The notes beneath the pieces are model-generated. The model searched no databases. It worked only from the letters and a program-made list of their open reading frames with translations, and was not told the origin of the DNA. The translations under genes were made by a program, and so were the position numbers. DNA of 64,000 nucleotides from a bacterium. GTDB lineage: Bacteria > Electryoneota > Electryoneia > Electryoneales > Electryoneaceae. How positions within the stretch are numbered: the stretch's first letter is position 1; each line of letters opens with the position of its first letter. Below, in pieces: positions 1 through 64,000 of this stretch. The stretch lies in contig OY769902.1 of assembly GCA_963669175.1 (NCBI GenBank), positions 288,001-352,000 of the forward strand, given 5' to 3'.

Positions 1-281
1 AGCGCACGCATGGCGAAAAACGCTGTCACCAGCCATATGCCTATCCGGTAAGGGGCTTCAGGCAAGCCAAGCGTTATTACCTGCATCCGGCCCAGGACAA
101 CCAGGATTCCCACCAGCAATCCCGCTGCGACCAGGAAGCTGCGCCACCCTTTTACCGTAGCGGTTTTCTTGCCTTTAAATTCCGGGACAACTGCATTTGC
201 TCCCCATGTTCCCCCGATTCCCCAGTAGACATGCAGAATCATCAAAAGGAACATGATAGCCGATATGATCCACACAAGCAT
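1..281 (-). CDS. DUF3995-like membrane protein (3' end runs off the window)
   Basis: Manual translation MLVWIISAIMFLLMILHVYWGIGGTWG...WLVTAFFAMRA; LHxYWxxGGxWG motif; not in ORF track because truncated. Confidence 0.7.
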   Translation of the reverse strand, partial: MLVWIISAIMFLLMILHVYWGIGGTWGANAVVPEFKGKKTATVKGWRSFLVAAGLLVGILVVLGRMQVITLGLPEAPYRIGIWLVTAFFAMRA

Positions 282-442
282 GGCATCCTCGCAATTACTG
301 TTCTGTGAAGGAAATATATAGAATAGACGCTTCTGAACCCAACAATCTTTTTGTCACTTTGAAGGTGGAAACGTGAGCAGGTGCTTGCTTGTCTTGCCCA
401 TGGAATGTACTTTCACAGGCAGACAACAACTTGGGAGGAAGT

Positions 443-661
443 ATGTGGATCGTTGACCTGGACAAGAAAGTAGTGCACGATATGGGCCGTCCCCAGTATG
501 AGTGTCAGATTACAAAGATCCCGAAGGATCGCCGCAAGAAAATACATACCAAGGACGGTATGGAGCGTTTCCTCGAGGACCGGTTGAACAAAGAATACCA
601 TGCGTGTCAGTATTGCATGCCGGACTATTTCACCTTTGACATGAGCAGCATTTTTAAATGA
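443..661 (+). CDS. small hypothetical protein with H..C..CxxC putative metal-binding motif
   Basis: GGAGGA RBS before ATG 443; HDMGRPQYEC...CQYC; stop overlaps next ATG (ATGA). Confidence 0.6.
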   Translation: MWIVDLDKKVVHDMGRPQYECQITKIPKDRRKKIHTKDGMERFLEDRLNKEYHACQYCMPDYFTFDMSSIFK

Positions 662-1635
662 AAAAACCTGTCAGAAAAACCAGCAAGTGGCGTGACGCTT
701 TCTACCATGCAGTGCATGACCGTGATCATGGCGCGACTATTGTTACGATCACGGCTGCTGATGCGTTGAGTCGCAGCCTGTTGGAAGAAACACCTTCACG
801 TCAGCAGTTGCAGGAAGCGCTATTGGATCTGGCGGCAGGACAGGTTGCCATGGCCCCGGTACTGCGTTTTTGCAGCGAAGTCTGGTACACTCTGCAGGAA
901 AAAGGTGTCGCACAGGCGATTAACCACGCCAAACTGTGGCGCAATGATATTGAAGCAGCACAAAAGCAGTTTCTGTTAAAATTGCAACAACAGGCTCCTG
1001 AGGTTGGTTCGGGCAAGTCCTGGGCATTTTTCTCGCGTAGCTCCAATGTCATGGAAGGCCTTGGCACACTGATGCGTAATGGGTATGTTATCGGTGACGC
1101 GATCGTAGGCATTTCCCATCCCGGCGGCGAGGGTCTCAAAACAGCCCTTACCCTGAAACAATGCCGATGGCCGGTGACGCTGGTTCCAGATGCCCACCTT
1201 GCAGACCTGATCCTTCAGGGCCATGTTGAACGTCTGATTCTTGGGTGTGACGCCCTGGATTCAACCCGGTTTGTGAACAAGATTGGATCCGGGGCGTTGG
1301 CCGCCCTGGCGCATCAGGTCGGCGCCGAAGTTGAATTATGGACTACCGGACATAAAATGTTGCCTGGACATGGCGTGAACTGGCTTGACCTTGGCAGACA
1401 CCATGCGAGGAACCTCGATCCTGAACTGGAAAAGGTTCACCTGGAACAACCCCTGTTCGGATATGGCTACCTGGAACACGTCACCTGGGTACGTACGGAA
1501 ATGGGCCTGCTGGGACCGGCCGCAGTACAGGACCAGATCAGAGATTTACCCACGCTTCCGGAAGAGCTTCTGGCCGCACGTGACCGTACCAGGCGTATCA
1601 AACTTGATGGAATGACTGCGTTTACAGGCGCATGA
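658..1635 (+). CDS. eIF-2B alpha/beta/delta (IF-2B) family protein, sugar-phosphate isomerase-like
   Basis: DRDHGA N-terminal motif, ILGCDA and NKIGS motifs. Confidence 0.75.
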   Translation: MKKPVRKTSKWRDAFYHAVHDRDHGATIVTITAADALSRSLLEETPSRQQLQEALLDLAAGQVAMAPVLRFCSEVWYTLQEKGVAQAINHAKLWRNDIEAAQKQFLLKLQQQAPEVGSGKSWAFFSRSSNVMEGLGTLMRNGYVIGDAIVGISHPGGEGLKTALTLKQCRWPVTLVPDAHLADLILQGHVERLILGCDALDSTRFVNKIGSGALAALAHQVGAEVELWTTGHKMLPGHGVNWLDLGRHHARNLDPELEKVHLEQPLFGYGYLEHVTWVRTEMGLLGPAAVQDQIRDLPTLPEELLAARDRTRRIKLDGMTAFTGA

Positions 1636-2771
1636 GGAAAAGGAACAACCCTGACATGCCCCAATCCAACCATAAACCCTTGAAGATTCTCTACATCTCT
1701 CCCCAGCATGTATCCGGCACATTGTCGCTCTGGCAACAGGAACACAGACGACGGGGGAATGAATGCAGGTATATCACGCTTTTTCCCAGTGCGCTCGGTT
1801 TCGAGGAAGATATTTCCCTTAATTTACCCCTCTATCCCGACAAGAAATGGGTAGTAAAGGTCCGAAAAAAGCTTCAGCGATTGTCTCGCGGCAAACTGGC
1901 CGATGATACTCCCATCCTGGAAAAACCTCCCTATCGACGGTATGACACTTTTGTTGAAAAGTTCTTCTTTCAGATGCGGGACAATCATACCGCGCCTATC
2001 GTAAGGCATGCTATCCGGCGATACGACCTGGATTCGTTTGACATTATCCATCTCGACCAGGGAGCCGGTTTCCTGCGTGATGCACGGTTTCTGAAACGCT
2101 GGAAATTGATGGGAAAACATATCGTAGCGTTCTACCACGGATCCGATATGAGAAACCGTGGTATTTTCAGCAAAGTGGATGAACTGTGCGATTTACGTCT
2201 CACATGTGAAGTTGATCTGCTTCATATGGACGACAGGCTGCAATACCTCTTCCTGCCATTTGATACATCACAGTGGCAACCGGTCCATCATCAGCCCGGA
2301 AAGAAACTCAAGATTGTCCATGCCGCCCGTGTCAGAGCTTTCAAGGGTACGGATCGTATTATCGAGATCGTCAAACGTCTGGAAACAAAATATCCTGTTG
2401 AGCTGGTTCTCCTGGAAAACGTGCCCCATGAACAAGCCTTGAAAATCAAAGCCGAATGCGACATCGCCGTTGATCAGATTGCGGACACCGGTGGGTGGGG
2501 ATACGGGATGAGTAGCGTAGAATACCTCAGCATGGGCATACCCACATGTACCAGCATGGTAAAAGAGATGGTCGAGTTTATGCCTGATCATCCCTTTATC
2601 GCTGTAACAGGCGAAACCCTTGAACGTGAATTAATTAAACTCATAGAGAATCCTGTATTACGCGAAAAAACAGGCCAGAAAGGTAGAGAATGGGTCGTTC
2701 AACATCATGATATCAAATCTGTCGCAGATGCTCTCTATGCCTATTATAGAAAAAATAACTTTATTGAATAA
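1632..2771 (+). CDS. GT-B fold glycosyltransferase (GT4-like)
   Basis: YHGSD, KGTDRI, YGMSSVEYLSMGIP motifs; ATGA coupling to upstream gene. Confidence 0.8.
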   Translation: MRKRNNPDMPQSNHKPLKILYISPQHVSGTLSLWQQEHRRRGNECRYITLFPSALGFEEDISLNLPLYPDKKWVVKVRKKLQRLSRGKLADDTPILEKPPYRRYDTFVEKFFFQMRDNHTAPIVRHAIRRYDLDSFDIIHLDQGAGFLRDARFLKRWKLMGKHIVAFYHGSDMRNRGIFSKVDELCDLRLTCEVDLLHMDDRLQYLFLPFDTSQWQPVHHQPGKKLKIVHAARVRAFKGTDRIIEIVKRLETKYPVELVLLENVPHEQALKIKAECDIAVDQIADTGGWGYGMSSVEYLSMGIPTCTSMVKEMVEFMPDHPFIAVTGETLERELIKLIENPVLREKTGQKGREWVVQHHDIKSVADALYAYYRKNNFIE

Positions 2772-3266
2772 GCGCATCGCCCAGCACATGTACAAGTAGA
2801 GCAAAATCATATCGCGCAAGACCTGCTACAACACTATCTCTGTGTACAACTTCTTGTGAGGAACCATATATATGAAGATGATTCTTTCGTCTCACCGTAA
2901 CACAGCAAGTATTCACTCCTGATTGACTCCCACGTCGTGAAGTATTGAAGTTGCCATAGTCTCAGGGAAGAATCCTGGAGATATTTGTTTGATTTTCAAA
3001 TATTTTTCAATGAATTACGGTTTACTTTGCATAACCACATTTATACATTCAGGTTACAGTAACAGCGAAAGTGACGGAAGATTTCAGGGCTGGTCAGACA
3101 TTGCGAAAATGCGCAAGCCACTTTGACATGGCTCCTTTCATCTTTGGTCTGAACTGAACTATACCTTCCCCTGGTAGAAACAATTTAAACAGGACACAAA
3201 GAAGTGTTCACTATAAAAGGCGGCATAGCGGAGATGCCGTAACACCTGCAAAGAGGAGGACTGAAG

Positions 3267-3641
3267 ATGGCTACTTTCTATTTCATCCCGAAAGACCTTA
3301 GCGCCATGGAGGCCCTGGGAGGTGAGACGAGCGCTGATGAATGGTATGAATCACGCTCAGGAAATCCAAGCGTCATCCAGGGGTGTGGAAAAGGCAATGC
3401 CGTTACGATCAGCTTTGCGACAAGTGGCACCTTGACCGATCCAGTCTTTGGCGCAGATATTGGTCTTGGAGTCAACGCGACCAATTTTAGCGCATCCCTG
3501 TTACTGGCCGGCATTAATGCTGGTTTCATGAAGGACGACAATCATGTCATTCTTGTGAAGGTGACAGGATCTGGAACAGAGAATTTTTACGCATCTATTA
3601 ACAACAACAACCTGAATTTTTGGCCACCGGCTACCGTGTAA
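3267..3641 (+). CDS. hypothetical protein
   Basis: Strong GAGGAGG RBS, 124 aa ORF, followed by terminator. Confidence 0.7.
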   Translation: MATFYFIPKDLSAMEALGGETSADEWYESRSGNPSVIQGCGKGNAVTISFATSGTLTDPVFGADIGLGVNATNFSASLLLAGINAGFMKDDNHVILVKVTGSGTENFYASINNNNLNFWPPATV

Positions 3642-3665
3642 GATTTTTCCTGGACAGGATTCAAC

Positions 3666-3694
3666 GCTCCACCAACATGGTGGAGCTTTTTTTT
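3666..3694 (+). terminator. rho-independent terminator
   Basis: GCTCCACCA-aca-TGGTGGAGC followed by T8. Confidence 0.8.
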
Positions 3695-3711
3695 CCCGAG
3701 TCTTCAGCCTT

Positions 3712-4186
3712 TAACCCGAATATTTCATGAACGAAACATGGATAATCATCTTAACACAGTTCATATCAGCACAATACAACTGATTCATACAGCATTTTCA
3801 GGGTACAGTTTGGTCCGGTAGTCCTTTGCGTGTTTATTCCCTGTTTCGCTGGCAAAATGAGGCTGAGTATCGGCAACCGCCCCGGCAGGGGCAACCTGTA
3901 TTAGCCCAGGGCTGCCGCCGTCAGTTTGGCGGCTACCCTGGGAGATAAGGCGCACCCTATATTTACTCCGGAAGGAGTAACCTGATAATAATCACAAGTA
4001 TACGGCGATAATATCTAGGCAACCCGCTGCCGGGGTTGGCAAGTAGCGTACATCCTATTCCCACCGTGAGCGCCAAACAGACGGCGCTGGACGGTGGGCT
4101 AATACAGAGAACCACTGCCGTGGTTCTTGTACTGGCCGTTCCATCAAGTATCACATTGAAATTGCATTGGTGAAATATTCGGGCTA
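3712..4186. mobile_element. MITE-like non-coding element A, copy 1
   Basis: 16-bp terminal IR TAACCCGAATATTTCA / TGAAATATTCGGGCTA; near-identical copy at 47241-47717. Confidence 0.8.
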
Positions 4187-4216
4187 AAAAAACCGGCCCT
4201 GCAATGCAGGGCCGGT
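4186..4216 (-). terminator. rho-independent terminator of the minus-strand operon
   Basis: ACCGGCCCTGCA/TGCAGGGCCGGT stem with T-run on minus strand. Confidence 0.8.
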
Positions 4217-4248
4217 CTCGTTCGCGTCTTTTTCTCCGGCTGGCTCCG

Positions 4249-6306
4249 TTACTTCAGGAGAATCATCCGGTTCGTCTGGGTAAAGCTTCCGGCTTCCAGG
4301 CGATAGAAATACACACCACTCGCCAGATCGGTCGCATCAAAGGTCACTGCATGCTGACCCTGGGTATGTCCCTGGAACAGGGTGGCAACTTCACGGCCTT
4401 CAACATTGAAGACCTTCAGCGTGACCATCTCGTTGTTCGGAACAGTGAAGCTGATCTGGGTTGAGGGGTTGAACGGGTTCGGGAAGTTCTGGCTCAGGGA
4501 ATAGTCGGTCGGTGTTGCCACGGCGCCATCTTCCTGGACACCTGTGTCAAATCCGTACCATTCCATGAGATTGTCCATCAGGGTTTCGAACTGTTCGTTG
4601 CCCCTGTAGTAGGTATACCAGGTTGTGTCTTCAAGAACTGAATCCAGTTCCACGGCCCAGTAGAAGTCGAAGAGGAAGCAGGCGGTTTTGTTGTCACCAT
4701 CTTTGTAGACAGCGGCAACATCACCGATGTTTTCACCTTCGAAGAAGCCTGTCGCTCCACCGGCCGGTGTGGCAAAGTCGGTCCAGAGACCGTCCAGGTT
4801 GCCATCAATTTCTGTCGGGAGCATGGCATACGGTGTGTTTACGAAATCACCGGAAAGCGCATCGCCGTCAATGCCGTAGAACGCAGAGTCTGTCGGAGAC
4901 GGGTCGTTGACACCTTCAGAAATGCCGAAGATGTCATAAGCAAAGTCGCCAGCGGAGAAGGTTGGTGCATCTTCTTCACCGTTGGTGTAGAAGTAGTCCT
5001 GGTCGCAATACAGCAGGTTGTTTCCGGCAGTTTCCAGCCATGCTGAATACGGATCATCGCCATAATCGCGAGTCGGGACAGTGGTTGTGCCCCAGCCACC
5101 TACGATGACCAGATCCCAGCTACCACCCTCGACGGTATAGGAATCAAGACCCTTGTTGGCTGCAACATCCCACCACTCATAGCTGATCAGCCAGCGTTCT
5201 TCGAGGTAGGTGTAGAGTACATCCGGATCATCCAGACCATCATCAATCACGAGTACACCGGCATTGGGCATGCCAAGTTCAACGATTTCGAAGTTAAGTT
5301 GGTCATCAACATTGCTGTTGAAGCCAGCTTCGTCGTCTGTTGCTTCGATCCAATACTGAACGACATCACCAACGCCGACACCGAGGTCGCCCAGACTGAA
5401 GGACGCCTGGAAAATCTCATCGCCATTGTCATCTGTCATGGCGATAGTTGTCGGATCACCACCATTAACCGTAACCTTCAGGTCGGCAGTGTCAGTTGTC
5501 CAGCCATTGTCATCCACAATGTCGCACTCGACCATACAGGTCTTGTCGGTGCTGATGGTATTCGGCAACTGGTTCATGCTGCCGATGATTGGCGGGGCGC
5601 CGTTCGGATAGGAGACCTGCGCACGGATCATCAGGTCGACAATCGTACCACTGAAGTCACTGGAATAGGATCCCCAGTAATTGTCGTAGTCTTCCATCCA
5701 GGGACCGCCGAACCAAGTGTAGGTGAATCCACGGGCAGAGACATCGTCCGCCAGGGGCTGGGGCAAACCATCATCCTGAGTCTTTACCCAACCGATACCG
5801 AACATGGAGTTGTCTTCACGCCAGATACCGCCACCAGGCAGATCGTCGGGACCAAACAGGTTTTCCCAGTCGCCACTACCTTCAGCCGTGTTGTTGTACG
5901 GTCCAAAGATGACAGCGCCAAGCGGTGATTCTGTTGACGTACCACGTGGCACTGCGCGACCATTGGCGCTTACGTTTTCTTCACATGCGTCGTTGTATTC
6001 CCACATGAAAGCGCGGTAGGAACCGCCGCTGTACCACTGCTGCTGGCCGAAATACACGGAGCAGGCTGCCAGGGGTTGGAATACAACAAGCATTGTGTCA
6101 TCCTGGCTGCCGGAGCCCAGGTAATATTCCGCATCGCTGGTATACCGGCGAAGAACGAACAGGTCATCCAGTTCATTCAGCTCACCGATGACCGGACCAC
6201 GATGAGTCGGGACTTTTACCGGTTCCAGCGGAACCAGCTCTGAGGCGAAGCTCATCCCCACCATCAGGCTTAATGCGAAGAACACAATCACTGCTTTTCG
6301 GAACAT
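4249..6306 (-). CDS. secreted acidic protein with T9SS-type C-terminal sorting domain
   Basis: Signal peptide; QNFPNPFNP...SGVYFYRL...MILLK C-terminus. Confidence 0.85.
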   Translation of the reverse strand: MFRKAVIVFFALSLMVGMSFASELVPLEPVKVPTHRGPVIGELNELDDLFVLRRYTSDAEYYLGSGSQDDTMLVVFQPLAACSVYFGQQQWYSGGSYRAFMWEYNDACEENVSANGRAVPRGTSTESPLGAVIFGPYNNTAEGSGDWENLFGPDDLPGGGIWREDNSMFGIGWVKTQDDGLPQPLADDVSARGFTYTWFGGPWMEDYDNYWGSYSSDFSGTIVDLMIRAQVSYPNGAPPIIGSMNQLPNTISTDKTCMVECDIVDDNGWTTDTADLKVTVNGGDPTTIAMTDDNGDEIFQASFSLGDLGVGVGDVVQYWIEATDDEAGFNSNVDDQLNFEIVELGMPNAGVLVIDDGLDDPDVLYTYLEERWLISYEWWDVAANKGLDSYTVEGGSWDLVIVGGWGTTTVPTRDYGDDPYSAWLETAGNNLLYCDQDYFYTNGEEDAPTFSAGDFAYDIFGISEGVNDPSPTDSAFYGIDGDALSGDFVNTPYAMLPTEIDGNLDGLWTDFATPAGGATGFFEGENIGDVAAVYKDGDNKTACFLFDFYWAVELDSVLEDTTWYTYYRGNEQFETLMDNLMEWYGFDTGVQEDGAVATPTDYSLSQNFPNPFNPSTQISFTVPNNEMVTLKVFNVEGREVATLFQGHTQGQHAVTFDATDLASGVYFYRLEAGSFTQTNRMILLK

Positions 6307-6374
6307 ACTTCCTCCTTTGTTGTTACCCTAACAGGGTTACGTACTGCACTACTTTGGAACTCCCACCCTTCTTC

Positions 6375-6641
6375 TAGTGAACCAAACTACATGAATCGAT
6401 GAGTACTGAGCACAGCATCATCGTTCAGGACAAGGCGCATTTCTAAAGTCATAGCGGGTTATTTCAAAGAAATGAACGAAGTCATGAATCATGAGGCGCG
6501 CTCCCTTCGGGCTTTTCACGTGACGGCTGTCTGCTGCGTTGATTTCATTTGCAGTAACCCGCTACACCTGCATGAAATCGTCTTGCAGCCAACTCGCCCT
6601 TGAAAAGCAGAACACCTCGATTCATGGAGTTCTGTTCACTA
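6375..6641. repeat. structured non-coding element B, copy 1
   Basis: ~25-bp terminal IR, internal inverted doublet; homolog at 41267-41534. Confidence 0.8.
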
Positions 6642-6643
6642 TG

Positions 6644-7549
6644 TTATAATCCCTCTATTGCGTCTCTTAACTCGATCAGGAACGCGCCGAAATTGGTCGC
6701 GTACATGTACTCAATGGTAAACTGTTGTCCCTGGGTTGGAATGGGCGCACAACGGAAAGAGATCTCGTTGTCACCCGGGACGAAATCCATGATCTCACAC
6801 TCTTCACCGGTTGTTGTCGAAACAGAAACAGGATAGACGAGGTTGGTGTTGGTTGAATGAAGGGTGGCAACACCGGTTAACCAGGTTTCTTCCTCAAGCA
6901 CAACCTCAACTGTATCCAGGTCTGTCTGGAGTGTGGTAGATCCCGAGATAAAGGAACCGGTGATCTCATCTACGATGAACATGGCAGAAGAGAACAGGTC
7001 GTCTGCATAATACGCTTCCGCCATGACCACCTTGATCTGCATGGCGTTATAGGTGCCTACCCAGCGATGGTTAAACGAAGGATCGTATTCAAGGCAGGTT
7101 TGCGCGTACAGGACTGCGTTTTCGTAGTCACCGGTAGCCAGTTCAGTAGCCGCCATCCCGGCATAGGCTTCCGCACACAGCGTAACCGAATCGCTGGCCG
7201 TTATCAGCAGCTCTTCCACCATAACGGTGCTGAGATTGATCACGTTGCTCAGGTTGTTGTAGGCATTGACCAGTTCGTTCTGCTGTGTGAAGGCGTATCC
7301 CATACCGAGATAGGCTTCCAGGTTCTTCGCATCTGCGTTGGCAGCTTCCGAGAAAATGCTGATCGCATCTTCGAAATCACCCGAGTTATACGAAGACCAC
7401 CCTTCGGATATCAGCCCGTCTACGGTTACCGGCGGACCTTCAGGGATATCATCGCTCTCATTGTCACAGCCAGTGAATGCAAGCAGTAAAACCAGCATGA
7501 TTAATACTGCCATCACCCGAATTGTTGTGTCTGGAATATGTCGCATCAT
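6644..7549 (-). CDS. TPR-containing lipoprotein
   Basis: Lipobox LAFTGC; TPR-like helices (AYLGMGYAF, AYAGMA). Confidence 0.75.
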   Translation of the reverse strand: MMRHIPDTTIRVMAVLIMLVLLLAFTGCDNESDDIPEGPPVTVDGLISEGWSSYNSGDFEDAISIFSEAANADAKNLEAYLGMGYAFTQQNELVNAYNNLSNVINLSTVMVEELLITASDSVTLCAEAYAGMAATELATGDYENAVLYAQTCLEYDPSFNHRWVGTYNAMQIKVVMAEAYYADDLFSSAMFIVDEITGSFISGSTTLQTDLDTVEVVLEEETWLTGVATLHSTNTNLVYPVSVSTTTGEECEIMDFVPGDNEISFRCAPIPTQGQQFTIEYMYATNFGAFLIELRDAIEGL

Positions 7550-7563
7550 CTCCTCCAGTCCGT

Positions 7564-10500
7564 TTACTTCACCAGAACCATTTTCTTGACATCCTGGAAG
7601 CTGCCGGCATTCATCCGAACGAAATAGACTCCGGAAGAAAGCGGCGCTCCCTGCTCACTACGGCCATCCCAGAACACCCGGTGTGAACCGAAGCGCATGG
7701 GTTGATCCACCAGTGTAGCTACCTGGCGACCGAGCACATCATAGATGGTCAGGTTTACCTGGCCGGTGTGCGGTACCTGGAAGCCAATGGTCGTGGTGGG
7801 GTTAAACGGGTTGGGATAGTTTTGTTGCAACGCGTACTCTGTCGGAACCAGAAGGTCAGCCGGTGTGTCGCCAGGCGAACCGGCCATCACCTTGAAGGTT
7901 CCCAGTTTGCTGACCGGGACCGAGATCGTACCATGATCCCTGTCGATAGCGCCACCGACATATACCCACTCGTCATGGTAGAGCATGTATACGCCGACAG
8001 GCTGGGTTCCTGCCGTTTCAACATCGTATTGAATGGTCAACCAGGCCGGATCATGAAGTTCTGCATCATCCGCATCAATACGGAAGGTTTTGCTGACTGT
8101 TGTCCGCTGTTCGTCAAGGGGAAGTGTGCCGATCTTGGCAACCAGTGGCTCCGGGACTTCATCATCAAGCGTGATCACACTTGCCCAGACATTATGGTCA
8201 AATGCGGCAGCCGTTGTTCCGAGCTGAAGATGATCGCCCAGTTCGAGCCGTCCCGGCGCTCCGGACGGGAGCAGGTTCATGCCAACTTCAACAACCGGGG
8301 TGGAAATTGCTTCTCCATTGGACAGGTAGCCATCCACATGCCAGTACATTGTACTCTGTTCTGACATCCAGCCACTGGTTTTGTAAACCACGAACTTCAC
8401 AGAATCCGTAGAGGTCAGGTAGCTGACGGATGTAAAATTCTCGGCTTCACTGAAGATGGCCAGCGTGTCGCCACCATCCTCTTCACTGGTGGCATAGACG
8501 AACGGCACTTCCACACCGTTGGCGTCATAGATACGACGACCGGATACGACGTAGAAATCAAGTTTCAGGTCTGCAACGGGATTCTGCGCAACAAACAACC
8601 GGGCATATGCAGTGTTCCCCGTTTCGTTCGTCACCATGAAATCGCCGCCGCCAGCCGCGATAAGAACCCATGTGGGGAAGTTGGTGCTGTCGGCATAATC
8701 AGGCCCGAAGATCCAACCATCACCCGGACTCATCGGCACAGCGCCGCACTTCTTTTCATCATCCCAGTTGTCGCCGCTGAAGTCCTGCACCTGGTACATG
8801 TCACCAAGCGAGGCGTCCAATGCTGAGGCATACAGGTTCACTTTGCGGAACCTGATCGTTCCTGCGTCCTCACCGGCAAAGACGGTAAGGTTGTCAGTAG
8901 CGCCATCAACCAGGATATTCGGATCGTATTCACCGTAGGCGCTGAAATAGTAGCTGAAGCCCCAGTCCGGGCAGTCAGCGCTGTATGGGGGACGATCCTT
9001 GGCGCTACTTGGCTTCCATTTGAATTGTGTACCAAGCACACCGCCGCCGGCATTGACGTTGGTCAAAGCGTAAATGCGATTATCATCACCATACGTGGTA
9101 TCCAGCAGGTTTGCAGTCGCATAGTCAAGGAAGATGTCAATCATTTCCTTGCCCTGCAGGTATGACGGCAAGCTGCTTTGATGATCTGCAATCACAGTGC
9201 CGATACCCTCCATGCCAATTCTGCGGGAGGTGGCAATAGCGCTGATCATGTCATCGCCGCCATACTTTTCCCACAGGTAGAGCATGAAGCTATAGCAGAA
9301 CATGGCGTCCGCACGGCTGTTCTGGTCCGAACCGATAAAGGTCAGAACATTGTTGCCCGCGAGACGCTTGGCTTCGCCCTGGCCATAGAAATTGGGCGGG
9401 CTGTCCACAATGAACTCTGAGACATAAGCAAGCCCGACCTGAATCCACTGCTCTTCAAACTGATCCACCTTGTAAATCAGGTAGTTGGTGAACAGGTTGG
9501 CTATAGCACGTAAACCCCGATTGGCCATCGTGGTGTCCGCCAACTGCCATTCGCTGTCGTTGTCATACCACTTATAAGCCATTTCGCCATGGATATAACT
9601 CTGCGGATAGCAGTCAAGGACAACCAGTTCAGCTTCGTTGCTATAATCGTCGTCACTCCCGGGCAAATCATCCGGACGGAAATACCCATGTTTCCAGAAC
9701 TGGGCTTTCGAGTCGTTCCGTCCATCCATGCCGAAGTCGTCGTATACGTCTGTCAACAGGAAGCTGACCTTTTCGGACAACACACTTTCGTTTCCGCCTG
9801 CCATGATGTTGATCAGCTTCTGGTAGGCGCCCATTGTGCTGTCTTTGGGGATTGCATCTTCAAAATAACTCACACAGGCTTCAACTTCAGCGACTTTCAA
9901 CGGCGCAGTGTCCATGCCGGACTGGTTATAAAGCCATGCCGTATTATCCTGCGAATCGAACCGTTCCACGTTGTTGAAGTAAGGAATGGCGCGCCACATG
10001 AAATTGTCAGCATACCAGTAGGCATGATCTGAAATGGCACGAATTGACGCTTGAATCTTCCTGGTATCGGTCGGGAAAGTTTCCCAGGCCTTTACCCAGA
10101 AATTGCGCCCGTATCCCAGCAGGATCTGAGCGGATACCGTATCAGCCGTCAGCGTATCGTTATCCAGAACATCGGAATAAGCCAGTGAACTGACTCCATC
10201 CCAGTTCATCAGGAAACCGGCTTCCATTTCAGCTTCAAACGGGAACTTCAGGTCGTCATCCAGGTTGTTCAGCGCTTCACGATCCGCGCTGGATACGTAA
10301 ACCCACAACCTGTCATCATCACCGGTTATCGCGCTATCCGGGGTTGACAACGTGATCCCGGCCAGGGTCAACTTGGCGAAATCGACCAGCTCTTCCTGGA
10401 GGGAAGTAGTCGCCTCAAGCACGAGCTTGCTGTCGTAAAAATCATACCAGACATAAAGCGGGATTGGAGGTGTTGGATCTGCTGTGTAAGTAATCGGTAG

Positions 10501-12177
10501 ACCGCTGATCTCACGGTTTCCGTTCAAACGGGTCTGTTGAAGGATACTGTAAGGATCAACATGAAGTGTTGCTGATGCGCGGTCATCGTGGCTTTCGATC
10601 AGGTTCCGGTCATGCTGATTCAACGTAACCTGCAATTCACGGTTCCCACCAACACGTGTCGCTTCTCCACCTGTCAGGGTAATAATATCATCACCCATGA
10701 CAAAACTGATGCCGGTAAGCTCTACTTCGATCTGCAAGCGAACATCAAATACGATAAGAAGCTGGTTGGAATAAGCATTATAACTTGCCGCAGATGCTTC
10801 CGGGGCTTTATTGCTGCTTGATTCCGGCTCAGTCATCAAATCGCTGATGGTGAGTACGTTCCCATTACCGTAATCACTGACAATCGCGTTCTTGTTGACC
10901 TTAACCCGCAGGAAATGGCTAGGGTTAGACACAAGGTTGTCAATCATGTCTTCCAGGGCATGGGCATCGGGAACCAGCAATTCTATCTGGGCGCCCAGGT
11001 TGCCATCCACCAGGGTGGGAGAACCACCGTTGAGGTAGAACGAGTCTGCCACAACCGTAGTAGTGCCGTCCGTCGAGTATTCCTCGATCCAGATTTTCGG
11101 AATAACGATGTTGTAGGCAATTTCCGTATCCAGTTCCTGGTTGAACCAGATGGTCAGCTTATTGCTGCCCAAGTCATAGGACGCAGAATCGGCTGAAAGA
11201 GGTTCATCATCCGGAACCACCTCAACCGCAAGATCCGTCACCGGCAACACTGAGTTGTAGTCTGTATCGACAAATGTGTACGTCGGGCAGGTTACTGTCA
11301 GCGTTGACAGATCCAGAAGTTCAATCTGGTAGCGGAACGGAATGGGAAGATTGAGTTCCAGTACGGTTGAATCCATCTTGGTAATGTCATCAGCCGAACT
11401 CAGTGAATACTCGTTCCCTTCAGCATCTTTAAACAGAATCTGTGTCATCTGGACATTCTGCTCCATGTCCAGCACACCATTACCGTTTCTGTCTTCTTTC
11501 TGCGCGAAGGTATTATCCAGGACACCATTCCCCGGACCGGGCCAACTGGGATTCAGCGGATGTGCTTCCGCGACATCTTCAGCGATCTGGTCAAACTGGA
11601 CAGTACGATCAAATTCAAAACGGATGGTGTTCGTAAGCGCATTGTACTGCACATCAACCAGTTCTGTCGGATCGTTGTCTGCATCGTAATCAAGATCAAC
11701 CCAACCGGGCTCTGCGAACTCGTTATCCGGATTAATGACCGAATAACGTGGCAGGTATACTCGCATCGCATCATGGCTTAACATGGATTCGATTGTCTTG
11801 GTATCGGTATAATCATTACCCCAGCAATCGAACGGATGCTCGGTGCCATCAGCATCTGTGAATGTCCAGTTATCAATCACGCCACCAAAAATCAGCTTGA
11901 TCAGCACCGTTGTGCTCTGATCGGTGGTGTTCATGACTTCACCGCCACGGATCGCGTAATCTTCGCTTCGCCCACCGTCATCGTCGTCTATCAGAATGCC
12001 TTCAAAGATCACATCGCCTGGGCGTGTCATAACTTCCTGGTCGAACGTGATGCTCAGAATATTGGTGCCCTCGTTGTAGGACGCGCTCTGAGCCACGGGC
12101 GCTGCTGCGTGCCCGCATGCAGCCATCGCGAAAAGGACCGCAAGGACCAACGCCCGGTTTTTCCATGTCAACGACAT
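7564..12177 (-). CDS. large secreted multidomain protein: repeated beta-rich modules, peptidase M30-like domain lacking HEXXH, FlgD-like T9SS CTD
   Basis: Signal peptide; repeated 'ASYN...L.I.FD' modules; GYFRPDD..SNEAEL..LD; QNYPNPFNP..WDGR..SSGVYF CTD. Confidence 0.75.
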   Translation of the reverse strand: MSLTWKNRALVLAVLFAMAACGHAAAPVAQSASYNEGTNILSITFDQEVMTRPGDVIFEGILIDDDDGGRSEDYAIRGGEVMNTTDQSTTVLIKLIFGGVIDNWTFTDADGTEHPFDCWGNDYTDTKTIESMLSHDAMRVYLPRYSVINPDNEFAEPGWVDLDYDADNDPTELVDVQYNALTNTIRFEFDRTVQFDQIAEDVAEAHPLNPSWPGPGNGVLDNTFAQKEDRNGNGVLDMEQNVQMTQILFKDAEGNEYSLSSADDITKMDSTVLELNLPIPFRYQIELLDLSTLTVTCPTYTFVDTDYNSVLPVTDLAVEVVPDDEPLSADSASYDLGSNKLTIWFNQELDTEIAYNIVIPKIWIEEYSTDGTTTVVADSFYLNGGSPTLVDGNLGAQIELLVPDAHALEDMIDNLVSNPSHFLRVKVNKNAIVSDYGNGNVLTISDLMTEPESSSNKAPEASAASYNAYSNQLLIVFDVRLQIEVELTGISFVMGDDIITLTGGEATRVGGNRELQVTLNQHDRNLIESHDDRASATLHVDPYSILQQTRLNGNREISGLPITYTADPTPPIPLYVWYDFYDSKLVLEATTSLQEELVDFAKLTLAGITLSTPDSAITGDDDRLWVYVSSADREALNNLDDDLKFPFEAEMEAGFLMNWDGVSSLAYSDVLDNDTLTADTVSAQILLGYGRNFWVKAWETFPTDTRKIQASIRAISDHAYWYADNFMWRAIPYFNNVERFDSQDNTAWLYNQSGMDTAPLKVAEVEACVSYFEDAIPKDSTMGAYQKLINIMAGGNESVLSEKVSFLLTDVYDDFGMDGRNDSKAQFWKHGYFRPDDLPGSDDDYSNEAELVVLDCYPQSYIHGEMAYKWYDNDSEWQLADTTMANRGLRAIANLFTNYLIYKVDQFEEQWIQVGLAYVSEFIVDSPPNFYGQGEAKRLAGNNVLTFIGSDQNSRADAMFCYSFMLYLWEKYGGDDMISAIATSRRIGMEGIGTVIADHQSSLPSYLQGKEMIDIFLDYATANLLDTTYGDDNRIYALTNVNAGGGVLGTQFKWKPSSAKDRPPYSADCPDWGFSYYFSAYGEYDPNILVDGATDNLTVFAGEDAGTIRFRKVNLYASALDASLGDMYQVQDFSGDNWDDEKKCGAVPMSPGDGWIFGPDYADSTNFPTWVLIAAGGGDFMVTNETGNTAYARLFVAQNPVADLKLDFYVVSGRRIYDANGVEVPFVYATSEEDGGDTLAIFSEAENFTSVSYLTSTDSVKFVVYKTSGWMSEQSTMYWHVDGYLSNGEAISTPVVEVGMNLLPSGAPGRLELGDHLQLGTTAAAFDHNVWASVITLDDEVPEPLVAKIGTLPLDEQRTTVSKTFRIDADDAELHDPAWLTIQYDVETAGTQPVGVYMLYHDEWVYVGGAIDRDHGTISVPVSKLGTFKVMAGSPGDTPADLLVPTEYALQQNYPNPFNPTTTIGFQVPHTGQVNLTIYDVLGRQVATLVDQPMRFGSHRVFWDGRSEQGAPLSSGVYFVRMNAGSFQDVKKMVLVK

Positions 12178-12232
12178 ATCGTTGCCTCCTTGTTCAGCGT
12201 CTCACGTTAGTGACGTTCACCGCGTCGATCCG

Positions 12233-13219
12233 TTAGAAACGGAAGTGGACGCTGAATCGGTGGACGTAATCCAGTATGTAGTAATCGCTTACGGCATAAT
12301 CGATACCGAAGCCCTTCCACTCGGCGCCCACACCGGCCGACAACCCGAGCGTGTCATGGTTGAACGTGTATCCACCGCGCAGGTAGAACATCTTGTTGAA
12401 GCCGTATTCAGCCCCAAGATTGATGCGTTCAAGGTTGTCGTTGGGATGTTCCAGGTCCGCAGCGATCTGCAATACATGCGGCCCCTGGTTGTAGGGTATG
12501 GCTGACAATCCCATTTTGAAGGTCATGGGATACTGGTAGGGCAGGTAATCAGTCTGTGATGCTGAACGCTGGCCGTTATCATAGTCGTAGTAACCGCCGC
12601 CAAGCTGAACTTCCGGTCCAAAGTTGCGGATGTTCATGCTCAACATGACCGTCTTCCACTTCGTATCGTACATCGTGCCAACATCGACAACCCAGTTGGT
12701 AGCCACGCTACCGTCCAGGTCTTCACTGACTACCTTGAGATTAGCGCCGAAACTGAATTTGTCTGTCAACCTGGTAGCTGCTGAAACACCGGCAAGAAAG
12801 TCGGTCACTTCGAAATACTGGCCTGTACCTTCCGGCTGCATAACGGTTGTGCGTTCTATCTCGCCTGAATTCAGGGACGCTGCGAAAGCGCCCAAGGCCC
12901 AGCTATCGTTAAAACTGTGGCTTCCGGCGACAATACTGTAGTTGATGTCTGCCAGCCACTGAATATGTTCCACCATCACCCTGCTGTTCGTAGCATATAC
13001 CAACCCGGCAGGGTTCCAGAACATGCTTGTTTCATCATTACTGATCGCACTGAACGCATTCCCGATGCCGACACCCCTTGCACCGATCGGGATGTTCAGA
13101 AACAGGGTTCCGGCAGTTCCGACTTTGGCAATGTCTCCGCTTTCTGCCAATGCCACGCCGCCGGATGCGAACAGGATCGCCAACCCGATGGCGACGGCAT
13201 GCTTCAAAAGTGTACGCAT
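12233..13219 (-). CDS. PorV/PorQ family (UPF0164) outer-membrane beta-barrel
   Basis: FLNIPIGARGVGIG..A..FWNPAG motif; C-terminal Phe. Confidence 0.85.
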   Translation of the reverse strand: MRTLLKHAVAIGLAILFASGGVALAESGDIAKVGTAGTLFLNIPIGARGVGIGNAFSAISNDETSMFWNPAGLVYATNSRVMVEHIQWLADINYSIVAGSHSFNDSWALGAFAASLNSGEIERTTVMQPEGTGQYFEVTDFLAGVSAATRLTDKFSFGANLKVVSEDLDGSVATNWVVDVGTMYDTKWKTVMLSMNIRNFGPEVQLGGGYYDYDNGQRSASQTDYLPYQYPMTFKMGLSAIPYNQGPHVLQIAADLEHPNDNLERINLGAEYGFNKMFYLRGGYTFNHDTLGLSAGVGAEWKGFGIDYAVSDYYILDYVHRFSVHFRF

Positions 13220-13242
13220 GGTGTTCTCTCCTTTTCCGGCGG

Positions 13243-15717
13243 TTATCGCTTAATGAGGAATTTGCCGATGTGCTTGTCTCCATCGGGCGTTTCCACGACG
13301 TAGATGTACAGACCGGATACAACTTTCTGGTTGTTCCGGCTGATCATATCCCAGTACTCCGCCCCGGAAGTAGCATCCTCATGCTCAATTTCCTTGACCA
13401 GGTCGCCAGTCAACGTGAAAATGCTGATCTTGCACAACGGTGGCAGGAAGAAGAACGCCAAACGGTCTTCGTAACGGGATTCGAACAGGGCTGTACCTTC
13501 GTACGGGTTCGGCACGACCCTGACATCACTTGCTTTGCGGGGAGTGCCGTCATAGCCGTCATCCATCGTACCGGTTCCGTCATCAGTTTTGACGATTGCA
13601 TCCGGACGCGGAATAACCGGGTCCGGTGCGCCGGCAAGCGTCTTGCGGTAGTTTGATTTGGCAGACTCAATGGAAGACAGCCCGAAAGTAGCGATTTTGT
13701 CCGGGTCGTAGGCGACTACCGTGTAGTAGTACTTCAACCCGTTAACCGGTTCCGGAATGTCATGGAAGAATGTGATCGGGTTGCCGGATTCATCAACACC
13801 CATGAAATCGCCACCACGATCCGTGTAGGTATTGCGGACATCCGGTAAATCAACCAGGACGGTATCGTAGCCACCAGCCGCGATCGCTTCCTGGTAACCA
13901 TCTTCGAAATACGTGATAAGTTCACCGTTCACCCGGATCGGATTCACCATGTTTCCGTCCGTATCCTTTAAAAGAACGGGTTCATCGCGATTGTCGAAGG
14001 CGGCGATAATCTGCATGTTCTGCGCGTTGTACAAAGACCGGTATACCTTATAGCCTTCAAAGTCCACCGCGCCCAGGAAATTATCGATCTCGTTCTCCGC
14101 CGACTTGTCCCAGACCATATCCACGGCACGATCGGCGCCTGAATAATGCAAATCAGGAATAGGCGGTGGAATCGGCAGCAGGAAATGTTTGTCGGAGGCA
14201 ATGGCCTCATTGCTTGCCCCGGTAAATCCGGCTTGCGCTTCCACCGGGGATATAACCGGATCGCCAATCAGTGAATCAGGGCCCTGGTAATACGCGATGA
14301 CCGCGTTATCCAGGATTTCACGCATCCCCCCAATTCCCTTGCCAATACCGGTCACCATGACGAACTTTTTCGTTTCGCCATCCGCCCAACTGGAGAAGGG
14401 ACCGCAGGAAAGCATATAGCGGTAGTCGAATACTGGCGCGCCCGCTCCGTAGCGGAAGGGGTGAGGCATGAACTTGATCCCGTTCGACAGCGAATGGGTT
14501 CCTGTCATGTATTCGTACTTTTCACGATCACTGCCCGGGTCTGATTCCCAGTTCCACCACTGGTGGGAATAGGGACGGGGCATGGTGTCGTCTTCAGTGA
14601 GATAGAAAGGATCCTGCGGGATGTAAATCATCCGGGTTCCGATGAAACCGTCAACCGGCGTGGCATATGTTCTTTCACCGGTATCGTTTTCACCACTCTG
14701 CGGATAGTCACCGTCATACATGTAGCTGGTATTACGGCTGATCAGGTATCCCTTGAGTGTATCTCCGGTCGAAGCCTTTATCAGAACCTGGCCGTCAAAA
14801 TCGGTTCCCGGCTGACCGTAAATGGCGGGACCGTCTTCCACTTCATAAATCTGGTATTCATCCCAGACACCATCCGGTTCCGGGTCAAAGGACTCGGGCA
14901 TGTCTGCGTCTTCATACCCGTTTACGTATGGATTGAAAGGATTGGCCCGTTCCCAGCCCCAGACATCGTAGCCGGTATCGCCATCGTTGTCGAGATCAAG
15001 CGGGTCTACCCAGTCCTGGGTGAACATGTTTTCTTCTGCACCGGTCGCGGAACGCGCCCAGCCATCGTAATCCACCAGGTCGTCAATGTTCGGCTGATCC
15101 GGGTCGCCGCCCTCGCCGGCGCCGCAGTCATTGTCAAAAACCCACGTGACAAAAGCGCCGTTGATCGTGCCACCACTGACATTTTTCACTTCCATCAGAA
15201 TGACGAAGAAGTCGTCGTATTCCGGGATAGACCAGGTCAGCGCACGCTGGCTCATCTCGAAGCCAATCGGCGTATGACCGGAATAGTCCGTCATGTCATC
15301 ATAACGAACCCAGCCATCAAGAATGGACTTCGGACCGGCGCCGAAGTAGTAATACGATCCTTCGGTCGGGTCCAGCTCGTAGTTGCCGTAGTCTGCATGG
15401 CTGCAAAGGGGCTCACCGCCCACCAGCGCCGCAATCCAGAAACGACCTTCCCAGATATAGTTGATCGATGACCCACCCGGCCATTCACCGGAAGGCAGGT
15501 TCTCGTTCGGTTCACCGTAGTTCCCGAAATTGGAGATCGCTGTCCACAGGTTGCCTACGTCATGGACCTTGTACGTAGGATTGGGACGTGCAGATGTCTC
15601 CCTCACCGGTCCCTTGGGTCCACCCGATCCGGGCAGGACCGCCGCGATCAGGGGGGCGCTCAGGAGAAGGAGCGCAACGGTCACGGCGACAAGCGTGCGT
15701 AAACGCAAAGAATTCAC
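13243..15717 (-). CDS. secreted protein with variant T9SS-type CTD (TBDR/PorV-associated)
   Basis: GTG start after GGGGAGG; HDVGNLW..ISNFG N-terminus; DFEGYKVYRS; VVPNPY...GKFLIKR C-terminus. Confidence 0.75.
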   Translation of the reverse strand: MNSLRLRTLVAVTVALLLLSAPLIAAVLPGSGGPKGPVRETSARPNPTYKVHDVGNLWTAISNFGNYGEPNENLPSGEWPGGSSINYIWEGRFWIAALVGGEPLCSHADYGNYELDPTEGSYYYFGAGPKSILDGWVRYDDMTDYSGHTPIGFEMSQRALTWSIPEYDDFFVILMEVKNVSGGTINGAFVTWVFDNDCGAGEGGDPDQPNIDDLVDYDGWARSATGAEENMFTQDWVDPLDLDNDGDTGYDVWGWERANPFNPYVNGYEDADMPESFDPEPDGVWDEYQIYEVEDGPAIYGQPGTDFDGQVLIKASTGDTLKGYLISRNTSYMYDGDYPQSGENDTGERTYATPVDGFIGTRMIYIPQDPFYLTEDDTMPRPYSHQWWNWESDPGSDREKYEYMTGTHSLSNGIKFMPHPFRYGAGAPVFDYRYMLSCGPFSSWADGETKKFVMVTGIGKGIGGMREILDNAVIAYYQGPDSLIGDPVISPVEAQAGFTGASNEAIASDKHFLLPIPPPIPDLHYSGADRAVDMVWDKSAENEIDNFLGAVDFEGYKVYRSLYNAQNMQIIAAFDNRDEPVLLKDTDGNMVNPIRVNGELITYFEDGYQEAIAAGGYDTVLVDLPDVRNTYTDRGGDFMGVDESGNPITFFHDIPEPVNGLKYYYTVVAYDPDKIATFGLSSIESAKSNYRKTLAGAPDPVIPRPDAIVKTDDGTGTMDDGYDGTPRKASDVRVVPNPYEGTALFESRYEDRLAFFFLPPLCKISIFTLTGDLVKEIEHEDATSGAEYWDMISRNNQKVVSGLYIYVVETPDGDKHIGKFLIKR

Positions 15718-15739
15718 AATAAGTTCCTCCCCCACAAGT

Positions 15740-18700
15740 TTAGAAGTCAAACCCTATACCCATTTGGAACATGCGACCACGCTGGTAATACTGCGGGTCG
15801 TTGTACTTACCGTCCACATCGTAATCCGGGGTGCCATCGTTGTCGGCATCGTTCTGAGTGTACCACGCAGTATCCGCGTTCGTCTGGAAGTACCGTTCAT
15901 CTATGTTCTTCCGGTCAAACAGGTTGTAGACCTGCAGGTACACGTACATCCCGAAATACTGAGAGAAGTTGTGACGTTTCTGGATACGAGCGTCAAACGA
16001 CAGCGTGTAGGGAAGCCGTTGGTCGTTGATGGGTGGATCCTTATCCTTGGCAGGACTGGAGTAGGGTAACCCGCTGCCATAACGTCCAATCAGGGATAAG
16101 CTGACTTGCTCAAGTGGTTTGTCAAGATAAGAATACCCAGAAATGCGGGTATTCTTGGGAATCATGAACATGATGTTTCCGTACACGGTATGGCGCTGAT
16201 CCCAGTCGAGATAGCTTTCCGTGGTACGGATAACATTGCCGGCCCAGGCGTTTTCGTAATTCTGACGTGCGCTTGAAGCCTTACCCTTGGCAATCGAATA
16301 GCTGTAGCTGATGTTCGTAGAATAGAAGCTGCTGAACCGTTTTTCCAGGCTCAACTCGAAACCACGCACATTGCCGTAGTCAAGGTTGATGTACAGGCCA
16401 TACCAGTTGCGTTCGTTGTAGAACACCTGGCGTGTATCGGTCAAGCCGGTGATATCCTTGTAAAAACCGGTCGCTACGATAGCCGTGTTGGGATTGAACT
16501 GGTGACGCAGGGTCAGCTCGTAAGCTGTTGTGCGTTCCGGTTCAAGGTTCGGATTCCCGACAATCGGGAAGGCGCCGGAAAAGTCCCAGTTCACATTCGT
16601 AAACGCGAAGTTAAGAATCGGAATCTGGAAGTTCTTGCTGTAGTTGAACGACAGCAGGTCAAACTCGGTAATCGGGAAAGCCACACCCAAACGTGGTCCC
16701 CAGTAATACTTGGGATCAATACTGGTCGGATCTTTCACCTCACCGCCGATGCTGGCATCTACTACCGGGTCGGTAATGTCGGCCGGATAATCGCTCCAGT
16801 TGATGTCGAAGACATCCAGACGGACACCGGCATTAATAACCATGCCTTCAAATTCCATCTTGTCTTCAGCCCAGAAACCATATAACCGTGGCTTCGCCGA
16901 GAAGTTCTGACCATACACATTCCCGCCGGATGCCATATCGACATCATGGTCAAACAGTTCCATGAATTTCAATTCAAAACCGGCCTTCATCTGATGGTAC
17001 TTGTGCATCTGGCTGGTAATGGAACCGTTGAAGGTATTGATGATCTTGTAGTCGTTGTTCCAGCGGGCACGGTTGTAGGTCAAACCGCTGCCATAGGTGT
17101 AAAAATCATCGTTGTCCTTGGAATTGCCAAACGGCACGTCTTCCCAGGCCATCCATGTGCTCACAGCGCCCTTCTCTGAAGCATCGATGTAACCGTTGTC
17201 ATTGTCATCGGTAAAGAGATCATGCCTGGGGCCATATACATCCCAGTCCCAGATCTGGTTACCGTTCAGATCTTCATATTCATACACACCATTCTGGTTG
17301 AAGTCGAAGTAGTAGAAAGAAACCTTGTCATCCACTTCTTCGGCAGCGAGGTAGTTGCTGAACATGCCGAGTGAATCTGCGGGGATATCGTTGATGTCGG
17401 TATAACGAGGTTCAAGATCCAGCTCGCCGTTACCATTCGCATCCTCATTTATATATTCGTTGGTGTTATAGTGCATTTCGGTTTTATAACGAGAATAACC
17501 CAGTTCGTAGAAAGTTTTCTGGTTCAACGTGTGATTCCACTTTACCGCTAATTGCTCCGTATGATGAGTGAAGAACGGAACATGGTCCAGCATACGGAAA
17601 GCATCCAGGTTGTAATTGGAGTTCAAGTCTTCTGTATCCACCACCCCATCACCGTCGAGATCAACTTCATTGCCGTCAATGATCCCGTTGTGGTTCAGGT
17701 CTTCCGTGTCCACCTCGCCGTTGCCATACCATGGATCGCCGTTTGCATCCAGGTAAACATAGCCGGGGTCAAGGGTAGTACCGTCAGCCAGATAGGATGG
17801 CTGGTATTCCAGGAGGGCATCTTCGTTGGTGGTTTTGCTCCACATGTGGTTGTAATAACTGTACTGGGCGTTCGACACTGTACCACTGAAGGTCAGCTTC
17901 AGTTTTGGTGTGATCTTGTAGGTCAGCTTGGCGAAACCACTCGTAAGCGTGGAGTCGTCATTGTCGAAACGTCCACGTGTGTCGAAGTACTGACCGGACA
18001 TCAGGAAATACAGCTTGCCGGCATCCTTGAAGAAAGGAATCGGGCCACTGAGAGATCCCTGCCAGTCCTGTAGCCTGTCACGTTCGCCGATGAAGGTCTG
18101 GCCACCGCCCATGTCATTGGTACGAAGCGACATGTTGCCGTTAATACGATCGCTGCCTTCTTTGGTTACCTGGTGGACAACACCGGAAAGCGCATTGCCG
18201 TATTCTACAGACTGACCACCGGTGATCACACTGACTTCTTCGAACGCGACAGCAGGAACAAACCCTTCATAGGTTCCTGTCATCGGATCGATAAACGAAG
18301 CGCCGTCAATGATGTAGTTGACCTCTGTTGCACGACCACCGCGGAAATTGGCCCCGACAGCGCCAACGGTCAGCTTGACCACTTCTTTGATGTTCTCGAC
18401 CGGCAACATCGCCAGGTCTTCCGAGGTACGTGTGGTACGGCTGTCCGTAGCATCTTTGCGGATCATGGGACGTTTTGAAACGTAAACCACTTCTTCCGCT
18501 TCAATCACGGTTGCTTTTAGTTCGAAATCCACGCGTGTGGTTCGGTCCGTAGCCACATCAACATTGCTGTATGTGACCGCCCCATGTGTCACTTCGGAAG
18601 CTTTTACTTCGTAGATTCCCGGTGGAATATTCAGAATAAAGAACAACCCATCCAGGTCCGATGTAGCTCCCATAGTCGTGCCGAGAATCACCACATTGAC

Positions 18701-18832
18701 CATGGCCAGTGGTTCTCCCGTATCGGCATCAACTACCTTTCCAACGATTTTCCCTGTACCGGCCGCCAGGACGACTCCGCTCAGGCATAGAAGTACAAGG
18801 AGAACAGAAAACGAGTAGCGCAAACTTCTCAT
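15740..18832 (-). CDS. TonB-dependent receptor with carboxypeptidase-regulatory-like N-domain
   Basis: GKIVGKVVDADTGEPL, RGGRATEVNYIIDG plug, GNPNLEPERT, C-terminal F; start 18832 or 18853. Confidence 0.9.
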   Translation of the reverse strand: MRSLRYSFSVLLVLLCLSGVVLAAGTGKIVGKVVDADTGEPLAMVNVVILGTTMGATSDLDGLFFILNIPPGIYEVKASEVTHGAVTYSNVDVATDRTTRVDFELKATVIEAEEVVYVSKRPMIRKDATDSRTTRTSEDLAMLPVENIKEVVKLTVGAVGANFRGGRATEVNYIIDGASFIDPMTGTYEGFVPAVAFEEVSVITGGQSVEYGNALSGVVHQVTKEGSDRINGNMSLRTNDMGGGQTFIGERDRLQDWQGSLSGPIPFFKDAGKLYFLMSGQYFDTRGRFDNDDSTLTSGFAKLTYKITPKLKLTFSGTVSNAQYSYYNHMWSKTTNEDALLEYQPSYLADGTTLDPGYVYLDANGDPWYGNGEVDTEDLNHNGIIDGNEVDLDGDGVVDTEDLNSNYNLDAFRMLDHVPFFTHHTEQLAVKWNHTLNQKTFYELGYSRYKTEMHYNTNEYINEDANGNGELDLEPRYTDINDIPADSLGMFSNYLAAEEVDDKVSFYYFDFNQNGVYEYEDLNGNQIWDWDVYGPRHDLFTDDNDNGYIDASEKGAVSTWMAWEDVPFGNSKDNDDFYTYGSGLTYNRARWNNDYKIINTFNGSITSQMHKYHQMKAGFELKFMELFDHDVDMASGGNVYGQNFSAKPRLYGFWAEDKMEFEGMVINAGVRLDVFDINWSDYPADITDPVVDASIGGEVKDPTSIDPKYYWGPRLGVAFPITEFDLLSFNYSKNFQIPILNFAFTNVNWDFSGAFPIVGNPNLEPERTTAYELTLRHQFNPNTAIVATGFYKDITGLTDTRQVFYNERNWYGLYINLDYGNVRGFELSLEKRFSSFYSTNISYSYSIAKGKASSARQNYENAWAGNVIRTTESYLDWDQRHTVYGNIMFMIPKNTRISGYSYLDKPLEQVSLSLIGRYGSGLPYSSPAKDKDPPINDQRLPYTLSFDARIQKRHNFSQYFGMYVYLQVYNLFDRKNIDERYFQTNADTAWYTQNDADNDGTPDYDVDGKYNDPQYYQRGRMFQMGIGFDF

Positions 18833-19464
18833 GAGGCCACCTTTCCGTAACATGAAATGACCCTGTAAAGAAAAAAACTGGCTTAAATCACCTGGACTAA
18901 ACGGTGATCACCTGTAATGCAGGGAAAAGGGGGAGGCGTGTAGCGAAATAAAGCAAGTGTGCAGGAGGTGCATTAAAATAATACACCCCTGAAAACAGAG
19001 TGAAGCAGCAAATCAGGGCGCGTCTCGTCAAACTCTTAAAAAACAGGCGCACTTGTCCTAGCAGTCGCTTCCTCCAGTCGCCGGCAAAACTGGTATAAGC
19101 TTTGCTCAATAGTTTTTGGGTATGTCTGTCTTGTCAGCAAGCACCAACCATTAATACTTTACTAACGTGAATCCAGCAAATCAAGTGGTTTAATACAATA
19201 TTAACAGAAAGTAATTCCTGTGTCTGGTTTTTTCCCCAACCTTGTTTTTATTCTTCCCTGTTGCCACTTTATACCCTAAGTTATTGATAAATAATCAACT
19301 TTGGGGAAAGTATCATTTTGAGCACTTCGACACTGCCATTCTCTGTCTCACAAACAGGAACATACCTTTCATTTTTAACGTGGAGCTTTTGACAGAAAGT
19401 TTCTGTATATTGCTTACCACTTGAGTGTCAAAGAAACATCAGGATCATTTGCAAACATTGTCCG

Positions 19465-21324
19465 ATGACTGACTTCATCCTGGAAACAAATGCTGCTGTG
19501 CCAGATATTGAGTGGAAGCATGAACCTTTCACTGAGCAGCCCTGGTCCCTTGCCACAACTCTGAAGACGTACCGTTACCAGGGAAAGGGCTGGCGTTTTC
19601 ATGGTGTTATTCTTCCTGATGCCTTGCATACTCTTGCGGAGGACAGCAATTGGTTCATGATTGTATATGGCCATCCTTATGCCTCTGCCCACTGGCAACC
19701 TGACAGGATGGGGCCAACGCCATCCGGACGCTTGCAGGCTTCTCAACTCCTGGCCTTGTGGATTGATCACGGTGCAGCTTGTACACAAAGAATCGCCGGT
19801 GATTACGCCCTGATTATCCTGGAAAAAAATACACTTCAGATTCAATTGCTGGGTGGGATGCAGCTACTGAGATTTGTGTATTATCATGCAGCAGGCTATA
19901 CCGTACAAGTAACTACCTCCCTGTATGAAGCGGCACGACTGGCCGATACTGCCCCGAAACCTGATCCTGCAACCCTGATTGAAACAGCTATCTTTGGGCA
20001 TTCCCTCGGTGAAAAGACCTTGTGGAAGGGATACAGTTCCCTGTTACCCGGCGAGCATGTTCAGCTTTCCTATACAAATTTCTTCCGGAAATTCTGGATT
20101 AACATGTCCGACAATTTCCACAATATTAAATCTCTGAACCTTGACCAGTCCATCGAAGCGGGGGCGCTGGCCCTGTCCAACTGCGTTGCTTCGATGTCCA
20201 AAGATATACAGAAAATGAGAATCCCTCTTTTCCTTGGCTTCGATTCACGGTTGATTCTTTCCATGATGTCCCAGGGGAAAACGTCCTTGAATGGCATCAC
20301 CCTTGGCGGCGCGGATATTCTTGACCAGACACAAGTAGCCAAGATCGCCTCTTCCGTATCACTGCCGTTGACCGAAGTACCCCTGGACGATGAATTCGTC
20401 AATTATTTCCCGGACTTCGGCCTGCATGTTATTAAACTGGTTGATGGTTTCTACTCGTTTGAGCGCTCTTTCAATCCCTACATGATGTACAAGACCCGTG
20501 ATCTGTCCAACTTTGTCATCACCGGGTCTATTGGCGGCGATCTGTTACAGCCATTCCGTAAAATCGGGACCATGGTAACTGAACTGGGATTCAAGATTCT
20601 TACTGCACACAGTCCCGTGGATACCATGAACAGCCTGTTCTCGGAAATTGTAGCGGAGTGTCCGTGGATTCGTGAAGAGATTTTCAACAGCTATTTTGAT
20701 GAAGCGTTGTCTTCCTATTGGGATCTGCTGGGCGCGTTGAGCAATGTGTTTGAACCGCACGTTCGCTTTTACTATTTCATCCTGAAAGATTCTATCCGCA
20801 AGTGGTATGGCTCCCAGATCATGTCCGAACGCACGTTTGGCATCCACTTGACCCCGTTCTGGGATGATGAGTTTGTCCGTGTGGCGCTGCAATGCCCCTT
20901 TACCCCGATTACCAGTACCACCTCAGGGCCTTCGGTGGGCAATACCATGAAGGCGTTCCAGTTTTATTCCAAGTTGATCGAGAAATACAATTCTGCGTTG
21001 TTGGGTGAAACAACGAAATATGGTTTCGCGCCTGCAGACCTGCTGAGCCCGATGGGACGTCAAAAAGTCCGCATGCAGCATGTCTTTAAAAAATGGTCGG
21101 TTTCTTCACACAAACCCGGCCTGCCCTACGAAAAATGGGACCGTGAATTCCTGTGGAAAATGCTGCCACGCCTCGAGCTGAACGACGAGTTGTTCAACGT
21201 GAACATCGTTGATGATTTTGAGGAAGGTTCCTGGAAGGCGGATCGTCTGCACTACGCCCGTACCGTCTCACAAGCCATGACCCTGGCCCTCTGGAACAAC
21301 GGCCTGAAAGACCCCTGGTTGTAG
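19465..21324 (+). CDS. asparagine synthase-related protein (degenerate motifs)
   Basis: LFLGFDSR (cf. LSGGxDSR), TGSIGGDL, TPFWDDEFV; no N-terminal Cys. Confidence 0.6.
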   Translation: MTDFILETNAAVPDIEWKHEPFTEQPWSLATTLKTYRYQGKGWRFHGVILPDALHTLAEDSNWFMIVYGHPYASAHWQPDRMGPTPSGRLQASQLLALWIDHGAACTQRIAGDYALIILEKNTLQIQLLGGMQLLRFVYYHAAGYTVQVTTSLYEAARLADTAPKPDPATLIETAIFGHSLGEKTLWKGYSSLLPGEHVQLSYTNFFRKFWINMSDNFHNIKSLNLDQSIEAGALALSNCVASMSKDIQKMRIPLFLGFDSRLILSMMSQGKTSLNGITLGGADILDQTQVAKIASSVSLPLTEVPLDDEFVNYFPDFGLHVIKLVDGFYSFERSFNPYMMYKTRDLSNFVITGSIGGDLLQPFRKIGTMVTELGFKILTAHSPVDTMNSLFSEIVAECPWIREEIFNSYFDEALSSYWDLLGALSNVFEPHVRFYYFILKDSIRKWYGSQIMSERTFGIHLTPFWDDEFVRVALQCPFTPITSTTSGPSVGNTMKAFQFYSKLIEKYNSALLGETTKYGFAPADLLSPMGRQKVRMQHVFKKWSVSSHKPGLPYEKWDREFLWKMLPRLELNDELFNVNIVDDFEEGSWKADRLHYARTVSQAMTLALWNNGLKDPWL

Positions 21325-21452
21325 TTCGCACGGTAAAACCGTGGTTGCATTATGATTTACCATACTCTTTCATAAATGGCATTCTGACGCTCATGAGGCC
21401 ATAAATACATTTAATATATTCTCTTATTTCTTATTCACTTACACAGTCATAT

Positions 21453-21514
21453 TGCAAGATTCCGACCTGCTCCACTGCAAATTTCCGACCCATTAGACTG
21501 CAAGATTCCCGACC
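21453..21514. repeat. three direct repeats TGCAAgaTTCCGACC, 23-bp period
   Basis: Copies start at 21453, 21476, 21499. Confidence 0.7.
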
Positions 21515-21579
21515 TGTAGTGAGCTGTGTAGAAAAGGAAGCGGGGCAGCGAGGTCGTCTGTCAGAGGGAGGCAGGTCCG

Positions 21580-24500
21580 CTACCGTTCTTTCACTTTCAC
21601 GATGATCTCAGTAATCACTGTTCCGGAATCCAGCCCGGTGCCGTCATCCACGGTCAGTTTTACCCGATAGACACCTGTTTTGGCGAAAGCATGACGCACA
21701 CGTGAACCTGTCCCTGTGGTGCCGTCACCGAAGTCCCAGGCATAGGTCAGCGGGTTGCCATCAGGGTCGTACGTGTCCCTGGCGTCGAACAGGATTTCTT
21801 CATCCGCGCCTCCGGCCCGGGCGATACGGTCCAGCGAGCCAACTTCAACAACCGGTGAGGTGTTCACTTCGACCATTACCGTATCGGATACGGTTGCACA
21901 GATGGTCCCGGAATTGTCAGTCACCGTCAATACAGCCGTGTACAGGCCGGTCTTTTCATATTCGTGGGTGACAACCATACCTTCCGCGCCGGTGCCGTCC
22001 CCGAAGTTCCATTGGTAGCTGGTGAACAGTCCGTCGGGATCATGGGAAATGCTGCCGTCAAAAGTCGCCTTTTCTTTCGGGCTGATGGCGAAGTCTTTAC
22101 CGGCATAAGGGATCGGCGGCGTATTCACCAGCACCACTTTTACCGTCTGCACCTTGCTGTTGCCAACCTGCTTGCCATCATCCACGATCAGGCTGACAAG
22201 GTACATTCCCGGACGTTTGAAACTGTGGGAAACTGCACGTCCCTCGGCTTTGGTGCCGTCCCCCATGTCCCATTTCCACGCTACCAGGTCTTCCGCGCCG
22301 GTCGCGTCGTGAAAGCTCAGCTCTTCCCCGGCGCAGGCGACTCGTGGACCGACAATGGTCGGTTCTGGTGTGGGGTTGACCGTCACAACAACTGTATCCA
22401 TATCCCAATTATTGGACACATCGGTATTGTCGGTCACATGCAGCAACACAATATACTCGCCGCTCTGCGCGTAGCTTTTCCGTAAACGAATATTGTTCGC
22501 CCTGGCGCCATCGCCGAAATCCCATTCGTAGCGGGTGATGGTGCCGTCGGTATCTTTCGAAGCGGTGGCGTCAAAGATGATTTCCTCACCGATGCCGACA
22601 AAATGATCCTCACCTGCCTGTGCATCGGGCCGAGCATTAACCGTAACCACCTGCTGCGCCACACTACGGTTGCAGCTCGCTTTCGAGCTGGTGGTCACGG
22701 TCAGTGAAGCGTAATACACACCCCACTTTTCGTAGGTATGCGATACAATGTCGCCTTCCCCACGAGTACCATCACCCAGGTTCCATTCATAGGAGATAAT
22801 CTCGGCGCCGCCACTGGTGGACTGACCGCCGTTAAACGTCACCGGTTCTTTATTGGCTAACAGTTCCGGCACTTCAATAATGGCCGCCGGGGCTTCGTAT
22901 ATGGTCACTGAAACTTCATCGGTTGACGTATTGTCGCATTCACCCATACGGTCGCCGGTAACATTCAGCAGGACACGATACTCCCCGGCGGATTTGTAGG
23001 TATGCGTAGGTGTCGGCCCCAGCATGGTGGAACCGTCCCCGAAATCCCAGTGATACTCGTTGACCAGGCCATCGGAATCGTAGGAACGGGTGCCGTCGAA
23101 TCGGATTTCCGTATTCGCGCAGGCCACAATATCCGGCCCGGCATCCGCTACCGGGGATTCACCCACGTCAACCGTAATCTGATCTGATGCACGGTTACAC
23201 TCCAGCCCTGACGCATCTTCAACAGTCAAAACCACCTGGTAGGTTCCGCCACGTTCGTAGCGTTTTGCCGGGTTCACGCCACGCGCCTGGGTGCCGTCTC
23301 CGAAATCCCAGAAATACTTGAGCGGCCCGCCTTCAGGGTCTATGGAATAGCTGCCGTCAAAGAATATCATTTCCCCGGCACAGGAGTTGATCGAACCTCC
23401 AGCATTGGCGACTGGCGGTTGATTGATCGTTGCAATCAATGAAGAAACAGCGACAGAGTTTTCCAGCTTTGCGCCGTCGTCAACGGTCAAAGTTACCGGG
23501 TATTTACCACCCCTTTTGAAGGTATGGGTGACCTTCACCCCACGTTCACTTGGGCTGTCATCCCCAAAATCCCAGGTATACAGCAGGTTCTGGCCATCAG
23601 GGTCCATTGACGCGCTACCGTCGAAGGTGAGTGTCATCTGGCAGGTTTCGATATCCGGCCCCGGCTTGGAGATCGGCGAAGAATTAATCAGAATCTCAAT
23701 ACGGTCCTGCGCAGTACTGTTCGCAACGCCGGCATTATCCACCACGGTAAGGGTTGCGGTATACAAACCGCCCCGTTCGAAGGAACGCTTGATCTTCGCG
23801 CCCTGTGCCGAACCTTCTCCATCGCTGAAATCCCAGTAGAATGCAACCAGTTCGCCATCGGGATCATAGGAACGACGCGCGTTAAACGTCATCTCCACAT
23901 CGGGTGAACTGCTGCGGTCGCCACCGGCATTGGCTATCGGGGCTTCGTTGACTACAACATAGGTCTCGTCAATTCCCCACGCTTCCTCGTGGCAGGTGTT
24001 GTCCCGCACTGTCAGCATCACCGTATAACTGCCCGGCTTGTCATAAACATGTACCGGTGTGGGTGTGCCTTTGATTTTGGAAGTCGATGAAACGGTTGCC
24101 AGGTTGGGTTCAGCCATCGGTTCGGGTTCTGCAGCCACACTGTCGGAAACACTGACTGTTGTATCAGTAATGCCCGCGACGGTATCCGGCACAACCACTT
24201 CGGACGAATCGGGAATTTTCTCTTCAGTTTCAGGTGGCGCGGCATCGGTCAGGGATGTCGTGCCATCACCATAATCCCACTCCCAGCAGATGATTTCACC
24301 ATCCGGATCAATAGAGGCTGTGCCATCAAAATGGACTTGCTGTCCCGGCGCGACTACCTGGTTGGCCCCGGCATCGGCAAGGGGCTGATGGTTCACCTCC
24401 ACATTCATCTGGGCGCTGGTCTTATTCGTGGACGTGCCAGAATTATCCGTAACTGTCAGCGTAATGGTGAATACACCCGGGTTGCGGTAGGTGTGTATCG

Positions 24501-26607
24501 GCGATGCTTCTTCAGAAGTCCGTCCATCACCGAAATCCCAGAGATACGCAACAATCTCGCCATCAGGATCGTAGGATCTGCTTCCATCAAAGTTCAACTG
24601 GCTGGATGTCACCAGGGTGTCATTGCCCGGAACCGCCACCGGGGGTTCATTAATGCGAACGACAATGCTGTCTATGGCTGTATCGGTTGACGTTTTTGAA
24701 TCATCCATGACCGACAATGCGACGCGGTATTCACCCGGTTTGGCATACACATGGGTCAGGCGTGGCCCGATTTTCACATACCCATCACCGAAATCCCACT
24801 GGTAGGAGACGATACGGCCATCACGGTCAAATGATGCCGTCCCGTCAAACTCCAGCTCTTCCCGTGCGCTGCCGACCTTATTGCTTCCTGCTACCGCGAC
24901 CGGTTGATTATTGACGTGCACTTCCATGGTATCGCGCGCAACGCTGTTGCCCGTGGCGGCGTCATCTTCCACGGTACAGATCACAAAATACTTGCCCGAT
25001 TTGTCATAGACATACTGGACTTGCTGTCCTTCCAGCACTGTGCCGTCACCCATATCCCAGCGATGTACGGAAATCACACCATCAAGATCCTGCGACAATT
25101 CCGGGGTGAAGATCAGCGTATCACCGGGCGATGCGGTGCGATCTGCTCCGATATTCAGGATCGGTGCAGCGTTTACTGTGACTGTCAACGTATCTGAATC
25201 ATTATTGCAGGGATGCCCGGAGGTATCTTCCACCTTGAGCACCACGGTATATTTGCCGGGATTTTCGTAGGAATGGACGGTTTTTTCGCCCTCGCCATAC
25301 TCCCCATCCCCGAAACTCCAGGTATAAATCAGGCTGTCCCTGTCTGCGTCTGACGAAGCGGAAGCGTTAAAACCAAGTGGCTGTCGTGGCGGGGTAAGCA
25401 GGTCAATGCCTGCATCGGCTACCGGGGGATAATTCACATGGACAAGAATCTCGTCACGAGAGCTGTTGCCCACATGACCCGATTCATCGCTGACAAGCAA
25501 CTCAACATAATAATCGCCTGGTCCGCCGAAATCGAAGGTTGTGCGCATCCCGGTTGCCGTTGCGCTGTCGCCGAAAAACCAGGTGAATTGCATCGGGTCA
25601 CGGTCTTTATCCACTGTGCGGGAAGCATCCAGCATCATTGAACGGCAATCCGCCATCGGCTCGATTTTGTAGGCAATCTCAGGACGATGATTGCGTACCC
25701 TGAGCCGAATCGGCAACTCGATGGGAAGCGTCTTGCCCTGGTTGGTGGTCACGTAAAATGTGGCGTCATTGGGCATCTCTTCGCCGCCCTCGAACGCCAA
25801 CGCTCCATAAACACCTTTTTCACGTTCAATCAGCTCAACCGTACTCTCTATCCATTCATCCTGCCCCGAGGGGGCCACCACCAGCGAGGAACGGTACTTC
25901 GTTTCCACCGTCATATCTGCGCCGGTCAGGTCAAAATTGTGTACGGTCACCGATTCAATGGAGTCCGGAATACGGAATTTCATTTCCGCGAACACACCAC
26001 GCCAGGGCAGGCGAATGGTGGGTGCATACGTGATCATGGAAACGCCGCTTACCGGTTCACTGCGCTTGGGTTTACGGCTGAGTTCCACGTTATAGATGTT
26101 CGCATCATCCCCGGCCACACCCTGCACAACAAGTTTGAACGCACGCTTGCCATCCACCTCTTCACCCTGCGAAGGGCTGAACTGTACTACCGGTTGCCAG
26201 GTTTTATCGATGAAAGGTTCATCTTTGAAGGTGTGATCGTACAATAACTTCCCGGATGTCAGAACACTTTCTGAAGGGTTGGGGCTGTCGCAACCAGGGC
26301 AGGTCGCTGCCGATTCACCTCCGTAGAAAGCGAATCGTGTCTGGGTATCGTAAAGCTTGTAATAGCGTGAATCATCATTGCCGCCACAATCAGGATCATA
26401 AATCCGCAACCACAGGCTGTCCGTCACATCGGCGGGTACATAGAAGTAAAATACCTGGGTAAAATCGTCATCACCCTCTTGCGTACCGGCTTGGGGTCCA
26501 TAGGTGACAAAGTTCGCAATTTCGTCGGCAAACGCAGGCATCCCAACTGTCAGCAGAATGCCGACAAGCAGGATAAGAATTGCGTTATGTGCCAACAGGC
26601 GTTGCAT
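21580..26607 (-). CDS. secreted PKD-repeat protein (15 PKD domains)
   Basis: Signal peptide; 15 W-x-F/M-G-D-G-type motifs counted. Confidence 0.9.
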   Translation of the reverse strand: MQRLLAHNAILILLVGILLTVGMPAFADEIANFVTYGPQAGTQEGDDDFTQVFYFYVPADVTDSLWLRIYDPDCGGNDDSRYYKLYDTQTRFAFYGGESAATCPGCDSPNPSESVLTSGKLLYDHTFKDEPFIDKTWQPVVQFSPSQGEEVDGKRAFKLVVQGVAGDDANIYNVELSRKPKRSEPVSGVSMITYAPTIRLPWRGVFAEMKFRIPDSIESVTVHNFDLTGADMTVETKYRSSLVVAPSGQDEWIESTVELIEREKGVYGALAFEGGEEMPNDATFYVTTNQGKTLPIELPIRLRVRNHRPEIAYKIEPMADCRSMMLDASRTVDKDRDPMQFTWFFGDSATATGMRTTFDFGGPGDYYVELLVSDESGHVGNSSRDEILVHVNYPPVADAGIDLLTPPRQPLGFNASASSDADRDSLIYTWSFGDGEYGEGEKTVHSYENPGKYTVVLKVEDTSGHPCNNDSDTLTVTVNAAPILNIGADRTASPGDTLIFTPELSQDLDGVISVHRWDMGDGTVLEGQQVQYVYDKSGKYFVICTVEDDAATGNSVARDTMEVHVNNQPVAVAGSNKVGSAREELEFDGTASFDRDGRIVSYQWDFGDGYVKIGPRLTHVYAKPGEYRVALSVMDDSKTSTDTAIDSIVVRINEPPVAVPGNDTLVTSSQLNFDGSRSYDPDGEIVAYLWDFGDGRTSEEASPIHTYRNPGVFTITLTVTDNSGTSTNKTSAQMNVEVNHQPLADAGANQVVAPGQQVHFDGTASIDPDGEIICWEWDYGDGTTSLTDAAPPETEEKIPDSSEVVVPDTVAGITDTTVSVSDSVAAEPEPMAEPNLATVSSTSKIKGTPTPVHVYDKPGSYTVMLTVRDNTCHEEAWGIDETYVVVNEAPIANAGGDRSSSPDVEMTFNARRSYDPDGELVAFYWDFSDGEGSAQGAKIKRSFERGGLYTATLTVVDNAGVANSTAQDRIEILINSSPISKPGPDIETCQMTLTFDGSASMDPDGQNLLYTWDFGDDSPSERGVKVTHTFKRGGKYPVTLTVDDGAKLENSVAVSSLIATINQPPVANAGGSINSCAGEMIFFDGSYSIDPEGGPLKYFWDFGDGTQARGVNPAKRYERGGTYQVVLTVEDASGLECNRASDQITVDVGESPVADAGPDIVACANTEIRFDGTRSYDSDGLVNEYHWDFGDGSTMLGPTPTHTYKSAGEYRVLLNVTGDRMGECDNTSTDEVSVTIYEAPAAIIEVPELLANKEPVTFNGGQSTSGGAEIISYEWNLGDGTRGEGDIVSHTYEKWGVYYASLTVTTSSKASCNRSVAQQVVTVNARPDAQAGEDHFVGIGEEIIFDATASKDTDGTITRYEWDFGDGARANNIRLRKSYAQSGEYIVLLHVTDNTDVSNNWDMDTVVVTVNPTPEPTIVGPRVACAGEELSFHDATGAEDLVAWKWDMGDGTKAEGRAVSHSFKRPGMYLVSLIVDDGKQVGNSKVQTVKVVLVNTPPIPYAGKDFAISPKEKATFDGSISHDPDGLFTSYQWNFGDGTGAEGMVVTHEYEKTGLYTAVLTVTDNSGTICATVSDTVMVEVNTSPVVEVGSLDRIARAGGADEEILFDARDTYDPDGNPLTYAWDFGDGTTGTGSRVRHAFAKTGVYRVKLTVDDGTGLDSGTVITEIIVKVKER

Positions 26608-26619
26608 GCCCGATCCTTG

Positions 26620-28950
26620 TTAGTACTTGTAATCTCGCCGGTTACCGTTATAATCTTCAATACGCACCAGCACCAGCCGCACATCCCCTTCCACACCGGC
26701 AGGAATACGGATACGTCCACGATAATCGTTATACTGTTTCGAGAGTTTCAGCGCCCCGGTGTAACGAAATTCATCAATTTGCAGGATGAATGGCGCGGCT
26801 TCGTGCATCCCGGTGGGATCTTCCACCTTTACCGTCACCCTCACCAGTTCTCCGCCGGTTACATGCAGCGGGTCCACCAGCGCCCTGATCATGGCAGGCG
26901 GTTCGGTGTCCAACTCGATATTCAAGTGACGCACCGCCGGGTTACGCGCTTCATCAAACGCTTCCAGGCTGATCACATTTGCGCCGGAATCCAGCTCCAC
27001 AGTTGCTGCAAAACGCCCCGCCTCATCCAGTGAAACACCCTCGCCGTTCACTCGAAGCGACACACCACCCTGTACAGTTCCGTTCAGGGTAAGCTCTTTG
27101 TTGTTGCGTGTCTGAAGAGGTTCTTCGTCCAGCGTGATCACTGGCGGCAAGGTGTCCACAGTGACCACAAAACTGTCGGCCAGGGTCAAGCCGGACAATG
27201 ATGTTACAAGGATATCGAATACTTCCGTGGGCTCTTTGGCAGTCACATTCAGGAGGAAACTGCCCTCGTCATTGGCCAGGGATCGTCCCTTGAAATCGGA
27301 TTGACGTGATGTCACTTCAATCGTGGCTGACGGGTTGGTTTCACCGTAAAGCGTAACCCTCGGACTCTGACTCAGGAACGTGTTCTGTCCGATCGCGTGA
27401 ATTCCGGCTTCCATGGTCAAAGACATGGTTTCGTTGGCGAAAAAGGTAACCGTAACCGTCTTTTCCGTCTCGTTACCGGCGGGATCGATCACCAGGACAC
27501 GGATATCATTGGCCCCGTCAAGAATGGAAACTTCCCCGGTAAACGCCCCCTCGGAATCTACCTCGGCAGGTTGTCCCTTGATGAACACCTGCATACCGGG
27601 TTCGGTCGCTCCGGTGAAAGTTATCGGGCTTTCATTGACAATGATCCCATCTTTCGGGCTGTGCAATGCAAGGAAAGGCGGTGTGTGATCGATCTGGACA
27701 ATCAGCAGGCGTGGCTGGCTGGAGATTCCCCGCAGGCCATCCATATCCACCCCGGAAACTCGCCAGTACAATTCGCAGTCACGAAGCTCTTCCAGCGTCA
27801 TTTCGGTCAATTGAAGTCCGCTGTATACCCCGGTCACATTGCGGAAGGCGGAATCAGATGCCGTTTCAACCAGATACTGCCCCGCCCCATCGGCTGCTTT
27901 CCAGCTCAGCGACTCTGTTTCCGTATAAGCCGTCGCGCCATCTGCAGGCTGATCCAACCCAGGTTGTACGGCCAGCGAACGAACCGGGTCCAACACACCA
28001 ATTCCACGCGCGACAACCCCTTTACCGGTATTCAATGCAACGCTTGCATCGCCAGATTGGACTTGTAGCGTTCCTTCCATACATGAGATCGCTGTCTTTT
28101 TCGGAGTATGGCTGACCAGGAAATGTGCAGCCGAAGCGGAAATCGTTGCTTCCTCTGTTTTGATAGTCGGACCGGCATGATCAATCGAGGTTGAGCCACC
28201 CGATACGGATATGCTTCCCTCATCCAGTTGTACGATAATCTGCCTGCTGGAATCTGTCTCGTCTTCTGCTTGTGTGATAAAAGTAATTTGTGAGTTCTGG
28301 CCCAGTTGCAGCAGGGTGCCGTCACGGAAACGCAGTTCCGCAAACGCGCCGTGGAACGTGCGAAGCTGATCGCCCGGTTTTAGTGCGCCATACTGCTGCG
28401 CTGTGTTCCAGACAATGTCCTCGGCAGTCTTGGATTCAACTCGTTCGATCCGGTACAGGATAGCCGCCAGCGAAGAGTCATCTTTCTTCTGCTGGCAAAC
28501 CTGTATCGCTGCCCCGGCGATGGTCTGTGCGGATGTTGCCTGCTCCAGCGCTACGGTGAGGGCTTCGTTGCTTCGCTGATCACGGGCCTCGTCAAGCAAA
28601 CCGGCGGCGCTGTCCACTTCCGCAGGCGCCAGTATCAACGCCCCAAGTTCAATGGCCTGCCGGATGAGAACATCAGCTTGATCTATGGCATGAACCGCTT
28701 TGGACAAGTCAGTGACAGGAACCTGAAGGAGCATGCCAGCCGTGACAGAATCAGTCTCTTTCAGGTCGTTGAGCTTGAGAATCTCTTCCCAACGGGACAC
28801 ATCGCCCAGGTAGGTTTCAGCGACCTCACGCACTCCCTGCCCTTCTTTGACTGTCACGGACAGAGCGCCACCTTCCGGCTCTTTGGCAAAAGCCGTCGAA
28901 AACAAAATCACCAACGTGAGTAAACAGCAAACACGTCCAAGCAGGCGCAT
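26620..28950 (-). CDS. LysM + FecR-like + Fn3/Ig-like domain secreted protein
   Basis: VKEGQGVREVAETYLG..WEEI..LN (LysM-like); GDQLRT..AELRF.DGT (FecR-like); repeated DTxPP Ig modules. Confidence 0.75.
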   Translation of the reverse strand: MRLLGRVCCLLTLVILFSTAFAKEPEGGALSVTVKEGQGVREVAETYLGDVSRWEEILKLNDLKETDSVTAGMLLQVPVTDLSKAVHAIDQADVLIRQAIELGALILAPAEVDSAAGLLDEARDQRSNEALTVALEQATSAQTIAGAAIQVCQQKKDDSSLAAILYRIERVESKTAEDIVWNTAQQYGALKPGDQLRTFHGAFAELRFRDGTLLQLGQNSQITFITQAEDETDSSRQIIVQLDEGSISVSGGSTSIDHAGPTIKTEEATISASAAHFLVSHTPKKTAISCMEGTLQVQSGDASVALNTGKGVVARGIGVLDPVRSLAVQPGLDQPADGATAYTETESLSWKAADGAGQYLVETASDSAFRNVTGVYSGLQLTEMTLEELRDCELYWRVSGVDMDGLRGISSQPRLLIVQIDHTPPFLALHSPKDGIIVNESPITFTGATEPGMQVFIKGQPAEVDSEGAFTGEVSILDGANDIRVLVIDPAGNETEKTVTVTFFANETMSLTMEAGIHAIGQNTFLSQSPRVTLYGETNPSATIEVTSRQSDFKGRSLANDEGSFLLNVTAKEPTEVFDILVTSLSGLTLADSFVVTVDTLPPVITLDEEPLQTRNNKELTLNGTVQGGVSLRVNGEGVSLDEAGRFAATVELDSGANVISLEAFDEARNPAVRHLNIELDTEPPAMIRALVDPLHVTGGELVRVTVKVEDPTGMHEAAPFILQIDEFRYTGALKLSKQYNDYRGRIRIPAGVEGDVRLVLVRIEDYNGNRRDYKY

Positions 28951-29478
28951 GATTCAGTCCGCTTCAATGTCTGGGCTGAAAACAACCGTCATCAAACGAG
29001 CAAATTGTATTCCCACGAGGATACAATCGATTTCTCAACACGGATAATGTAACAAATCAAGACTCGCGAAACATATGGATTTCCCATTTATTCTGTGAAC
29101 ATGTTGAGATTGTGCCACTTAAACAAACCTGCGAAGTATCCCCCCTCATCTACTTGAAATTACTCTATCTAACCACACGATAGATCGAAAAACTGTTCTG
29201 TTTGGGCAGACTTTTCCTGCTCATTCTCTACGGACCACCCGGCGATGTCCCTGTTGGAGATGCAACTTCTTGAGCGCATGAAGAGGGAGGATGAGGTTCG
29301 ATTCGGACAAGAGCCCGAGTTGAATTAAGAATTAAAAATGAAGAATTAAAAATTGAACTGCATTGCGATTTAACGATTCGCGGAGTGAATTGCGGACTTG
29401 GTCGGATAGCCTGCATGGCCCGAGTTGTCGTGGCGATTAATGACTTTCACAGGGGTCACTTCCTGTCGCACAAAATGC

Positions 29479-29724
29479 TGCATGGCCCGACTTACCGGGT
29501 GTGCTGTATGACATTCTCGTATTGCCGACAACATCAGTCAATCATTGTCCTGTGATGCGGGTGATGAGCAAGTCGGGAACTGCGGACGGGTGGCCCTGTA
29601 CGTTTCAAGCAGTTCTGCAGGGCGTGCATGGCCCGACTTACCGGGCGTGCTGTATGACATTCTCGTATTGCCGACAACATCAGTCAATCATTGTCCTGTG
29701 ATGCGGGTGATGAGCAAGTCGGGA
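29479..29724. repeat. two 100-bp direct repeats (146-bp period), each bounded by CCCGACTT/AAGTCGGG
   Basis: 29479-29578 and 29625-29724 nearly identical. Confidence 0.85.
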
Positions 29725-29918
29725 TTGAGGAGAGGTTCACTACTTTGCCAATTCATAGCTATCAGATCTGGTCACATTCCCGACTTTGCCCAAAACCATC
29801 TCATGAGCGAAGAAGCCCTGTTAGTCAATCAAGAACAATGGAGATCTCAACCCCATCACAAGGCAAAATCGGGCTACCAAACTGACCTTCTTTACCTTTT
29901 TTACCTTCTTTACTTTTT

Positions 29919-31910
29919 TTACTTGACCAGGTATAACTTCTGGACCAGCGCTTGTCCCTGGAACCCGATCCGCAGGAAATACACCCCCGCAGGCTCGCTT
30001 CCCATGTCCAGCGGGATGATGTTGCGACCGTCCTGCATGACATGGGCAGCCTGTTTCACGCATTGCCCCAACAGGTTGTACACGGCCAATTGAACCTCGC
30101 CCGGTTCCGGCAGGTTCAGCAAGGCGCGTGTTTCTCCGTTGAAGGGGTTGGGGTAGGCCGGATTCAACGTGAAGTCAGATGGAGTGTTATCCGCTGAAGA
30201 CTCAACCCCCAGGTCATCCACAATGAAGCTCCATGTCTCCCTGGCGGGTTGCGCCCCACCGTGCTCATCCCGTGCCACTACAGTCCAGAAATACAGCTCA
30301 TTGTTGGGCGGGACAAATGCCCACTGAGTATCTGTCAGTCCTATCGCGGCAGGATCATCCATGTAATATCTGTCCGTTGTCAGGTACACATCATAGCGAA
30401 TTTCAGACGACGGGTCGTTGGACGCTTCCCAGGATAGGGTTATCGTCGAATCCAAACCAAAAACGGTACTATCAAGCGGTTCCAGCAGAGAAAACGGCGC
30501 CGGAGGATGATTCGCCACGAAATGCCAGGTTTCGTCGGATAATCGTTCCAACCCATTGCTCTCATAGCGCGCACGTATACGCCAATAATAAGTCATCCCC
30601 TCAAAAAAACCGGATATGGTAAGGGTTGTATCTGCGCCAACCACATTGGCATGAAAGTTATCCTCATCCCCCTGCGAAAGCTCCAGGATATAGACAATGC
30701 TATCTCTGAGGTCCGTATCTGACGCGGCATGCCACTGGAAGGTAATCGGTTGAGTAGCATATTGCCCAATAGCAGGTCTGATCAGGTTGAATGCACCCGG
30801 CGGGGTACTTTGACGCCACCAGGACACACCATCCAGGTCCAACCCGGCACAGGCAAAGTCCATGTCCGTATCCCCATCAAGGTCGGCCATGGCGAGGCCT
30901 ATAGGACCATCATACTGCTCGGTGATGACTTCCTGCAAAAAAGCGCCATTATCGTTTTCCCACAGGAAAATGGTGTCCGTTACGTATCCCCCGGCGATCA
31001 CGTCCTCGTCGCCATCGCCATCAATATCCCCTGTCGCTACTGAATACGCATTGTCCAGGGGAGGGATCAGAATGTTCTGGTTAAAGTTGCCGTTCCCATG
31101 GCTTGCCCACCAGGCTACATAGTCGCCATCACTCATAGCGGCGATAACGTCCATGTGGTCATCACCATTAAGATTGCACAGTTTGAGTTTGCGTGGCGAA
31201 TTGATGCTGGCGCTGATCGAATGACTCTCGAACTCCCCCTGGCCATCGTTTTCCAGCCAATCGATACGGTCGGCATAGGTGGCGATAACATAAAGGTCTA
31301 CATCCCCATCGTTATCAATATCGTCCGCTTCAACCCCTGCTGCACCGTCGTAGTTGGTGAGAATCGTGTGGGTGGTAAAATTCATATCGCCATTGTTTTC
31401 AAACCAGGCCACCACATCTGCACCGGAAGCAGCTCCAATGACATCCAGGTCACCATCATTGTCCAGATCGGCAAAGGTCATAGCTAACGGACCGTCAAAT
31501 TCGCCACACAGCACATGCGTGGCGAATTCCATGGAACCGTTATTCTCCAGCCAGAGGAATTCATCCTGTCCGCCGGCAGTACAAACCAGGAGATCCAGAA
31601 ACCCATCTTCATCCTGGTTCAAGTTGACCGCGCGTACGAAGTTGGCGCCTTCACAATGATCTGCAAGGATGGATGCTGTAAAATTACCGTCACCATCATT
31701 TTCGCAGAAAACAACCTGGCCTGCAAACATGGCTGCAACAACCCCATCCACGTCCCCATCCTGATCCATATCCTCCAGGATCACGGTACGAGCGCCGTCA
31801 AGTGAACCGTCGGCAACCATCTCTTCCAGTACAAACAGCCTCTCTGCAAAGGCAGTCGAAGTTACAAACAGGACAGCGAAGCTTCCCCATATCACAAGTA
31901 ATCGAATCAT
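29919..31910 (-). CDS. FG-GAP/VCBS-repeat protein with Fn3-like modules and T9SS CTD
   Basis: DxDxDGDxD...W.EN.G repeats; AYPNPFN CTD. Confidence 0.85.
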   Translation of the reverse strand: MIRLLVIWGSFAVLFVTSTAFAERLFVLEEMVADGSLDGARTVILEDMDQDGDVDGVVAAMFAGQVVFCENDGDGNFTASILADHCEGANFVRAVNLNQDEDGFLDLLVCTAGGQDEFLWLENNGSMEFATHVLCGEFDGPLAMTFADLDNDGDLDVIGAASGADVVAWFENNGDMNFTTHTILTNYDGAAGVEADDIDNDGDVDLYVIATYADRIDWLENDGQGEFESHSISASINSPRKLKLCNLNGDDHMDVIAAMSDGDYVAWWASHGNGNFNQNILIPPLDNAYSVATGDIDGDGDEDVIAGGYVTDTIFLWENDNGAFLQEVITEQYDGPIGLAMADLDGDTDMDFACAGLDLDGVSWWRQSTPPGAFNLIRPAIGQYATQPITFQWHAASDTDLRDSIVYILELSQGDEDNFHANVVGADTTLTISGFFEGMTYYWRIRARYESNGLERLSDETWHFVANHPPAPFSLLEPLDSTVFGLDSTITLSWEASNDPSSEIRYDVYLTTDRYYMDDPAAIGLTDTQWAFVPPNNELYFWTVVARDEHGGAQPARETWSFIVDDLGVESSADNTPSDFTLNPAYPNPFNGETRALLNLPEPGEVQLAVYNLLGQCVKQAAHVMQDGRNIIPLDMGSEPAGVYFLRIGFQGQALVQKLYLVK

Positions 31911-31927
31911 GCTGTTGTTCCTTCCGA

Positions 31928-34405
31928 CTATTTAATCAATACGATTTTCTCCATCGCTTTCATTGATCCGACAGTGGCTTCAACGAAGTAAATGCCTGAA
32001 GTCCAGCTTGCAGCTTGCAGCGAAATCTTATGATGTCCGGCATGCATCGGCTGGTTCACGAGGGTTGCTACACGTTGTCCCAATACGTTGAAAACGGACA
32101 AGCGCAATGTGCCTTCTGAAGGCAGCGCAACAACCAGGCTTGTGGTTGAGTTAAACGGGTTCGGATAAATGGTCTCTATGGCAAAGTCAGTCGGCAGGCT
32201 ACCAGTGTCCCAATCATCAACCGCCCCACCATCCCAATCGATGGTAAGCGAATCAAGTCCTTCTGCAATGACTTCTTCATCATCGATGTCGTAAACCGCG
32301 GATACTGTGTAGAGATACGTTCCGGCTGTCGGCATGGTATCGGTCAATGTGGAATCCGTAGCTGTGCCGATTTCCTCGCCGTTGCGATAGACGACAAATT
32401 CAATGAATTCATCCAACTCGTTATCCGGGCCGATTTCGGCCAGGACTTCATCACCGTAATCCACGATAGCGCGGATCATGACAGTTGTACCAAAAGCTGT
32501 CCAGCCACCACCTGTATCGAAATACGCCCTGTCATTATTTGCACCGGCGTTGTACCCGATACCGACATCAGCGGAAAGCATGCTCATGACAGCCATAAAA
32601 TCTCCCTCGACTGCCACGGGTGTGTCGAGCGTGACTTCAATCCATCCTTCATTCACGGACGTAGCTGTCTGGGAAACCAATTCCGTTGTTCCCGGAGCGC
32701 CATCATCCCAGTTGTACACCGTCGCGTTGAAGGTATTATCATTGCCACTGGGCAGGGTGAAATACTTCAACCCAATCACATCACATGGCCCGGTCGGCGA
32801 CATCTTCACCCCCACCAGGGTGCCATTCCCGTTGGCATAATACCCGGTAACATTCCCATTGTCATAGGACAGTTCATCAACCCCGCTACCGCCTGATGCA
32901 TGCCGTGACCAGATCAGGTCCACGATACCCAGGGCAGAGTCAATTTCCGCGCCAAGGTTGTATGGCGGCAATACCATCTCCACCCAGAATGTCCACACAC
33001 CGGCGCTCCAGCGACCATTGGTGTTCGTGTCACATGCGCGAACTTTCCAGAAATACAACGAACCGTCAATCAGGTTGGAAACCGTCAGACATGTCGTGTC
33101 TACCTGGGCGCTGTCAACATTTTCCGAGAAACTGGAATTCGTTGCCCACCAGACCATGTAGTGTGTCAAAGAATCGCCATCATCCGGATCGGTGGTCGCC
33201 TGCCAGACCAGGATGGTATCCGTGCCCGTAACCGTGCATCCGATTCTGGGGCTCATCAGGTTAAAGGTGTTTGGCGGACGCCAGCCGGAATCCAGGTCAC
33301 TTTCCAACCAGACAATCTGGTTACCCCGTCGGGCCGCGCACATGATATCCAGATCGCCATCCAAATCCATATCAACAGCCTCGACACAACGAAGACCATC
33401 AAGGGTTCCCGGAATCTGGTGCGCAACCCATTCCTCTTCGCCCCCTTCCCACCAGATCGCAAAATCTCCGTCCCAGGCAGCCGCAATCACGTCCAGATCA
33501 CCATCCAGGTCTAAATCTGCCGCATCGATTCCGTATGCTCCTGTCACTCCCGTCGCAATAGAATGCTCAGTGAAGTTGGCTTCACCATCATTCTCATACC
33601 ATTGGGCTTCTCCGGCCGTATAGTTGGCCGCGATGATGTCGATGTCGCCATCCCCGTCCAGGTCAACTGTCTTGGTCGTCTTCTGGTCCAGGCTGTTATT
33701 CTGATCAATGATCGTTTCAGTGAAACCACCTTCACCGTCATTCTCATACCAGGAGATGATACCATTGGGGCTTGTGCCGCCGGCGCCGATGATATCCAGG
33801 TCGTCATCACCATCCACATCACCATACCAGGCAAACCGCACTCCCGTATGCGCATCTGTTACTACCAGAGGAGTGAAATTCTCGTCTCCGTCATTGACGT
33901 AAATCTTGATCGTGTCTGTGTTCTTGGCGCAGGCCAGCAAATCCAGGTCATCATCCCCGTCATACTGGAAGGCGGTAATCATTTGCGCGCCATCCATTTC
34001 GCTGTCCAGAAGATGATAGGTGAACACTTCGCTCCCATTGTTATCCCACCAGGCTACCATATCTCCATCTTCCGCAGCGCCCAGCACGTCGAGATCACCA
34101 TCGCCATCCACGTCGACCAGTTCCACATACCACGCGCCGTTAAAGTCATTATGGATAATGTGCTCGGTGAATTCCATATCGCCGTCATTCTCATACCAGC
34201 ACACATCGTCATCTTCAAAGGCGCAACCAATAAAATCAATGTCGCCATCACCGTCTATATCGGCGGCATCAACCCAGTCTGCTCCCATAAAACTGGACAC
34301 AAGAATATTGGCAGTGAAATCAGGTTGTGCCTGAAGAATACCGAAAAGAGCAACCACAGAAATAACAGCAAAAACAAACCGAACAGCATGACCCCTGGCA
34401 AACAT
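31928..34405 (-). CDS. FG-GAP/VCBS-repeat protein with Fn3-like modules and T9SS CTD
   Basis: DxDGDGDxD...WYEND repeats; IYPNPFNS CTD. Confidence 0.85.
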   Translation of the reverse strand: MFARGHAVRFVFAVISVVALFGILQAQPDFTANILVSSFMGADWVDAADIDGDGDIDFIGCAFEDDDVCWYENDGDMEFTEHIIHNDFNGAWYVELVDVDGDGDLDVLGAAEDGDMVAWWDNNGSEVFTYHLLDSEMDGAQMITAFQYDGDDDLDLLACAKNTDTIKIYVNDGDENFTPLVVTDAHTGVRFAWYGDVDGDDDLDIIGAGGTSPNGIISWYENDGEGGFTETIIDQNNSLDQKTTKTVDLDGDGDIDIIAANYTAGEAQWYENDGEANFTEHSIATGVTGAYGIDAADLDLDGDLDVIAAAWDGDFAIWWEGGEEEWVAHQIPGTLDGLRCVEAVDMDLDGDLDIMCAARRGNQIVWLESDLDSGWRPPNTFNLMSPRIGCTVTGTDTILVWQATTDPDDGDSLTHYMVWWATNSSFSENVDSAQVDTTCLTVSNLIDGSLYFWKVRACDTNTNGRWSAGVWTFWVEMVLPPYNLGAEIDSALGIVDLIWSRHASGGSGVDELSYDNGNVTGYYANGNGTLVGVKMSPTGPCDVIGLKYFTLPSGNDNTFNATVYNWDDGAPGTTELVSQTATSVNEGWIEVTLDTPVAVEGDFMAVMSMLSADVGIGYNAGANNDRAYFDTGGGWTAFGTTVMIRAIVDYGDEVLAEIGPDNELDEFIEFVVYRNGEEIGTATDSTLTDTMPTAGTYLYTVSAVYDIDDEEVIAEGLDSLTIDWDGGAVDDWDTGSLPTDFAIETIYPNPFNSTTSLVVALPSEGTLRLSVFNVLGQRVATLVNQPMHAGHHKISLQAASWTSGIYFVEATVGSMKAMEKIVLIK

Positions 34406-34478
34406 GACACGCCTCCCGAGATGAGGATATGCATTGTTGTAAAATTACCAGCCTTGGCTGGACCGCGTTGTTACTAAA

Positions 34479-37064
34479 CTACCTTACTAAAATAACCTTT
34501 GAAACAGCTTGTGCTCCTGTGCTCTGTGAGATTTTCAAGAAGAACACCCCGGAGGACAGCCCGCCACCCGGTTGCCAGCAGATTTCCCTGTAGCCGGCTT
34601 CCATTTGCGAATACTGACGATGAAACACTTCCCTCCCGGTAATGTCGAACACCTGGAGCTTCACATCGTCCCGAACCGGCAGGGCGAGAGTGACGCGTAC
34701 CATGGAATTGAACGGATTGGGCCATGATGATACGATGTCAAACTGCTCTGGGAGCTCGCTGCTTCGCGTTTGCTGGTCCCCTACGGGCAAGGTTACATGG
34801 GCACGGAAACGTCCGGGCTGAAGGCAGCGAGTCTCCTCTGAGCCCAGCCACGCCGATACTTCCCACTCGGAAGCATACAAGCCTTCTTCCGGCAAGTACT
34901 GCAGTGTGTCTAAAAGGGAAAGTGTAAAGCTGGTATCCTGAAGCCCGTGATACTGGATAGTCTGAGCGTCGTGGTTCCGACCAACTGTGATGTACAGGGA
35001 ATAGGTGAACTCATCATTCGGATCTGCTAACGGCGGTTGATTCCAGCGGAATGTGACCGGCTGGTTGTGGTCCAGCAGCAACGTATCATAATCGGTCGGT
35101 TCCAGCAGGTTGAAAAAGCCAGGCGCTGCATCCCCTGTATACTCCATGGACAAAAGACTGCAAGTCGTAGCCAGCAGCCAGTCATTTTCATCCATAACTG
35201 TACTCACAACAGAAAGCCCGGCGGGCAAATCATAGCTGCCTGTAACTGCCCAGTTCTCCGACTGACTGACCGGACGATGGACAAGAAGATTCGCTCCGGC
35301 ATCCATGGTTATTACGGCAGAACTATTTTGCGCGATCTGGGATATAGGGAACTCTGCCCCCAAATAGTCAATCACACGGGCATACCCGTATTGAGGATAG
35401 GCGTTCATGTCCAGCACAGCCGCCACCCGGCTGTTCGTCTCCGCGATCATCAAACCGGAATTGACCGAGAAATCCCCGATCCGGTATCGGTTGTAAACCA
35501 GACCAAGGGGAGTGATATTCTCCGGGTCACTGATGTCAAACCCATACACACCATCAGCCCGAATGCTGAAATAGGCGATATCTCCATCCACAACAAACCG
35601 CGAATAATCCTCATCAAACCCCATATCCAGTGCATTGCACACACCCAACAACTGCGGTGATTCCGGATCAGTCAGATCGTAGGAAAGCAGCGCATTATTC
35701 CAGGGTTGCAGACTGAGAAACATTACATACAATATGGAGTTTTGGATTTGAGGCTTGAAAAACGTGCCAGAACTGGGATAGGTTACCTGGCCGACAAGAG
35801 CGGGCGTATCGGGTTCAGAAACATCAATAATATACATCACACCTTCATCATTGGTGGCGTAGACTGTGTTGCCTTCTCCTGTTATACCGATAGTATTTCC
35901 GGGGATATCCAGTCTGCCAAGATACACTGGCTGCTCCGGGTCAGCCCTATCGACAATCCAGACACCGTCACAACCATTCGCAATATATACCCGGCGATCC
36001 ATCCCCCAGACATCCTGAATTTGCCCCGTATGCGTTACACGTTCAGTCCAGTATGCTTCTGCCGGGTTTTCGAGGTTCAACTCTTTCAGTCCCAGGCTTT
36101 TCCAGTTACTGTTTACACCAGCGATCACCGTGTTCTGGTAGCCAACCATGGCACGGATATCATACGTACGTGGCAAATCGCATAATCTGTGTGGATGCCT
36201 GGGATCAGCAAACGAGGTTATGCCAATACCATCTGTTGTCTGGTGTATCGCCAGCGTATCGTGAAGGACAATCAAGTTCCTTGTGGATGAACTGGAATAC
36301 GCTGAAAAGGATCCGTCAAAATTCACAGATAAATCATCATTTACTGAATAAATAGATATGATACTTCTGTTTCCTGTATAATAATACAAAATATCATTAA
36401 ACACAAACATATAGCTTACATAGCCTATATCATAGTCAATCCCAAGAACGTTTGGCTGCTCAAGGTCGGATAAATCAATAACACCAACCCTGGAGTTGCG
36501 GCGATAGAACAGGCCATGACGAGCGACCCTGATCGAATTGATAGTCCCATTGACGCCTGTTGTTGATAACAGGTTGATATTCTGGGGGTTGTCCACATTG
36601 TATATCAGAACCTGGCTGCTGTCCGACACTTGACTCATGGTATACATGACAATCAGATGGTCATCATACTTGTTCACTTCGAGAGTCTGGCTTCCCGTAA
36701 ATGGTATCTGGCCAAGGACTTCAGGCTGGGCCGGATCCCCCACATCCACCATGATTACTCCCTCTCCCGGGACCGGCAGATACACAACCGACTGAATTTG
36801 AAGCAGGGTGGTGATATCTCGGTGAAGATCAAGGCTGGCGACTTCAGTAAAACAGGAGGGATCTGCCATATCGTAAATCAGCAGACCACTCCAACCGCTG
36901 GCGATATACATATAGTCGCCATCAGCAAGAATATCGGTGCAGTCATCCCAGTTGATTTTGAGCGTACTGATACAGCTTACATTCAAACTATCCTGCGAAA
37001 AAACTGTACCTGTCGTGAGAACAGAGAGAATGACCAGGATGGGAAGCAAACGGATCGGTTTCAT
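34479..37064 (-). CDS. LVIVD-repeat beta-propeller protein with T9SS CTD
   Basis: GGAGG RBS before ATG 37064; G..I.D.SDP..P repeats; SWPNPFNS CTD. Confidence 0.8.
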   Translation of the reverse strand: MKPIRLLPILVILSVLTTGTVFSQDSLNVSCISTLKINWDDCTDILADGDYMYIASGWSGLLIYDMADPSCFTEVASLDLHRDITTLLQIQSVVYLPVPGEGVIMVDVGDPAQPEVLGQIPFTGSQTLEVNKYDDHLIVMYTMSQVSDSSQVLIYNVDNPQNINLLSTTGVNGTINSIRVARHGLFYRRNSRVGVIDLSDLEQPNVLGIDYDIGYVSYMFVFNDILYYYTGNRSIISIYSVNDDLSVNFDGSFSAYSSSSTRNLIVLHDTLAIHQTTDGIGITSFADPRHPHRLCDLPRTYDIRAMVGYQNTVIAGVNSNWKSLGLKELNLENPAEAYWTERVTHTGQIQDVWGMDRRVYIANGCDGVWIVDRADPEQPVYLGRLDIPGNTIGITGEGNTVYATNDEGVMYIIDVSEPDTPALVGQVTYPSSGTFFKPQIQNSILYVMFLSLQPWNNALLSYDLTDPESPQLLGVCNALDMGFDEDYSRFVVDGDIAYFSIRADGVYGFDISDPENITPLGLVYNRYRIGDFSVNSGLMIAETNSRVAAVLDMNAYPQYGYARVIDYLGAEFPISQIAQNSSAVITMDAGANLLVHRPVSQSENWAVTGSYDLPAGLSVVSTVMDENDWLLATTCSLLSMEYTGDAAPGFFNLLEPTDYDTLLLDHNQPVTFRWNQPPLADPNDEFTYSLYITVGRNHDAQTIQYHGLQDTSFTLSLLDTLQYLPEEGLYASEWEVSAWLGSEETRCLQPGRFRAHVTLPVGDQQTRSSELPEQFDIVSSWPNPFNSMVRVTLALPVRDDVKLQVFDITGREVFHRQYSQMEAGYREICWQPGGGLSSGVFFLKISQSTGAQAVSKVILVR

Positions 37065-37229
37065 GAATCCTCCCTTGGCGTGCAGGCAACCGTACGTGAA
37101 ATCAATAAGAGTACAACTTGATACGTATATGAGAGTATACACTCAGAAGAGTGAACAGAAAAGATTTGCTCACGAAAAAGTGCAAAAAAATCAGGCTGCT
37201 CACAAGAATTTGTGCATATTATCGACGAG

Positions 37230-37490
37230 CACGTTTCGTCAGGTCTTGACGTGATGCCTTGTTCTTCTCCGCAATTTCAGACACCTGTCCGACTTCACAG
37301 CTGCTATTTCGCATGATAGATCGTCATCAGGCATCATGTTGTGACCTGACGACAGCGAGAGTGCTGATACCGGTGGCAGGTCATAACGCGACAATAACAG
37401 GACGAGAAGTGGTTTCAGTATCATGTGCATTCAGAAATACATTGCGAAAACCGAAAACAGAATGTCGCGTCAAGACCTGCCACAACATTG
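37230..37490. repeat. GTCAGGTC/GACCTGAC palindromic repeat cluster
   Basis: 19-nt CACGTTTCGTCAGGTCTTG shared with 45104-45122; inverted copy near 37464-37481. Confidence 0.55.
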
Positions 37491-37663
37491 CCCTGATGCA
37501 CAAATTCTTGTGAGGAACCAAAAATCATATTCCTTTTGCTGTTTCCGGCTGAAACGGAGCATGTGTTTCCGGCTCGCCGGTTCAGTTCCACGTATTTTCT
37601 GGATAGTTCATTGTACCCGCCTTATATTATCGCTTCAGATCTACTTCAGGAGTTAGATTTCTC

Positions 37664-39163
37664 ATGAAACAAAGACTCGCCCAGCTTGCGTTACCGGCTT
37701 CCCTGAACTACCTGCACGCGGCAGTCGAGTTCATTCGTTCACTCGCGGATACCGTTGGCCTGCAAAAGGATGAGATTGATGACCTTCATCTCGCTTTCGA
37801 AGAGGTGATGGTCAACATCATTCGTCATGGTCTGGAAGAAAATCCTGATGATAGTGTAGAACTGGAGTGTTTACGTCTGCCGACCGGGCTGCAAGTCACG
37901 CTGCGTGACAAGGGAAATCCCTTCGACCCCGATTTGATGCCCCAGTATTCTCCACAGGCGCCTGACGAGAACACCATGGACAGCCTGGGCGCCTACCTCG
38001 CGGAAAAAGTACTCGACGAACTCGAATACCACCATCTTGGCAGGCATGGCAACCTGACCATCCTGGTCAAACATGGCAGAGCCTACCGAATTGACGCGAC
38101 CAATCCTGAGTTGACACAGGAAACATCGTCACCAAAAGAGTTAAAACCTGTTCCGGATAATATCACCATACGTCCCCTGCGTACCAATGAAGCGGTGGAA
38201 GTGTCGCGTACTGCGTATCGCACATATGGCTACACCTATGAACCGTTCATCTATTTCCCGGACCGTGTCGTCCACATGAACCGTACCGGCAAGCTGGATT
38301 CCCTGGTTGCTGTTGACAACGATGGCGTTATCCTCGGCCATATCGCGCTGAAGCATCCCTTCAGCTCGGCACATATCGCCGAAATGGGGGTTACTTTTGT
38401 CAATCCCGATTACGAAAGCGCCCCTATCCTGAACATGCTGGCAAAAGCAGCGCTTGAACTGGCTGAGAACCAGGACTTGCGCGGTGTTTATGCGAAATTA
38501 CCTTGCCAGACTTCTTATAGCATGAGTGGCTTGCTGAAACACGGTTTCCATACTACAGCCCTGCTGGCCGGGCTCTTCCCGGTAGACAGCAAATCTCCTG
38601 AAATCAGCAGGCCGATCACACGCAAGTCTGGTGGCATTCTGCTATACAAACCCCTGGTAACCAAACGTATCCGGCTGCTATTCCCGCCGTGGGATCACAC
38701 CAGACGGTTGCAGAAGATCTATGATGAAAGTGGCATCTCTTTTAAATTCCAGGCCCCGGATGCCCAGTTCAACCCCGACCCCTGGAGCGATACGGTTGTA
38801 AGGTCGGTTACTACACCGTTCTTCAATATCGCCGACATGTACATCGAAAAGGTCGGGGCAAACTGGGAACAGACGATAAGGGTTCACTGGCGTCACCTGC
38901 TGCTGGAGAAGAAGGACGCTATCTATATTCACCTCGACCTGGAGAACCCGGCGACACCCTTCATCTGCAAACGTTGCGAAGACTGGGGATTTGTGTTTGC
39001 GGGAATATTGCCCAACGCGAACAACGGTCATGATGCTCTGGTACTGCAATACATCAACAATGTCCAGCTCGAAATGTGTCACCTGAATACCGATGACGCA
39101 GTCGCGCAGAGCCTGTTCAATGACCTGAAAGAAAACGAGACAATCCGTGAACTCGGCGCTTGA
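37664..39163 (+). CDS. RsbW-like HATPase (anti-sigma) domain fused to GNAT-like domain(s)
   Basis: EEVMVNIIRHG, RDKGNPFDP; GHIAL..AEMG..FVNPDY. Confidence 0.75.
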   Translation: MKQRLAQLALPASLNYLHAAVEFIRSLADTVGLQKDEIDDLHLAFEEVMVNIIRHGLEENPDDSVELECLRLPTGLQVTLRDKGNPFDPDLMPQYSPQAPDENTMDSLGAYLAEKVLDELEYHHLGRHGNLTILVKHGRAYRIDATNPELTQETSSPKELKPVPDNITIRPLRTNEAVEVSRTAYRTYGYTYEPFIYFPDRVVHMNRTGKLDSLVAVDNDGVILGHIALKHPFSSAHIAEMGVTFVNPDYESAPILNMLAKAALELAENQDLRGVYAKLPCQTSYSMSGLLKHGFHTTALLAGLFPVDSKSPEISRPITRKSGGILLYKPLVTKRIRLLFPPWDHTRRLQKIYDESGISFKFQAPDAQFNPDPWSDTVVRSVTTPFFNIADMYIEKVGANWEQTIRVHWRHLLLEKKDAIYIHLDLENPATPFICKRCEDWGFVFAGILPNANNGHDALVLQYINNVQLEMCHLNTDDAVAQSLFNDLKENETIRELGA

Positions 39164-39175
39164 GGAATCAGTCCG

Positions 39176-39844
39176 CTAGTTTTCAACATTCGCGCTTGTG
39201 TCGGGCGCTAGCCATCGGAAACTGGAAACGCATGCCATAAACATATCCTGGTAGTTTTCAAAATCACGCTGTAACGCATGTGCGATGATGAAAACCATCT
39301 GCTCCTCTTTCAATAAAACAAATACTCGGGTACGTGTCATCTCACCATAAATGATCTGATCATAGATCAGCCAGAGAACCTGGTCCTCGTTTTGCTGAAA
39401 TTCGCCTTTTTCCACGATTAGTGAGTTATACCGGATCGACTCACCCATTTCAGCAAACATGGAATCAGGGGAAATGCCTGCCGGAAGTTCACGTGAGCTG
39501 ACAGCGATATTGGGGGGGAGATCCTGGATCTGACGAACGTCTTCGAAATCAAAGGAATGCTCCAGTGCTACGATGTCCTGGTTCTCCGGGTATCGTGTCG
39601 TCCAACCGGCCGGAAAAGTGATCTCATAGCCCTCTGTCCGGTTGGAAAAGTACACTCGACCATCTTCCAGGGTTTCTACGCTTACCTCATCCGGTTTTTC
39701 CAGCCATGCCTGCACAGTGTTAAGAATGGTCGGCCCGAACGCGAAGGCGGCAAACACCAGCAATAACCCACCCCAGATCAGGAGGTTTTTTACGGATAAC
39801 GCCTTGGGGTCAGATTTCGGTTCGGGATTGGTGTACAAGCTCAC
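39176..39844 (-). CDS. membrane-anchored PsbP/DcrB-like protein
   Basis: N-terminal TM helix; GYEITFPAGW ... F..CVSSFR pattern. Confidence 0.55.
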   Translation of the reverse strand: MSLYTNPEPKSDPKALSVKNLLIWGGLLLVFAAFAFGPTILNTVQAWLEKPDEVSVETLEDGRVYFSNRTEGYEITFPAGWTTRYPENQDIVALEHSFDFEDVRQIQDLPPNIAVSSRELPAGISPDSMFAEMGESIRYNSLIVEKGEFQQNEDQVLWLIYDQIIYGEMTRTRVFVLLKEEQMVFIIAHALQRDFENYQDMFMACVSSFRWLAPDTSANVEN

Positions 39845-40041
39845 GCTCTAGTCCTTTTGGTTCTTTGCATCAGCTACAAGGGGACTTCTCTCTTCTTACC
39901 GGATCAATATACATCTGAACTGACCCCACAGAGATATGCCATTCCCGAAATTAAACCGACATCACGCAATCTTCAGGATGACTCACTGAAAGGTCGGCAG
40001 AAAATGGTTGGCAAAAAGGGATTGTAAAAGTATTTTCAGTA

Positions 40042-40314
40042 AAAAGGGACCGCATAAATTCTGCAGCAAAAGGGACCGTATAAATTCTGTAGCAAAAGGG
40101 GACTGTTTCCTTTTCGTCGCGCGGAGATAAAATACTTCGTGACAAAGGGAATCGAAAAGGTGGCTGTACCCTTTTGCCTGTGACGAGGAACAACACTCTA
40201 TTCAGCCCCATGAGATCAGATTCCACCACTGCGAAAAGGGTACAGTTTCCTTTTCCATAAAATCAGCGTAATTGTGCAGTATATGGCGCGGAGAAAAGGA
40301 TCCCGTCCCCTTTT
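40042..40314. repeat. REP-like element C: four AAAAGG-N9-CCTTTT palindromes plus 26-bp tandem repeats
   Basis: Palindromes at 40094, 40155, 40234, 40294; inverted homolog at 56035-56246. Confidence 0.85.
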
Positions 40315-40369
40315 CGTGGCAGTTCCTCCCCTGTCACGATGACGGAATATATTCGGGAACAGCTTTTAT

Positions 40370-41188
40370 CTACCCGGCCACCGCCCTCAGCGAATAGGTC
40401 AACGGCAGCTTGCCTTCAAATCCGGGGAGAGTCCAGCGTCCGGTTTCCACCTCTTCCATATTGGGCAGCGCCTTATAAAACGACCAGGGTAATTCGTGCA
40501 GAAATTCAATTCGCAGTCCTGCTTTGACCAGTGCGTTAATCACATCCCCCAGCGACCAGCCCCATTCCCAGGTTTGCGACTTGGGATAAAAGGTTTCATC
40601 GGCATAATCCGGGTCGCCTGATTCGCACAGAAGCGGTTCATTCGAGTGAAAATAAGGCTCGACGATGGCAGGCCTCCCTTTTTCATCCAGGTCAAGCGTG
40701 AACAGGAAAGGATGAATTTCCATTAGGTAGAAAATCCCGCCCGGTTTCAGAAAATGCCGGATAATTTCCGCCCAGCGTTCGATATTGTCCAGCCAGTTCA
40801 GCACCCCACGGCTGGTATAGACAACATCAAATTGTCCATCAAGGTTGAAGGGCAGTTCATACAGGTCAGACTGGATGAAATGAGCTGTCAACGCGGCCCG
40901 CTCCGCCAGTTTTTGAGCCGTCTGAATCGCTTCTTCCGAGAAATCGATCCCGGTAACCGTAGCCCCTTCACGCGCCCAGGAAAGCGTATCCAGCCCGAAG
41001 TGACATTGCAGATGCAACAGGCTTTTCCCGGAAACAGGCCCGATTTCGTCTATTTCCAGTGGATCAAGGGCAGTCCGGCCAGACAGAAACTCCTCCACAC
41101 CGACAAAATGCGTCCCGTAGGATTTTACATGTACGGGCGTCACTTCATTCCACCAACGGAGGTTGTCTTTCCTGTGTTGTTCGTTCAT
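40370..41188 (-). CDS. class I SAM-dependent methyltransferase
   Basis: LLHLQCHFGLDT, GIDFS, FDVVYTS motifs. Confidence 0.9.
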   Translation of the reverse strand: MNEQHRKDNLRWWNEVTPVHVKSYGTHFVGVEEFLSGRTALDPLEIDEIGPVSGKSLLHLQCHFGLDTLSWAREGATVTGIDFSEEAIQTAQKLAERAALTAHFIQSDLYELPFNLDGQFDVVYTSRGVLNWLDNIERWAEIIRHFLKPGGIFYLMEIHPFLFTLDLDEKGRPAIVEPYFHSNEPLLCESGDPDYADETFYPKSQTWEWGWSLGDVINALVKAGLRIEFLHELPWSFYKALPNMEEVETGRWTLPGFEGKLPLTYSLRAVAG

Positions 41189-41266
41189 TCTGGTCCCTTT
41201 TTTCCTTCAGCTTCTCCCATCCAATATGCATAATCAGATCGTCTGATATCAAAGCTTGAGGCAATC

Positions 41267-41534
41267 TAGTGGACCGGATCACATGAATCGATGGATACTG
41301 AGCTGCGCATCATCGTTCAGGACAAGGCGCATTCCTGAAGTCATAGCGGGTTATTTCAAAGGAATGGAACGACGTCATGAACAATGAGGCGCGCTCCCTT
41401 CGGGCTTGTCACGAGGCGGCTGTCTGCTGCGTTTATTTCATTTACAGTAACCCGCTACACCTGCATGAAATCGCCTTGCACCCAACTCGCCCGTGACGAG
41501 CAGAACTCCTCGATTCACGTGATTCGGTCCACTT
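41267..41534. repeat. structured non-coding element B, copy 2
   Basis: Homologous to 6375-6641; terminal IR AGTGGACCGGATCACATGAATCGA / TCGATTCACGTGATTCGGTCCACT. Confidence 0.8.
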
Positions 41535-41608
41535 GCCTGGATCTAAACGGAGCGCGTGTTGTCAGAACAGAGTTGCTATCCCGGTGTAAAGTAAGCACTT
41601 TTTCGTGC

Positions 41609-42904
41609 ATGCGTGCTGAAGACAGACAACCAATCGCCCCATCCGGCGCCTGGAGCGTATTAAAACGGTCCCGTGAAGCCAGAGCCCTGTTCCTGTATGG
41701 CGCCCTTGGTGGTGTTCTGTATGGCGCGATCCAGTTCGCTGAAGTCATCGCACGCAAGTCCCTCGGTGTGTCCGCCCTTGAGATTACCCTCTTCACCATG
41801 ATCATGCCCGTGGTCAGCCTGACATCCATCTGGTGGGGACGCATTCTGATGGGACGTGATCAGCGTGCCCTGATCCTCGTGACCGGTTTCATCGGCATGG
41901 GGGCTTTATTAAGCGGGTACTGGCTGGTTTCCATGATACACTTGTATATCCTGGCGATCCTCTATTTCATGGCTTACGCTATCCAGGCCCCGGCTCAGAA
42001 TCGAGTTTTCCAGCAATACATCCCCTCGAAAGCTACCGGCGGCCTTTTCGGTCTCGGACAGGGTGTCCGCATGGTCTTTGTGGGAGCGACATCCGCTATG
42101 GCCGGGTGGTGGCTGGACAGGGCCGAACAGGGCTGGCAACATGTTTTCCTGATTGCAGGTCTGACGGGTTTTGTATCGATTGTAGCCCTGGGGGTGGTTC
42201 GCACACAAAAACAGCATGATGCGCTTCCGATCCGGTTCAACATTATCCTCGGTCCGCTTCGTGATGCCTGGAGACTCCTGAAACGCAGACCCGATTTCAT
42301 GCGTTTCGAAGGCTCCTTTATGGTGTACGGCGTCGCTTTTATGATGACACTCCCGGTTCTTCCCATTTATCTCGTGGATGACCTGATGCTGGACTATGGG
42401 CAGATCGGCCTTGCTCGCGGCACGGTCTATTCTATCATCATGATTGCTGGCGTTCCCTTGTTCGGACGCTGGTTTGACAAGACGACACCGCACCGGTTCG
42501 GCGCAATCAGCTTTGGCATTTTGACAGGTTTCCCGCTGTTGTTGATCGGCGCTTATTACCTGGAGGGAAGTCCGAAGTTGTTCCTGGTCATTGCCGCCTT
42601 TGTCCTCTTCGGCATCGGGATGAGCGGGGTGATGATACTGTGGAACCTGGGCTCCATGCGTTTTGCCGGGGCCAGGGAGGACGCGGGCCATTACCAGGCG
42701 CTTCATCTCGCGGCTACAGGAATACGTGGCCTCTTCGCCCCCCTGCTTGGCTATGTGGTGATGGAAATGCTGGGCACACGTTTCGCCCTTGCCTGCGCGG
42801 CTGCCATCTGGGCATTATCCGCAGTGTCGATGCTGCTGGCGCGTGTGGTCGATATCCGTTCCGGTATTGCTACACCACTGCGAGCGCTTGACACGGAAGA
42901 ATAA
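41609..42904 (+). CDS. MFS transporter
   Basis: ~12 hydrophobic segments, GRWFDK motif; ORF-track start 41384 lies inside repeat B, so ATG 41609 preferred. Confidence 0.8.
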   Translation: MRAEDRQPIAPSGAWSVLKRSREARALFLYGALGGVLYGAIQFAEVIARKSLGVSALEITLFTMIMPVVSLTSIWWGRILMGRDQRALILVTGFIGMGALLSGYWLVSMIHLYILAILYFMAYAIQAPAQNRVFQQYIPSKATGGLFGLGQGVRMVFVGATSAMAGWWLDRAEQGWQHVFLIAGLTGFVSIVALGVVRTQKQHDALPIRFNIILGPLRDAWRLLKRRPDFMRFEGSFMVYGVAFMMTLPVLPIYLVDDLMLDYGQIGLARGTVYSIIMIAGVPLFGRWFDKTTPHRFGAISFGILTGFPLLLIGAYYLEGSPKLFLVIAAFVLFGIGMSGVMILWNLGSMRFAGAREDAGHYQALHLAATGIRGLFAPLLGYVVMEMLGTRFALACAAAIWALSAVSMLLARVVDIRSGIATPLRALDTEE

Positions 42905-43481
42905 CGCCCTCAAAATCATGAATAGGCCAGGGGATGATCAGTCTGCTACTATTTCACTCAATTTCCACTAGAGGATCGATAGGGATCCAGACAAGTATCG
43001 ACAATACAACAAGTAGCACATATAAACGGCTCTCAATGTACCGCGCTTCCTGAGAATACTTAACATCTTGTAATATCGCAACATGACTGGATATACGGCT
43101 GTCCCAAACAGACGGGACACCGCAAGCTTCGGTTCCTATCCCCCACTACTGCTTTTGGAGACAGGCTTTTCCTATCGAAATACCCGTTCTTTCCTGCCAG
43201 GGAGAGCCCTGGAGCACAAATTCTGTAAGCACAGATAAAAACGCATACGAAAGAGCTTTCCCGGCAGAAAAATTTAGCTTATATAATAACAGCTCCTTAG
43301 AGGGCTGGTAACGAAATACTAAAGTTAAATGTAAGCTGTATTACTGACACTATATTAAAATTTCACCTTCACTCCACTGACAATTCCTCTAAGAGTGTGG
43401 TTGATAATATTGCTTTTCGGCACGAACCCCTCTAGCTTTCCGCTCGAAGTAAACCTACAACGAAAGTTTAGTCACAGTAAA

Positions 43482-44024
43482 ATGGTTGACCTTGAAGAAC
43501 TGGGCGGTCGTATTCGACGGTTAAGATTAGCCGCTGAAATGACTCAGGAAGAATTGGCGGAGCGCAGCGACTTGACTGCGGGCTTCATCAGCCAGGTGGA
43601 GAGGGGAAAAACCTCCATTTCCATCGACAGCCTGATGATGATCCTCGAGACGCTCAACGTGCATATCTCGGACTTCTTCCGTCCTACGGAAGAACGGATT
43701 GTATTCACCGATGAGGACACGATTGATCTTGAGCGTGAAGGGGTCAGTCACTTCCTCTCGCTGGTTCCGGGTGCAGCCAGCCGAACCATGGAACCGGTGA
43801 AGGTGACATTGGCGCCGGGAGAACGGGCACGGCTTGATCCATTCAGTGGCGAACAGTTCGGCTATGTGTTGAAGGGTGAGATCAATATTGCTTACGGTGG
43901 CCAGAAGACATCGGCCAAAAAGGGTGAATCGTTTTACAGCGCAGGCATGCACGAGATAAAAATTACGGGCGCAGGTAGAAACGACTCTGAATATTTATGG
44001 ATAACCAGTCCACCTTATTTCTAA
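43482..44024 (+). CDS. XRE-family HTH + cupin regulator (PuuR-like)
   Basis: MTQEELAERSDLTAGFISQVERG; GEQFGYVLKG; upstream of polyamine genes. Confidence 0.85.
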   Translation: MVDLEELGGRIRRLRLAAEMTQEELAERSDLTAGFISQVERGKTSISIDSLMMILETLNVHISDFFRPTEERIVFTDEDTIDLEREGVSHFLSLVPGAASRTMEPVKVTLAPGERARLDPFSGEQFGYVLKGEINIAYGGQKTSAKKGESFYSAGMHEIKITGAGRNDSEYLWITSPPYF

Positions 44025-44050
44025 AGGGCGAACCTGACATAGAAGCAGAC

Positions 44051-44075
44051 GCCCGTTGAAGAGAACGGGCTTTTT
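44051..44075 (+). terminator. rho-independent terminator
   Basis: GCCCGTT-gaagag-AACGGGC + T5. Confidence 0.65.
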
Positions 44076-44143
44076 CATTTTCAAGGCAAAAAACCACAAG
44101 CAGGATTTGTACATACGGCCGGAGGACCGGCAGGAGAACCGCA

Positions 44144-44557
44144 TTGGAAACAAAGGCATTGGGCCGTCAATTGATGGTTGAGTTTTACGGATGCCACACT
44201 GACATCCTCAATGACGTGGAAGGCATCGACAAAGCCATGACACAGGCAGCCCGTGAAAGCGGCGCCACTATCGTGGAATCGGTCTTTCATCATTTTAATC
44301 CTTATGGGGTTAGTGGTGTTGTTGTAATTGCCGAATCCCATCTCGCCATTCATACCTGGCCGGAATACGGGTACGCAGCAGTTGATCTGTTCACCTGTGG
44401 CGAAGAAGTTGACCCGTACAAGGGGTTCGAATACCTCAAGCAGGTATTGGGATCAACCAATCTTTCCGTGAGCGAGATGAAGCGTGGCATGCTGGCCGAT
44501 CCGACCGGACGTGCGCTGCATAAGCCCCAGATGAACGTCGAAGCGCGGGTAGCTTAA
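44144..44557 (+). CDS. speD: S-adenosylmethionine decarboxylase proenzyme (pyruvoyl)
   Basis: [32 protein letters not shown]; TTG start with AGGAG RBS. Confidence 0.92.
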
Positions 44558-44558
44558 C

Positions 44559-45038
44559 ATGAGCGCGCTGCAATCGATTCCAACGCCCACCCGTTATTTC
44601 CTGGCTGCGGGTGCTTCCGAGGGGAAAACTCCTCTGAACGCGTTTGATTGTGCTCTGTTGGATGCAGGTGTAGGTGATTGCAACCTGGTCAAGCTTTCCA
44701 GTATCCTGCCGCCGCATTGTGAACGTGTAGAACCATTCAAGCCGACTCCCGGTTCATTGACGCCGGTAGCGTATGCTCACATGAGCGCCACCCTTCCCGG
44801 TGAAGTGATCGCTGCGGCTGTTGCCTGCGGTGTTCCGGAAAATCCGGATGAACCCGGCGTAATCATGGAATACAGCGCCCGTGGCAGTGCAGAAAACGCC
44901 GAAGCCATTGTGCGCGACATGGTCGCGTACGCTTTTGAAGCCCGTAATCGTAAACTCAAAGAGATTCAATCGATCTCAGTTGAACACCGCGTTGAACAGC
45001 TTTGCTCTGTGTTCGCGGCTGTTGTGATGGGCTATTAA
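44559..45038 (+). CDS. pdaD: pyruvoyl-dependent arginine decarboxylase
   Basis: LNAFD.ALLDAGVGDCNLVKLSSILPP signature. Confidence 0.88.
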   Translation: MSALQSIPTPTRYFLAAGASEGKTPLNAFDCALLDAGVGDCNLVKLSSILPPHCERVEPFKPTPGSLTPVAYAHMSATLPGEVIAAAVACGVPENPDEPGVIMEYSARGSAENAEAIVRDMVAYAFEARNRKLKEIQSISVEHRVEQLCSVFAAVVMGY

Positions 45039-45207
45039 CGCCTTTTCCTCTGTGATTTTCGTGTCGGGTCACAATCCGCATCGCGTTTCAAGACCCGACA
45101 CAACACGTTTCGTCAGGTCTTGCACATACGGTTTTCATGCGTGTGACCTGACGATAATCACAAACTGAACAGGAATAGGCACAAACCTTAAAACAACACT
45201 TTTTTTC

Positions 45208-46083
45208 ATGGATTATCCCTTGACAGAACCGACAGTATCCGAGACAAATTTCACCGAGTGGAGCAGTGAGGGCGCGGGCATGACCTGGAAGGTCAGCCGC
45301 ATCATTGAAGCCGTAGACACTCCATTCCAGCACATCGAGTTGTTCGAGACTCCGTCTGAAGGCAAGCTGCTCGTCCATGACGGCGCGGTTATGCTGACGG
45401 AACGGTTCGAGAACACCTACCATGAGATGCTGGTTCACCCGGCGTTGATTTCACATCCGAACCCGCGCCGTATCCTGGTGGTGGGCGGCGGTGACGGCGG
45501 TACGCTTCGTGAAGTGGTCAAGCACGACACTGTCAAGCTGGCCCGTCAATATGAGATTGATGGCGAAGTGGTGCGTATCGCGAAAGAGCACATGCCGGAA
45601 TTGGCAGTAGCTTACGACCATCCGAAGGTTGACCTCCGGATTGATGACGGTGTCCGTGCCGTCAACGAAGCCGACAAGGGTGAATACGATGTCGTGCTGG
45701 TTGATTCCACTGATCCTGTCGGCCCGGCGGAAGTGCTGTTCGAGGAACCGTTCTATCGTGGTATTTTCGACGCCCTTGGCGAAGACGGCATGCTGGTAAC
45801 CCAGGTGGCGACCTACGCCTATCACCTGGACCACATGGTGGAGATCGCCCAACGGCTGCGGAAGATTTTCCCGCTGGTGCGTGTTTACCAGACCGCCATC
45901 CCGATGTATCCCTCGGGAACCTGGTGCTTCATCCTGGCCAGCAAAGGACCGGACCCGATGACCGATGAAGGCGATGCCGAACGTGACAGCAAGTTGCAGG
46001 AACAGACGATCATCTGGAACCGTGCGTTTCACCGTGCCGCCTTCGCCCTGCCGACCTACGTCAACAAGGCCCTGGCAGAGTGA
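45208..46083 (+). CDS. speE: polyamine aminopropyltransferase (spermidine synthase family)
   Basis: YHEMLVHP, LVVGGGDGG, VDSTDPVGP. Confidence 0.93.
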   Translation: MDYPLTEPTVSETNFTEWSSEGAGMTWKVSRIIEAVDTPFQHIELFETPSEGKLLVHDGAVMLTERFENTYHEMLVHPALISHPNPRRILVVGGGDGGTLREVVKHDTVKLARQYEIDGEVVRIAKEHMPELAVAYDHPKVDLRIDDGVRAVNEADKGEYDVVLVDSTDPVGPAEVLFEEPFYRGIFDALGEDGMLVTQVATYAYHLDHMVEIAQRLRKIFPLVRVYQTAIPMYPSGTWCFILASKGPDPMTDEGDAERDSKLQEQTIIWNRAFHRAAFALPTYVNKALAE

Positions 46084-46386
46084 TTGATTCACAAATTGAT
46101 TCACAAGATGAGCAAGATTTTTTATGATCAACAAGATGAACTTTTAATGACTCACAGGATGGTAGGATAATAGGATATCAAGGATAATTATTTAGAATTT
46201 ACAGGATTTAAAAGATGATAAGGATATACAGGATAAGAGAATAACTCATTTCTTATTGTTTCCTTTTTTCTTATGTTTTTTCTTTCTTTGCGCCTTTGCG
46301 TCTTTGCGTGAAACATTTTGCATTATAAGAGATTCAAAGTCGCGTGGCCCGGTGTGCTTGCACCCGGGCGCTTTCAGGAGCATGCC

Positions 46387-47238
46387 ATGCAGTTCACCCG
46401 GTTGGGATACCTGGATGCGGTGCAGGATGTTGAGGGTGCGGATGTCATCGTCGTAGGGATGCCGTATGACCGTACCGCATCATTCCGCGCGGGCTCACGT
46501 TTTGCCACCGATGCTATCCGTCGCGCCGCTGCGGACGGGATCGAAGAATATGACCCCATCCTGAAGCTGGATCTTGGTGATGTGACTTACGCCGATCCCG
46601 GTGACCTGTATGCCTATGCCAGCAATGGCCCCCGTCGGTATGTCGAAGCCGCCCTGGATGCCCTGGCTGAACTCCCTGCCGCAACACCCATTGTCGGGGT
46701 GGGTGGCGAGCATACGGTTTCCTATCCCCTGGTGCAACACGCCCTGAAAACATGGCCGGATCTGGGTGTGATCGTATTTGATGCCCATACCGACCTGCGT
46801 GAAGATTATGAAGGTTCGCGCTTTTCCCATGCCTGTGTAACTCGCCGGATTGCGGATTTGATCGGACCGAAACGTGTGGCCATGTTCGGCATCCGTAGCG
46901 GCCTGCAGGATGAGTTCGATTACGCCACACAAAATGGTTTATTGCACGACCTGACCCCGGAAGGATTCTCGGCAGCTCTCACAAAACTGGGAAACCGTCC
47001 ATTGTATATAACAGTCGATCTGGATGGCTTTGACCCTACGGAATGCCCCGGCACCGGCACACCGGAACCGGGCGGATTCTACTGGAAAGATTTCACCCGG
47101 GCCATAACGCAGTTGTTGGATTGCAAAGTGATCGGCGGTGATGTGGTTGAGCTGCTTCCGGAAAATGATCCTTCGCGACGCAGCGATGTGCTGGCCGCCC
47201 GGGTGGTGCGGATGCTGCTTCTGCTGGCTACGAAGTAG
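46387..47238 (+). CDS. speB: agmatinase / ureohydrolase
   Basis: GGEHT, DAHTD, DLDGFDP..PGTGTPEPGG; CAGGAG RBS before ATG 46387. Confidence 0.9.
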   Translation: MQFTRLGYLDAVQDVEGADVIVVGMPYDRTASFRAGSRFATDAIRRAAADGIEEYDPILKLDLGDVTYADPGDLYAYASNGPRRYVEAALDALAELPAATPIVGVGGEHTVSYPLVQHALKTWPDLGVIVFDAHTDLREDYEGSRFSHACVTRRIADLIGPKRVAMFGIRSGLQDEFDYATQNGLLHDLTPEGFSAALTKLGNRPLYITVDLDGFDPTECPGTGTPEPGGFYWKDFTRAITQLLDCKVIGGDVVELLPENDPSRRSDVLAARVVRMLLLLATK

Positions 47239-47240
47239 AT

Positions 47241-47717
47241 TAGCCCGAATATTTCATGAACGTAACATGTATATTCATCTTAACACAGTTTATATCAGCA
47301 CAACACAACTGATTCACACAGCATTTTTCAGGATACAGTTTGCTCCGATATCCCTTTGCGTGTCTATTCCCTGTTTCGCTGGCCAACTGAGGCTGAGTAT
47401 CGGCAACCGCCCCGGCAGGGGCAACCTGTATTAGCCCAGGGCTGCCGCCGTCAGTTTGGCGGCTACCCTGGGAGATAATGCGCACCACATATTTACTCCG
47501 GAAGGAGTAACCTGATAATAATCACAAGTATACGGCGATAATATCTAGGCAACCCGCTGCCGGGGTTGGCAAGTAGCGTACATCCTATTCCCACCGTGAG
47601 CGCCAAACAGACGGCGCTGGACGGTGGGCTAATACAGAGAACCACTGCCGTGGTTCTTGTACTGGCCGTTCCATCAAATACCACATTTGAAATTGCATTG
47701 GTGAAATATTCGGGTTA
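47241..47717. mobile_element. MITE-like non-coding element A, copy 2
   Basis: TAGCCCGAATATTTCA / TGAAATATTCGGGTTA ends; near-identical to 3712-4186. Confidence 0.8.
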
Positions 47718-47916
47718 GTTATCACTCAACCCGACAGCAAGCACTTGGCCCCGTCGGCTTGAAGCATGCTGAAGCGAAGCGAAAGTAGCTGCCCGGCGGG
47801 GTTTATTCTAATTTATTTCAAGAGATTAGTCCTTCAGTTTTTAATACCCGACAGCAAGCAGTCGGGCCAAACGGCCGCAGAAGAATACCCGGCCAGGCAT
47901 GGCCGGGCTACCTTTT

Positions 47917-49128
47917 TCACTGCCCACTTTTTTCACTTTTTTCACTTACGATCGCTTCCGGCCTTCGGATGATGTAGATAATCCCCACCACAATCGCCAG
48001 AACCGGTCCGATAATGGATAACGGGAATACCGCGTCAAAGCCGTAGGGTTCCAGTCCCGCCACCCAGCCGAACAGCATGGCAGTCAAAGCGTTGCCGCCA
48101 TCCATCATCCCGGTAACCAGGGCCACTCCGCTCCCCGCCATGGATTTCGGCGCGAGGTTAAATCCGAGTGTGGTCACCGCCGGAAATACGACACCGTGAG
48201 CGATCCCGGTAAATACTCCGGCAATAATGACAAGGGGCAAAGACTGGCTGAAAGCGAGCAGCAATAACCCGATGCCATACGCGGCATACCCGGGGATCAT
48301 GACACGCCTTACTCCGAACTTGTCGCCCCAGTGACTGCCGAAAAGACGGATGGTGATTCCTGCCGCAGAAAAAGCCGTAAAATAGAGCCCGAAATGGCTG
48401 ATATTCCTGAGCTTGGCAATCGGCGCGAGGAACGATGCCGGGGTTGAATAGCAGACGGCCAGCGCTAATGCAAAGAAGAAAGCGAGCAGCATTCCCGGCG
48501 ATTGGACTACTTTAACCATGTCGGACGGTTTCGGAAGCTGATTTGAATCACCCGGACGTCCCGCCGAACGGAGCAAGATGACGCAAATAAACGCACCAAT
48601 CCCAAACGCTGCTGTGATCAGGAAAAAGTAGTTCAGCCCGGCATCTTCGACCAGCCTTTCACCCATGTACGGTCCGATAAAATGTCCGACCATGCCGGAC
48701 ATGCCATACTTGGCAATGGCTTCGTTGCGTCGATTCGGCGGCGCTACAGCCCCGGCCATGGTGAAAAACGCGGTAAAGTGTGCGCCAAAACCAAAACCCT
48801 GTATCACCCTGAGCCCCCAGGCCAGCGGCGAGAGGCCATGTCCAAGAAGAAGGGCGAATCCAACCGGGGTTACGCTCATCAGGACGATGCCCATGATCCA
48901 GGTCGGCTTGATCCCCCACCGGTCGATCAGGTAGCCGATCAGGGGACGTCCAGCGACGGCGGAAAGAAAATAGACGCCCATGAACAGGCCGATTTCATGC
49001 GCCCCGCCCCCGGCGTCACGGACATAAAGCGGGTACATGGCGTTGTTGCTGAAATTCAGTGACAGCAGGAAGTTGGCCATAAAGGCCAGTATAAAAGTTG
49101 GAGTAAGAAGTTTTTCTTCCGCTTTCAC
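47917..49128 (-). CDS. MFS transporter
   Basis: GRPLIGYLIDRWG and GDKFGVRR motifs; likely GTG start at 49128. Confidence 0.85.
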   Translation of the reverse strand: MKAEEKLLTPTFILAFMANFLLSLNFSNNAMYPLYVRDAGGGAHEIGLFMGVYFLSAVAGRPLIGYLIDRWGIKPTWIMGIVLMSVTPVGFALLLGHGLSPLAWGLRVIQGFGFGAHFTAFFTMAGAVAPPNRRNEAIAKYGMSGMVGHFIGPYMGERLVEDAGLNYFFLITAAFGIGAFICVILLRSAGRPGDSNQLPKPSDMVKVVQSPGMLLAFFFALALAVCYSTPASFLAPIAKLRNISHFGLYFTAFSAAGITIRLFGSHWGDKFGVRRVMIPGYAAYGIGLLLLAFSQSLPLVIIAGVFTGIAHGVVFPAVTTLGFNLAPKSMAGSGVALVTGMMDGGNALTAMLFGWVAGLEPYGFDAVFPLSIIGPVLAIVVGIIYIIRRPEAIVSEKSEKSGQ

Positions 49129-49327
49129 CTTGCCCTCGCATGGAGTCTGAGTGGCTTGTAATATAAGCGATTCAATGTGTACAACCATGCCGACATTGTA
49201 AAGAAACCCGTCTCCCAAAAGGATACGCGTGATTATTAGAACTTTATCCATGCAACTTGCTTTTACCGGGGTCAAGAGTGCATGTTGGGTTTTTGTTTGG
49301 GAGGATTGATAATCAGGTGGGAGAAAG

Positions 49328-51070
49328 ATGGCGCGAAAAGAGACGATGTTGCGTGAAGACCGGGGAATATTCCCGCTTAGCGAGATCACGGCTCGTTGTG
49401 CGAAGGACTTCGGGGATTGTCCTGCCATGCGGAGCTGGAATGGCGAGAAGTATGTAGAGATTACATACAAAGAGCTTCATCATCGCGTAAAAGCCATCGC
49501 ACGCTGGTTGATACAGGAAGGTGTACAACCGGGTGACCACATCGCCGTCCTTGGTGACAACAGTCCACAATGGGAAATGGCTTACCTGGGCATACAGGTT
49601 GCCGGCGCAGTGTGTATTCCCATCGACCGTCTGCTCCCACCCGCAGGAATGCGTCATGTGCTGACCGATTCAGGCGCCACCATGCTCTTTGCCGGAAAGG
49701 CCTACCTGGAAGCGCTGGATGAAGTCGCAAAGATGAAATCATTGAAGCGGTTGATCTGCACGGATGCTGCCGGCCTGGAGGGCGCCATTGCCCTTACGGA
49801 GGTGATCAGCAAGGGCCGAAAGCTGAAAAGTGACCTGCCCAAACGAACCCTCGATGAACTGGCCGCCATCTTATACACGTCCGGCACAACAGGACACAGC
49901 AAAGGCGTGATGCTTACCCAGCGAAACCTGGTTTCCAACGCTGCAGCAGCCTATCGCATCTTCCCGATTGATGAAAACGATGTCTTTCTTTCCGTTCTTC
50001 CCGTTCACCATAGTTTTGAAGCCACAACCGGCTTTCTGCTTGCCTTGTATACCGGCGCTTCCATTACCTTCGCCATCAGCCTGAAAAGCAACGATATCAT
50101 CGGTGGGATTAAAGACACCAATGTTACGATCATGGTTGGTGTGCCGCTTCTTTATGAGAAGATGTCACAGGGCATTCAGCGTGGCGTCAGGAAAAGCGGC
50201 AAGGAAAAACTGGTCAACACCATGATGCGTGTGGTGATGGCCGGTGAGAGGTTCGGACTGAACCTGGGGGTCAAACTCTTTAAGGGCCTGCGGGAAAAAG
50301 CCGGGTTCGGTACGGTTCGTTTCTTCATTTCCGGTGGCGGTCCGCTTGATCCGGAAGTCGCACGCTATTTCAGCCGTCTGGGCATAACCATGATTCAGGG
50401 GTATGGCCTGACGGAAACTTCACCGGTTACCCATGCGAATCGTCCCGGCGTTATCGACAATGTTACGGTAGGTCCGCCCATCCCCGGCGTTAAACATAAA
50501 ATCCTTGATGCCAATGAACAGGGTATCGGCGAAATCTGTGTGAAGGGACCGAATATTTTCAAGGGCTATTACAAGAAGGATGAAGCCACACGTGAAGTAT
50601 TCACTGAGGACGGCTGGTTCATGACCGGCGACCTTGGTGTCATATACCCGAACAACTTCTTGCAGATTACCGGGCGGAAAAAAGCCATGCTGGTGACCGG
50701 TGGCGGTAAAAATGTCTACCCGGAAGAGATTGAATTCTACCTGAACCGCAGCCCTTTTATCGCTGAATCGGTAGTACTGGGTGTGCCACGCGCCAAGGGT
50801 CTGGGCGATGAGGTCGGCGCACTGATTCATCCGGACTACGAACAGGTGGATCTCCACTACGAGAAACAGGGTGTTGAAAACCCGACCCATGAAGATGTGT
50901 ACAAGCTGATCAAGCAGGAAATCCAGGAAGCTCAGAAGAACCTCGCGGATTACAAGCGCATCCGTACGTTCCGCATTTTCGAAGACGAGTTCCAGAAGAC
51001 GACCAAGCGGACGATCAAGCGGTTCCTGTATTCGCATGAAATGCTGGACGTCAACGGGGAGAAAGTCTGA
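49328..51070 (+). CDS. long-chain fatty acid-CoA ligase (AMP-binding)
   Basis: YTSGTTGHSKG, QGYGLTETSP, TGDLG. Confidence 0.9.
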   Translation: MARKETMLREDRGIFPLSEITARCAKDFGDCPAMRSWNGEKYVEITYKELHHRVKAIARWLIQEGVQPGDHIAVLGDNSPQWEMAYLGIQVAGAVCIPIDRLLPPAGMRHVLTDSGATMLFAGKAYLEALDEVAKMKSLKRLICTDAAGLEGAIALTEVISKGRKLKSDLPKRTLDELAAILYTSGTTGHSKGVMLTQRNLVSNAAAAYRIFPIDENDVFLSVLPVHHSFEATTGFLLALYTGASITFAISLKSNDIIGGIKDTNVTIMVGVPLLYEKMSQGIQRGVRKSGKEKLVNTMMRVVMAGERFGLNLGVKLFKGLREKAGFGTVRFFISGGGPLDPEVARYFSRLGITMIQGYGLTETSPVTHANRPGVIDNVTVGPPIPGVKHKILDANEQGIGEICVKGPNIFKGYYKKDEATREVFTEDGWFMTGDLGVIYPNNFLQITGRKKAMLVTGGGKNVYPEEIEFYLNRSPFIAESVVLGVPRAKGLGDEVGALIHPDYEQVDLHYEKQGVENPTHEDVYKLIKQEIQEAQKNLADYKRIRTFRIFEDEFQKTTKRTIKRFLYSHEMLDVNGEKV

Positions 51071-51870
51071 TGAAGAGCTGGGGGCGATGGATTTGCGCTA
51101 TTCTTGGCGCACTGCTGTTGGTAACTGTTGGCATGACTGCAACCGGCCGCCTGGACCCGGCCGAAGCGGATTCGCTGGCCGCACTGACCGATGACCCACT
51201 GGTCAAGGCCGACCTGTTCTGCGATTCATGGCAAAGTGAAAAAGCCATTGAAGTATTGGAAGCATCGGGACGCGAAGACGCGGAAACCCTGTGGCGGCTG
51301 GCGCGTTCACGCATCGACATCGCCGAGATGTATGGCGAAGACCGTGAAGACGCCGCCCTGCGTCTCTACGAACAGGCCAAAGAAGAAGCCGAAAAAGCTG
51401 TAGAACTGGAACCGAACAATGCCCTGGCGCAGCAGACTCTGGCCATCGCCTGCGGACGTGTGGCCCTGTTCAAAGGCGTTTTCTCCTCTATCGGCCTGGT
51501 CAAGCAAGTACGCCAAGCCTGCCTCACTGCCATTGCTACCGGCGATTCCATCCCGATTACGTTGTATGTATATGGACGTACCCATAAAAAACTGATCGAA
51601 AAGTCCGCTTTTGTGCGTGTCCCCATGGGACTGGGCTGGGCGAAAGATGACAGCGTGGAATACTATTTTGACCGCGCCCTCGAAGTCTCCGGCGGGAATA
51701 TGATTCAGTGCAAGGTTGAATACGCTGATTTCCTGCTCTCCGAAAAGAAGGACAAGGACAAAGCCCGCAAGATGCTGATGGAAGTGCAGCAGATGCCTTT
51801 ACGTGATGAGAATGACCCCAAAGCGGTCGAGTGGGCACGAGAGCTTATTGACGAGCATTTCAGCGAGTGA
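51070..51870 (+). CDS. secreted TPR-like helical protein
   Basis: Signal peptide; LWRLAR, AEKAVELEPNN; coupled to upstream gene. Confidence 0.7.
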   Translation: MKSWGRWICAILGALLLVTVGMTATGRLDPAEADSLAALTDDPLVKADLFCDSWQSEKAIEVLEASGREDAETLWRLARSRIDIAEMYGEDREDAALRLYEQAKEEAEKAVELEPNNALAQQTLAIACGRVALFKGVFSSIGLVKQVRQACLTAIATGDSIPITLYVYGRTHKKLIEKSAFVRVPMGLGWAKDDSVEYYFDRALEVSGGNMIQCKVEYADFLLSEKKDKDKARKMLMEVQQMPLRDENDPKAVEWARELIDEHFSE

Positions 51871-51975
51871 TCCGTTACATTCCTTAGTCGAAAAAACGGG
51901 ACAGACCACTTGGGGTCAGTCCCCGTTTTTCCTCTTTATTACAATCGACCTGGACGTAAGGATCTAATTCGATGG

Positions 51976-52261
51976 TAAATGGGGACTGCCACCCTTTTCG
52001 CCTGCGAATATACCAGGTATTGTTCACCATGTTTCATTTATACATAAAACATTGATCGCCAGGAAAACATGTTGCGAAAAGGTGGCTATCCCGGCATTTC
52101 CCAGCCAGGAACCATCTTACAGAGCAGGCGAAAAATCTGGTACAGTTACCTTTTCATTAATACTGGTTTGACTGTCCTGCATTCGAAAGCACGAAAAGGT
52201 AACAGTCCCATTTTTCGCCTTCTTACCCATCAAAGTAGCGAGGAACCAACAATTCCTTTTA
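51976..52261. repeat. degenerate cluster of AAAAGG..CCTTTT / GGGAC REP-like palindromes
   Basis: e.g. CGAAAAGGTAACAGTCCCATTTTTCG, GGGGACTGCCACCCTTTTCG. Confidence 0.6.
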
Positions 52262-52293
52262 CTGTACCTTGTCAGTAGGGAGGCATAAAAAGC

Positions 52294-55143
52294 ATGAGTG
52301 ACAAGCCCGCCGAAGTGACGCCCGATCCCGAAAACATGACCCAGCTCGAGAAAGACCGGCAATGGGTCAAGGAAGTCTACCAGGGCAATATTCCCCAACT
52401 AACCGTACGCGCCATTATCACCGGTCTGTTGCTAGGCTGGGTCATGGCGTTGGCGAACCTGTACGTCGGATTAAAATCCGGCTGGGGCATCGGGGTGGAA
52501 GTAACCTCGGTTATCCTGGCATTTGCGATCTGGAAAGGCATCGAAGGTATCCGCCTGACCAAGCGTCCGCTTCACATGCTGGAAAACAACATCATCATGA
52601 CCTCAGCGGTCACCCCGAGTTACATCGTTTCCGCCGGGCTGGTTTCTTCTATTCCGGCCATGATGATGCTCGATCCGAATTTCTCGATCAAGTGGTGGCA
52701 GCTTGCCATCTTCCTGCAGGTGACCCTGTTGCTGGGTATGATTGTCGCGGTGCCGATCAAACGCCAGATCGTAAACTCCGGCGAGCTTCCCTTCCCGGCG
52801 GCAATTCCCACAGCAGAAACACTCAAGAGCATCTATTCCAAAGGCGCCGGAGCCATGCAGAAGGCTGCGTCCCTGTTCGTTGCAGCTTTAATCGGAGTTG
52901 CAGACCAGGTGCTGGTGAATGTCGGCATCATGACCGCCTTCATCACCAGCGGTGCGCTTCGTATCGGCAAGATCGGCATGTCCAAACTGACCCTCGGCAT
53001 GGACACCAGCCTGTTGTTTGTCGGTATCGGCGCGTTTATAGGCCCACGCATCGGCCTGACCATGCTGGTCGGCATGATCCTGAACTTTGCCGTGCTCGGC
53101 CCCTGGATGATTCACAAAAAGGAAATCGTCCACGACGCCCCGGCCCTGTCCAGCCAGACGATTCTCGAATTCCCGATGACCATCCCGGCGGGAAGCGAAC
53201 TGGCTTTCGAAACCGAAGAAGCGATTAACGGCCCGGAAATGCAGGACGGCACAGAGACCCTGCGTATCAGTAAATCCTGGGTAAATGACTATACCTATAC
53301 CAGTCTCGATGAACTACTGGCAGACCTGAACGGCCTGCTTATTCACCCGTCACAGATCGCCAACCCGATGGAGTTGGTCACCTGGCTGAACGCTGGTGAT
53401 GCACCACTGGCAGCCCACCTGAAAGCTCATCTGAGCGAAGCAACCCTGGCTGCCATGGAAGAAAACGATCCCGAATTCCCTCCGGGCGACGAGCTGATCC
53501 GTTCGATCACCACAGACTTGAATGCAACCCTGTTCGTACAGGGCTTGTACAATGCGAGCTGGTTCCCCTGTACGAGTCGTTTGCCGGAAACCACGCTTCT
53601 CCTTGAAACTCGCGCCGCATTGCTGGATACCAGCGAAGAAAAGGATCTCAACGGCCAGAACCTGATCACGATGAACCGTCTGCTGCTCGACGAAGGTCTG
53701 GCAGGAATGCTGACCGGGGCCAAAGACCTGGCACATGACAGCGAAAACTCGCTGCCAATGGTTCTGCATTTTGAGGCCGGCGACATGGGTGTGCAGACCG
53801 GCGAAAACCCGGTGCCACTACTGCCCGGCATCCCGGTCAAAAAAATTGATCCAATCGTTGAGAAGGCCAAGCAACTTCGTGTCAGCGCTCCGGAATTGAC
53901 CGGTTGGGAATCAAAATTAGCCGTAGTTACCTCGGCTGATAAGTTCGGTGAAGATTTTAATGCCAGTCTCGACGCAGCCAATTCAGACCTGTCGGCTTCC
54001 GGCGACTTTGTCATCACCCAGGAAGCGACTGCACTGGCGTTGAAGAAGCTGTATCCGGAAAACATGCCGGTTGCCTTGATGCTCGGCTTCCTGCCGGATG
54101 ACGCTCACGGCACCAGCATGCGAGTGGTCGGCGGCTACCGTAACATCGTAGCCTGGACCATGTGGCCCGCGGTTGGTATGATGGTTATGGCCGGTTTGCT
54201 GGCCTTTGCTTTCCAGTACAAGACCATCGCCCACACCTTCAAGGGCCTGTTTGCGAAGAAGCAAGCGTCGGCTGACGGTGAAGAAGAAGATCCGCTGGAC
54301 GGTATCGAAATTCCGATGAAATGGTTTGTGATCGGGTTCATCATCTTCGGCATCCTGGCTATCATTACCATGCTCTGGATCTTCGACATTCCGATCTGGA
54401 TGGGTATTATCGCCGTGATCATGAGTTTCTTCCTGGCGATGGTGGCGGTGCGTGCGTCCGGCGAAACGGGCATCATCCCCATCGGCGCCATGGGTAAAGT
54501 GACCCAGTTGACATTCGGTGTTCTGCATCCGGGAAGCATCAAGACCAACCTGATGACAGCCAGTGTGACCGCCGGAGCAGCGACTTCCGCCGGTGACATG
54601 TGCAACCAGCTCAAGGTCGGGCACCTGATCGGCGCAAAGGCGCGTCACCAGTTCATCGCCCAGATGATCGGTATTATCAGTTCTATCGCGGTTGTCCCGG
54701 TATTCTTCATCATGGTGCCGGATCGTACCGCCTTGGGAACGGCCGCATTGCCGGCGCCATCCGCTGTGGTCTGGGCCGGTGTGGCGCGTCTGCTAAGCCA
54801 GGGCATTGACACCTTGCCAAAATCGGCTGTCGTAGCGCTGGCGGTAGGTTCGCTGTTCGGTGTGGCGATTGCTTTCCTTGAAAAGCTGTATCCCAAATGC
54901 CGCCGTTGGGTTTGGCTACCCTCGCCTGCTGCGATGGGTATCGCCATGATCGTCCCGGCTCAGTATTCGCTGTCCATGTTCATAGGCGCTATGGCCGCAT
55001 TAATCCTGGAAAAGGTCGCGCCGAAGACCAACGACATGTACACCATCCCGGTAGCCAGCGGCTTTATCGCTGGTGAAGCCCTGACTGGCGTGGCGATCGC
55101 GATTATCGCTGTCCTCACTGGAGGCCTGTTTATCTTCGGATAA
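52294..55143 (+). CDS. OPT/YSL family oligopeptide transporter with large insertion
   Basis: QLTVRAII, NLYVGLKSGW, LENNI, PAPSAVVW. Confidence 0.9.
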   Translation: MSDKPAEVTPDPENMTQLEKDRQWVKEVYQGNIPQLTVRAIITGLLLGWVMALANLYVGLKSGWGIGVEVTSVILAFAIWKGIEGIRLTKRPLHMLENNIIMTSAVTPSYIVSAGLVSSIPAMMMLDPNFSIKWWQLAIFLQVTLLLGMIVAVPIKRQIVNSGELPFPAAIPTAETLKSIYSKGAGAMQKAASLFVAALIGVADQVLVNVGIMTAFITSGALRIGKIGMSKLTLGMDTSLLFVGIGAFIGPRIGLTMLVGMILNFAVLGPWMIHKKEIVHDAPALSSQTILEFPMTIPAGSELAFETEEAINGPEMQDGTETLRISKSWVNDYTYTSLDELLADLNGLLIHPSQIANPMELVTWLNAGDAPLAAHLKAHLSEATLAAMEENDPEFPPGDELIRSITTDLNATLFVQGLYNASWFPCTSRLPETTLLLETRAALLDTSEEKDLNGQNLITMNRLLLDEGLAGMLTGAKDLAHDSENSLPMVLHFEAGDMGVQTGENPVPLLPGIPVKKIDPIVEKAKQLRVSAPELTGWESKLAVVTSADKFGEDFNASLDAANSDLSASGDFVITQEATALALKKLYPENMPVALMLGFLPDDAHGTSMRVVGGYRNIVAWTMWPAVGMMVMAGLLAFAFQYKTIAHTFKGLFAKKQASADGEEEDPLDGIEIPMKWFVIGFIIFGILAIITMLWIFDIPIWMGIIAVIMSFFLAMVAVRASGETGIIPIGAMGKVTQLTFGVLHPGSIKTNLMTASVTAGAATSAGDMCNQLKVGHLIGAKARHQFIAQMIGIISSIAVVPVFFIMVPDRTALGTAALPAPSAVVWAGVARLLSQGIDTLPKSAVVALAVGSLFGVAIAFLEKLYPKCRRWVWLPSPAAMGIAMIVPAQYSLSMFIGAMAALILEKVAPKTNDMYTIPVASGFIAGEALTGVAIAIIAVLTGGLFIFG

Positions 55144-55164
55144 AGCCCCAAGCCTGTTGATATC

Positions 55165-55196
55165 AAAGGGGAAGGCCTTATTGGCTTTCCCCTTTT
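55165..55196 (+). terminator. probable terminator
   Basis: AAAGGGGAAGGCC..GGCTTTCCCCTTTT hairpin. Confidence 0.6.
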
Positions 55197-55291
55197 GTAT
55201 GTACTCGCCGGACAGGAATCGCAATACCTGCGATATAGGGTAAACACCCCGTCACGCATATATTATCAGGTAAGAACGAAAGGATTCATGT

Positions 55292-55870
55292 ATGCGAATT
55301 CTAGCCTGTGATGACGACCATTTAATGCGTACGATTGTTGCGGATTGGCTAACGAACCTGGGACATGAAGTTGTTACTGCGGAAGATGGTTTACGTGCAT
55401 GGGTCCGTTACAATGAGGAACACTATCCTGTAATTATTTCCGACGTGATGATGCCCAACATGAACGGCTATGAACTCTGCAAAAAGGTTCGCGCCGCCAA
55501 CCATGAAAAATACACCTACATCATTGTCCTGACCGCCCTTGAAGGAAAAGACAGCTACCTGAAAGCACTGCATGCCGGGGCGGATGACTTCATCAACAAA
55601 CCCTTCGATGAAGCTATCCTGGAAGCACGTCTTGAAGTCGCCCAGCGTATCCTGAAATTACAGACTACAGTAAAACAGCTTGAGGGACTGCTGCCCGTCT
55701 GCTCTTACTGCAAACGCATCCGTAAAGACGATGAAGAGCATAACCACACCGAATGGGTTGCGATTGATTCGTATATCCAGGAAAAGGCGAATGTGGACTT
55801 TTCGCACGGCGTCTGCCCGGATTGTTACAACGCGATCATCCGTCCGCAGTTGGGGGACGAGGACGACTGA
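55292..55870 (+). CDS. response regulator receiver with C-terminal CxxC...CxxC domain
   Basis: DDD, SDVMMP, KPF; CSYCKRIR...SHGVCPDC. Confidence 0.9.
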   Translation: MRILACDDDHLMRTIVADWLTNLGHEVVTAEDGLRAWVRYNEEHYPVIISDVMMPNMNGYELCKKVRAANHEKYTYIIVLTALEGKDSYLKALHAGADDFINKPFDEAILEARLEVAQRILKLQTTVKQLEGLLPVCSYCKRIRKDDEEHNHTEWVAIDSYIQEKANVDFSHGVCPDCYNAIIRPQLGDEDD

Positions 55871-56034
55871 TTGAATCCGGAACGTATCTGTATTTGAAGC
55901 AAACCGCAGTGCATTGTTTCACACCCCGGCTTCGCGAGTGCTGAAATTCATTCGACCGTTTGGCTTGACTGCTTGCTGTCGGGTTTCAATCCGCGGCCAG
56001 ACTACTCCCATTGTCACAACGAGATGTTACCACG

Positions 56035-56246
56035 AAAAGGGGACGGGATCCTTTTCCCCGCTTATTTGCCGAACACTCTCGCTGACCTTGCGGAAAAGGA
56101 AACTGTACCCTTTTCGCAGTGACAAAACCTTATCACAGGAAACAGAATAGAGCGTTGTACTTCTTCACAGGCAAAAGGGAACAGCCACCTTTTCAATTCA
56201 CCGCATCACACAGTATTGCATCGCTTCACAACGAAAAGGAAACTGT
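56035..56246. repeat. REP-like element C (inverted copy), fourth palindrome split by IS110
   Basis: Palindromes at 56035, 56094, 56173, 56234; remainder at 57720-57732. Confidence 0.85.
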
Positions 56247-56356
56247 TATAATGCATAAGTAGAAGCAGCCAACCTCGACGCAGCACACATGTCGGGCTAA
56301 CTTGTGTTAAAGGCGTAACACGAGGTTACCCGTAGTACTTACACGAGGAGGTTGGC

Positions 56357-57403
56357 ATGCAGGCAGTATACTACATCGGTCTGGACGTACACAAGAAGAA
56401 GATTGCGTATTGTATTCAAACGTCGGCAGGTAAGATAGTTGACCAGGGCATGGTTGCATCCACCCGTCCTGCTCTTTCAAACTGGGTTGCGAAGTTACCG
56501 ACTCCCTGGGCGGCGGCGATGGAAGCGACGTTGTTTACAGGCTGGATTTATGATTTTCTGAAGCCGCATGCATCGGCACTGAAGGTGGCACACCCGGCGA
56601 TGCTGAAGGCGATTACGGCGGCGAAGAAAAAGAATGACAAGGATGACGCCAAACGTATCGCAGATCTGCTCCGTATCGACCTGTTGCCGGAATGTTACAT
56701 GGCACCATCAGATATCCGTGAGCTACGCCGTGTGCTGCGATTTCGCAACAAAATCGTCCGGCATGCCGTGAGCCTGAAGAACAAGACGGCCGGATTACTG
56801 ATGGAAGTGGGCGCTGAGTATTCGAAAAGGCGTCTACATGGCAAACGCTACTTCCATGAATTGCTCATTGAACTTGATACGCTGGATGAGATTCCGACCA
56901 CTGTGGTTGAGATGTTGCGAATGAATCGTGCCGGCCTTGAGCTGTTTGAGACGCTGCAACTTCAACTGGTTAAGGCGCTGGCTACGCATTCGCTGTTGGC
57001 AGATCGGGTGAAGTTGTTGATGACGATCCGTGGCATTGGTGTGATGACCGCGCTGACATGGGCGTTGGAAGTGGGTGAAGTGGAACGGTTTGCCAGTATT
57101 TCCAAGGCAATCAGTTACTGCGGTTTGTGTAGTGCGCAGCAGGAATCAGCGGGAAAAACGAAACGGGGACCGTTGTCCAAGAAACGAAACAAACATTTGC
57201 AGACGAAACTGATCGAAGCGGCGAAGCTGGCGCCACAGTGGCATCCAGAGCTGCAGATTGTGCATGACCGTGAACTGGCACGCAGCAATCCCAACCGGGC
57301 AACATTAGCGGTAGCACGAAAGCTGGTAGCTTATCTGATGGCGGTTGATCGACGGGGAACGCCGTTTGTTCAAGCCGACACGACAACAGAACTTGTAAAC
57401 TAA
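56357..57403 (+). CDS. IS110-family DEDD recombinase/transposase
   Basis: IGLDVHK, MEAT, KNDKDDA (DEDD); IRGIG; ESAGK serine motif. Confidence 0.95.
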   Translation: MQAVYYIGLDVHKKKIAYCIQTSAGKIVDQGMVASTRPALSNWVAKLPTPWAAAMEATLFTGWIYDFLKPHASALKVAHPAMLKAITAAKKKNDKDDAKRIADLLRIDLLPECYMAPSDIRELRRVLRFRNKIVRHAVSLKNKTAGLLMEVGAEYSKRRLHGKRYFHELLIELDTLDEIPTTVVEMLRMNRAGLELFETLQLQLVKALATHSLLADRVKLLMTIRGIGVMTALTWALEVGEVERFASISKAISYCGLCSAQQESAGKTKRGPLSKKRNKHLQTKLIEAAKLAPQWHPELQIVHDRELARSNPNRATLAVARKLVAYLMAVDRRGTPFVQADTTTELVN

Positions 57404-57429
57404 CATTCTATGCCACAACGCGTATTGTA

Positions 57430-57600
57430 AACCGGACCTGCCCGCCAGGCCTCACGAAACAGGGGACTATGCTTCGGGCATCCTTGAAACTGTTTAGAGG
57501 CTGGTCGGGTGATCCCTAACTTCATCTTCTGTGACGGGCCATATGGCCCCGAGACAGACCATGAATGTCTGGCCGTAAGGTCTGTTGGCGGCCCACGCGA
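57430..57600 (+). ncRNA. putative bridge/seek RNA of the IS110 element (boundaries approximate)
   Basis: Stem-enclosed loop with AGGGGAC and GAAACTGT matching both halves of the target; TAAC and CATGAATGT matching the donor junction. Confidence 0.75.
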
Positions 57601-57831
57601 GAGCGAGCAAAGGTCAGGAAAAACGCGTTGAGGAAGAGGTTAGGCATCGTCCTGGTTCAGAGATGAATCAAAGGACTCGGGAAAACTCCGTCTTCCCCTT
57701 GACTCTACTTATCATGAAAGTCCCCTTTTGCTGCCAATATTGGCTCGAGAGCGTAGCGATCTACAAGAATTTCCGGCTTTCGAGCATGCTTCCACCTTGC
57801 GAGATCGTCCTTTCCGCGCCTATTCTGTAAC

Positions 57832-59859
57832 ATGACACGGAAAACGGGACGATCCATCTTACCGGCTTTGATTCAGACCCATCCCGCCTGGGTTCTCTTC
57901 GGGATTGCTTTGTTGCTCCGCATCGTCCAGCTCGTTTTCGTATATCGCCAACCCGGTTTCGATCTTCCGATTGTTGATGAAGTCCATTTTGACATCATGG
58001 CCCGCAACCTCGCGGACGGCACTACGATGCATGACGGTCCCTTCTTCCGTCCGCCGCTCTGGTCCATCCTGCTTGCCGGCCCCTACAAACTATTTGGTCA
58101 GCATTTCTTTCTGGCGAGGTTCCTGAACACCATTCTTGGTTCGCTTGCGGTAACGGCTTCCTTTCGCCTTGGCAAACGTCTGTTTCATCAGCGTGTCGCC
58201 TTTACCGGTGCATTGATCTTTGCCTGCCAGGGGTTCTTCATCCATAACAGCACAACCGGGCTGGCTTCCACCCTGCTGGTCTATCTCAGCCTGGAAGCGT
58301 TGCAGGTTACGTTGTATGCTCGCAATCAAAATCGCCTTCGATACTGGCTTATTGCCGGACTACTGTGGGGACTTGCTGCCATAGCCAAACCGGTCGTGCT
58401 GGTGCCGGTGGTTGTCATTCTCTGTGATACCTTGTTCCGTAAAACAGCAACCGCCGGGTATCGTCAAAAAACGGCCGCGCTGTTTGTGCTTGGGCTGTTG
58501 TTGCCCATTATGCCTGTGACCCTGCGAAACTCGATTTCCGGCGATGCCGTCCTGGTATCTTCCAATGGCGGAATAAATTTGTATATGGGCAACAACGAAC
58601 AGGCGAATGGCGTCATCGTGTTTCATCCTGTCCTTGGCGTGGGCTGGACCGAGACCAATGCGCACTCGTGGGCGGAATCGGAAACCGGATACATGATGAG
58701 TCCGTCCGAAGCTTCATCGTGGTACACACAACAGGCGGTGCAGTTCTGGTTCTATCAGCCCAAACGTGCCTTCAAGCTGATACTGGATAAAGCCTATTAC
58801 ACATTCTCCGGGTTGATCTTCACCAACAATGGGAATCTCGGCTTTTACGCAAAGAGCAATCTTCTTTTACGGTCACTGCTTCCCCTGGGTTGGGGCGCTG
58901 TTTTCCCATTCGCATTGGTCGGCATGGTTCTCGCCTTCCGCAGGTCCGGCAATCATCGCTTGACGATGCTGGTAGCTTTCAGTTACCTGGGAATCTGTAT
59001 TCTCTTTTTTGTGCTGGCCCGTTTCCGGCTTCCAGCGGAAGGTATCCTGGTTCATTTCGCGGCATACACCGGGTGGTTCCTGCTGGGGCGCGAAGAAGTA
59101 ACTCAACAGGCTTCCGGAAAAATTCGCCTGCTGATATCGCTGGTTGTTGTTCTCCTGGCTTTGCCGGTGAATATGAACCTGAAGGGGATGAGCCGTTCCA
59201 TTGATTATGCTCACAGTTATTACCTGAATGGTCAGCTCCTGGCTCGTGAACACCGTTACTCGGAAGCGGCCCAGGCATTTCGTGACGCTATCGCACTGAA
59301 TAAGCGTATCCCACTCAGCTACCTGTATCTCGGGCAGGTTATGATGAAAATGGACAGCACAGAGCAGGCCATAAATTATTTCAAGCATGAAATCGCCACC
59401 TTGCCGAAAACCCAGTATTTCTCTGACCTGGTACTAAATGCTCAAGCCAATCTTGGACGCGCGTATATGAAGGTCGGCGATAAAGCGGAAGCGGAGCGAA
59501 CTTTCCGGGAGGCGCGTCAAATCTATGGTGGTGATCCCGGGGTAAATAAATACCTTACCAGTCTCATACTGGAGCGTACACGTGAAAAGCTAGTGCAAGA
59601 CGACTGGAACACAGCGCTTGAGAACCTTGAAGAAGCTGCCACTATCAACCCAAATGAACCGGCGCTTGCGTTTGCTTTTGCGGTAGCACGGTTCCATACC
59701 GGAAGCCCTGAGCACGCGAACCACATTATGGCTATCATCCTGAAGCATCACCCGGATTACTCGCCAGCTCAACGATGGCGGGATCAGGAGTGGCGCCCCG
59801 ACAGCCATGATATCCAGGAGCTGTTGCTCCCCTTCCTGGATGATGGCGAAAAAAAGTGA
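57832..59859 (+). CDS. GT39/ArnT/PMT-like membrane glycosyltransferase with C-terminal TPRs
   Basis: IVDE..F, FRPPL, NGGINLYMGNN, ARFRLP; TPR tail. Confidence 0.8.
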   Translation: MTRKTGRSILPALIQTHPAWVLFGIALLLRIVQLVFVYRQPGFDLPIVDEVHFDIMARNLADGTTMHDGPFFRPPLWSILLAGPYKLFGQHFFLARFLNTILGSLAVTASFRLGKRLFHQRVAFTGALIFACQGFFIHNSTTGLASTLLVYLSLEALQVTLYARNQNRLRYWLIAGLLWGLAAIAKPVVLVPVVVILCDTLFRKTATAGYRQKTAALFVLGLLLPIMPVTLRNSISGDAVLVSSNGGINLYMGNNEQANGVIVFHPVLGVGWTETNAHSWAESETGYMMSPSEASSWYTQQAVQFWFYQPKRAFKLILDKAYYTFSGLIFTNNGNLGFYAKSNLLLRSLLPLGWGAVFPFALVGMVLAFRRSGNHRLTMLVAFSYLGICILFFVLARFRLPAEGILVHFAAYTGWFLLGREEVTQQASGKIRLLISLVVVLLALPVNMNLKGMSRSIDYAHSYYLNGQLLAREHRYSEAAQAFRDAIALNKRIPLSYLYLGQVMMKMDSTEQAINYFKHEIATLPKTQYFSDLVLNAQANLGRAYMKVGDKAEAERTFREARQIYGGDPGVNKYLTSLILERTREKLVQDDWNTALENLEEAATINPNEPALAFAFAVARFHTGSPEHANHIMAIILKHHPDYSPAQRWRDQEWRPDSHDIQELLLPFLDDGEKK

Positions 59860-59955
59860 AAACTTGCGGATCAGGATTGTGCAGCCAGCTTTACCACACG
59901 TAGTTTCCTTTTTTCCAGAGTCGGAATTCTTAAACAGTTAAACCGGGAGGCAGCC

Positions 59956-61995
59956 ATGATCAAACGGCTACTGATGGGTACCCTGGCAGTGGGACTGCTT
60001 GCAGGATCGCTTTACGCATTTCCGAGGAAAATCCTCATTGAAGAATTCAACGGGCATGGCTGAGGCAGTTGCAATCCAGCATCGGTGATGCTGCACGATT
60101 TTGTAACGAATGAGGATTATGCCGATCATGTCACGACCGTCGTTTACCATGCCTACTCTGACCCCTGGTACAACATTAACGGCGATGATCATGATACCCG
60201 CTTCCAGTATTATAGTGTAACCGGGATTCCTTCGGTTCGACTTGACGGTATCCTCGGTAACTACCTGCTGAGCGCTTCAGACCTGACAACCCCTTACGGA
60301 CAACGCTACAATGTGGAGAGTCCACTTTCCATTAGCATCATGTCCATCAACAATGAAGATGAGATTAATGTAACCGCTCTGGTCACCAGTGGAGACGAAG
60401 AAGTACCTGCCAACCTGAAGATCCGAATGGCGCTGGTCAGCCTGTTTTACGACAACTTCACCGGCAACAACGGGCAGTCTGAATGGCATTGGGACATGCT
60501 GGACATGGCGCCCGATGCGGCAGGCCAGGACTTTGAAATCGGCCTGAACGAGACGGTTGAGTATTCCGCCACTTTCCCCTGGCCATTCACCCTGCAACAG
60601 GATGAGGTCGCTGAGGATAACGCCAAGATTGTGGTCTGGGTGCAGAACGATACCAACCACGAAGTGCTTCAGTCTGAATGGGCTGAGATTGGCGGTGGGT
60701 ACATGTTTGAAGCTGAACCCGGCCTGACCGAGAAACTGGTTGCGCCAGGGAGTGAAGCCGAGTTTTCCTTCGACATCACCAACACCGGTATGATGGAAGA
60801 TACTTACGATATCGCTATCACTTCCGGCCTGCTCGAGGATTGGTCCTATACTTACACAACTCCCGATGGCGAACAGAACGCTCCCGCCAGCATGACCCTC
60901 GCACCGGAAGCGACCTTTACGAGCACGGTTACCCTGTCCACAGCAGCCAATATACCGGCGTCTCAAGGCTCCATTACCATCACCATCACCTCGCAAAATA
61001 GCCCATTTATAAGTTGCGAGATGACATTTTACGCCATGGCCAACGGGCAGATCCTGGTGTTGAACGGGGACACCGAAGGACGCTATTCAGAGTACTACAC
61101 CAACGCCCTTCATGAAGTCACCCTGATTGAGGAGCTGAATGAAGATCTGAACTATTCGGTCTGGACTGCTGCCGAGCATCCTTTCCACGCTGGCGACCTG
61201 GACGAGGCAACGCCGGAACTGGTGATCTGGTACGTGGGCGGTGAGGGCAACATCACGGACGCTGATGAAACCGGCCTGATGAGTTACCTGGATGACGGCG
61301 GTTCGTTGTGGATCACAGGTTCATCAGCAGCCGTAGCCATGGACGGTGGCGACCTTATAGGGTATATGGGCGCCAGCTTCCAAGATCATTACTCCCGCGG
61401 TTATAACGTACATGGCGAAGAAGGCGATCTCTATTTTGACGGGTTGGAAACACCGATCATGGAAGGTGATGGCGCGGATAACCGAGGCGTCCCCAGCGCC
61501 CTGTACGCGACCGATGACGGCACAGTCTGCCTGATGTATTCAACAATCCGTGTCGCCGGGATTCGTCGCAGCGCCGATACATACAACACCCTGCTGTTCG
61601 GCTTCCCCTTCGAGGCTATCGCGTCACAGGAAGCCCGGACGACCTGTATGCTGGATGCGCTGCATTTCCTGATCGACTTTAACAATTTCCACGGCATCAC
61701 AGACACACCGGATCTGCTGCCGTCAGCTTTTAGCCTGCAACAGAACTACCCGAACCCGTTCAACCCGGAAACGGAGATCCGGTTCACGTTGCCTGAACGT
61801 GCGATGGTTCACCTCGCAGTCTTCGATATTACGGGGCGGGAAGTTGCCAGGTTGACAAATCGTCATTTCGAAGCGGGTCAACATTCTCTGCACTGGAACG
61901 CTGCCGACCAGGCCAGCGGTGTCTATTTCCTGCGCATGACTGCCATCGGAAACACACCGTTTGAGGCAACCAGGAAGATGGTGCTGGTGAAGTAA
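59956..61995 (+). CDS. Omp28/thioredoxin-like secreted protein with T9SS CTD; probable selenoprotein (UGA = codon 36)
   Basis: GGGAGG RBS + ATG 59956, signal peptide, KILIEEFNGHG-UGA-GSCNP in frame with ORF 60085-61995; GIPSVRLDG; QNYPNPFNP CTD. Confidence 0.85.
60068..60107 (+). promoter_or_regulatory. bacterial SECIS-like hairpin
   Basis: CAGCATC-GGT-GATGCTG apical stem-loop 20 nt after UGA, with lower stem GTTGCAA/TTGTAAC. Confidence 0.7.
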
Positions 61996-62030
61996 GGCTG
62001 TATAGATAATACTGGTGAAACACTATACTG

Positions 62031-62062
62031 CAACGGGACTGTCCCTTGGGATGGTCCCGTTG
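62031..62062. terminator. hairpin (terminator or GGGAC REP-like)
   Basis: CAACGGGACTGTCCC-TT-GGGATGGTCCCGTTG. Confidence 0.55.
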
Positions 62063-62234
62063 TTATAACAGGTTTTTACGGCCATACGTATGCGTCATTG
62101 TTGACATGGCGAGCAGCAAAACAACAAATATTTCAGAATTCCTTAAAAGGTTTGTCAGATATACTTTACTTACAACTCCCCCTGGTGTACATTGGAAAAA
62201 AATTCTACCATCAAGAAACCGTATGGAGTACAAA

Positions 62235-64000
62235 ATGCGAAAAACTCATATCGCTATATGTTTTGTAATCCTCTTTGGAAGTGTCGCTTTCTCCCAGGAG
62301 CAGGATACACTTTGGTCTCAAATCTGGGGAGTAGGGTTCTGCGATCATGCTAATGATGTTGACCAGACAATGGATGGAGGATTTATTGCATTTGGAAGCC
62401 ATTATAATGATCGGGAGGGTGTAATCGTCAAGTTTGACAGCCTTGGCGAAGCGGAATGGTATCAGGATTTTGTTGCCGGCACCGGTAACTGTGGCTTTCA
62501 ATCCGGTCAACAAACTTCCGACGGAGGCTTTATTTGTGCAGGAAGCATCTACGATCAAATATTATATTACGATTTCTGGCTGGTAAAAACAGATGATGAA
62601 GGCGTTCTGGAATGGGAACAAACTTATGGCACTAACACCAGTGAAGAGTGCAATTGTGTACAACAAACCACTGATGGTGGTTATGTCCTTGCGGGATACG
62701 TGGGATCGGCACATTCAGATTGGTGGCTGATAAAAACAGATGAAGACGGCGAAATAGAATGGGACCAGACATATGGAAACGAATCCACTGATAAGTCTTA
62801 TAGCGTCAAACAAACGAATGATGGCGGTTACATTCTTACAGGTTTTTCCTATATCACCGACGAATCTAATTGTAATCTCTGGCTGTTAAAAACGGATTCC
62901 GAGGGAAATCAGGAGTGGTTGAGTGAATTCGGGATATCTGCTGATGATGCTAATGATTATGGATACGATGTTATTCAGACCTCTGATGGAGGATATGCGG
63001 TTATTGGTGAAACCCGATCGTATGGCGCAGGCGGTAGTGATGCCTGGTTAATTAAAACAGATGAAGACGGCTTAGAGGAATGGAATCAGACATATGGTGG
63101 TGAAAGGACCGAAAGTGGGAATTCACTTCAACAAACATTAGATGGTGGTTTCATCATTGCCGGAGATGGGATGCCAGCCGATATCGGTGGCAGCGATTTC
63201 TGCGTCATTAAAACCAATATGGAAGGTGAAGAAGAATGGAGTCATTCTTACGGCGCAGGGCAAATTGAACGAGCACTTAGTGTTGAGCTTACCACCGATG
63301 GCGGATTTATCGTTTCCGGTTTTACCAATAGTTTTGGAGTTAATGGAAGTGATATGTGGTTGTTTCGTTATGAAGGATTGCTTTCGCCCACTCCTTTTCA
63401 TTTGCTGACTCCAACAGATGCTGAATGGCTAACGATTAATGATACTACTGAAATTCCGTTTTCCTGGGGAATTTCCTCAAGCCTGAACCCTGATGAAACT
63501 GTTGCATTTGATCTCCATATTCATGCTGGATATGGCGACATCGACAGTCTGACTTCTATCAGGGATATCGTGGAAACTGATACAGCCCTTACGGTGCAAC
63601 AGCTTCTTGGTTTGGAATACTGGGATTCGGCTATTAATTGTTCATGGTATGTTGAAGCGATTGCCGGGATGGATACAACTTCATCCATGGATACGTTCAG
63701 TTTCCGCATCATGCCTCACATTTTTGATTATCCGCCATCCGAGTTTACGCTGCTTTCCCCTGAAGATGACGCTTTGATTGAGGTTGACGAATCATTAGTC
63801 ATCGATTTCGCATGGCAGTCCTCAACAGATCCCAATCCGGACGACACAGTTGTATACGATGTCATCATTCACGGTTTAGGCAGTGGTATTGACAGCACAA
63901 CTTACCTTGAGGCTCAAACTGATACTACTCTATCACTTACGGTTACTGAACTCATGGGATTAATCAACTGGGAAACCACACTTGCTTTTGACTGGTCAGT
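62235..64000 (+). CDS. secreted beta-propeller protein (QTxDGG repeats) with Fn3-like modules; runs off the window
   Basis: GGAG RBS, MRKTHIAICFVILFGSVAFSQ signal, repeated W..TYG / QTxDGGY / D.WL.KTD; absent from ORF track because no stop codon. Confidence 0.8.
   Translation, partial: MRKTHIAICFVILFGSVAFSQEQDTLWSQIWGVGFCDHANDVDQTMDGGFIAFGSHYNDREGVIVKFDSLGEAEWYQDFVAGTGNCGFQSGQQTSDGGFICAGSIYDQILYYDFWLVKTDDEGVLEWEQTYGTNTSEECNCVQQTTDGGYVLAGYVGSAHSDWWLIKTDEDGEIEWDQTYGNESTDKSYSVKQTNDGGYILTGFSYITDESNCNLWLLKTDSEGNQEWLSEFGISADDANDYGYDVIQTSDGGYAVIGETRSYGAGGSDAWLIKTDEDGLEEWNQTYGGERTESGNSLQQTLDGGFIIAGDGMPADIGGSDFCVIKTNMEGEEEWSHSYGAGQIERALSVELTTDGGFIVSGFTNSFGVNGSDMWLFRYEGLLSPTPFHLLTPTDAEWLTINDTTEIPFSWGISSSLNPDETVAFDLHIHAGYGDIDSLTSIRDIVETDTALTVQQLLGLEYWDSAINCSWYVEAIAGMDTTSSMDTFSFRIMPHIFDYPPSEFTLLSPEDDALIEVDESLVIDFAWQSSTDPNPDDTVVYDVIIHGLGSGIDSTTYLEAQTDTTLSLTVTELMGLINWETTLAFDWS

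Follow-up and report, generated by a model that had tools for sequence, protein, structure and literature searches.

An insertion sequence that splits a hairpin in the window analysed here (the whole stretch of 64,000 nt) belongs to the IS110 family, is of the IS1111 type and has a DEDD transposase; it targets one class of REP hairpins, entering at the same position each time. We consider it highly probable (roughly 0.88) that this insertion is RNA-guided and that the guide comes from the 3' non-coding region of the element itself. The support comes from the anatomy of the element, the site shared by its copies, matches between a predicted RNA and both flanks, and the covariation of these matches among relatives. 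The features are collected in Table 1.

Table 1. Features of the element, its insertion site and the related repeat module (window coordinates)
Feature	Position	Strand	Remarks
REP hairpin 1 of the composite module	56035..56055	+	AAAAGG-GGACGGGAT-CCTTTT; commonest loop class, 87 copies
REP hairpin 2	56094..56114	+	loop AAACTGTAC; empty
REP hairpin 3	56173..56193	+	loop GAACAGCCA
REP hairpin 4, left half	56234..56246	+	arm AAAAGG, loop part AAACT, first GT core
Second GT core and REP hairpin 4, right half	57720..57729	+	loop part CC, arm CCTTTT
Inverted paralogous four-hairpin module	40094..40314	-	hairpins at 40094, 40155, 40234, 40294
IS element	56247..57721	+	1,475 nt, right-hand GT counted in
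TATAAT at left terminus	56247..56252	+	sequence
TTGACT	57699..57704	+	-35 half of predicted circle-junction promoter
Left subterminal inverted repeat	56255..56263	+	ATAAGTAGA
Right partner repeat	57704-57712	+	TCTACTTAT
Transposase gene	56357..57403	+	348 aa; DEDD_Tnp_IS110 residues 7-150, Transposase_20 residues 219-299
Target-binding loop of predicted seekRNA/bridge RNA	57441..57509	+	outer stem 57441-57454 pairs with 57496-57509
Predicted T guide	57461..57467	+	AGGGGAC; complements top strand of core and right flank (GTCCCCT)
Predicted B guide	57486..57493	+	GAAACTGT; identical to left flank and core
Second, donor-side internal-loop domain (predicted)	57510..57580	+	match to right IS end and core

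The element, its copies and the REP hairpins

The element interrupts the fourth hairpin of a four-hairpin module, as a preliminary description of this DNA had proposed. GT is present at both junctions, with the hairpin halves on either side (left ...ACGAAAAGGAAACT-GT-TATAATGCAT, GT at 56245-56246; right ...TCATGAAA-GT-CCCCTTTTGCT, GT at 57720-57721). If the flanks are abutted and one GT is kept, about 230 nt align with the reverse complement of 40060-40360, and in this alignment of the two modules each of the four hairpins is conserved, with diverged spacers between them. The counterpart of hairpin 4 in the inverted module (40094-40114, AAAAGGGGACTGTTTCCTTTT; reverse complement AAAAGGAAACAGTCCCCTTTT) is intact, again as first described, and lies one base off the target; the reconstituted hairpin 4 has T where this paralogue has A, immediately 5' of GT, and is otherwise identical to it. 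The single-mismatch 13-mers reported earlier were also recovered, at 40097 (AGGGGACTGTTTC), at 40237 (AGGGTACAGTTTC) and within 56094-56114 (AAAAGGAAACTGTACCCTTTT), where hairpin 2 departs from the IS target by C>A just 3' of the GT core. The module first described as an empty homolog is paralogous to the occupied one and does not represent the orthologous site in its empty state. No orthologous empty site was found in the congener G001, in which the right-flank gene (65% DNA identity) has a different upstream neighbour and is not accompanied by the repeat module, nor in G002 and G012, which gave no match. The contigs of four sequencing runs, which cannot reveal rare forms, contained neither a join across the IS nor a circle junction.

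The family assignment made at the outset holds: the transposase matches PF01548 (residues 7-150; 73.2 bits, cut-off 29) and PF02371 (61.9 bits, cut-off 21.3) in Pfam, as well as the NCBIfam equivalog NF033542, 'IS110 family RNA-guided transposase' (176.7 bits, cut-off 140). Its conserved serine motif is GLCSAQQESAG, in which, compared with the published IS1111 motif GL-P----S(t)G, Ser replaces Pro and an Ala is inserted before the Gly; the ES-A-G form is common to 79 of the 80 homologues tabulated, the remaining one reading ESAAK. Non-coding sequence amounts to 318 nt at the 3' end and about 110 nt at the 5' end, the longer region lying downstream of tnp as in IS1111. The subterminal inverted repeats are perfect over 9 bp, or match at 12 of 13 positions with one indel, and the lengths given for IS1111 repeats are 11-13 bp in the available text of PMC11187229 and 7-17 bp in that of PMC11208160. 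Beyond the perfect repeats lie 8 nt (TATAATGC) on the left and 7 nt (CATGAAA) on the right, against an IS1111 expectation of 7 and 3 bp; with the gapped 13-bp repeat these extensions shrink to about 4 and 4, the values depending on how repeat and GT are assigned. Abutting the two ends via one GT brings TTGACT and TATAAT to a spacing of 17, a consensus sigma-70 promoter that is predicted to exist at the circle junction only, and junction promoters of this kind are described for the family in the Introduction of PMC11187229.

Four near-identical copies (two full, two truncated; identity at least 99.6%) are present in the genome. The second full copy (genome 1258861-1260337, minus strand) is 99.7% identical, and its five differences all fall inside the transposase ORF. 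The left end abuts GAAAAGGAAACT-GT in 4/4 copies and the right junction reads GT-CCC[C/A]TTTT in the three that retain one; only the short GT core is repeated at both junctions, and position and orientation are the same throughout. The flanks have at most about 108 nt of repeat module in common and are otherwise unrelated, the truncated pair occupying module position 2 and copy 1 position 4. The earlier proposal that the element sits in a REP-like intergenic repeat and uses it specifically is upheld by these junctions, and none of the four copies lies in unrelated sequence. At genome 4172435-4172595 lies a truncated relic of 91% identity whose left flank, GAGAAGCT-GT, is not that of the four copies; because its guide region is lost, it cannot be judged as a counter-example.

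The hairpins themselves form a REP family of extragenic repeats whose distribution is restricted to a lineage and to which a RAYT gene is linked. The pattern AAAAGG-N9-CCTTTT occurs 277 times in the 5.45-Mb genome against 0 in a shuffled genome, and 528 times against 10 when up to one arm mismatch is allowed. By a crude mask of ORFs of at least 150 aa, drawn without a gene caller, 51 of the 528 hairpins (9.7%) lie inside ORFs, compared with 85.1% of all genome positions. Counted among 21 genomes, the exact hairpin is present 277 times in this one and 66 times in a congener; one sister genus is represented by counts of 29 and 34, and none of the other 17 genomes has more than two. One of the ten matches to PF01797 passes NF047646, 'REP-associated tyrosine transposase', at 82.3 bits, just over the cut-off of 80; the RAYT-type Y1 gene (genome 3618161-3618883, minus strand) has four-hairpin modules on both sides (3617859-3618095 and 3618847-3619093). 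A second, unrelated IS110-family element is also present, with 7 of its 12 copies at the outer edge of the same four-hairpin module.

The predicted guide RNA and its covariation with the flanks

The 3' non-coding region is predicted to encode a conserved RNA with two loops. A scan of 55900-57900 against Rfam 15 gave no match at E <= 1, and the RNA was therefore defined from homologues: for 30 sequences, the window's own and 29 homologues at 59-67% protein identity, RNAalifold returns 39 pairs, 21 of them with compensatory changes, arranged in two internal-loop domains. The predicted target loop has an outer stem of 13 pairs and an inner hairpin (57469-57481), with the T guide on the 5' side and the B guide on the 3' side, so placed that contiguous matches of 8 and 7 nt face each other across one internal loop. 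Being identical to left flank and core, the B guide is complementary to the bottom strand; the T guide, if extended to 57457-57467, matches at 9 of 11 positions. The top-strand match AGGGGAC precedes the bottom-strand match, and the two overlap at the GT insertion point; the same top-before-bottom order is published for IS1111 seekRNAs (PMC11187229, 'A seekRNA finds the target', Introduction). On the donor side, 8 of the 9 positions of CATGAATGT (57560-57568) agree with CATGAAAGT, the right IS end and core; at the remaining one, immediately 5' of the core, the RNA has T and the right end A. No convincing RNA partner was found for the left IS end; a candidate segment from the donor loop's 5' side, CCCTAAC (CCCAAAC in relatives), was rejected on account of inconsistent covariation with the left ends.

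These matches suggest how the element may move. An RNA from its 3' non-coding region (a seekRNA or bridge RNA) would pick the insertion site, AGGGGAC pairing with the top strand of GT+CCCCT and the B guide with the bottom strand of GAAAC+TGT. Jointly the two guides would specify the 13-mer GAAACTGTCCCCT, with the crossover at their common GT. This 13-mer consists of the loop and inner arm bases of one class of extragenic, RAYT-linked REP hairpins, and its location inside such a hairpin would direct insertions to sites between genes, always in the same position and orientation. Excision by the DEDD transposase would release the element in circular form, the TTGACT-17-TATAAT promoter would arise at its abutted ends, and the putative circle would recombine into a new hairpin with no target duplication beyond the GT. 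Both the production of the guide RNA and its binding are deduced here from sequence.

Across about 60 relatives the putative guide segments covary with the flanks. The B guide scores a mean of 4.18/6 against its own left flank and 2.02/6 against non-self flanks (68 of 81 loci usable; 0 of 10,000 permutations reach the self value), and the T guide 7.89/11 and 6.50/11 against right flanks (57 of 81 loci; 0 of 5,000), in permutations that treat loci as independent although several come from one genome or one IS. The same self means show that natural flanks often depart from the guides, which reflects either tolerance of mismatches or drift of the flanks.

Individual relatives illustrate changes of target. 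A 68%-identical element in the family relative G009 has the core GG, the T guide ATGGTCGGGCC and the right flank GGCCCGACCA, which is the arm of a different hairpin, and this holds for both G009 copies. A variant about 95-97% identical (X3), from contigs of an unrelated seawater metagenome run, carries two substitutions in its B guide (GTAGCTGT) and a 1-nt deletion that leaves the T guide one G shorter; its right flank, GTCCC+TGGATTTTCC, is that of a sister REP class, present 35 times in the genome studied here, which suggests that few changes suffice for natural retargeting. In the congener G001 fragments of the IS at 76-77% identity lie on separate short contigs and look decayed.

Target occupancy and alternative readings

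The genome holds 86 exact copies of the target 13-mer, 82 unoccupied and 4 occupied, and 116 single-mismatch copies, all unoccupied. The comparison of occupancy with match that had been recommended at the outset gives 4/86 against 0/116, a weak signal with a one-sided probability of C(86,4)/C(202,4) = 0.032. The idea that the empty single-mismatch sites hint at a mismatch-sensitive guide is not supported in that form, 82 perfect 13-mers being empty as well: with 82 exact and 116 single-mismatch sites unoccupied, an empty site says almost nothing. The 'safe harbour' reading is supported; 4/4 copies are inserted in an extragenic repeat family. Present-day activity of the element may be low, given that 82 of the 86 perfect sites stand empty and that two of the four inserted copies are truncated. 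The 86 perfect sites, together with three abundant single-mismatch classes of 31, 30 and 24 copies (where the mismatch falls at +1 (A), at -1 (A) and at the guide's far end (C at position 1)), amount to a natural titration series for guide specificity.

The common site of the copies might in principle reflect one original insertion that was spread by homologous recombination or gene conversion between modules. The two truncated copies do have about 108 nt of upstream module in common, at 93.5% identity, but sequence common to copies 1 and 2, or to either of them and the truncated copies, is limited to the hairpin halves, the insertions occupy different module positions (the second and the fourth hairpin) and the truncation end-points differ, so that we regard this history as very unlikely. 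Still less likely, in our judgement, is a transposase that recognises the REP hairpin as folded DNA, through protein and structure alone, with the RNA-like 3' matches incidental. Within this genome sequence and structure are inseparable, because all exact sites, the 82 free and the 4 occupied, are in hairpin context, and a target stem-loop adds specificity for ISPpu10 according to the available text of a 2026 preprint (10.64898/2026.03.19.712850). It is the relatives that speak against structure alone: their guides covary with their flanks, the G009 and X3 elements have altered guides and targets together, and many lie in flanks without evident hairpin.

The least likely of the alternatives treats the palindrome halves (GAAAAGG.../...CCTTTTC) as the element's inverted ends, and the genomic hairpins as solo-end or MITE-like derivatives of it. 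That blastn alignments between copies extend 12-14 nt past the GT on both sides is in its favour, yet 528 hairpins stand against four IS copies, the 9-nt loops of the hairpins are intact and fall into discrete classes, the hairpins are associated with a RAYT gene, and abutting the flanks recreates a normal member of the hairpin family. In addition, homologous ISs in other genomes keep the termini GTTTGAATGCATAAG... / ...CTTATCATGGATGT in quite different flanks.

RNA-guided insertion into one REP hairpin class remains the preferred reading, and a wider one can be offered tentatively, as possible but on balance doubtful. The REP family may serve as a set of diversified landing pads between which IS variants shift via few guide changes; the fold of the target hairpin may act as a second, RNA-independent determinant of specificity; the second, unrelated IS110-family element would draw on the module too; and RAYT, REP and IS110 may stand in a three-way relationship. 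If this were true, a repeat tolerated by the host would set the pace and direction of guide evolution.

Comparison with known systems

Published work already covers both RNA guidance and the targeting of REP sequences by IS110-family elements, and the current picture of IS110 biology is unchanged. What is added is an IS1111-type element from a lineage far from those studied, and its sequence gives a direct reading of the target, the core, the two target guides and one donor-side guide.

ISPa11, of the IS1111 family in Pseudomonas aeruginosa, likewise has its non-coding region downstream of tnp and REP sequences as targets (available text of PMC11187229 and PMC1525189), and its seekRNA, in which the top-strand match is 5' of the bottom-strand match, co-purifies with the transposase (PMC11187229). 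Host lineage, REP family and target sequence differ from those described here, in a comparison made by description and with a predicted RNA on our side. IS621, of the IS110 group in E. coli, resembles the element in its DEDD recombinase and in a two-loop RNA, which base-pairs both with the target and with the donor about a core of 2 nt; its natural targets are REP elements, and perfect guide matches are strongly preferred (PMC11208160, as far as its available text goes). The IS621 RNA is encoded in the left end, with CT as its core, whereas here a right-end RNA is predicted and GT serves as core. The similarity of the transposases is remote: phmmer gives E = 3.6e-6 and 29.9 bits against IS621 (PDB 8wt6), and 30.6 bits against ISCro4 (9t56). 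ISPpu9 and ISPpu10 of Pseudomonas putida KT2440 are also IS110-family elements with several repeat-targeted copies per genome, and the available text of PMC12288879 and PMC8450116 places them exclusively in REP or conserved intergenic stem-loop sequences. They belong to the IS110 group, in contrast to the IS1111-type element studied here, and the ISPpu10 stem-loop forms a 5' extension next to the paired target, whereas the 13-mer predicted to pair here is made up of the hairpin loop and inner arms.

As for the repeats, they resemble the REP/RAYT systems (REPINs, BIMEs) in their hundreds of short extragenic palindromes, clustered arrays and restriction to a lineage, and in a Y1 transposase gene that is flanked by palindromes. 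The usual arrangement of REP sequences is in doublets. The modules of the present family differ from those systems in comprising four hairpins, with the loop class fixed for each position, and around the RAYT gene the modules represent sister loop classes and are in direct orientation.

The hairpin module at the insertion site

The host genome is a single contig of 5,447,365 bases (G000:C1), of which positions 288001-352000 form the window, and the element lies within a module of hairpins of the form AAAAGG-N9-CCTTTT, flanked by two reading frames (see the table). Three hairpins of the module are intact. The fourth is interrupted: the left half finishes ...AAAAGGAAACT-GT at 56246, and GT-CCCCTTTT opens the right half at 57720. 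An emptied site, built in silico from the two flanks, aligned with the reverse complement of 40060-40360 over about 230 nt with all four hairpins conserved, and the reconstituted fourth hairpin was a single base apart from the intact copy at 40094-40114. The preliminary description had placed the insertion in the centre of a palindrome with this empty homologue, and its coordinates, junctions and three single-mismatch sites were all correct. Directly before the hairpin at 40094 there are two tandem 26-nt units, AAAAGGGACCG[C/T]ATAAATTCTG[C/T]AGC (40041-40093), each of which begins like the left hairpin arm.

Features of the insertion site, the element and related loci (window coordinates unless marked genome or G000:C1)
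Feature	Coordinates	Remarks
Response-regulator-like ORF	55292-55870	one side of repeat module and element
Intact hairpins AAAAGG-N9-CCTTTT	56035, 56094, 56173	three, between the two ORFs
Transposase ORF (tnp), 348 aa	56357-57403	sole ORF in the 1,475-nt insert
Non-coding region 3' of tnp	57404-57721	318 nt
T segment AGGGGAC	57461-57467	5' side of first RNA domain; complement of GTCCCCT
B segment GAAACTGT	57486-57493	3' side of first RNA domain; same as left flank plus core
Donor-side segment CATGAATGT	57560-57568	second RNA domain
Membrane/TPR ORF, 675 aa	57832-59859	other side of repeat module and element
Second full copy of the element	genome 1258861-1260337 (-)	5 differences, all within tnp
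241-aa Y1 frame	genome 3618161-3618883 (-)	PF01797 match
RAYT-like gene with hairpin modules	G000:C1:3617859-3619093	gene on minus strand; two directly repeated four-hairpin modules, one each side; sister loop classes

The hairpin occurs 277 times in the genome and 0 times in a shuffled genome, or 528 against 10 times with up to one arm mismatch, and its spacer is exactly 9 nt in 277 of the 289 matches found when spacers of 5-13 nt are allowed. Loop sequences belong to a small number of discrete classes (GGACGGGAT, 87; AAACTGTCC, 44; AAACTGTAC, 28; AAACAGTCC, 26; plus others), and the hairpins are grouped into 234 clusters, of which 58 contain four hairpins in a fixed order: GGACGGGAT, AAACTGT[C/A]C, GTACAG[C/T]CA, then AAAC[T/A]GTCC or AGGCAGTCC. 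Only 51 of the 528 (9.7%) lie inside ORFs of at least 150 aa, which by a crude ORF mask cover 85.1% of all positions. Of the 21 genomes searched, this one has 277 hairpins, the congener 66 and two members of one sister genus 29 and 34; no other genome has more than 2. Ten PF01797 matches were found in the genome; the 241-aa frame containing one of them narrowly passes the NF047646 model 'REP-associated tyrosine transposase' (RAYT; 82.3 vs a cut-off of 80). The loops of its flanking modules read GGACTGCTA, TAGCTGTCC, G[G/T]ACAGTTA (module one having GTACAGTTA and module two GGACAGTTA) and TAACAGTCC. Among clusters of a single hairpin the genome's commonest type, with 36 clusters, is the TAACAGTCC class (reverse complement GGACTGTTA), which also recurs often in the hairpins listed for the congener. 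Copy number, loop classes, clustering, extragenic location, lineage-restricted distribution and the RAYT link together justify the label 'REP-like' that the palindrome had initially been given.

Copies of the element and occupancy of the hairpins

A blastn search of the host genome recovered, besides the second full copy, two truncated copies that are 100% identical across 312 and 225 nt, and a 91%-identical relic. All four left ends of the near-identical copies read GAAAAGGAAACT immediately before GT, and the right junctions, where present, read GT followed by CCC[C/A]TTTT (3/3). The copies occupy four separate loci: flanks outside the repeat module are unrelated, the sole shared stretch being 108 nt of module on the upstream side of the two truncated copies, which sit in the second hairpin of their modules and not, like the window copy, in the fourth. 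The 13-mer target class, GAAACTGTCCCCT, has 82 more copies in the genome, all empty and all in hairpin context, and there are 116 single-mismatch copies, mainly GAAACTGTaCCCT (31), GAAACaGTCCCCT (30) and cAAACTGTCCCCT (24).

All four insertions fall in a class making up 86 of about 530 hairpins, a clear specificity for one hairpin class in the family as a whole. The idea of an intergenic repeat serving as a safe harbour is borne out by these insertions and by the scarcity of hairpins inside ORFs. The suggestion that the empty sites hint at mismatch sensitivity is not supported, as the 82 exact 13-mers are equally empty and the three sites in the window carry no weight alone; the proposed tabulation of occupancy against match gave a weak difference, with 4/86 exact and 0/116 single-mismatch sites occupied (0.032, one-sided).

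In one truncated copy (genome 2995185-2995421, -), internal ...CCACCCGTCC (window 56469) is fused to CCTTTTCC in the right arm of the hairpin; what was deleted spans an internal GTCC to the right-junction GTCC, and either aberrant recombinase action at a pseudo-site or simple microhomology could account for the loss. The relic (genome 4172435-4172595, -) has lost the guide region and retains about 160 nt of the left end, with a different left flank, GGCGAAATCGAGAAGCT before GT; a copy of a further repeat, TTTCGCAACACGTTTTCC(C)GGCAAT, stands on either side of it. The host contig also carries, outside the window, 12 near-identical copies of a second IS110-family element (about 1,375 nt; 26% protein identity to the first), for example at approximately 844571-845945. 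Its left junction joins ...AAAT to CGAGTTCCTATG and its right flank reads (A/G)GAA(C/T)A(A/G)CTAT. Seven of the 12 have as left flank the outer edge of the composite REP module described above, some 35-40 nt beyond the ATCCCGTCC hairpin. The left flank of one copy (about genome 4232900-4233100) has a tandem array of at least 9 16-nt units, ATCGAATCAGCAATAG[A/C], and two other copies have a similar ...TCGAATCAGCAATAAC... flank.

A predicted guide RNA that covaries with the flanks

The transposase matches PF01548 (73.2 bits), PF02371 (61.9 bits) and NF033542 'IS110 family RNA-guided transposase' (176.7 bits, cut-off 140). The longer non-coding region lies 3' of tnp and a 9-bp subterminal inverted repeat pairs ATAAGTAGA with TCTACTTAT, the layout given for IS1111 elements in PMC11187229 and PMC11208160. 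Abutting the ends via one GT places TTGACT (57699-57704) 17 nt from TATAAT (56247-56252), whereas in the chromosomal state the matching -35 position is CTTCAC; junction promoters are described for the IS110/IS1111 family in PMC11187229.

Compared with shuffled sequences, the fold of the 3' region has z = -2.27. Homologous loci (80, protein identity 59-67%, mostly from Thermodesulfobacteriota MAGs) agree in the element termini and in a conserved RNA, for which RNAalifold on 30 sequences gave 39 pairs, 21 with compensatory changes, and two internal-loop domains. The T and B segments, two putative guides in the first domain, share GT and jointly give the exact 13-mer target. Across the loci, the six B-segment bases 5' of TGT match the locus's own left flank at 4.18/6 positions and other loci at 2.02/6, and the T segment matches its right flank at 7.89/11 against 6.50; 0/10,000 (68/81 loci usable) and 0/5,000 permutations (57/81 usable) respectively reach these values, counts that overstate significance because same-genome loci are not independent. 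The guide-flank covariation is nevertheless large. The donor-side segment agrees with the right end plus core, CATGAAAGT, in 8 of 9 bases; the one mismatch, immediately 5' of the core, is seen again in 3 other loci, and the segment tracks the right end in G-to-A variants (ATAGATGT; 5 loci) and in a family relative (G009). In many homologous copies the first 8-12 nt of the right flank are tandemly repeated right after the junction (as in GTCCCCATTTCTGTGTCCCCATTTCT and CCCCGGAACTCTCCCGGAACTCTG; loci L003, L005, L022, L031, L039, L040, L041 and others), and the targets of these copies may themselves be tandem repeats.

Natural retargeting and known systems

Two natural cases of retargeting point the same way as the covariation. 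In G009 a 68%-identical element, present twice, has GG as its core and ATGGTCGGGCC as its T segment; on its right the flank reads GGCCCGACCA..., the arm of another hairpin, and the donor-side segment ATGAATGG matches that element's own right end. A seawater metagenome from another study yielded a variant about 95-97% identical (46 substitutions and 4 gaps in 1,364 aligned nt; aligned to window 56268-57724) with B segment GTAGCTGT, a T segment shorter by one G and, as the sole flank recovered, GTCCC+TGGATTTTCC on the right. This flank belongs to a sister REP class, GTAGCTGTCCC[A/T]GGATTTTC, with 35 copies in the host genome, 2 of them exact for the variant's flank, and the same class flanks the RAYT gene. 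At a contig depth of 4-6 single differences are possibly errors, an unlikely source of coordinated changes in guide and flank.

IS621 reportedly targets REP (Choi et al. 2003). REP targeting was also shown for ISPa11, ISPpu9, ISPpu10, ISPsy8 and ISRm19/22 (PMC1525189), RNA guidance of IS110-family elements was shown in 2024 (PMC11187229 and PMC11208160), and a 2026 preprint reports a structural role for a target stem-loop (10.64898/2026.03.19.712850). Both REP targeting and RNA guidance are thus already known, and retargeting in nature between sister REP classes is a modestly interesting extra. For IS621, PMC11208160 describes a preference for perfect guide matches. The transposase is only remotely similar to the solved recombinases 9t56 and 8wt6 (about 30 bits), and its predicted RNA has the guide order of published IS1111 seekRNAs, in which, according to PMC11187229, the top-strand complement comes first; judging from sequence, the element is predicted to work like the published IS1111 members.

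Follow-up and report, generated by a model that had tools for sequence, protein, structure and literature searches.

The 3′ end of an insertion sequence in the window, the 64,000-nucleotide stretch of contig OY769902.1 that was analysed, very probably encodes a genuine seekRNA or bridge RNA, read from the + strand downstream of the recombinase gene. Judged from alignment of homologs from other genomes, the scaffold of this RNA is conserved while its guide segments follow the flanks of each element. The element is a member of the IS110 family, and its assignment to the IS1111 group is by anatomy alone. The features on which the argument depends are the following, given in window coordinates.

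56234-56244, + strand: left target half (LT) AAAAGGAAACT of the interrupted host repeat, read directly; also flanks the second copy
56245-56246, + strand: core dinucleotide GT at the left junction, present in both copies
56247-57721, + strand: insertion sequence, 1475 bp counting the right-hand GT, represented by two 100% identical full-length copies
56247-56252, + strand: TATAAT at the extreme start of the left end, candidate −10 box, read directly
56251-56263, + strand: left subterminal inverted repeat ATGCATAAGTAGA, 12/13 against 57704-57715 with one extra base; kept in homologs
56357-57403, + strand: recombinase gene, 348 aa (PF01548, PF02371, NF033542)
57441-57453, + strand: 5′ strand of the outer stem, CCCGCCAGGCCTC, pairing with 57497-57509
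57454-57467, + strand: 5′ target guide ACGAAACAGGGGAC, complementary to the top strand over core and right flank
57461-57467, + strand: AGGGGAC, the exact part of the 5′ target guide, complement of top-strand GTCCCCT
57469-57481, + strand: inner hairpin ATGC-TTCGG-GCAT separating the two target guides (fold, homologs)
57486-57493, + strand: 3′ target guide GAAACTGT, covarying with the left flanks of homologs
57497-57509, + strand: 3′ strand of the outer stem, GAGGCTGGTCGGG (single-sequence fold, homologs)
57519-57526, + strand: candidate 5′ donor guide ACTTCATC, homolog of ACTCAATC, which tracks left end and core in relatives
57529-57557, + strand: hairpin A (CTGT...GGGCC-ATAT-GGCCC...ACAG), between the two donor-side segments (fold, homologs)
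57560-57568, + strand: 3′ donor guide CATGAATGT, 8/9 against the right end CATGAAAGT
57570-57594, + strand: hairpin B (TGGCCG...CGGCCA), immediately 3′ of the donor guide (fold, homologs)
57699-57704, + strand: TTGACT, candidate −35 box, read directly; TTGAC kept in aligned homologs
57704-57715, + strand: right subterminal inverted repeat TCTACTTATCAT, read directly; kept in homologs
57713-57721, + strand: right donor end CATGAAA plus core GT, read directly in both copies
57722-57729, + strand: right target half (RT) CCCCTTTT of the interrupted host repeat (read directly; genome count)

Every segment named in the initial annotation (stem, guides, hairpins, TAAC, and CATGAATGT) was found by direct reading where that annotation had placed it. 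Both ends of the element are fixed by a second copy in the genome, 100% identical over the whole element and located at a different site. The left junction reads ...AAAAGGAAACT-GT followed by TATAATGC, and the right junction reads ...CATGAAA-GT followed by CCCCTTTT, the right-hand GT being 57720-57721. GT stands at each junction of each of the two copies in the genome comparison, and both copies occupy the same type of repeat in the same orientation relative to it. On the evidence of these two copies, insertion is sequence- and orientation-specific, with a short core common to the target and the ends and without a long target duplication. The element ends are kept across 80 + 80 related loci, and the GT at the left junction is kept in nearly all homologous loci. 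The subterminal inverted repeats, for which the IS1111 group is defined by a length of 7-17 bp, begin 4-6 nt inside the element ends and show a column identity of 0.96 among homologs. The non-coding ends measure 110 nt on the left, upstream of the gene, and 318 nt on the right, downstream of it. The genome holds three truncated left-end fragments in addition to the two full copies; the truncated copy L004 is compatible with either a recombinase product or a microhomology deletion. Among 80 other genomes of host relatives, only two contained a match at E up to 1e-60, one of them a partial match at 71% and the other two copies at 61%, and these 80 genomes held no close sister element by which changes at the ends could be dated.

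The recombinase combines an N-terminal DEDD (RuvC-like) domain, PF01548 (E 2.6e-20, residues 7-150), with the C-terminal domain PF02371 (E 7.5e-17), which carries the conserved serine of the G..P....S(G) motif, and it scores 176.7 bits against a cut-off of 140 for NF033542, "IS110 family RNA-guided transposase." Structures of the ISCro4 and IS621 transposases are matched distantly (E about 1e-6), the serine of the ES(G/A) motif being aligned. In the ISCro4 alignment, ...QQESAG... of the query lies on ...RYESGS..., with serine aligned to serine; the residue after this conserved serine is Ala (ESAG) in the recombinase, compared with the usual SG or TG.

The host sequence that the element interrupts is a palindromic repeat. 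The uninterrupted 12-mer GAAACTGTCCCC is found at 84 places in the 5.45-Mb genome, where composition would predict 0.65, and nearly all of these copies lie within GGAAAAGG/GGGAAAGG ... CCCCTTTT(T)CC. Excision of the element in silico restores AAAAGGAAACT-GT-CCCCTTTT, and the uninterrupted site exists in the genome; the claim of the initial annotation that removal of the element restores its target is upheld by the ends that the identical second copy fixes and by these 84 12-mers.

The two target guides are found in one internal loop. The loop segments 57454-57467 and 57482-57496 address opposite target strands, overlap at the core, and are enclosed by the stem 57441-57453/57497-57509. Because GAAACTGT is identical to the last 6 nt of the left flank AAAAGGAAACT plus the core, it is complementary to the bottom strand, and AGGGGAC, the complement of the top strand, lies 5′ of it. 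This order is typical of IS1111 elements, in whose seekRNAs the top-strand complement is described as lying 5′ of the bottom-strand complement, with an overlap at the core (PMC11187229). Read position by position, the whole 5′ guide matches 10/14 at copy 1 and 11/14 at copy 2, and by eye it matches 12/14 of the repeat subtype ...CCCCTTTTCCGT. We compared these matches with 20000 dinucleotide-preserving shuffles of the 3′ non-coding region, leaving position and structure unconstrained. A shuffle counted if it matched the left flank and core over 8 nt or more and, in reverse complement, the core and right flank over 7 nt or more. Both matches arose together in 6/20000 shuffles, and the 7-nt match alone arose in 807/20000.

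Comparison with homologous elements, whose recombinases are 59-67% identical in amino acid sequence to the one described here, relates the guides to the flanks. In the 53 loci for which both junctions and the loop were found, with 8 nt beyond the core scored, the 5′ guide gave 6.09 matches to its cognate flank and 4.86 to non-cognate flanks, the 3′ guide gave 5.57 and 3.28, and the observed scores were reached by 0/5000 permutations. For 41 distinct guide pairs, 11.66 of 16 positions matched compared with 8.34 after permutation, and for 28 well-separated pairs 11.86 matched compared with 8.28, with 0/10000 permutations as high in each case; because the homologous loci are related, these permutation counts overstate independence. 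The core follows the same rule: an element with GG at both junctions has guides ending in CC and GG, and where the right junction is GA or GC the guides end in TC and GC, respectively (L007, L083, L065). Column identity is 0.92-0.93 in the scaffold and 0.55 and 0.68 in the distal parts of the guides. The initial annotation had proposed an IS1111-type RNA-guided recombinase with a GT/AC core, whose RNA is encoded 3′ of the gene and directs it to a host repeat. Comparative evidence supports this proposal: guides and flanks covary across dozens of homologs, the scaffold is kept through compensatory base-pair changes, and right-end variants covary with the donor match CATGAATGT.

The predicted structure is likewise shared among homologs. 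In single-sequence folding, a 78-nt piece containing the outer stem reached −32.3 kcal/mol (z = −2.88), and the whole 3′ end, in which the outer stem is again predicted, gave z = −2.49. The fold common to the homologs has 48 pairs, of which 93.6% are paired and 18 show changes on both sides, a level attained in 0/500 shuffles; sliding the partners lowers pairing to 38-56%. The outer-stem helix is 99.3% paired with 6/13 pairs altered on both sides, and the inner hairpin has compensatory changes at 3/4 pairs. Hairpin A, whose inner part GGGCC-ATAT-GGCCC spans 57536-57549, shows compensatory changes at the alignment-column pairs 117/144 and 119/142, and the helix of hairpin B is 97.1% paired with double changes at 2 pairs. 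The many G-U pairs (for example, UG in 10/22 sequences at pair 112/206) point to the + strand only. When the single sequence is folded, the two target guides pair mutually in their core-proximal parts, as is expected because the guides address a palindrome. Among homologs this mutual pairing is conserved in no more than four invariant pairs, but it may be the state in vivo. A candidate long-range helix closing the donor region (57515-57529 with 57630-57644) is strong in the window sequence alone, but the corresponding columns in homologs (109-115 with 203-209) reach only 85% pairing and include a single compensatory pair. RNAalifold favoured a local 4-bp ATCT/GGAT pairing, which the window sequence breaks, over the closing helix. 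A scan of 55800-58000 against Rfam 15 gave no family at E up to 1.

Three prime of the target module, CATGAATGT forms a single-stranded linker joining hairpins A and B. Its one mismatch to the right end is at position −3, where the RNA has U and the DNA A. From comparison across relatives, we conclude that CATGAATGT is a real right-end (donor) guide, as the initial annotation had suggested from the sequence match. For each of the right-end variants GGAT, AGAT, GGAA, GGAG, and GAAT, a matching RNA variant was found in relatives. The right end CATGGAT coincides with RNA ATGGAT in 44/44 GT-core loci of the first set and 30/30 of the second, CATAGAT with ATAGAT in 5/5 and 4/4, CATGGAA with GGAA in 3/3 loci of the second set, CATGGAG with GGAG in 3/4 loci, and CATGAAT with GAAT at 1/1 locus; the GG-core element has the right end GAAT-GG and RNA GAATGG. 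Exceptions are three first-set loci with the right end CATGGAA that retain RNA GGAT and single loci (CAAGGAT; cores GA, GC, and AT) that break the match. The same −3 A against RNA U occurs in L062, L063, and L076, two of which are multicopy within one genome. The element at L068 ends at an internal AAATGGATGT, and the adjoining flank matches the L068 5′ target guide 11/11, which shows that, as DNA, this internal site is able to act as an end.

Reading of the left end is less distinct. The segment ACTTCATC matches the left end of the present element at only 4/8 positions, and the candidate segment carries a constant mismatch in most relatives. Across loci, position 3 of the left end is G with C in the ACTCAATC-type segment in 114/114 cases and A with U in 5/5, and in the GG-core element the candidate segment has ...CC. 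The initial annotation had assigned left-end reading to TAAC (57517-57520), which shares 2 nt with 57519-57526. As a 4-mer, TAAC is by itself no more than chance would give; the base equivalent to its T is A, T, C, or G in relatives regardless of left-end sequence, and the equivalent segment in the GG-core element still ends in AC. Tabulation of left ends against the RNA linker in all loci where both were found, together with the GG-core element, likewise gives no support to CAAAC of relatives as a left-end guide. On these alignments, ACTTCATC is more likely than TAAC to be the left-end reader. Of the four guide assignments made initially, those of the two target guides and of CATGAATGT stand, and that of TAAC, which lacks covariation with left ends, is not supported.

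We propose that the first module, about 57441-57509, would act as a stem with an internal loop in which two guides flank a small hairpin. The 5′ guide (...AGGGGAC) would pair with the top strand over core and right flank, and the 3′ guide (GAAACTGT) with the bottom strand over left flank and core; jointly they would specify the loop of the host palindromic repeat, GGAAACT-GT-CCCCTTTT. The second module would be a multi-branched region in which the linker CATGAATGT reads the right end and core, and the short segment 57519-57526, immediately before hairpin A, is the probable reader of the left end, although a weak one in the present element. By analogy with ISEc11 and IS621, a complex of recombinase and RNA would carry the right-end/GT/left-end junction of a circle to the repeat, and strand exchange would occur at GT. 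The anatomy, the target matches, the covariation of the target and right-end guides with DNA, and the conserved fold are observed here, whereas transcription and processing of the RNA, its binding to the recombinase, the strand-exchange chemistry, and a junction promoter are inferred. The sequencing runs listed for this sequence were two contig-level runs of one study, and none was an RNA run. Seventeen nucleotides separate TTGACT from the element end, and joining the ends in a circle would therefore create TTGACT-N17-TATAAT; junction promoters have been described for the IS110 family (PMC12288879). In the integrated state, a promoter-like site TTCACA-16-TATAAT scores 11/12 and has TG upstream (TGnTATAAT). 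Both promoter functions are putative assignments from sequence.

Could the repeat-like 3′ end have arisen by chance, or be a captured piece of the host repeat, with no guide function? Look-alikes could result from the abundance of the host repeat and the partial self-complementarity of its halves, and the 7-nt match alone recurs in 807/20000 shuffles. We nonetheless regard this explanation as highly improbable: the two matches represent opposite strands, divide precisely at the core, and surround a hairpin within a conserved stem; their joint occurrence in shuffles is rare; and homologs with other targets carry sequences matching their own flanks at the same two positions. A different question is whether the first module (about 57436-57512) is the sole guide, with the protein reading the ends through the subterminal repeats and CATGAATGT being a pseudo-end or relic. 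An 82-nt ISEc11 RNA with target matches alone is reported to have sufficed for transposition (PMC11187229), so a donor module may not be essential. The strong conservation of the inverted repeats, the weak left-end guide of the present element, and the use of internal AAATGGATGT as an end in L068 could be accommodated in the same way. However, CATGAATGT is fixed in position, single-stranded, and flanked by two conserved hairpins, and it follows five right-end variants and a changed core, whereas changes at the true end should leave a relic unaffected. In L068, 8-9 nt lacking the inverted repeat suffice for use as an end, and this is easier to reconcile with reading by RNA than with reading of the repeat by protein. 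We consider a target-only RNA unlikely.

It is also improbable, in our assessment, that the guide RNA is real in origin but belongs to a decaying element whose competence has been partly lost, its donor guides now mismatching the ends (position −3 on the right; a left end that is now TATAAT). The match counts of 8/9 for the right-end guide and 4/8 for the left-end candidate are compatible with such decay, as are the few copies, two full and three truncated, beside 84 free sites. Against it, the two full copies are identical at different sites, which suggests that the element moved recently in its present form; its reading frame is uninterrupted, and the two domains have good scores. In addition, the −3 mismatch is shared by L062, L063, and L076, including the two that are multicopy. 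In this IS1111 subfamily, the guide RNA could be an asymmetric bridge RNA with "three and a half" guides: two long target guides, one right-end guide, and a short, mismatched left-end reader, the left end being recognized mainly by the protein and the subterminal repeat. We hold this arrangement to be possible but doubtful. In such an RNA, the target guides may evolve freely while a well-matched right-end guide sits in a multi-loop linker; UC of the left-end reader faces the core in most relatives. The −3 A against RNA U, and the U after GGGGAC in the target loop, might then serve directionality control like that of the IS621 handshake guides. If the asymmetric arrangement is correct, the event in L068, where the internal site encoding the guide took the place of the right end, would be a predictable side reaction.

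ISEc11, ISPa11, ISKpn4, and ISPst6 (Siddiquee et al. 2024, PMC11187229), compared here by description, are among the characterized elements closest to the present one. They have a recombinase of ~340-350 aa with DEDD and PF02371 domains, subterminal inverted repeats, and a long non-coding region 3′ of the gene; their RNA holds two short target matches in the same order, overlapping at the insertion point (PMC11187229). The same account describes relatives naturally redirected by changes limited to the guide loops, and some of these elements likewise target repeated host or mobile-element sequences (PMC11187229). The present element differs in the Ala after the serine, in place of the usual SG or TG, and in the comparative support for an extra right-end guide 3′ of the target module, the description in PMC11187229 being of target matches only. 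That source leaves open the role of the long seekRNA form (PMC11187229).

IS621 (Durrant et al. 2024, PMC11208160; excision study, PMC13626964) shares with the present element an RNA-guided DEDD/Ser recombinase and a two-module RNA, one module for the target and one for the donor junction, each with one guide per strand about a 2-nt core (PMC11208160). It too targets a repetitive extragenic palindrome, and its circle forms a junction promoter (PMC11208160; PMC13626964). In IS621, however, the RNA lies 5′ rather than 3′ of the gene, the guide order is opposite, the core is CT rather than GT, and the donor nucleotides lie in a simple internal loop rather than a multi-branched linker, as described in PMC11208160. 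Protein similarity to IS621 is remote (E about 4e-6, in the C-terminal domain). The IS621 bridge RNA is reportedly also the subject of Hiraizumi et al. 2024. The REP-targeting IS110-family elements ISPpu9 and ISPpu10 of Pseudomonas putida resemble the present element in inserting into a repetitive extragenic palindrome, in having a dinucleotide common to element end and target, and in forming circular intermediates (PMC12288879). A junction promoter is described for ISPpu10 and a native promoter for ISPpu9; the clade and ends of both differ from those of the present element, in which the ISPpu9 small RNAs Asr9 and Ssr9, as described there, have no visible counterpart (PMC12288879).

Overall, the element adds a member to a known type of system and does not reveal a new kind. 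This kind of system is well described: bridge RNAs or seekRNAs were predicted in 93% of IS1111 elements in 2024 (PMC11208160), and the NCBI model NF033542 already calls the protein an RNA-guided transposase. The element offers a clean natural case of RNA-guided site choice: its target is legible, and 84 copies of that target stand unoccupied in the genome. Some 160 related loci document how the guides, the core (GT, GG, GA, and GC), and the right-end guide have been reprogrammed in nature. For the engineering of bridge or seek recombinases, the comparison supplies rules for the IS1111 branch, which is the less studied one, namely the positions of four reading segments, the positions that tolerate mismatch, and the use of pseudo-ends. 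For genome annotation, the example shows that the insertion sites of such elements can be predicted from the sequence of their 3′ end.

Every segment that the initial annotation had assigned to a guide RNA was found in place, inside a 1475-bp insertion sequence. Another copy, 100% identical, lies elsewhere in the 5.45-Mb genome and sets its limits. The parts discussed below are as follows.

56247-57721: insertion sequence, including the guide region
56251-56263 and 57704-57715: subterminal inverted repeats
56357-57403, plus strand: recombinase gene, 348 aa
57454-57467, plus strand: 5' target guide, compared with the right flank
57486-57493, plus strand: 3' target guide, compared with the left flank
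57519-57526, plus strand: 8-nt segment ACTTCATC, candidate left-end reader
57529-57557, plus strand: hairpin A
57560-57568, plus strand: CATGAATGT, right-end donor guide
57570-57594, plus strand: hairpin B

In both copies, GT lies directly left of TATAATGCATAAG... and the right end reads ...CTTATCATGAAA-GT. The flanks are AAAAGGAAACT / CCCCTTTTGC for the window copy and AAAAGGAAACT / CCCATTTTTCG for the second. The uninterrupted site that the initial annotation had reconstructed by removing the element exists in the genome, where GAAACTGTCCCC occurs 84 times compared with 0.65 expected, preceded by GAAAAG or GGAAAG in 74 cases and followed by TTTTTCCA or TTTTCCGT in 63. The insertion site is a REP-like palindrome, with the element in the palindrome's loop. 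The palindrome family, AAAAGG-N7-9-CCTTTT, is found genome-wide, with three diverged units just upstream of the element (56036-56195), and the 84 copies of the perfect target variant belong mainly to two subtypes, with 34 copies of ...CCCCTTTTTCCA and 29 of ...CCCCTTTTCCGT. The genome also holds three truncated left-end fragments (L003, L004, and L005, near 1628745, 2995185, and 4172435 of G000:C1). L003 and L004 are 100% identical to the element and have ~100 nt of repeat-rich upstream flank in common; in L004, the element stops within the gene, and a GTCC common to both sides joins it to the host repeat's right half. L005, with 91% identity, starts GATAAT, not TATAAT.

The recombinase carries PF01548 and PF02371 domains, scores above the threshold of NCBI model NF033542 (present title "IS110 family RNA-guided transposase"), and is remotely related to the solved ISCro4 and IS621 transposases. 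According to Siddiquee et al. (PMC11187229) and Durrant et al. (PMC11208160), IS1111-type anatomy comprises subterminal inverted repeats, a short left and long right end, and a protein of 330-350 aa; the element has all three traits, its ends measuring 110 and 318 nt. Judged by the features tested, which for the IS1111 group are those of anatomy, the system belongs to the IS1111 branch of RNA-guided IS110 recombinases.

Searching a single genome per species gave a first set of relatives (L006-L085; 80 loci, 59-67% protein identity), hosted mostly by Desulfobulbales, Geobacterales, Syntrophales, and similar MAGs, and 80 metagenome loci made up a second, more diverse set. Homolog ends were placed by motif anchors with fixed offsets, which left a few rows mis-set (e.g. 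L043, L085, and L139). The ends are kept among relatives as GT|TTGAATGCATAAGTA ... CTTATCATGGAT-GT. Because the element is sporadic in the host lineage (of 80 other genomes, just 2 gave a match with E no higher than 1e-60) and its closest relatives lie in Desulfobulbales, Geobacterales, and Syntrophales MAGs, horizontal acquisition is suggested. Two metagenome contigs of ~1.64 kb (L133 and L141) have 127-nt terminal direct overlaps and a right end-GT-left end joined head to tail; assembled as ~1.5-kb circles, they could stem from related elements present as circular intermediates or in tandem.

All relatives have the same scaffold 3' of the gene: TTCCCGCCGGNCCT, a 14-nt loop whose last bases are GAC, a hairpin, a second loop that finishes in xxGT, and TTCGAGGCCGGCGGGTT. 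The loop sequences vary between elements, and each element's loops match its own flanks. In the window alone, shuffling the 3' non-coding region 20000 times with dinucleotides preserved gave both target matches jointly in 6 cases. Covariation of guides with flanks among homologs, the check that the initial annotation had suggested, is borne out. Both junctions and the loop were available at 53 loci, counting the window and the second copy. Over the 8 nt beyond the core in these loci, the 5' guide agrees with the right flank's reverse complement at 6.09 positions for cognate versus 4.86 for non-cognate pairs, and the 3' guide matches the left flank at 5.57 versus 3.28, a sum reached by none of 5000 permutations. 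The similarity of many targets, which are GT-CCCC repeats, accounts for the high non-cognate background. Since copies of one element are not independent, the set was reduced to 41 distinct guide pairs (11.66 of 16 versus 8.34) and to 28 pairs at least 4 of 16 nt apart (11.86 versus 8.28), each with 0 of 10000 permutations as high, a statistic that kinship among loci inflates. Some loci match poorly (e.g. L026, L031, and L056, 5' guide 3 of 8) and are presumably off-target insertions or have mis-set ends.

The core covaries with the guides as well. One element (L087/L090, G009), from a genome in the same family as the host, carries GG at each junction; its guides end CC and GG, TGGTCGGGCC being the reverse complement of GG-CCCGACCA. 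A right junction of GA (L007, L083) is accompanied by a 5' guide ending TC and one of GC (L065) by GC, the left junction remaining GT in all three. The core dinucleotide is naturally variable in the subfamily, AT being seen at the right junction of three further loci (L114, L115, and L144).

The fold was examined on an alignment of the window and 21 loci, drawn from 24 non-identical right ends of at most 300 nt (51 had both anchors) after leaving out L066 (internal deletion) and two loci nearly identical to L060/L062 (L061 and L070). A 48-pair structure is 93.6% paired, with both sides changed in 18 pairs, and none of 500 shuffles scored as high on any of four measures; pairing falls to 38-56% when the 3' partners are displaced by 1-3 columns. 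Pairing reaches 99.3% in the target loop's outer stem, where 6 of 13 pairs show compensatory changes (3 of 4 in the inner hairpin), and frequent G-U pairs fit the plus strand, that of the gene. Columns of the alignment are 0.92-0.93 identical in stems, and in the distal parts of the guides the figures fall to 0.55 and 0.68, as is characteristic of a programmable loop. When the window sequence is folded by itself, the two target guides pair partly with each other because the target is a palindrome; among relatives, this pairing is not conserved past four invariant core pairs.

On the donor side, the 8-of-9 match to the right end pointed out in the initial annotation is a true donor guide with one mismatch. 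It is a single-stranded linker between the two conserved hairpins, and its counterpart in relatives, AATGGATGT or CATGGATGT, is identical to their own right end, CATGGAT-GT, in 44 of 44 GT-core loci of the first set and 30 of 30 of the second. The RNA tracks right-end variants: CATAGAT with ATAGAT (5/5 and 4/4), CATGGAA with GGAA (3/3, second set), CATGGAG with GGAG (3/4), CATGAAT with GAAT (1/1), and, in the GG-core element, CATGAAT-GG with AATGAATGG. Exceptions are three first-set CATGGAA loci that retain GGAT in the RNA, one locus with a CAAGGAT end, and a few right junctions with core GA, GC, or AT whose RNA still has GT. The window RNA is of the CATGAAT-GT type, and the DNA end has A, not T, at -3 in both copies. 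This A, at the right-end base that adjoins the core (57719), recurs in relatives L062, L063, and L076, where the donor guide has U; within one genome, the same element has T in L061 and A in L062 and L063. Once strands are exchanged, this A might pair with the U that the target loop has after GGGGAC. Relative L068 ends ~169 nt past the recombinase stop codon at the internal donor-guide-coding site AAATGGATGT, not at the true right end. Because the adjoining flank, CCCCGGAAT..., matches its own 5' target guide 11/11, guide-coding DNA has apparently been used as an alternative right end, the sole case among the first-set loci scanned.

The left end gives a different picture. TAAC (57517-57520), proposed earlier as a donor guide, is rejected because its first base varies (A, T, C, or G) among elements with the common left end TTGAAT and because the equivalent segment still ends AC in the GG-core element; it tracks neither left end nor core. 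Most relatives have CAAAC here, and most TAGAAT elements still have A at the variable base. The next 8 nt, directly 5' of hairpin A and ACTCAATC in most relatives, match the reverse complement of GT-TTGAAT at 6 of 8. Left-end position 3 agrees with this segment (G with C 114/114, A with U 5/5, T with U 5/7), in loci that are related and not independent events; no compensation was seen at position 2. The segment ends CC in the GG-core element and AC, a perfect core, in 7 of 10 TTGGAT elements. For the subfamily, it is therefore plausible that RNA reads the left end; for the window element, the case is weak, as ACTTCATC matches its TATAAT-type end at only 4 of 8.

By analogy with ISEc11 and IS621, we predict that transcription would run through the gene into the 3' end and that the RNA would be processed and then bound by the recombinase. 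The target loop would pair with both strands of the repeat GGAAACT-GT-CCCCTTTT and hold it, the donor segments would hold the right-end/GT/left-end junction of the excised circle, and strand exchange would occur at GT. The joined ends would set TTGACT (57699-57704) 17 nt from TATAAT (56247-56252), a predicted consensus promoter. In the integrated state, flank and left end (56225-56252) form TGT-TATAAT with TTCACA 16 nt upstream, which is promoter-like (11 of 12), and because left flanks end in T before GT, each insertion would create the predicted TGnTATAAT. The relatives' TTGAAT, in place of TATAAT, is weaker. Near the left-end start, GCCAACCTC (56268-56276) is the exact complement of GAGGTTGGC (56348-56356), which covers the ribosome-binding site just 5' of the ATG; by eye, relatives have GGAAACCTCC ... 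GGAGGTTTCC at the equivalent places, suggesting a conserved pairing that could mask this site.

Overall, the system works like the IS1111 branch of RNA-guided IS110 recombinases and is of an already known kind. Unless the figures or supplements of the 2024 papers already contain them, three details may be new: the comparative evidence that the multi-loop region contains a right-end guide, a weak left-end reader, and natural variation of the core.

Follow-up and report, generated by a model that had tools for sequence, protein, structure and literature searches.

Thioredoxin chemistry proceeds through two active-site residues, the first of which attacks a disulfide while the second, a cysteine, resolves the mixed bond. 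A member of this fold that is displayed outside the cell is HBP35 of Porphyromonas gingivalis. According to the accessible text of PMC2907840, HBP35 reduces insulin through its CxxC motif, an activity lost when both cysteines are changed; it binds hemin through its later, non-thioredoxin part and helps growth in low hemin; and complementation of an E. coli dsbA mutant by hbp35 has been reported. The Por system carries HBP35 to the surface, as stated in the available portion of PMC3120885. A second group of relatives consists of selenoproteins. GOS_C was described in 2008 as a thioredoxin-like UxxC family (Zhang and Gladyshev, PMC2398784), a signal peptide being unmentioned in the accessible text, and a 2026 review, available in part, equates this UxxC family with the NCBIfam model NF045500 (PMC13188914). 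The model itself is named ‘Omp28-related selenoprotein’.

The gene described here lies in a window of 64,000 nucleotides, the whole stretch analysed, from a member of the Electryoneota (assembly GCA_963669175.1, contig OY769902.1, positions 288,001 to 352,000). A Shine-Dalgarno-like GGGAGG (59945-59950, + strand) stands 5 nt upstream of the ATG at 59956, from which the frame continues on the + strand to a TAA stop ending at 61995, giving 679 residues when the single in-frame TGA is read as selenocysteine (Sec). Translating 59956-61995 with TGA as U yields exactly one U, at residue 36, in the local motif EEFNGHG-U-GS-C-NP. The active site U36-G-S-C39 thus occupies 60061-60072 (+), with the TGA at 60061-60063, and is placed between a signal peptide and a T9SS-type C-terminal tail. 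The signal peptide (residues 1-21; 59956-60018, +), with predicted cleavage after LYA, was called by eye, hydropathy and family conservation, a similar leader being present in the family rows. A preliminary description of this DNA, made from its letters, had given the ribosome-binding site, start, signal peptide, TGA and full-length frame, and all were recovered. It had also placed the stop at the first Cys of an Omp28-type EEFTxxWCxxCP motif; the column is the right one, but the Trp that usually precedes the attacking residue is absent from the window motif, and no Pro follows Cys39 directly.

The same description had expected standard gene callers to cut the gene, as they do. In a plain list of open reading frames with stops respected, the gene begins only past the TGA, at GTG 60085, and the public protein has 635 aa and is missing both the signal peptide and the active site; the public call for a close relative (P0008) is shortened in the same way. 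Because the public call starts past the TGA, the database protein is without its entire front end, and such genes consequently look like function-less ‘T9SS domain proteins’. Beyond the stop codon, a strong hairpin (62030-62071, -25.6 kcal/mol) is probably a terminator. An Rfam search of window positions 59700-62300 returned no match, and promoter matches at the gene were at chance level.

We consider it almost certain that the in-frame TGA encodes selenocysteine. This reading rests on the machinery of the genome, the alternation of Sec and Cys at one column, the enrichment and covariation of a SECIS hairpin, and the agreement of assemblies from three samples of one study. The genome (a single contig of 5.45 Mb, 96% complete) contains all four sel genes that the preliminary description had proposed to look for: tRNA-Sec (selC) is present, and selA (539 bits), selB (348 bits) and selD (356 bits) are all above cut-off, with selD having its own in-frame TGA. 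In the phylum, selA is above cut-off in 56 of 61 genomes and in 22 of the 23 genomes that bear TGA copies, the remaining one holding a selA fragment at a contig end; since selA is nearly universal, its co-occurrence with the TGA genes cannot discriminate.

It is very improbable that the TGA instead arose by nonsense mutation or misassembly or encodes Trp, with the gene broken or starting at 60088. Such a reading would agree with the public call, which starts downstream of the TGA, and with TGA being a normal stop in this genome, the commonest one in coding-like frames of at least 300 aa (785 of 2111). That same count led us to reject a recoding of TGA to Trp. A downstream start would leave the sorting tail without a signal peptide. 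Sequencing error, also raised in the preliminary description, is opposed by the available contigs: those assembled from two runs of one sample, the deepest runs and possibly the source of the assembly itself, span the gene with zero differences, and two further samples, taken in the same study, yielded short contigs (depth 4) over the TGA codon, likewise with zero differences.

The family speaks against a broken gene as well. Matches to it occur in 57 of 61 genomes of the phylum, and among the 129 matches listed from these 61 genomes, 45 contain a single TGA, and TAA or TAG occurs in no listed match. We fetched 44 of the 45 TGA matches, leaving out the weakest (70 residues, E 7.6e-4), together with 30 stop-free matches. 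The TGA falls at the window's U36 column in all 44 fetched TGA copies. At this column the fetched copies comprise 43 UxxC, one C-U-G-G-S (UxxS), 28 CxxC and two without the first Cys, with a partial second copy in the alignment (one row) left out of the counts; because copies were chosen by TGA, the Sec:Cys ratio among them is TGA-enriched. Opposite the TGA, the stop-free relatives therefore carry Cys (28 copies) and not Trp, in line with the Cys/TGA pairs that had been suggested as a check. The genome itself has five paralogs, three with TGA (the window gene and those at 360,773 and 1,176,744) and two with TGT in the same column.

With the U36 column removed, Sec and Cys forms are intermixed in a quick tree of 101 rows (13 changes, at least six of them forced), and a careful tree of a 38-row subset, also built without that column, has nine Sec/Cys changes, eight of them forced. 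A single clade of all Sec forms was rejected on the 38-row tree (p-AU 2e-67). Related sequences are kin, so the family counts are not independent events.

Some copies differ in the active site or its setting. Locus L050 (G009:C17:46500-49300), the C-U-G-G-S form, has Sec at the usual column, directly preceded by a Cys, and a Ser where the resolving Cys would be. At L055 (G006:C62) and L060 (G007:C1) the attacking residue is lost (D-x-x-C) or both Cys are lost, and these are likely non-catalytic paralogs. At contig positions 1176696-1181599 (L007, L009, L181), Sec- and Cys-containing paralogs stand in tandem, nearly identical in their C-terminal domains; where a SECIS would lie, the Cys copy retains a stem, possibly a relic, a feature seen in just 2 of the 28 Cys copies, this one included. 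A pattern scan built on a 12-row alignment, a 70-row alignment being too diverse for this use, found tail-bearing Cys forms also in Ignavibacteria, Bacteroidota and other lineages; Cys is obligatory in one of the two patterns used, and the finding of Cys alone outside the phylum is therefore uninformative on Sec elsewhere. A single-protein scan of genome contigs gave 39 pattern matches, of which zero were confirmed. In two archaeal records (L115 and L131, one from Thermoplasmatota) the same CxxC module occurs in proteins of ~990 aa, in which the tail motif is absent.

Bacterial SECIS elements are recognised, as in bSECISearch, as hairpins with an apical G just downstream of the TGA. In the window gene a 7-bp upper stem (60077-60093, +; CAGCAUC-GGU-GAUGCUG) carries a GGU loop at 60084-60086 (+21 to +23), and a bulged lower stem may lengthen the hairpin to 60068-60107. 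Its energy is -7.8 kcal/mol and the loop G lies 20 nt past the TGA, so the position and loop given in the preliminary description stand; as a structure by itself, however, the hairpin is unremarkable against dinucleotide shuffles (z -0.64 to +0.28). What makes it convincing is its context. Resampling of synonymous codons in the window gene produced a comparable hairpin in 0 of 200 cases, the SECIS of the genome's selD has an identical GGU loop at an identical +21, and the family evidence agrees. Of the 221,268 TGA triplets in the genome, only 543 have a compact G-loop stem behind them, and of the 785 long-gene TGA stops none has.

Among the UxxC copies, 26 of 43 have a G-loop hairpin of -5 kcal/mol or lower versus 3.6 expected under synonymous recoding, compared with 2 of 28 Cys copies versus 1.9 expected; the remaining 17 of 43 are without a hairpin under a strict perfect-stem rule. 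This specificity of the signal to TGA copies would not be expected of a broken gene. Covariation was assessed in 18 same-family TGA rows, all such rows except a near-duplicate and the UxxS variant. They share an 8-bp stem with its loop at +18 that is 84% paired (slid controls, 26-47%), and 8 of 8 stem pairs vary on both sides, as happens in 0 of 500 shuffles; the structure was drawn from these same 18 kin sequences, and the control is therefore generous. The window hairpin sits 3 nt, one codon, off the family register. Screening the TGA codons of the whole genome by coding score gave a noisy result from which selD was missing. Two more selenoprotein candidates, at contig positions 4640638 (+) and 1657354 (-), have an 8-bp stem and a 3-nt G-loop as in the family, with sites G-U-GG and UxxC, respectively.

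The redox domain claimed at the outset is backed by both profile and fold search. Residues 22-248 (60019-60699, +) form an HBP35-like module, a thioredoxin fold joined to an Omp28-type β-sandwich, with a predicted structure of pLDDT 96.5. In the fold search it aligns with HBP35 (PDB 5Y1A) at TM 0.78 (E 7.9e-14, 253 columns); HBP35 is also the best structure match by profile (E 3e-8, whole module, positions 1-227), and the next structural matches are Omp28 and thioredoxins. The invariant Pro92 is likely the cis-Pro. An Ig-like β-sandwich spacer follows (residues 249-362; 60700-61041, +), assigned from predicted structure and fold search with weak Pfam Ig matches, and then an α/β domain of unknown function (residues ~364-574; 61045-61677, +), whose sequence matches are non-significant (IFT52, E 0.27); a PDB sequence search with it gave nothing better than E 0.06, and Foldseek only Ig-like and low-TM matches. 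The chain ends in a T9SS type A sorting domain (YPNPFNP ... KMVLVK; 61741-61992, +), which had also been noticed beforehand: residues 598-665 exceed the cut-offs of both TIGR04183 (31 bits; cut-off 23) and PF18962 (31.1 bits; cut-off 27).

Signal peptide and tail make export to the surface of the cell by a type IX system (T9SS) likely, and the genome holds parts of the apparatus. SprA (799 bits) and PorU (689 bits) are above cut-off; directly after porU lies a PorV-family gene (PF19572) of 206 bits, below the NCBIfam cut-off of 250 and above that of Pfam, and the genome has ten PorV-like matches in all. GldK matches only below cut-off. GldM and GldN gave no match in the window genome or in one relative, in a search for which two Bacteroidota genomes were positive and an Ignavibacterium bin negative, and which very divergent forms could escape; across the phylum, 31 genomes searched for GldM likewise gave 0 matches, in a search in which no positive control responded. 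The T9SS of this genome may thus be a reduced one, and the surface export put forward in the preliminary description remains plausible on the components present, with the failure to find GldM and GldN weighing against it, so that the final location may be the surface or the periplasm.

The tail is widespread in this genome. It is borne by 255 frames, 123 of which follow a TGA; among these 123, only the three Sec paralogs have a hydrophobic leader upstream of the TGA and none downstream. Two other observations concern tail-bearing proteins in the window. A run of genes at 7564-18853 (- strand) encodes a TonB-dependent receptor-like protein, a product of 835 aa, a PorV-family protein and a tail-bearing protein of 1537 aa, and may be a dedicated cargo-shuttle unit. 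The gene that follows the window gene (62229-64000 onward; contig 350229-352377) encodes another tail-bearing secreted protein, the tail DNA of which is 82% identical to that of the window gene over 249 nt, the sole long match in the genome; this points to the tail module having been duplicated or converted locally. Upstream lie a PMT-type glycosyltransferase with TPR repeats (57832-59859) and, two genes away, an IS110-family transposase (56357-57403). Elsewhere in the window, a 1675-aa protein with about 15 PKD repeats (21580-26607, -) adjoins a FecR-domain protein.

An unlikely reading is that the protein, though a real selenoprotein, does its work chiefly in the periplasm, or during export, as a folding oxidase or isomerase of the DsbA/DsbC kind, its tail serving only to dock it at the outer-membrane machinery. 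That the canonical motor parts GldM and GldN were not found would fit this, as would the complementation of dsbA by hbp35 reported in the accessible text on that protein, and the 255 tail-bearing frames may need folding help. Against it, SprA is above cut-off in 30 of the 31 genomes of the phylum searched, PorU and PorV are present, and the tail motif is found in 38 of 43 UxxC copies, three of the others being cut by the locus end and two ending without it. Sec, moreover, usually favours reductase or peroxidase chemistry.

We find it improbable, too, that the exported selenoprotein serves mainly in the capture or detoxification of a ligand (heme, metal, peroxide or polysulfide) and not in protein-disulfide exchange. 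Hemin binding by HBP35 and its help in low hemin, both from the partly available PMC2907840, point this way, and so do His45 and Asp49-Pro50 of the family alignment A1, which are nearly invariant. The U/C-x-x-C pair and the likely cis-Pro are, however, invariant in 70 of 70 aligned rows, rows whose selection required the motif. The five paralogs of the genome showed no conserved gene neighbourhood; in particular, heme, metal or TonB neighbours are not conserved beside the window gene or the four others.

The most probable reading, which draws on sequence and predicted structure, is that the gene encodes an exported thiol/selenol-disulfide oxidoreductase of the HBP35/Omp28/GOS_C group. Since the fold is HBP35-like and HBP35 is a T9SS-exported thioredoxin, a surface thiol/selenol-disulfide oxidoreductase is the reading that fits best. 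SelB would read the GGU-loop hairpin and insert Sec at codon 36, a step with strong in silico support, and the signal peptide would bring the chain to the periplasm. By homology, the C-terminal domain would then pass the chain on to the system of SprA, PorV and PorU in the outer membrane, to be displayed at the surface or released. As the fold and HBP35 suggest, the Sec36 selenolate would attack a substrate disulfide and Cys39 would resolve the mixed bond to a selenenylsulfide. The Ig and α/β domains are probably spacer and binding modules, and the most likely substrates would be the cell's own secreted proteins, those 255 tail-motif frames, or external protein disulfides.

A broader proposal can be made only tentatively and seems to us rather doubtful: that an enlarged repertoire of Sec and Cys versions of one thioredoxin-like enzyme covers the surface of Electryoneota, that many Sec/Cys switches have occurred with both forms kept in one genome as a selenium hedge, and that export runs through a stripped-down T9SS having SprA and PorU and no recognisable GldLM motor or GldKN ring. 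If this were true, the family would represent a bacterial selenoenzyme that works outside the cell, on external disulfides or polysulfides, and is carried there by an undescribed secretion variant.

Our literature search found no paper joining Omp28 with a selenoprotein, although supplements of selenoproteome catalogues (deep-Sep, the 2026 review, bioRxiv files) may list members, and nothing relevant on selenoproteins and type IX secretion, in a search that covered subscription journals thinly. On surface-located selenoproteins it returned only a paper on a multiheme selenoenzyme (PMC13510729, available in part). The accessible part of the paper describing Electryonea (PMC9324843) mentions none of T9SS, type IX, seleno or thioredoxin. 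In this context, the gene is a pointer to selenium chemistry outside the outer membrane, on which no paper was found. Reading through the TGA also repairs a systematic annotation error that strips these proteins of signal peptide and active site in public calls. In addition, the natural Sec/Cys paralog pairs, with a hairpin that tracks the codon, offer material for testing what leads to the retention or loss of Sec. The mechanism is not new, as UxxC thioredoxin-fold selenoproteins and a Cys-form surface enzyme are both known.

Compared with HBP35, the window protein has the same plan of signal peptide, thioredoxin-fold domain with the active-site pair (CxxC in HBP35), Omp28-type β-sandwich and C-terminal sorting domain. 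It differs in having Sec for the attacking Cys, in showing 13% identity in the structural alignment and in being ~330 residues longer, through the Ig and α/β domains; its host lies outside Bacteroidota and lacks detectable GldM/GldN, and disulfide reductase activity and hemin binding are known for HBP35 only. The Omp28 lipoprotein family (NF033782, PF11551; PDB 2R2C) matches weakly over the same module (21.6 and 31.1 bits, respectively), below both cut-offs, and unlike that family the window protein has no lipobox and bears Sec and a sorting tail.

With GOS_C/NF045500 it shares a homologous thioredoxin-like domain, UxxC at the same column and a G-loop SECIS. The window protein scores 37.1 bits against NF045500, below the cut-off of 200, and matches only model positions 39-268, the C-terminal third (269-377) being unmatched; seven of seven GOS_C-type controls score 473-594 bits. 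A metagenome motif scan yielded 107 stretches with 81 distinct GOS_C-type genes. Proteins of this type begin with leader peptides, and a T9SS-type tail closes 4 of the 51 copies that are complete (TIGR04183 above cut-off in all four). Tail-extended true members of NF045500 are L197, L200, L209 and L214, and tandem GOS_C pairs occur at L183, L192, L240 and L251. The exported location, which the preliminary description had regarded as unusual for a bacterial selenoprotein, is hence not new: given these leaders and tails, export, even with a T9SS tail, already exists within the catalogued family.

The two are nevertheless distinct in several respects. GOS_C continues into TSP3-like and dockerin-like acidic repeats (the dockerin label being given by eye), whereas the window protein continues into the Ig and α/β domains; the SECIS loop is at +20 in GOS_C, +21 in the window gene and +18 in its close relatives. 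GOS_C forms its own long branch (SH-aLRT 100) and the window protein lies on a separate one in the best trees, with a tree forcing it beside four GOS_C rows not rejected (p-AU 0.117). The existing model is passed in 0 of 79 genomes of the window's phylum, to which the GOS_C/HBP35 selenoprotein group is now extended. Taken together, the evidence gives good support to the window gene being a hidden selenoprotein of a known group, and it probably forms a new branch of it: an Electryoneota, HBP35-like, tail-bearing long form.
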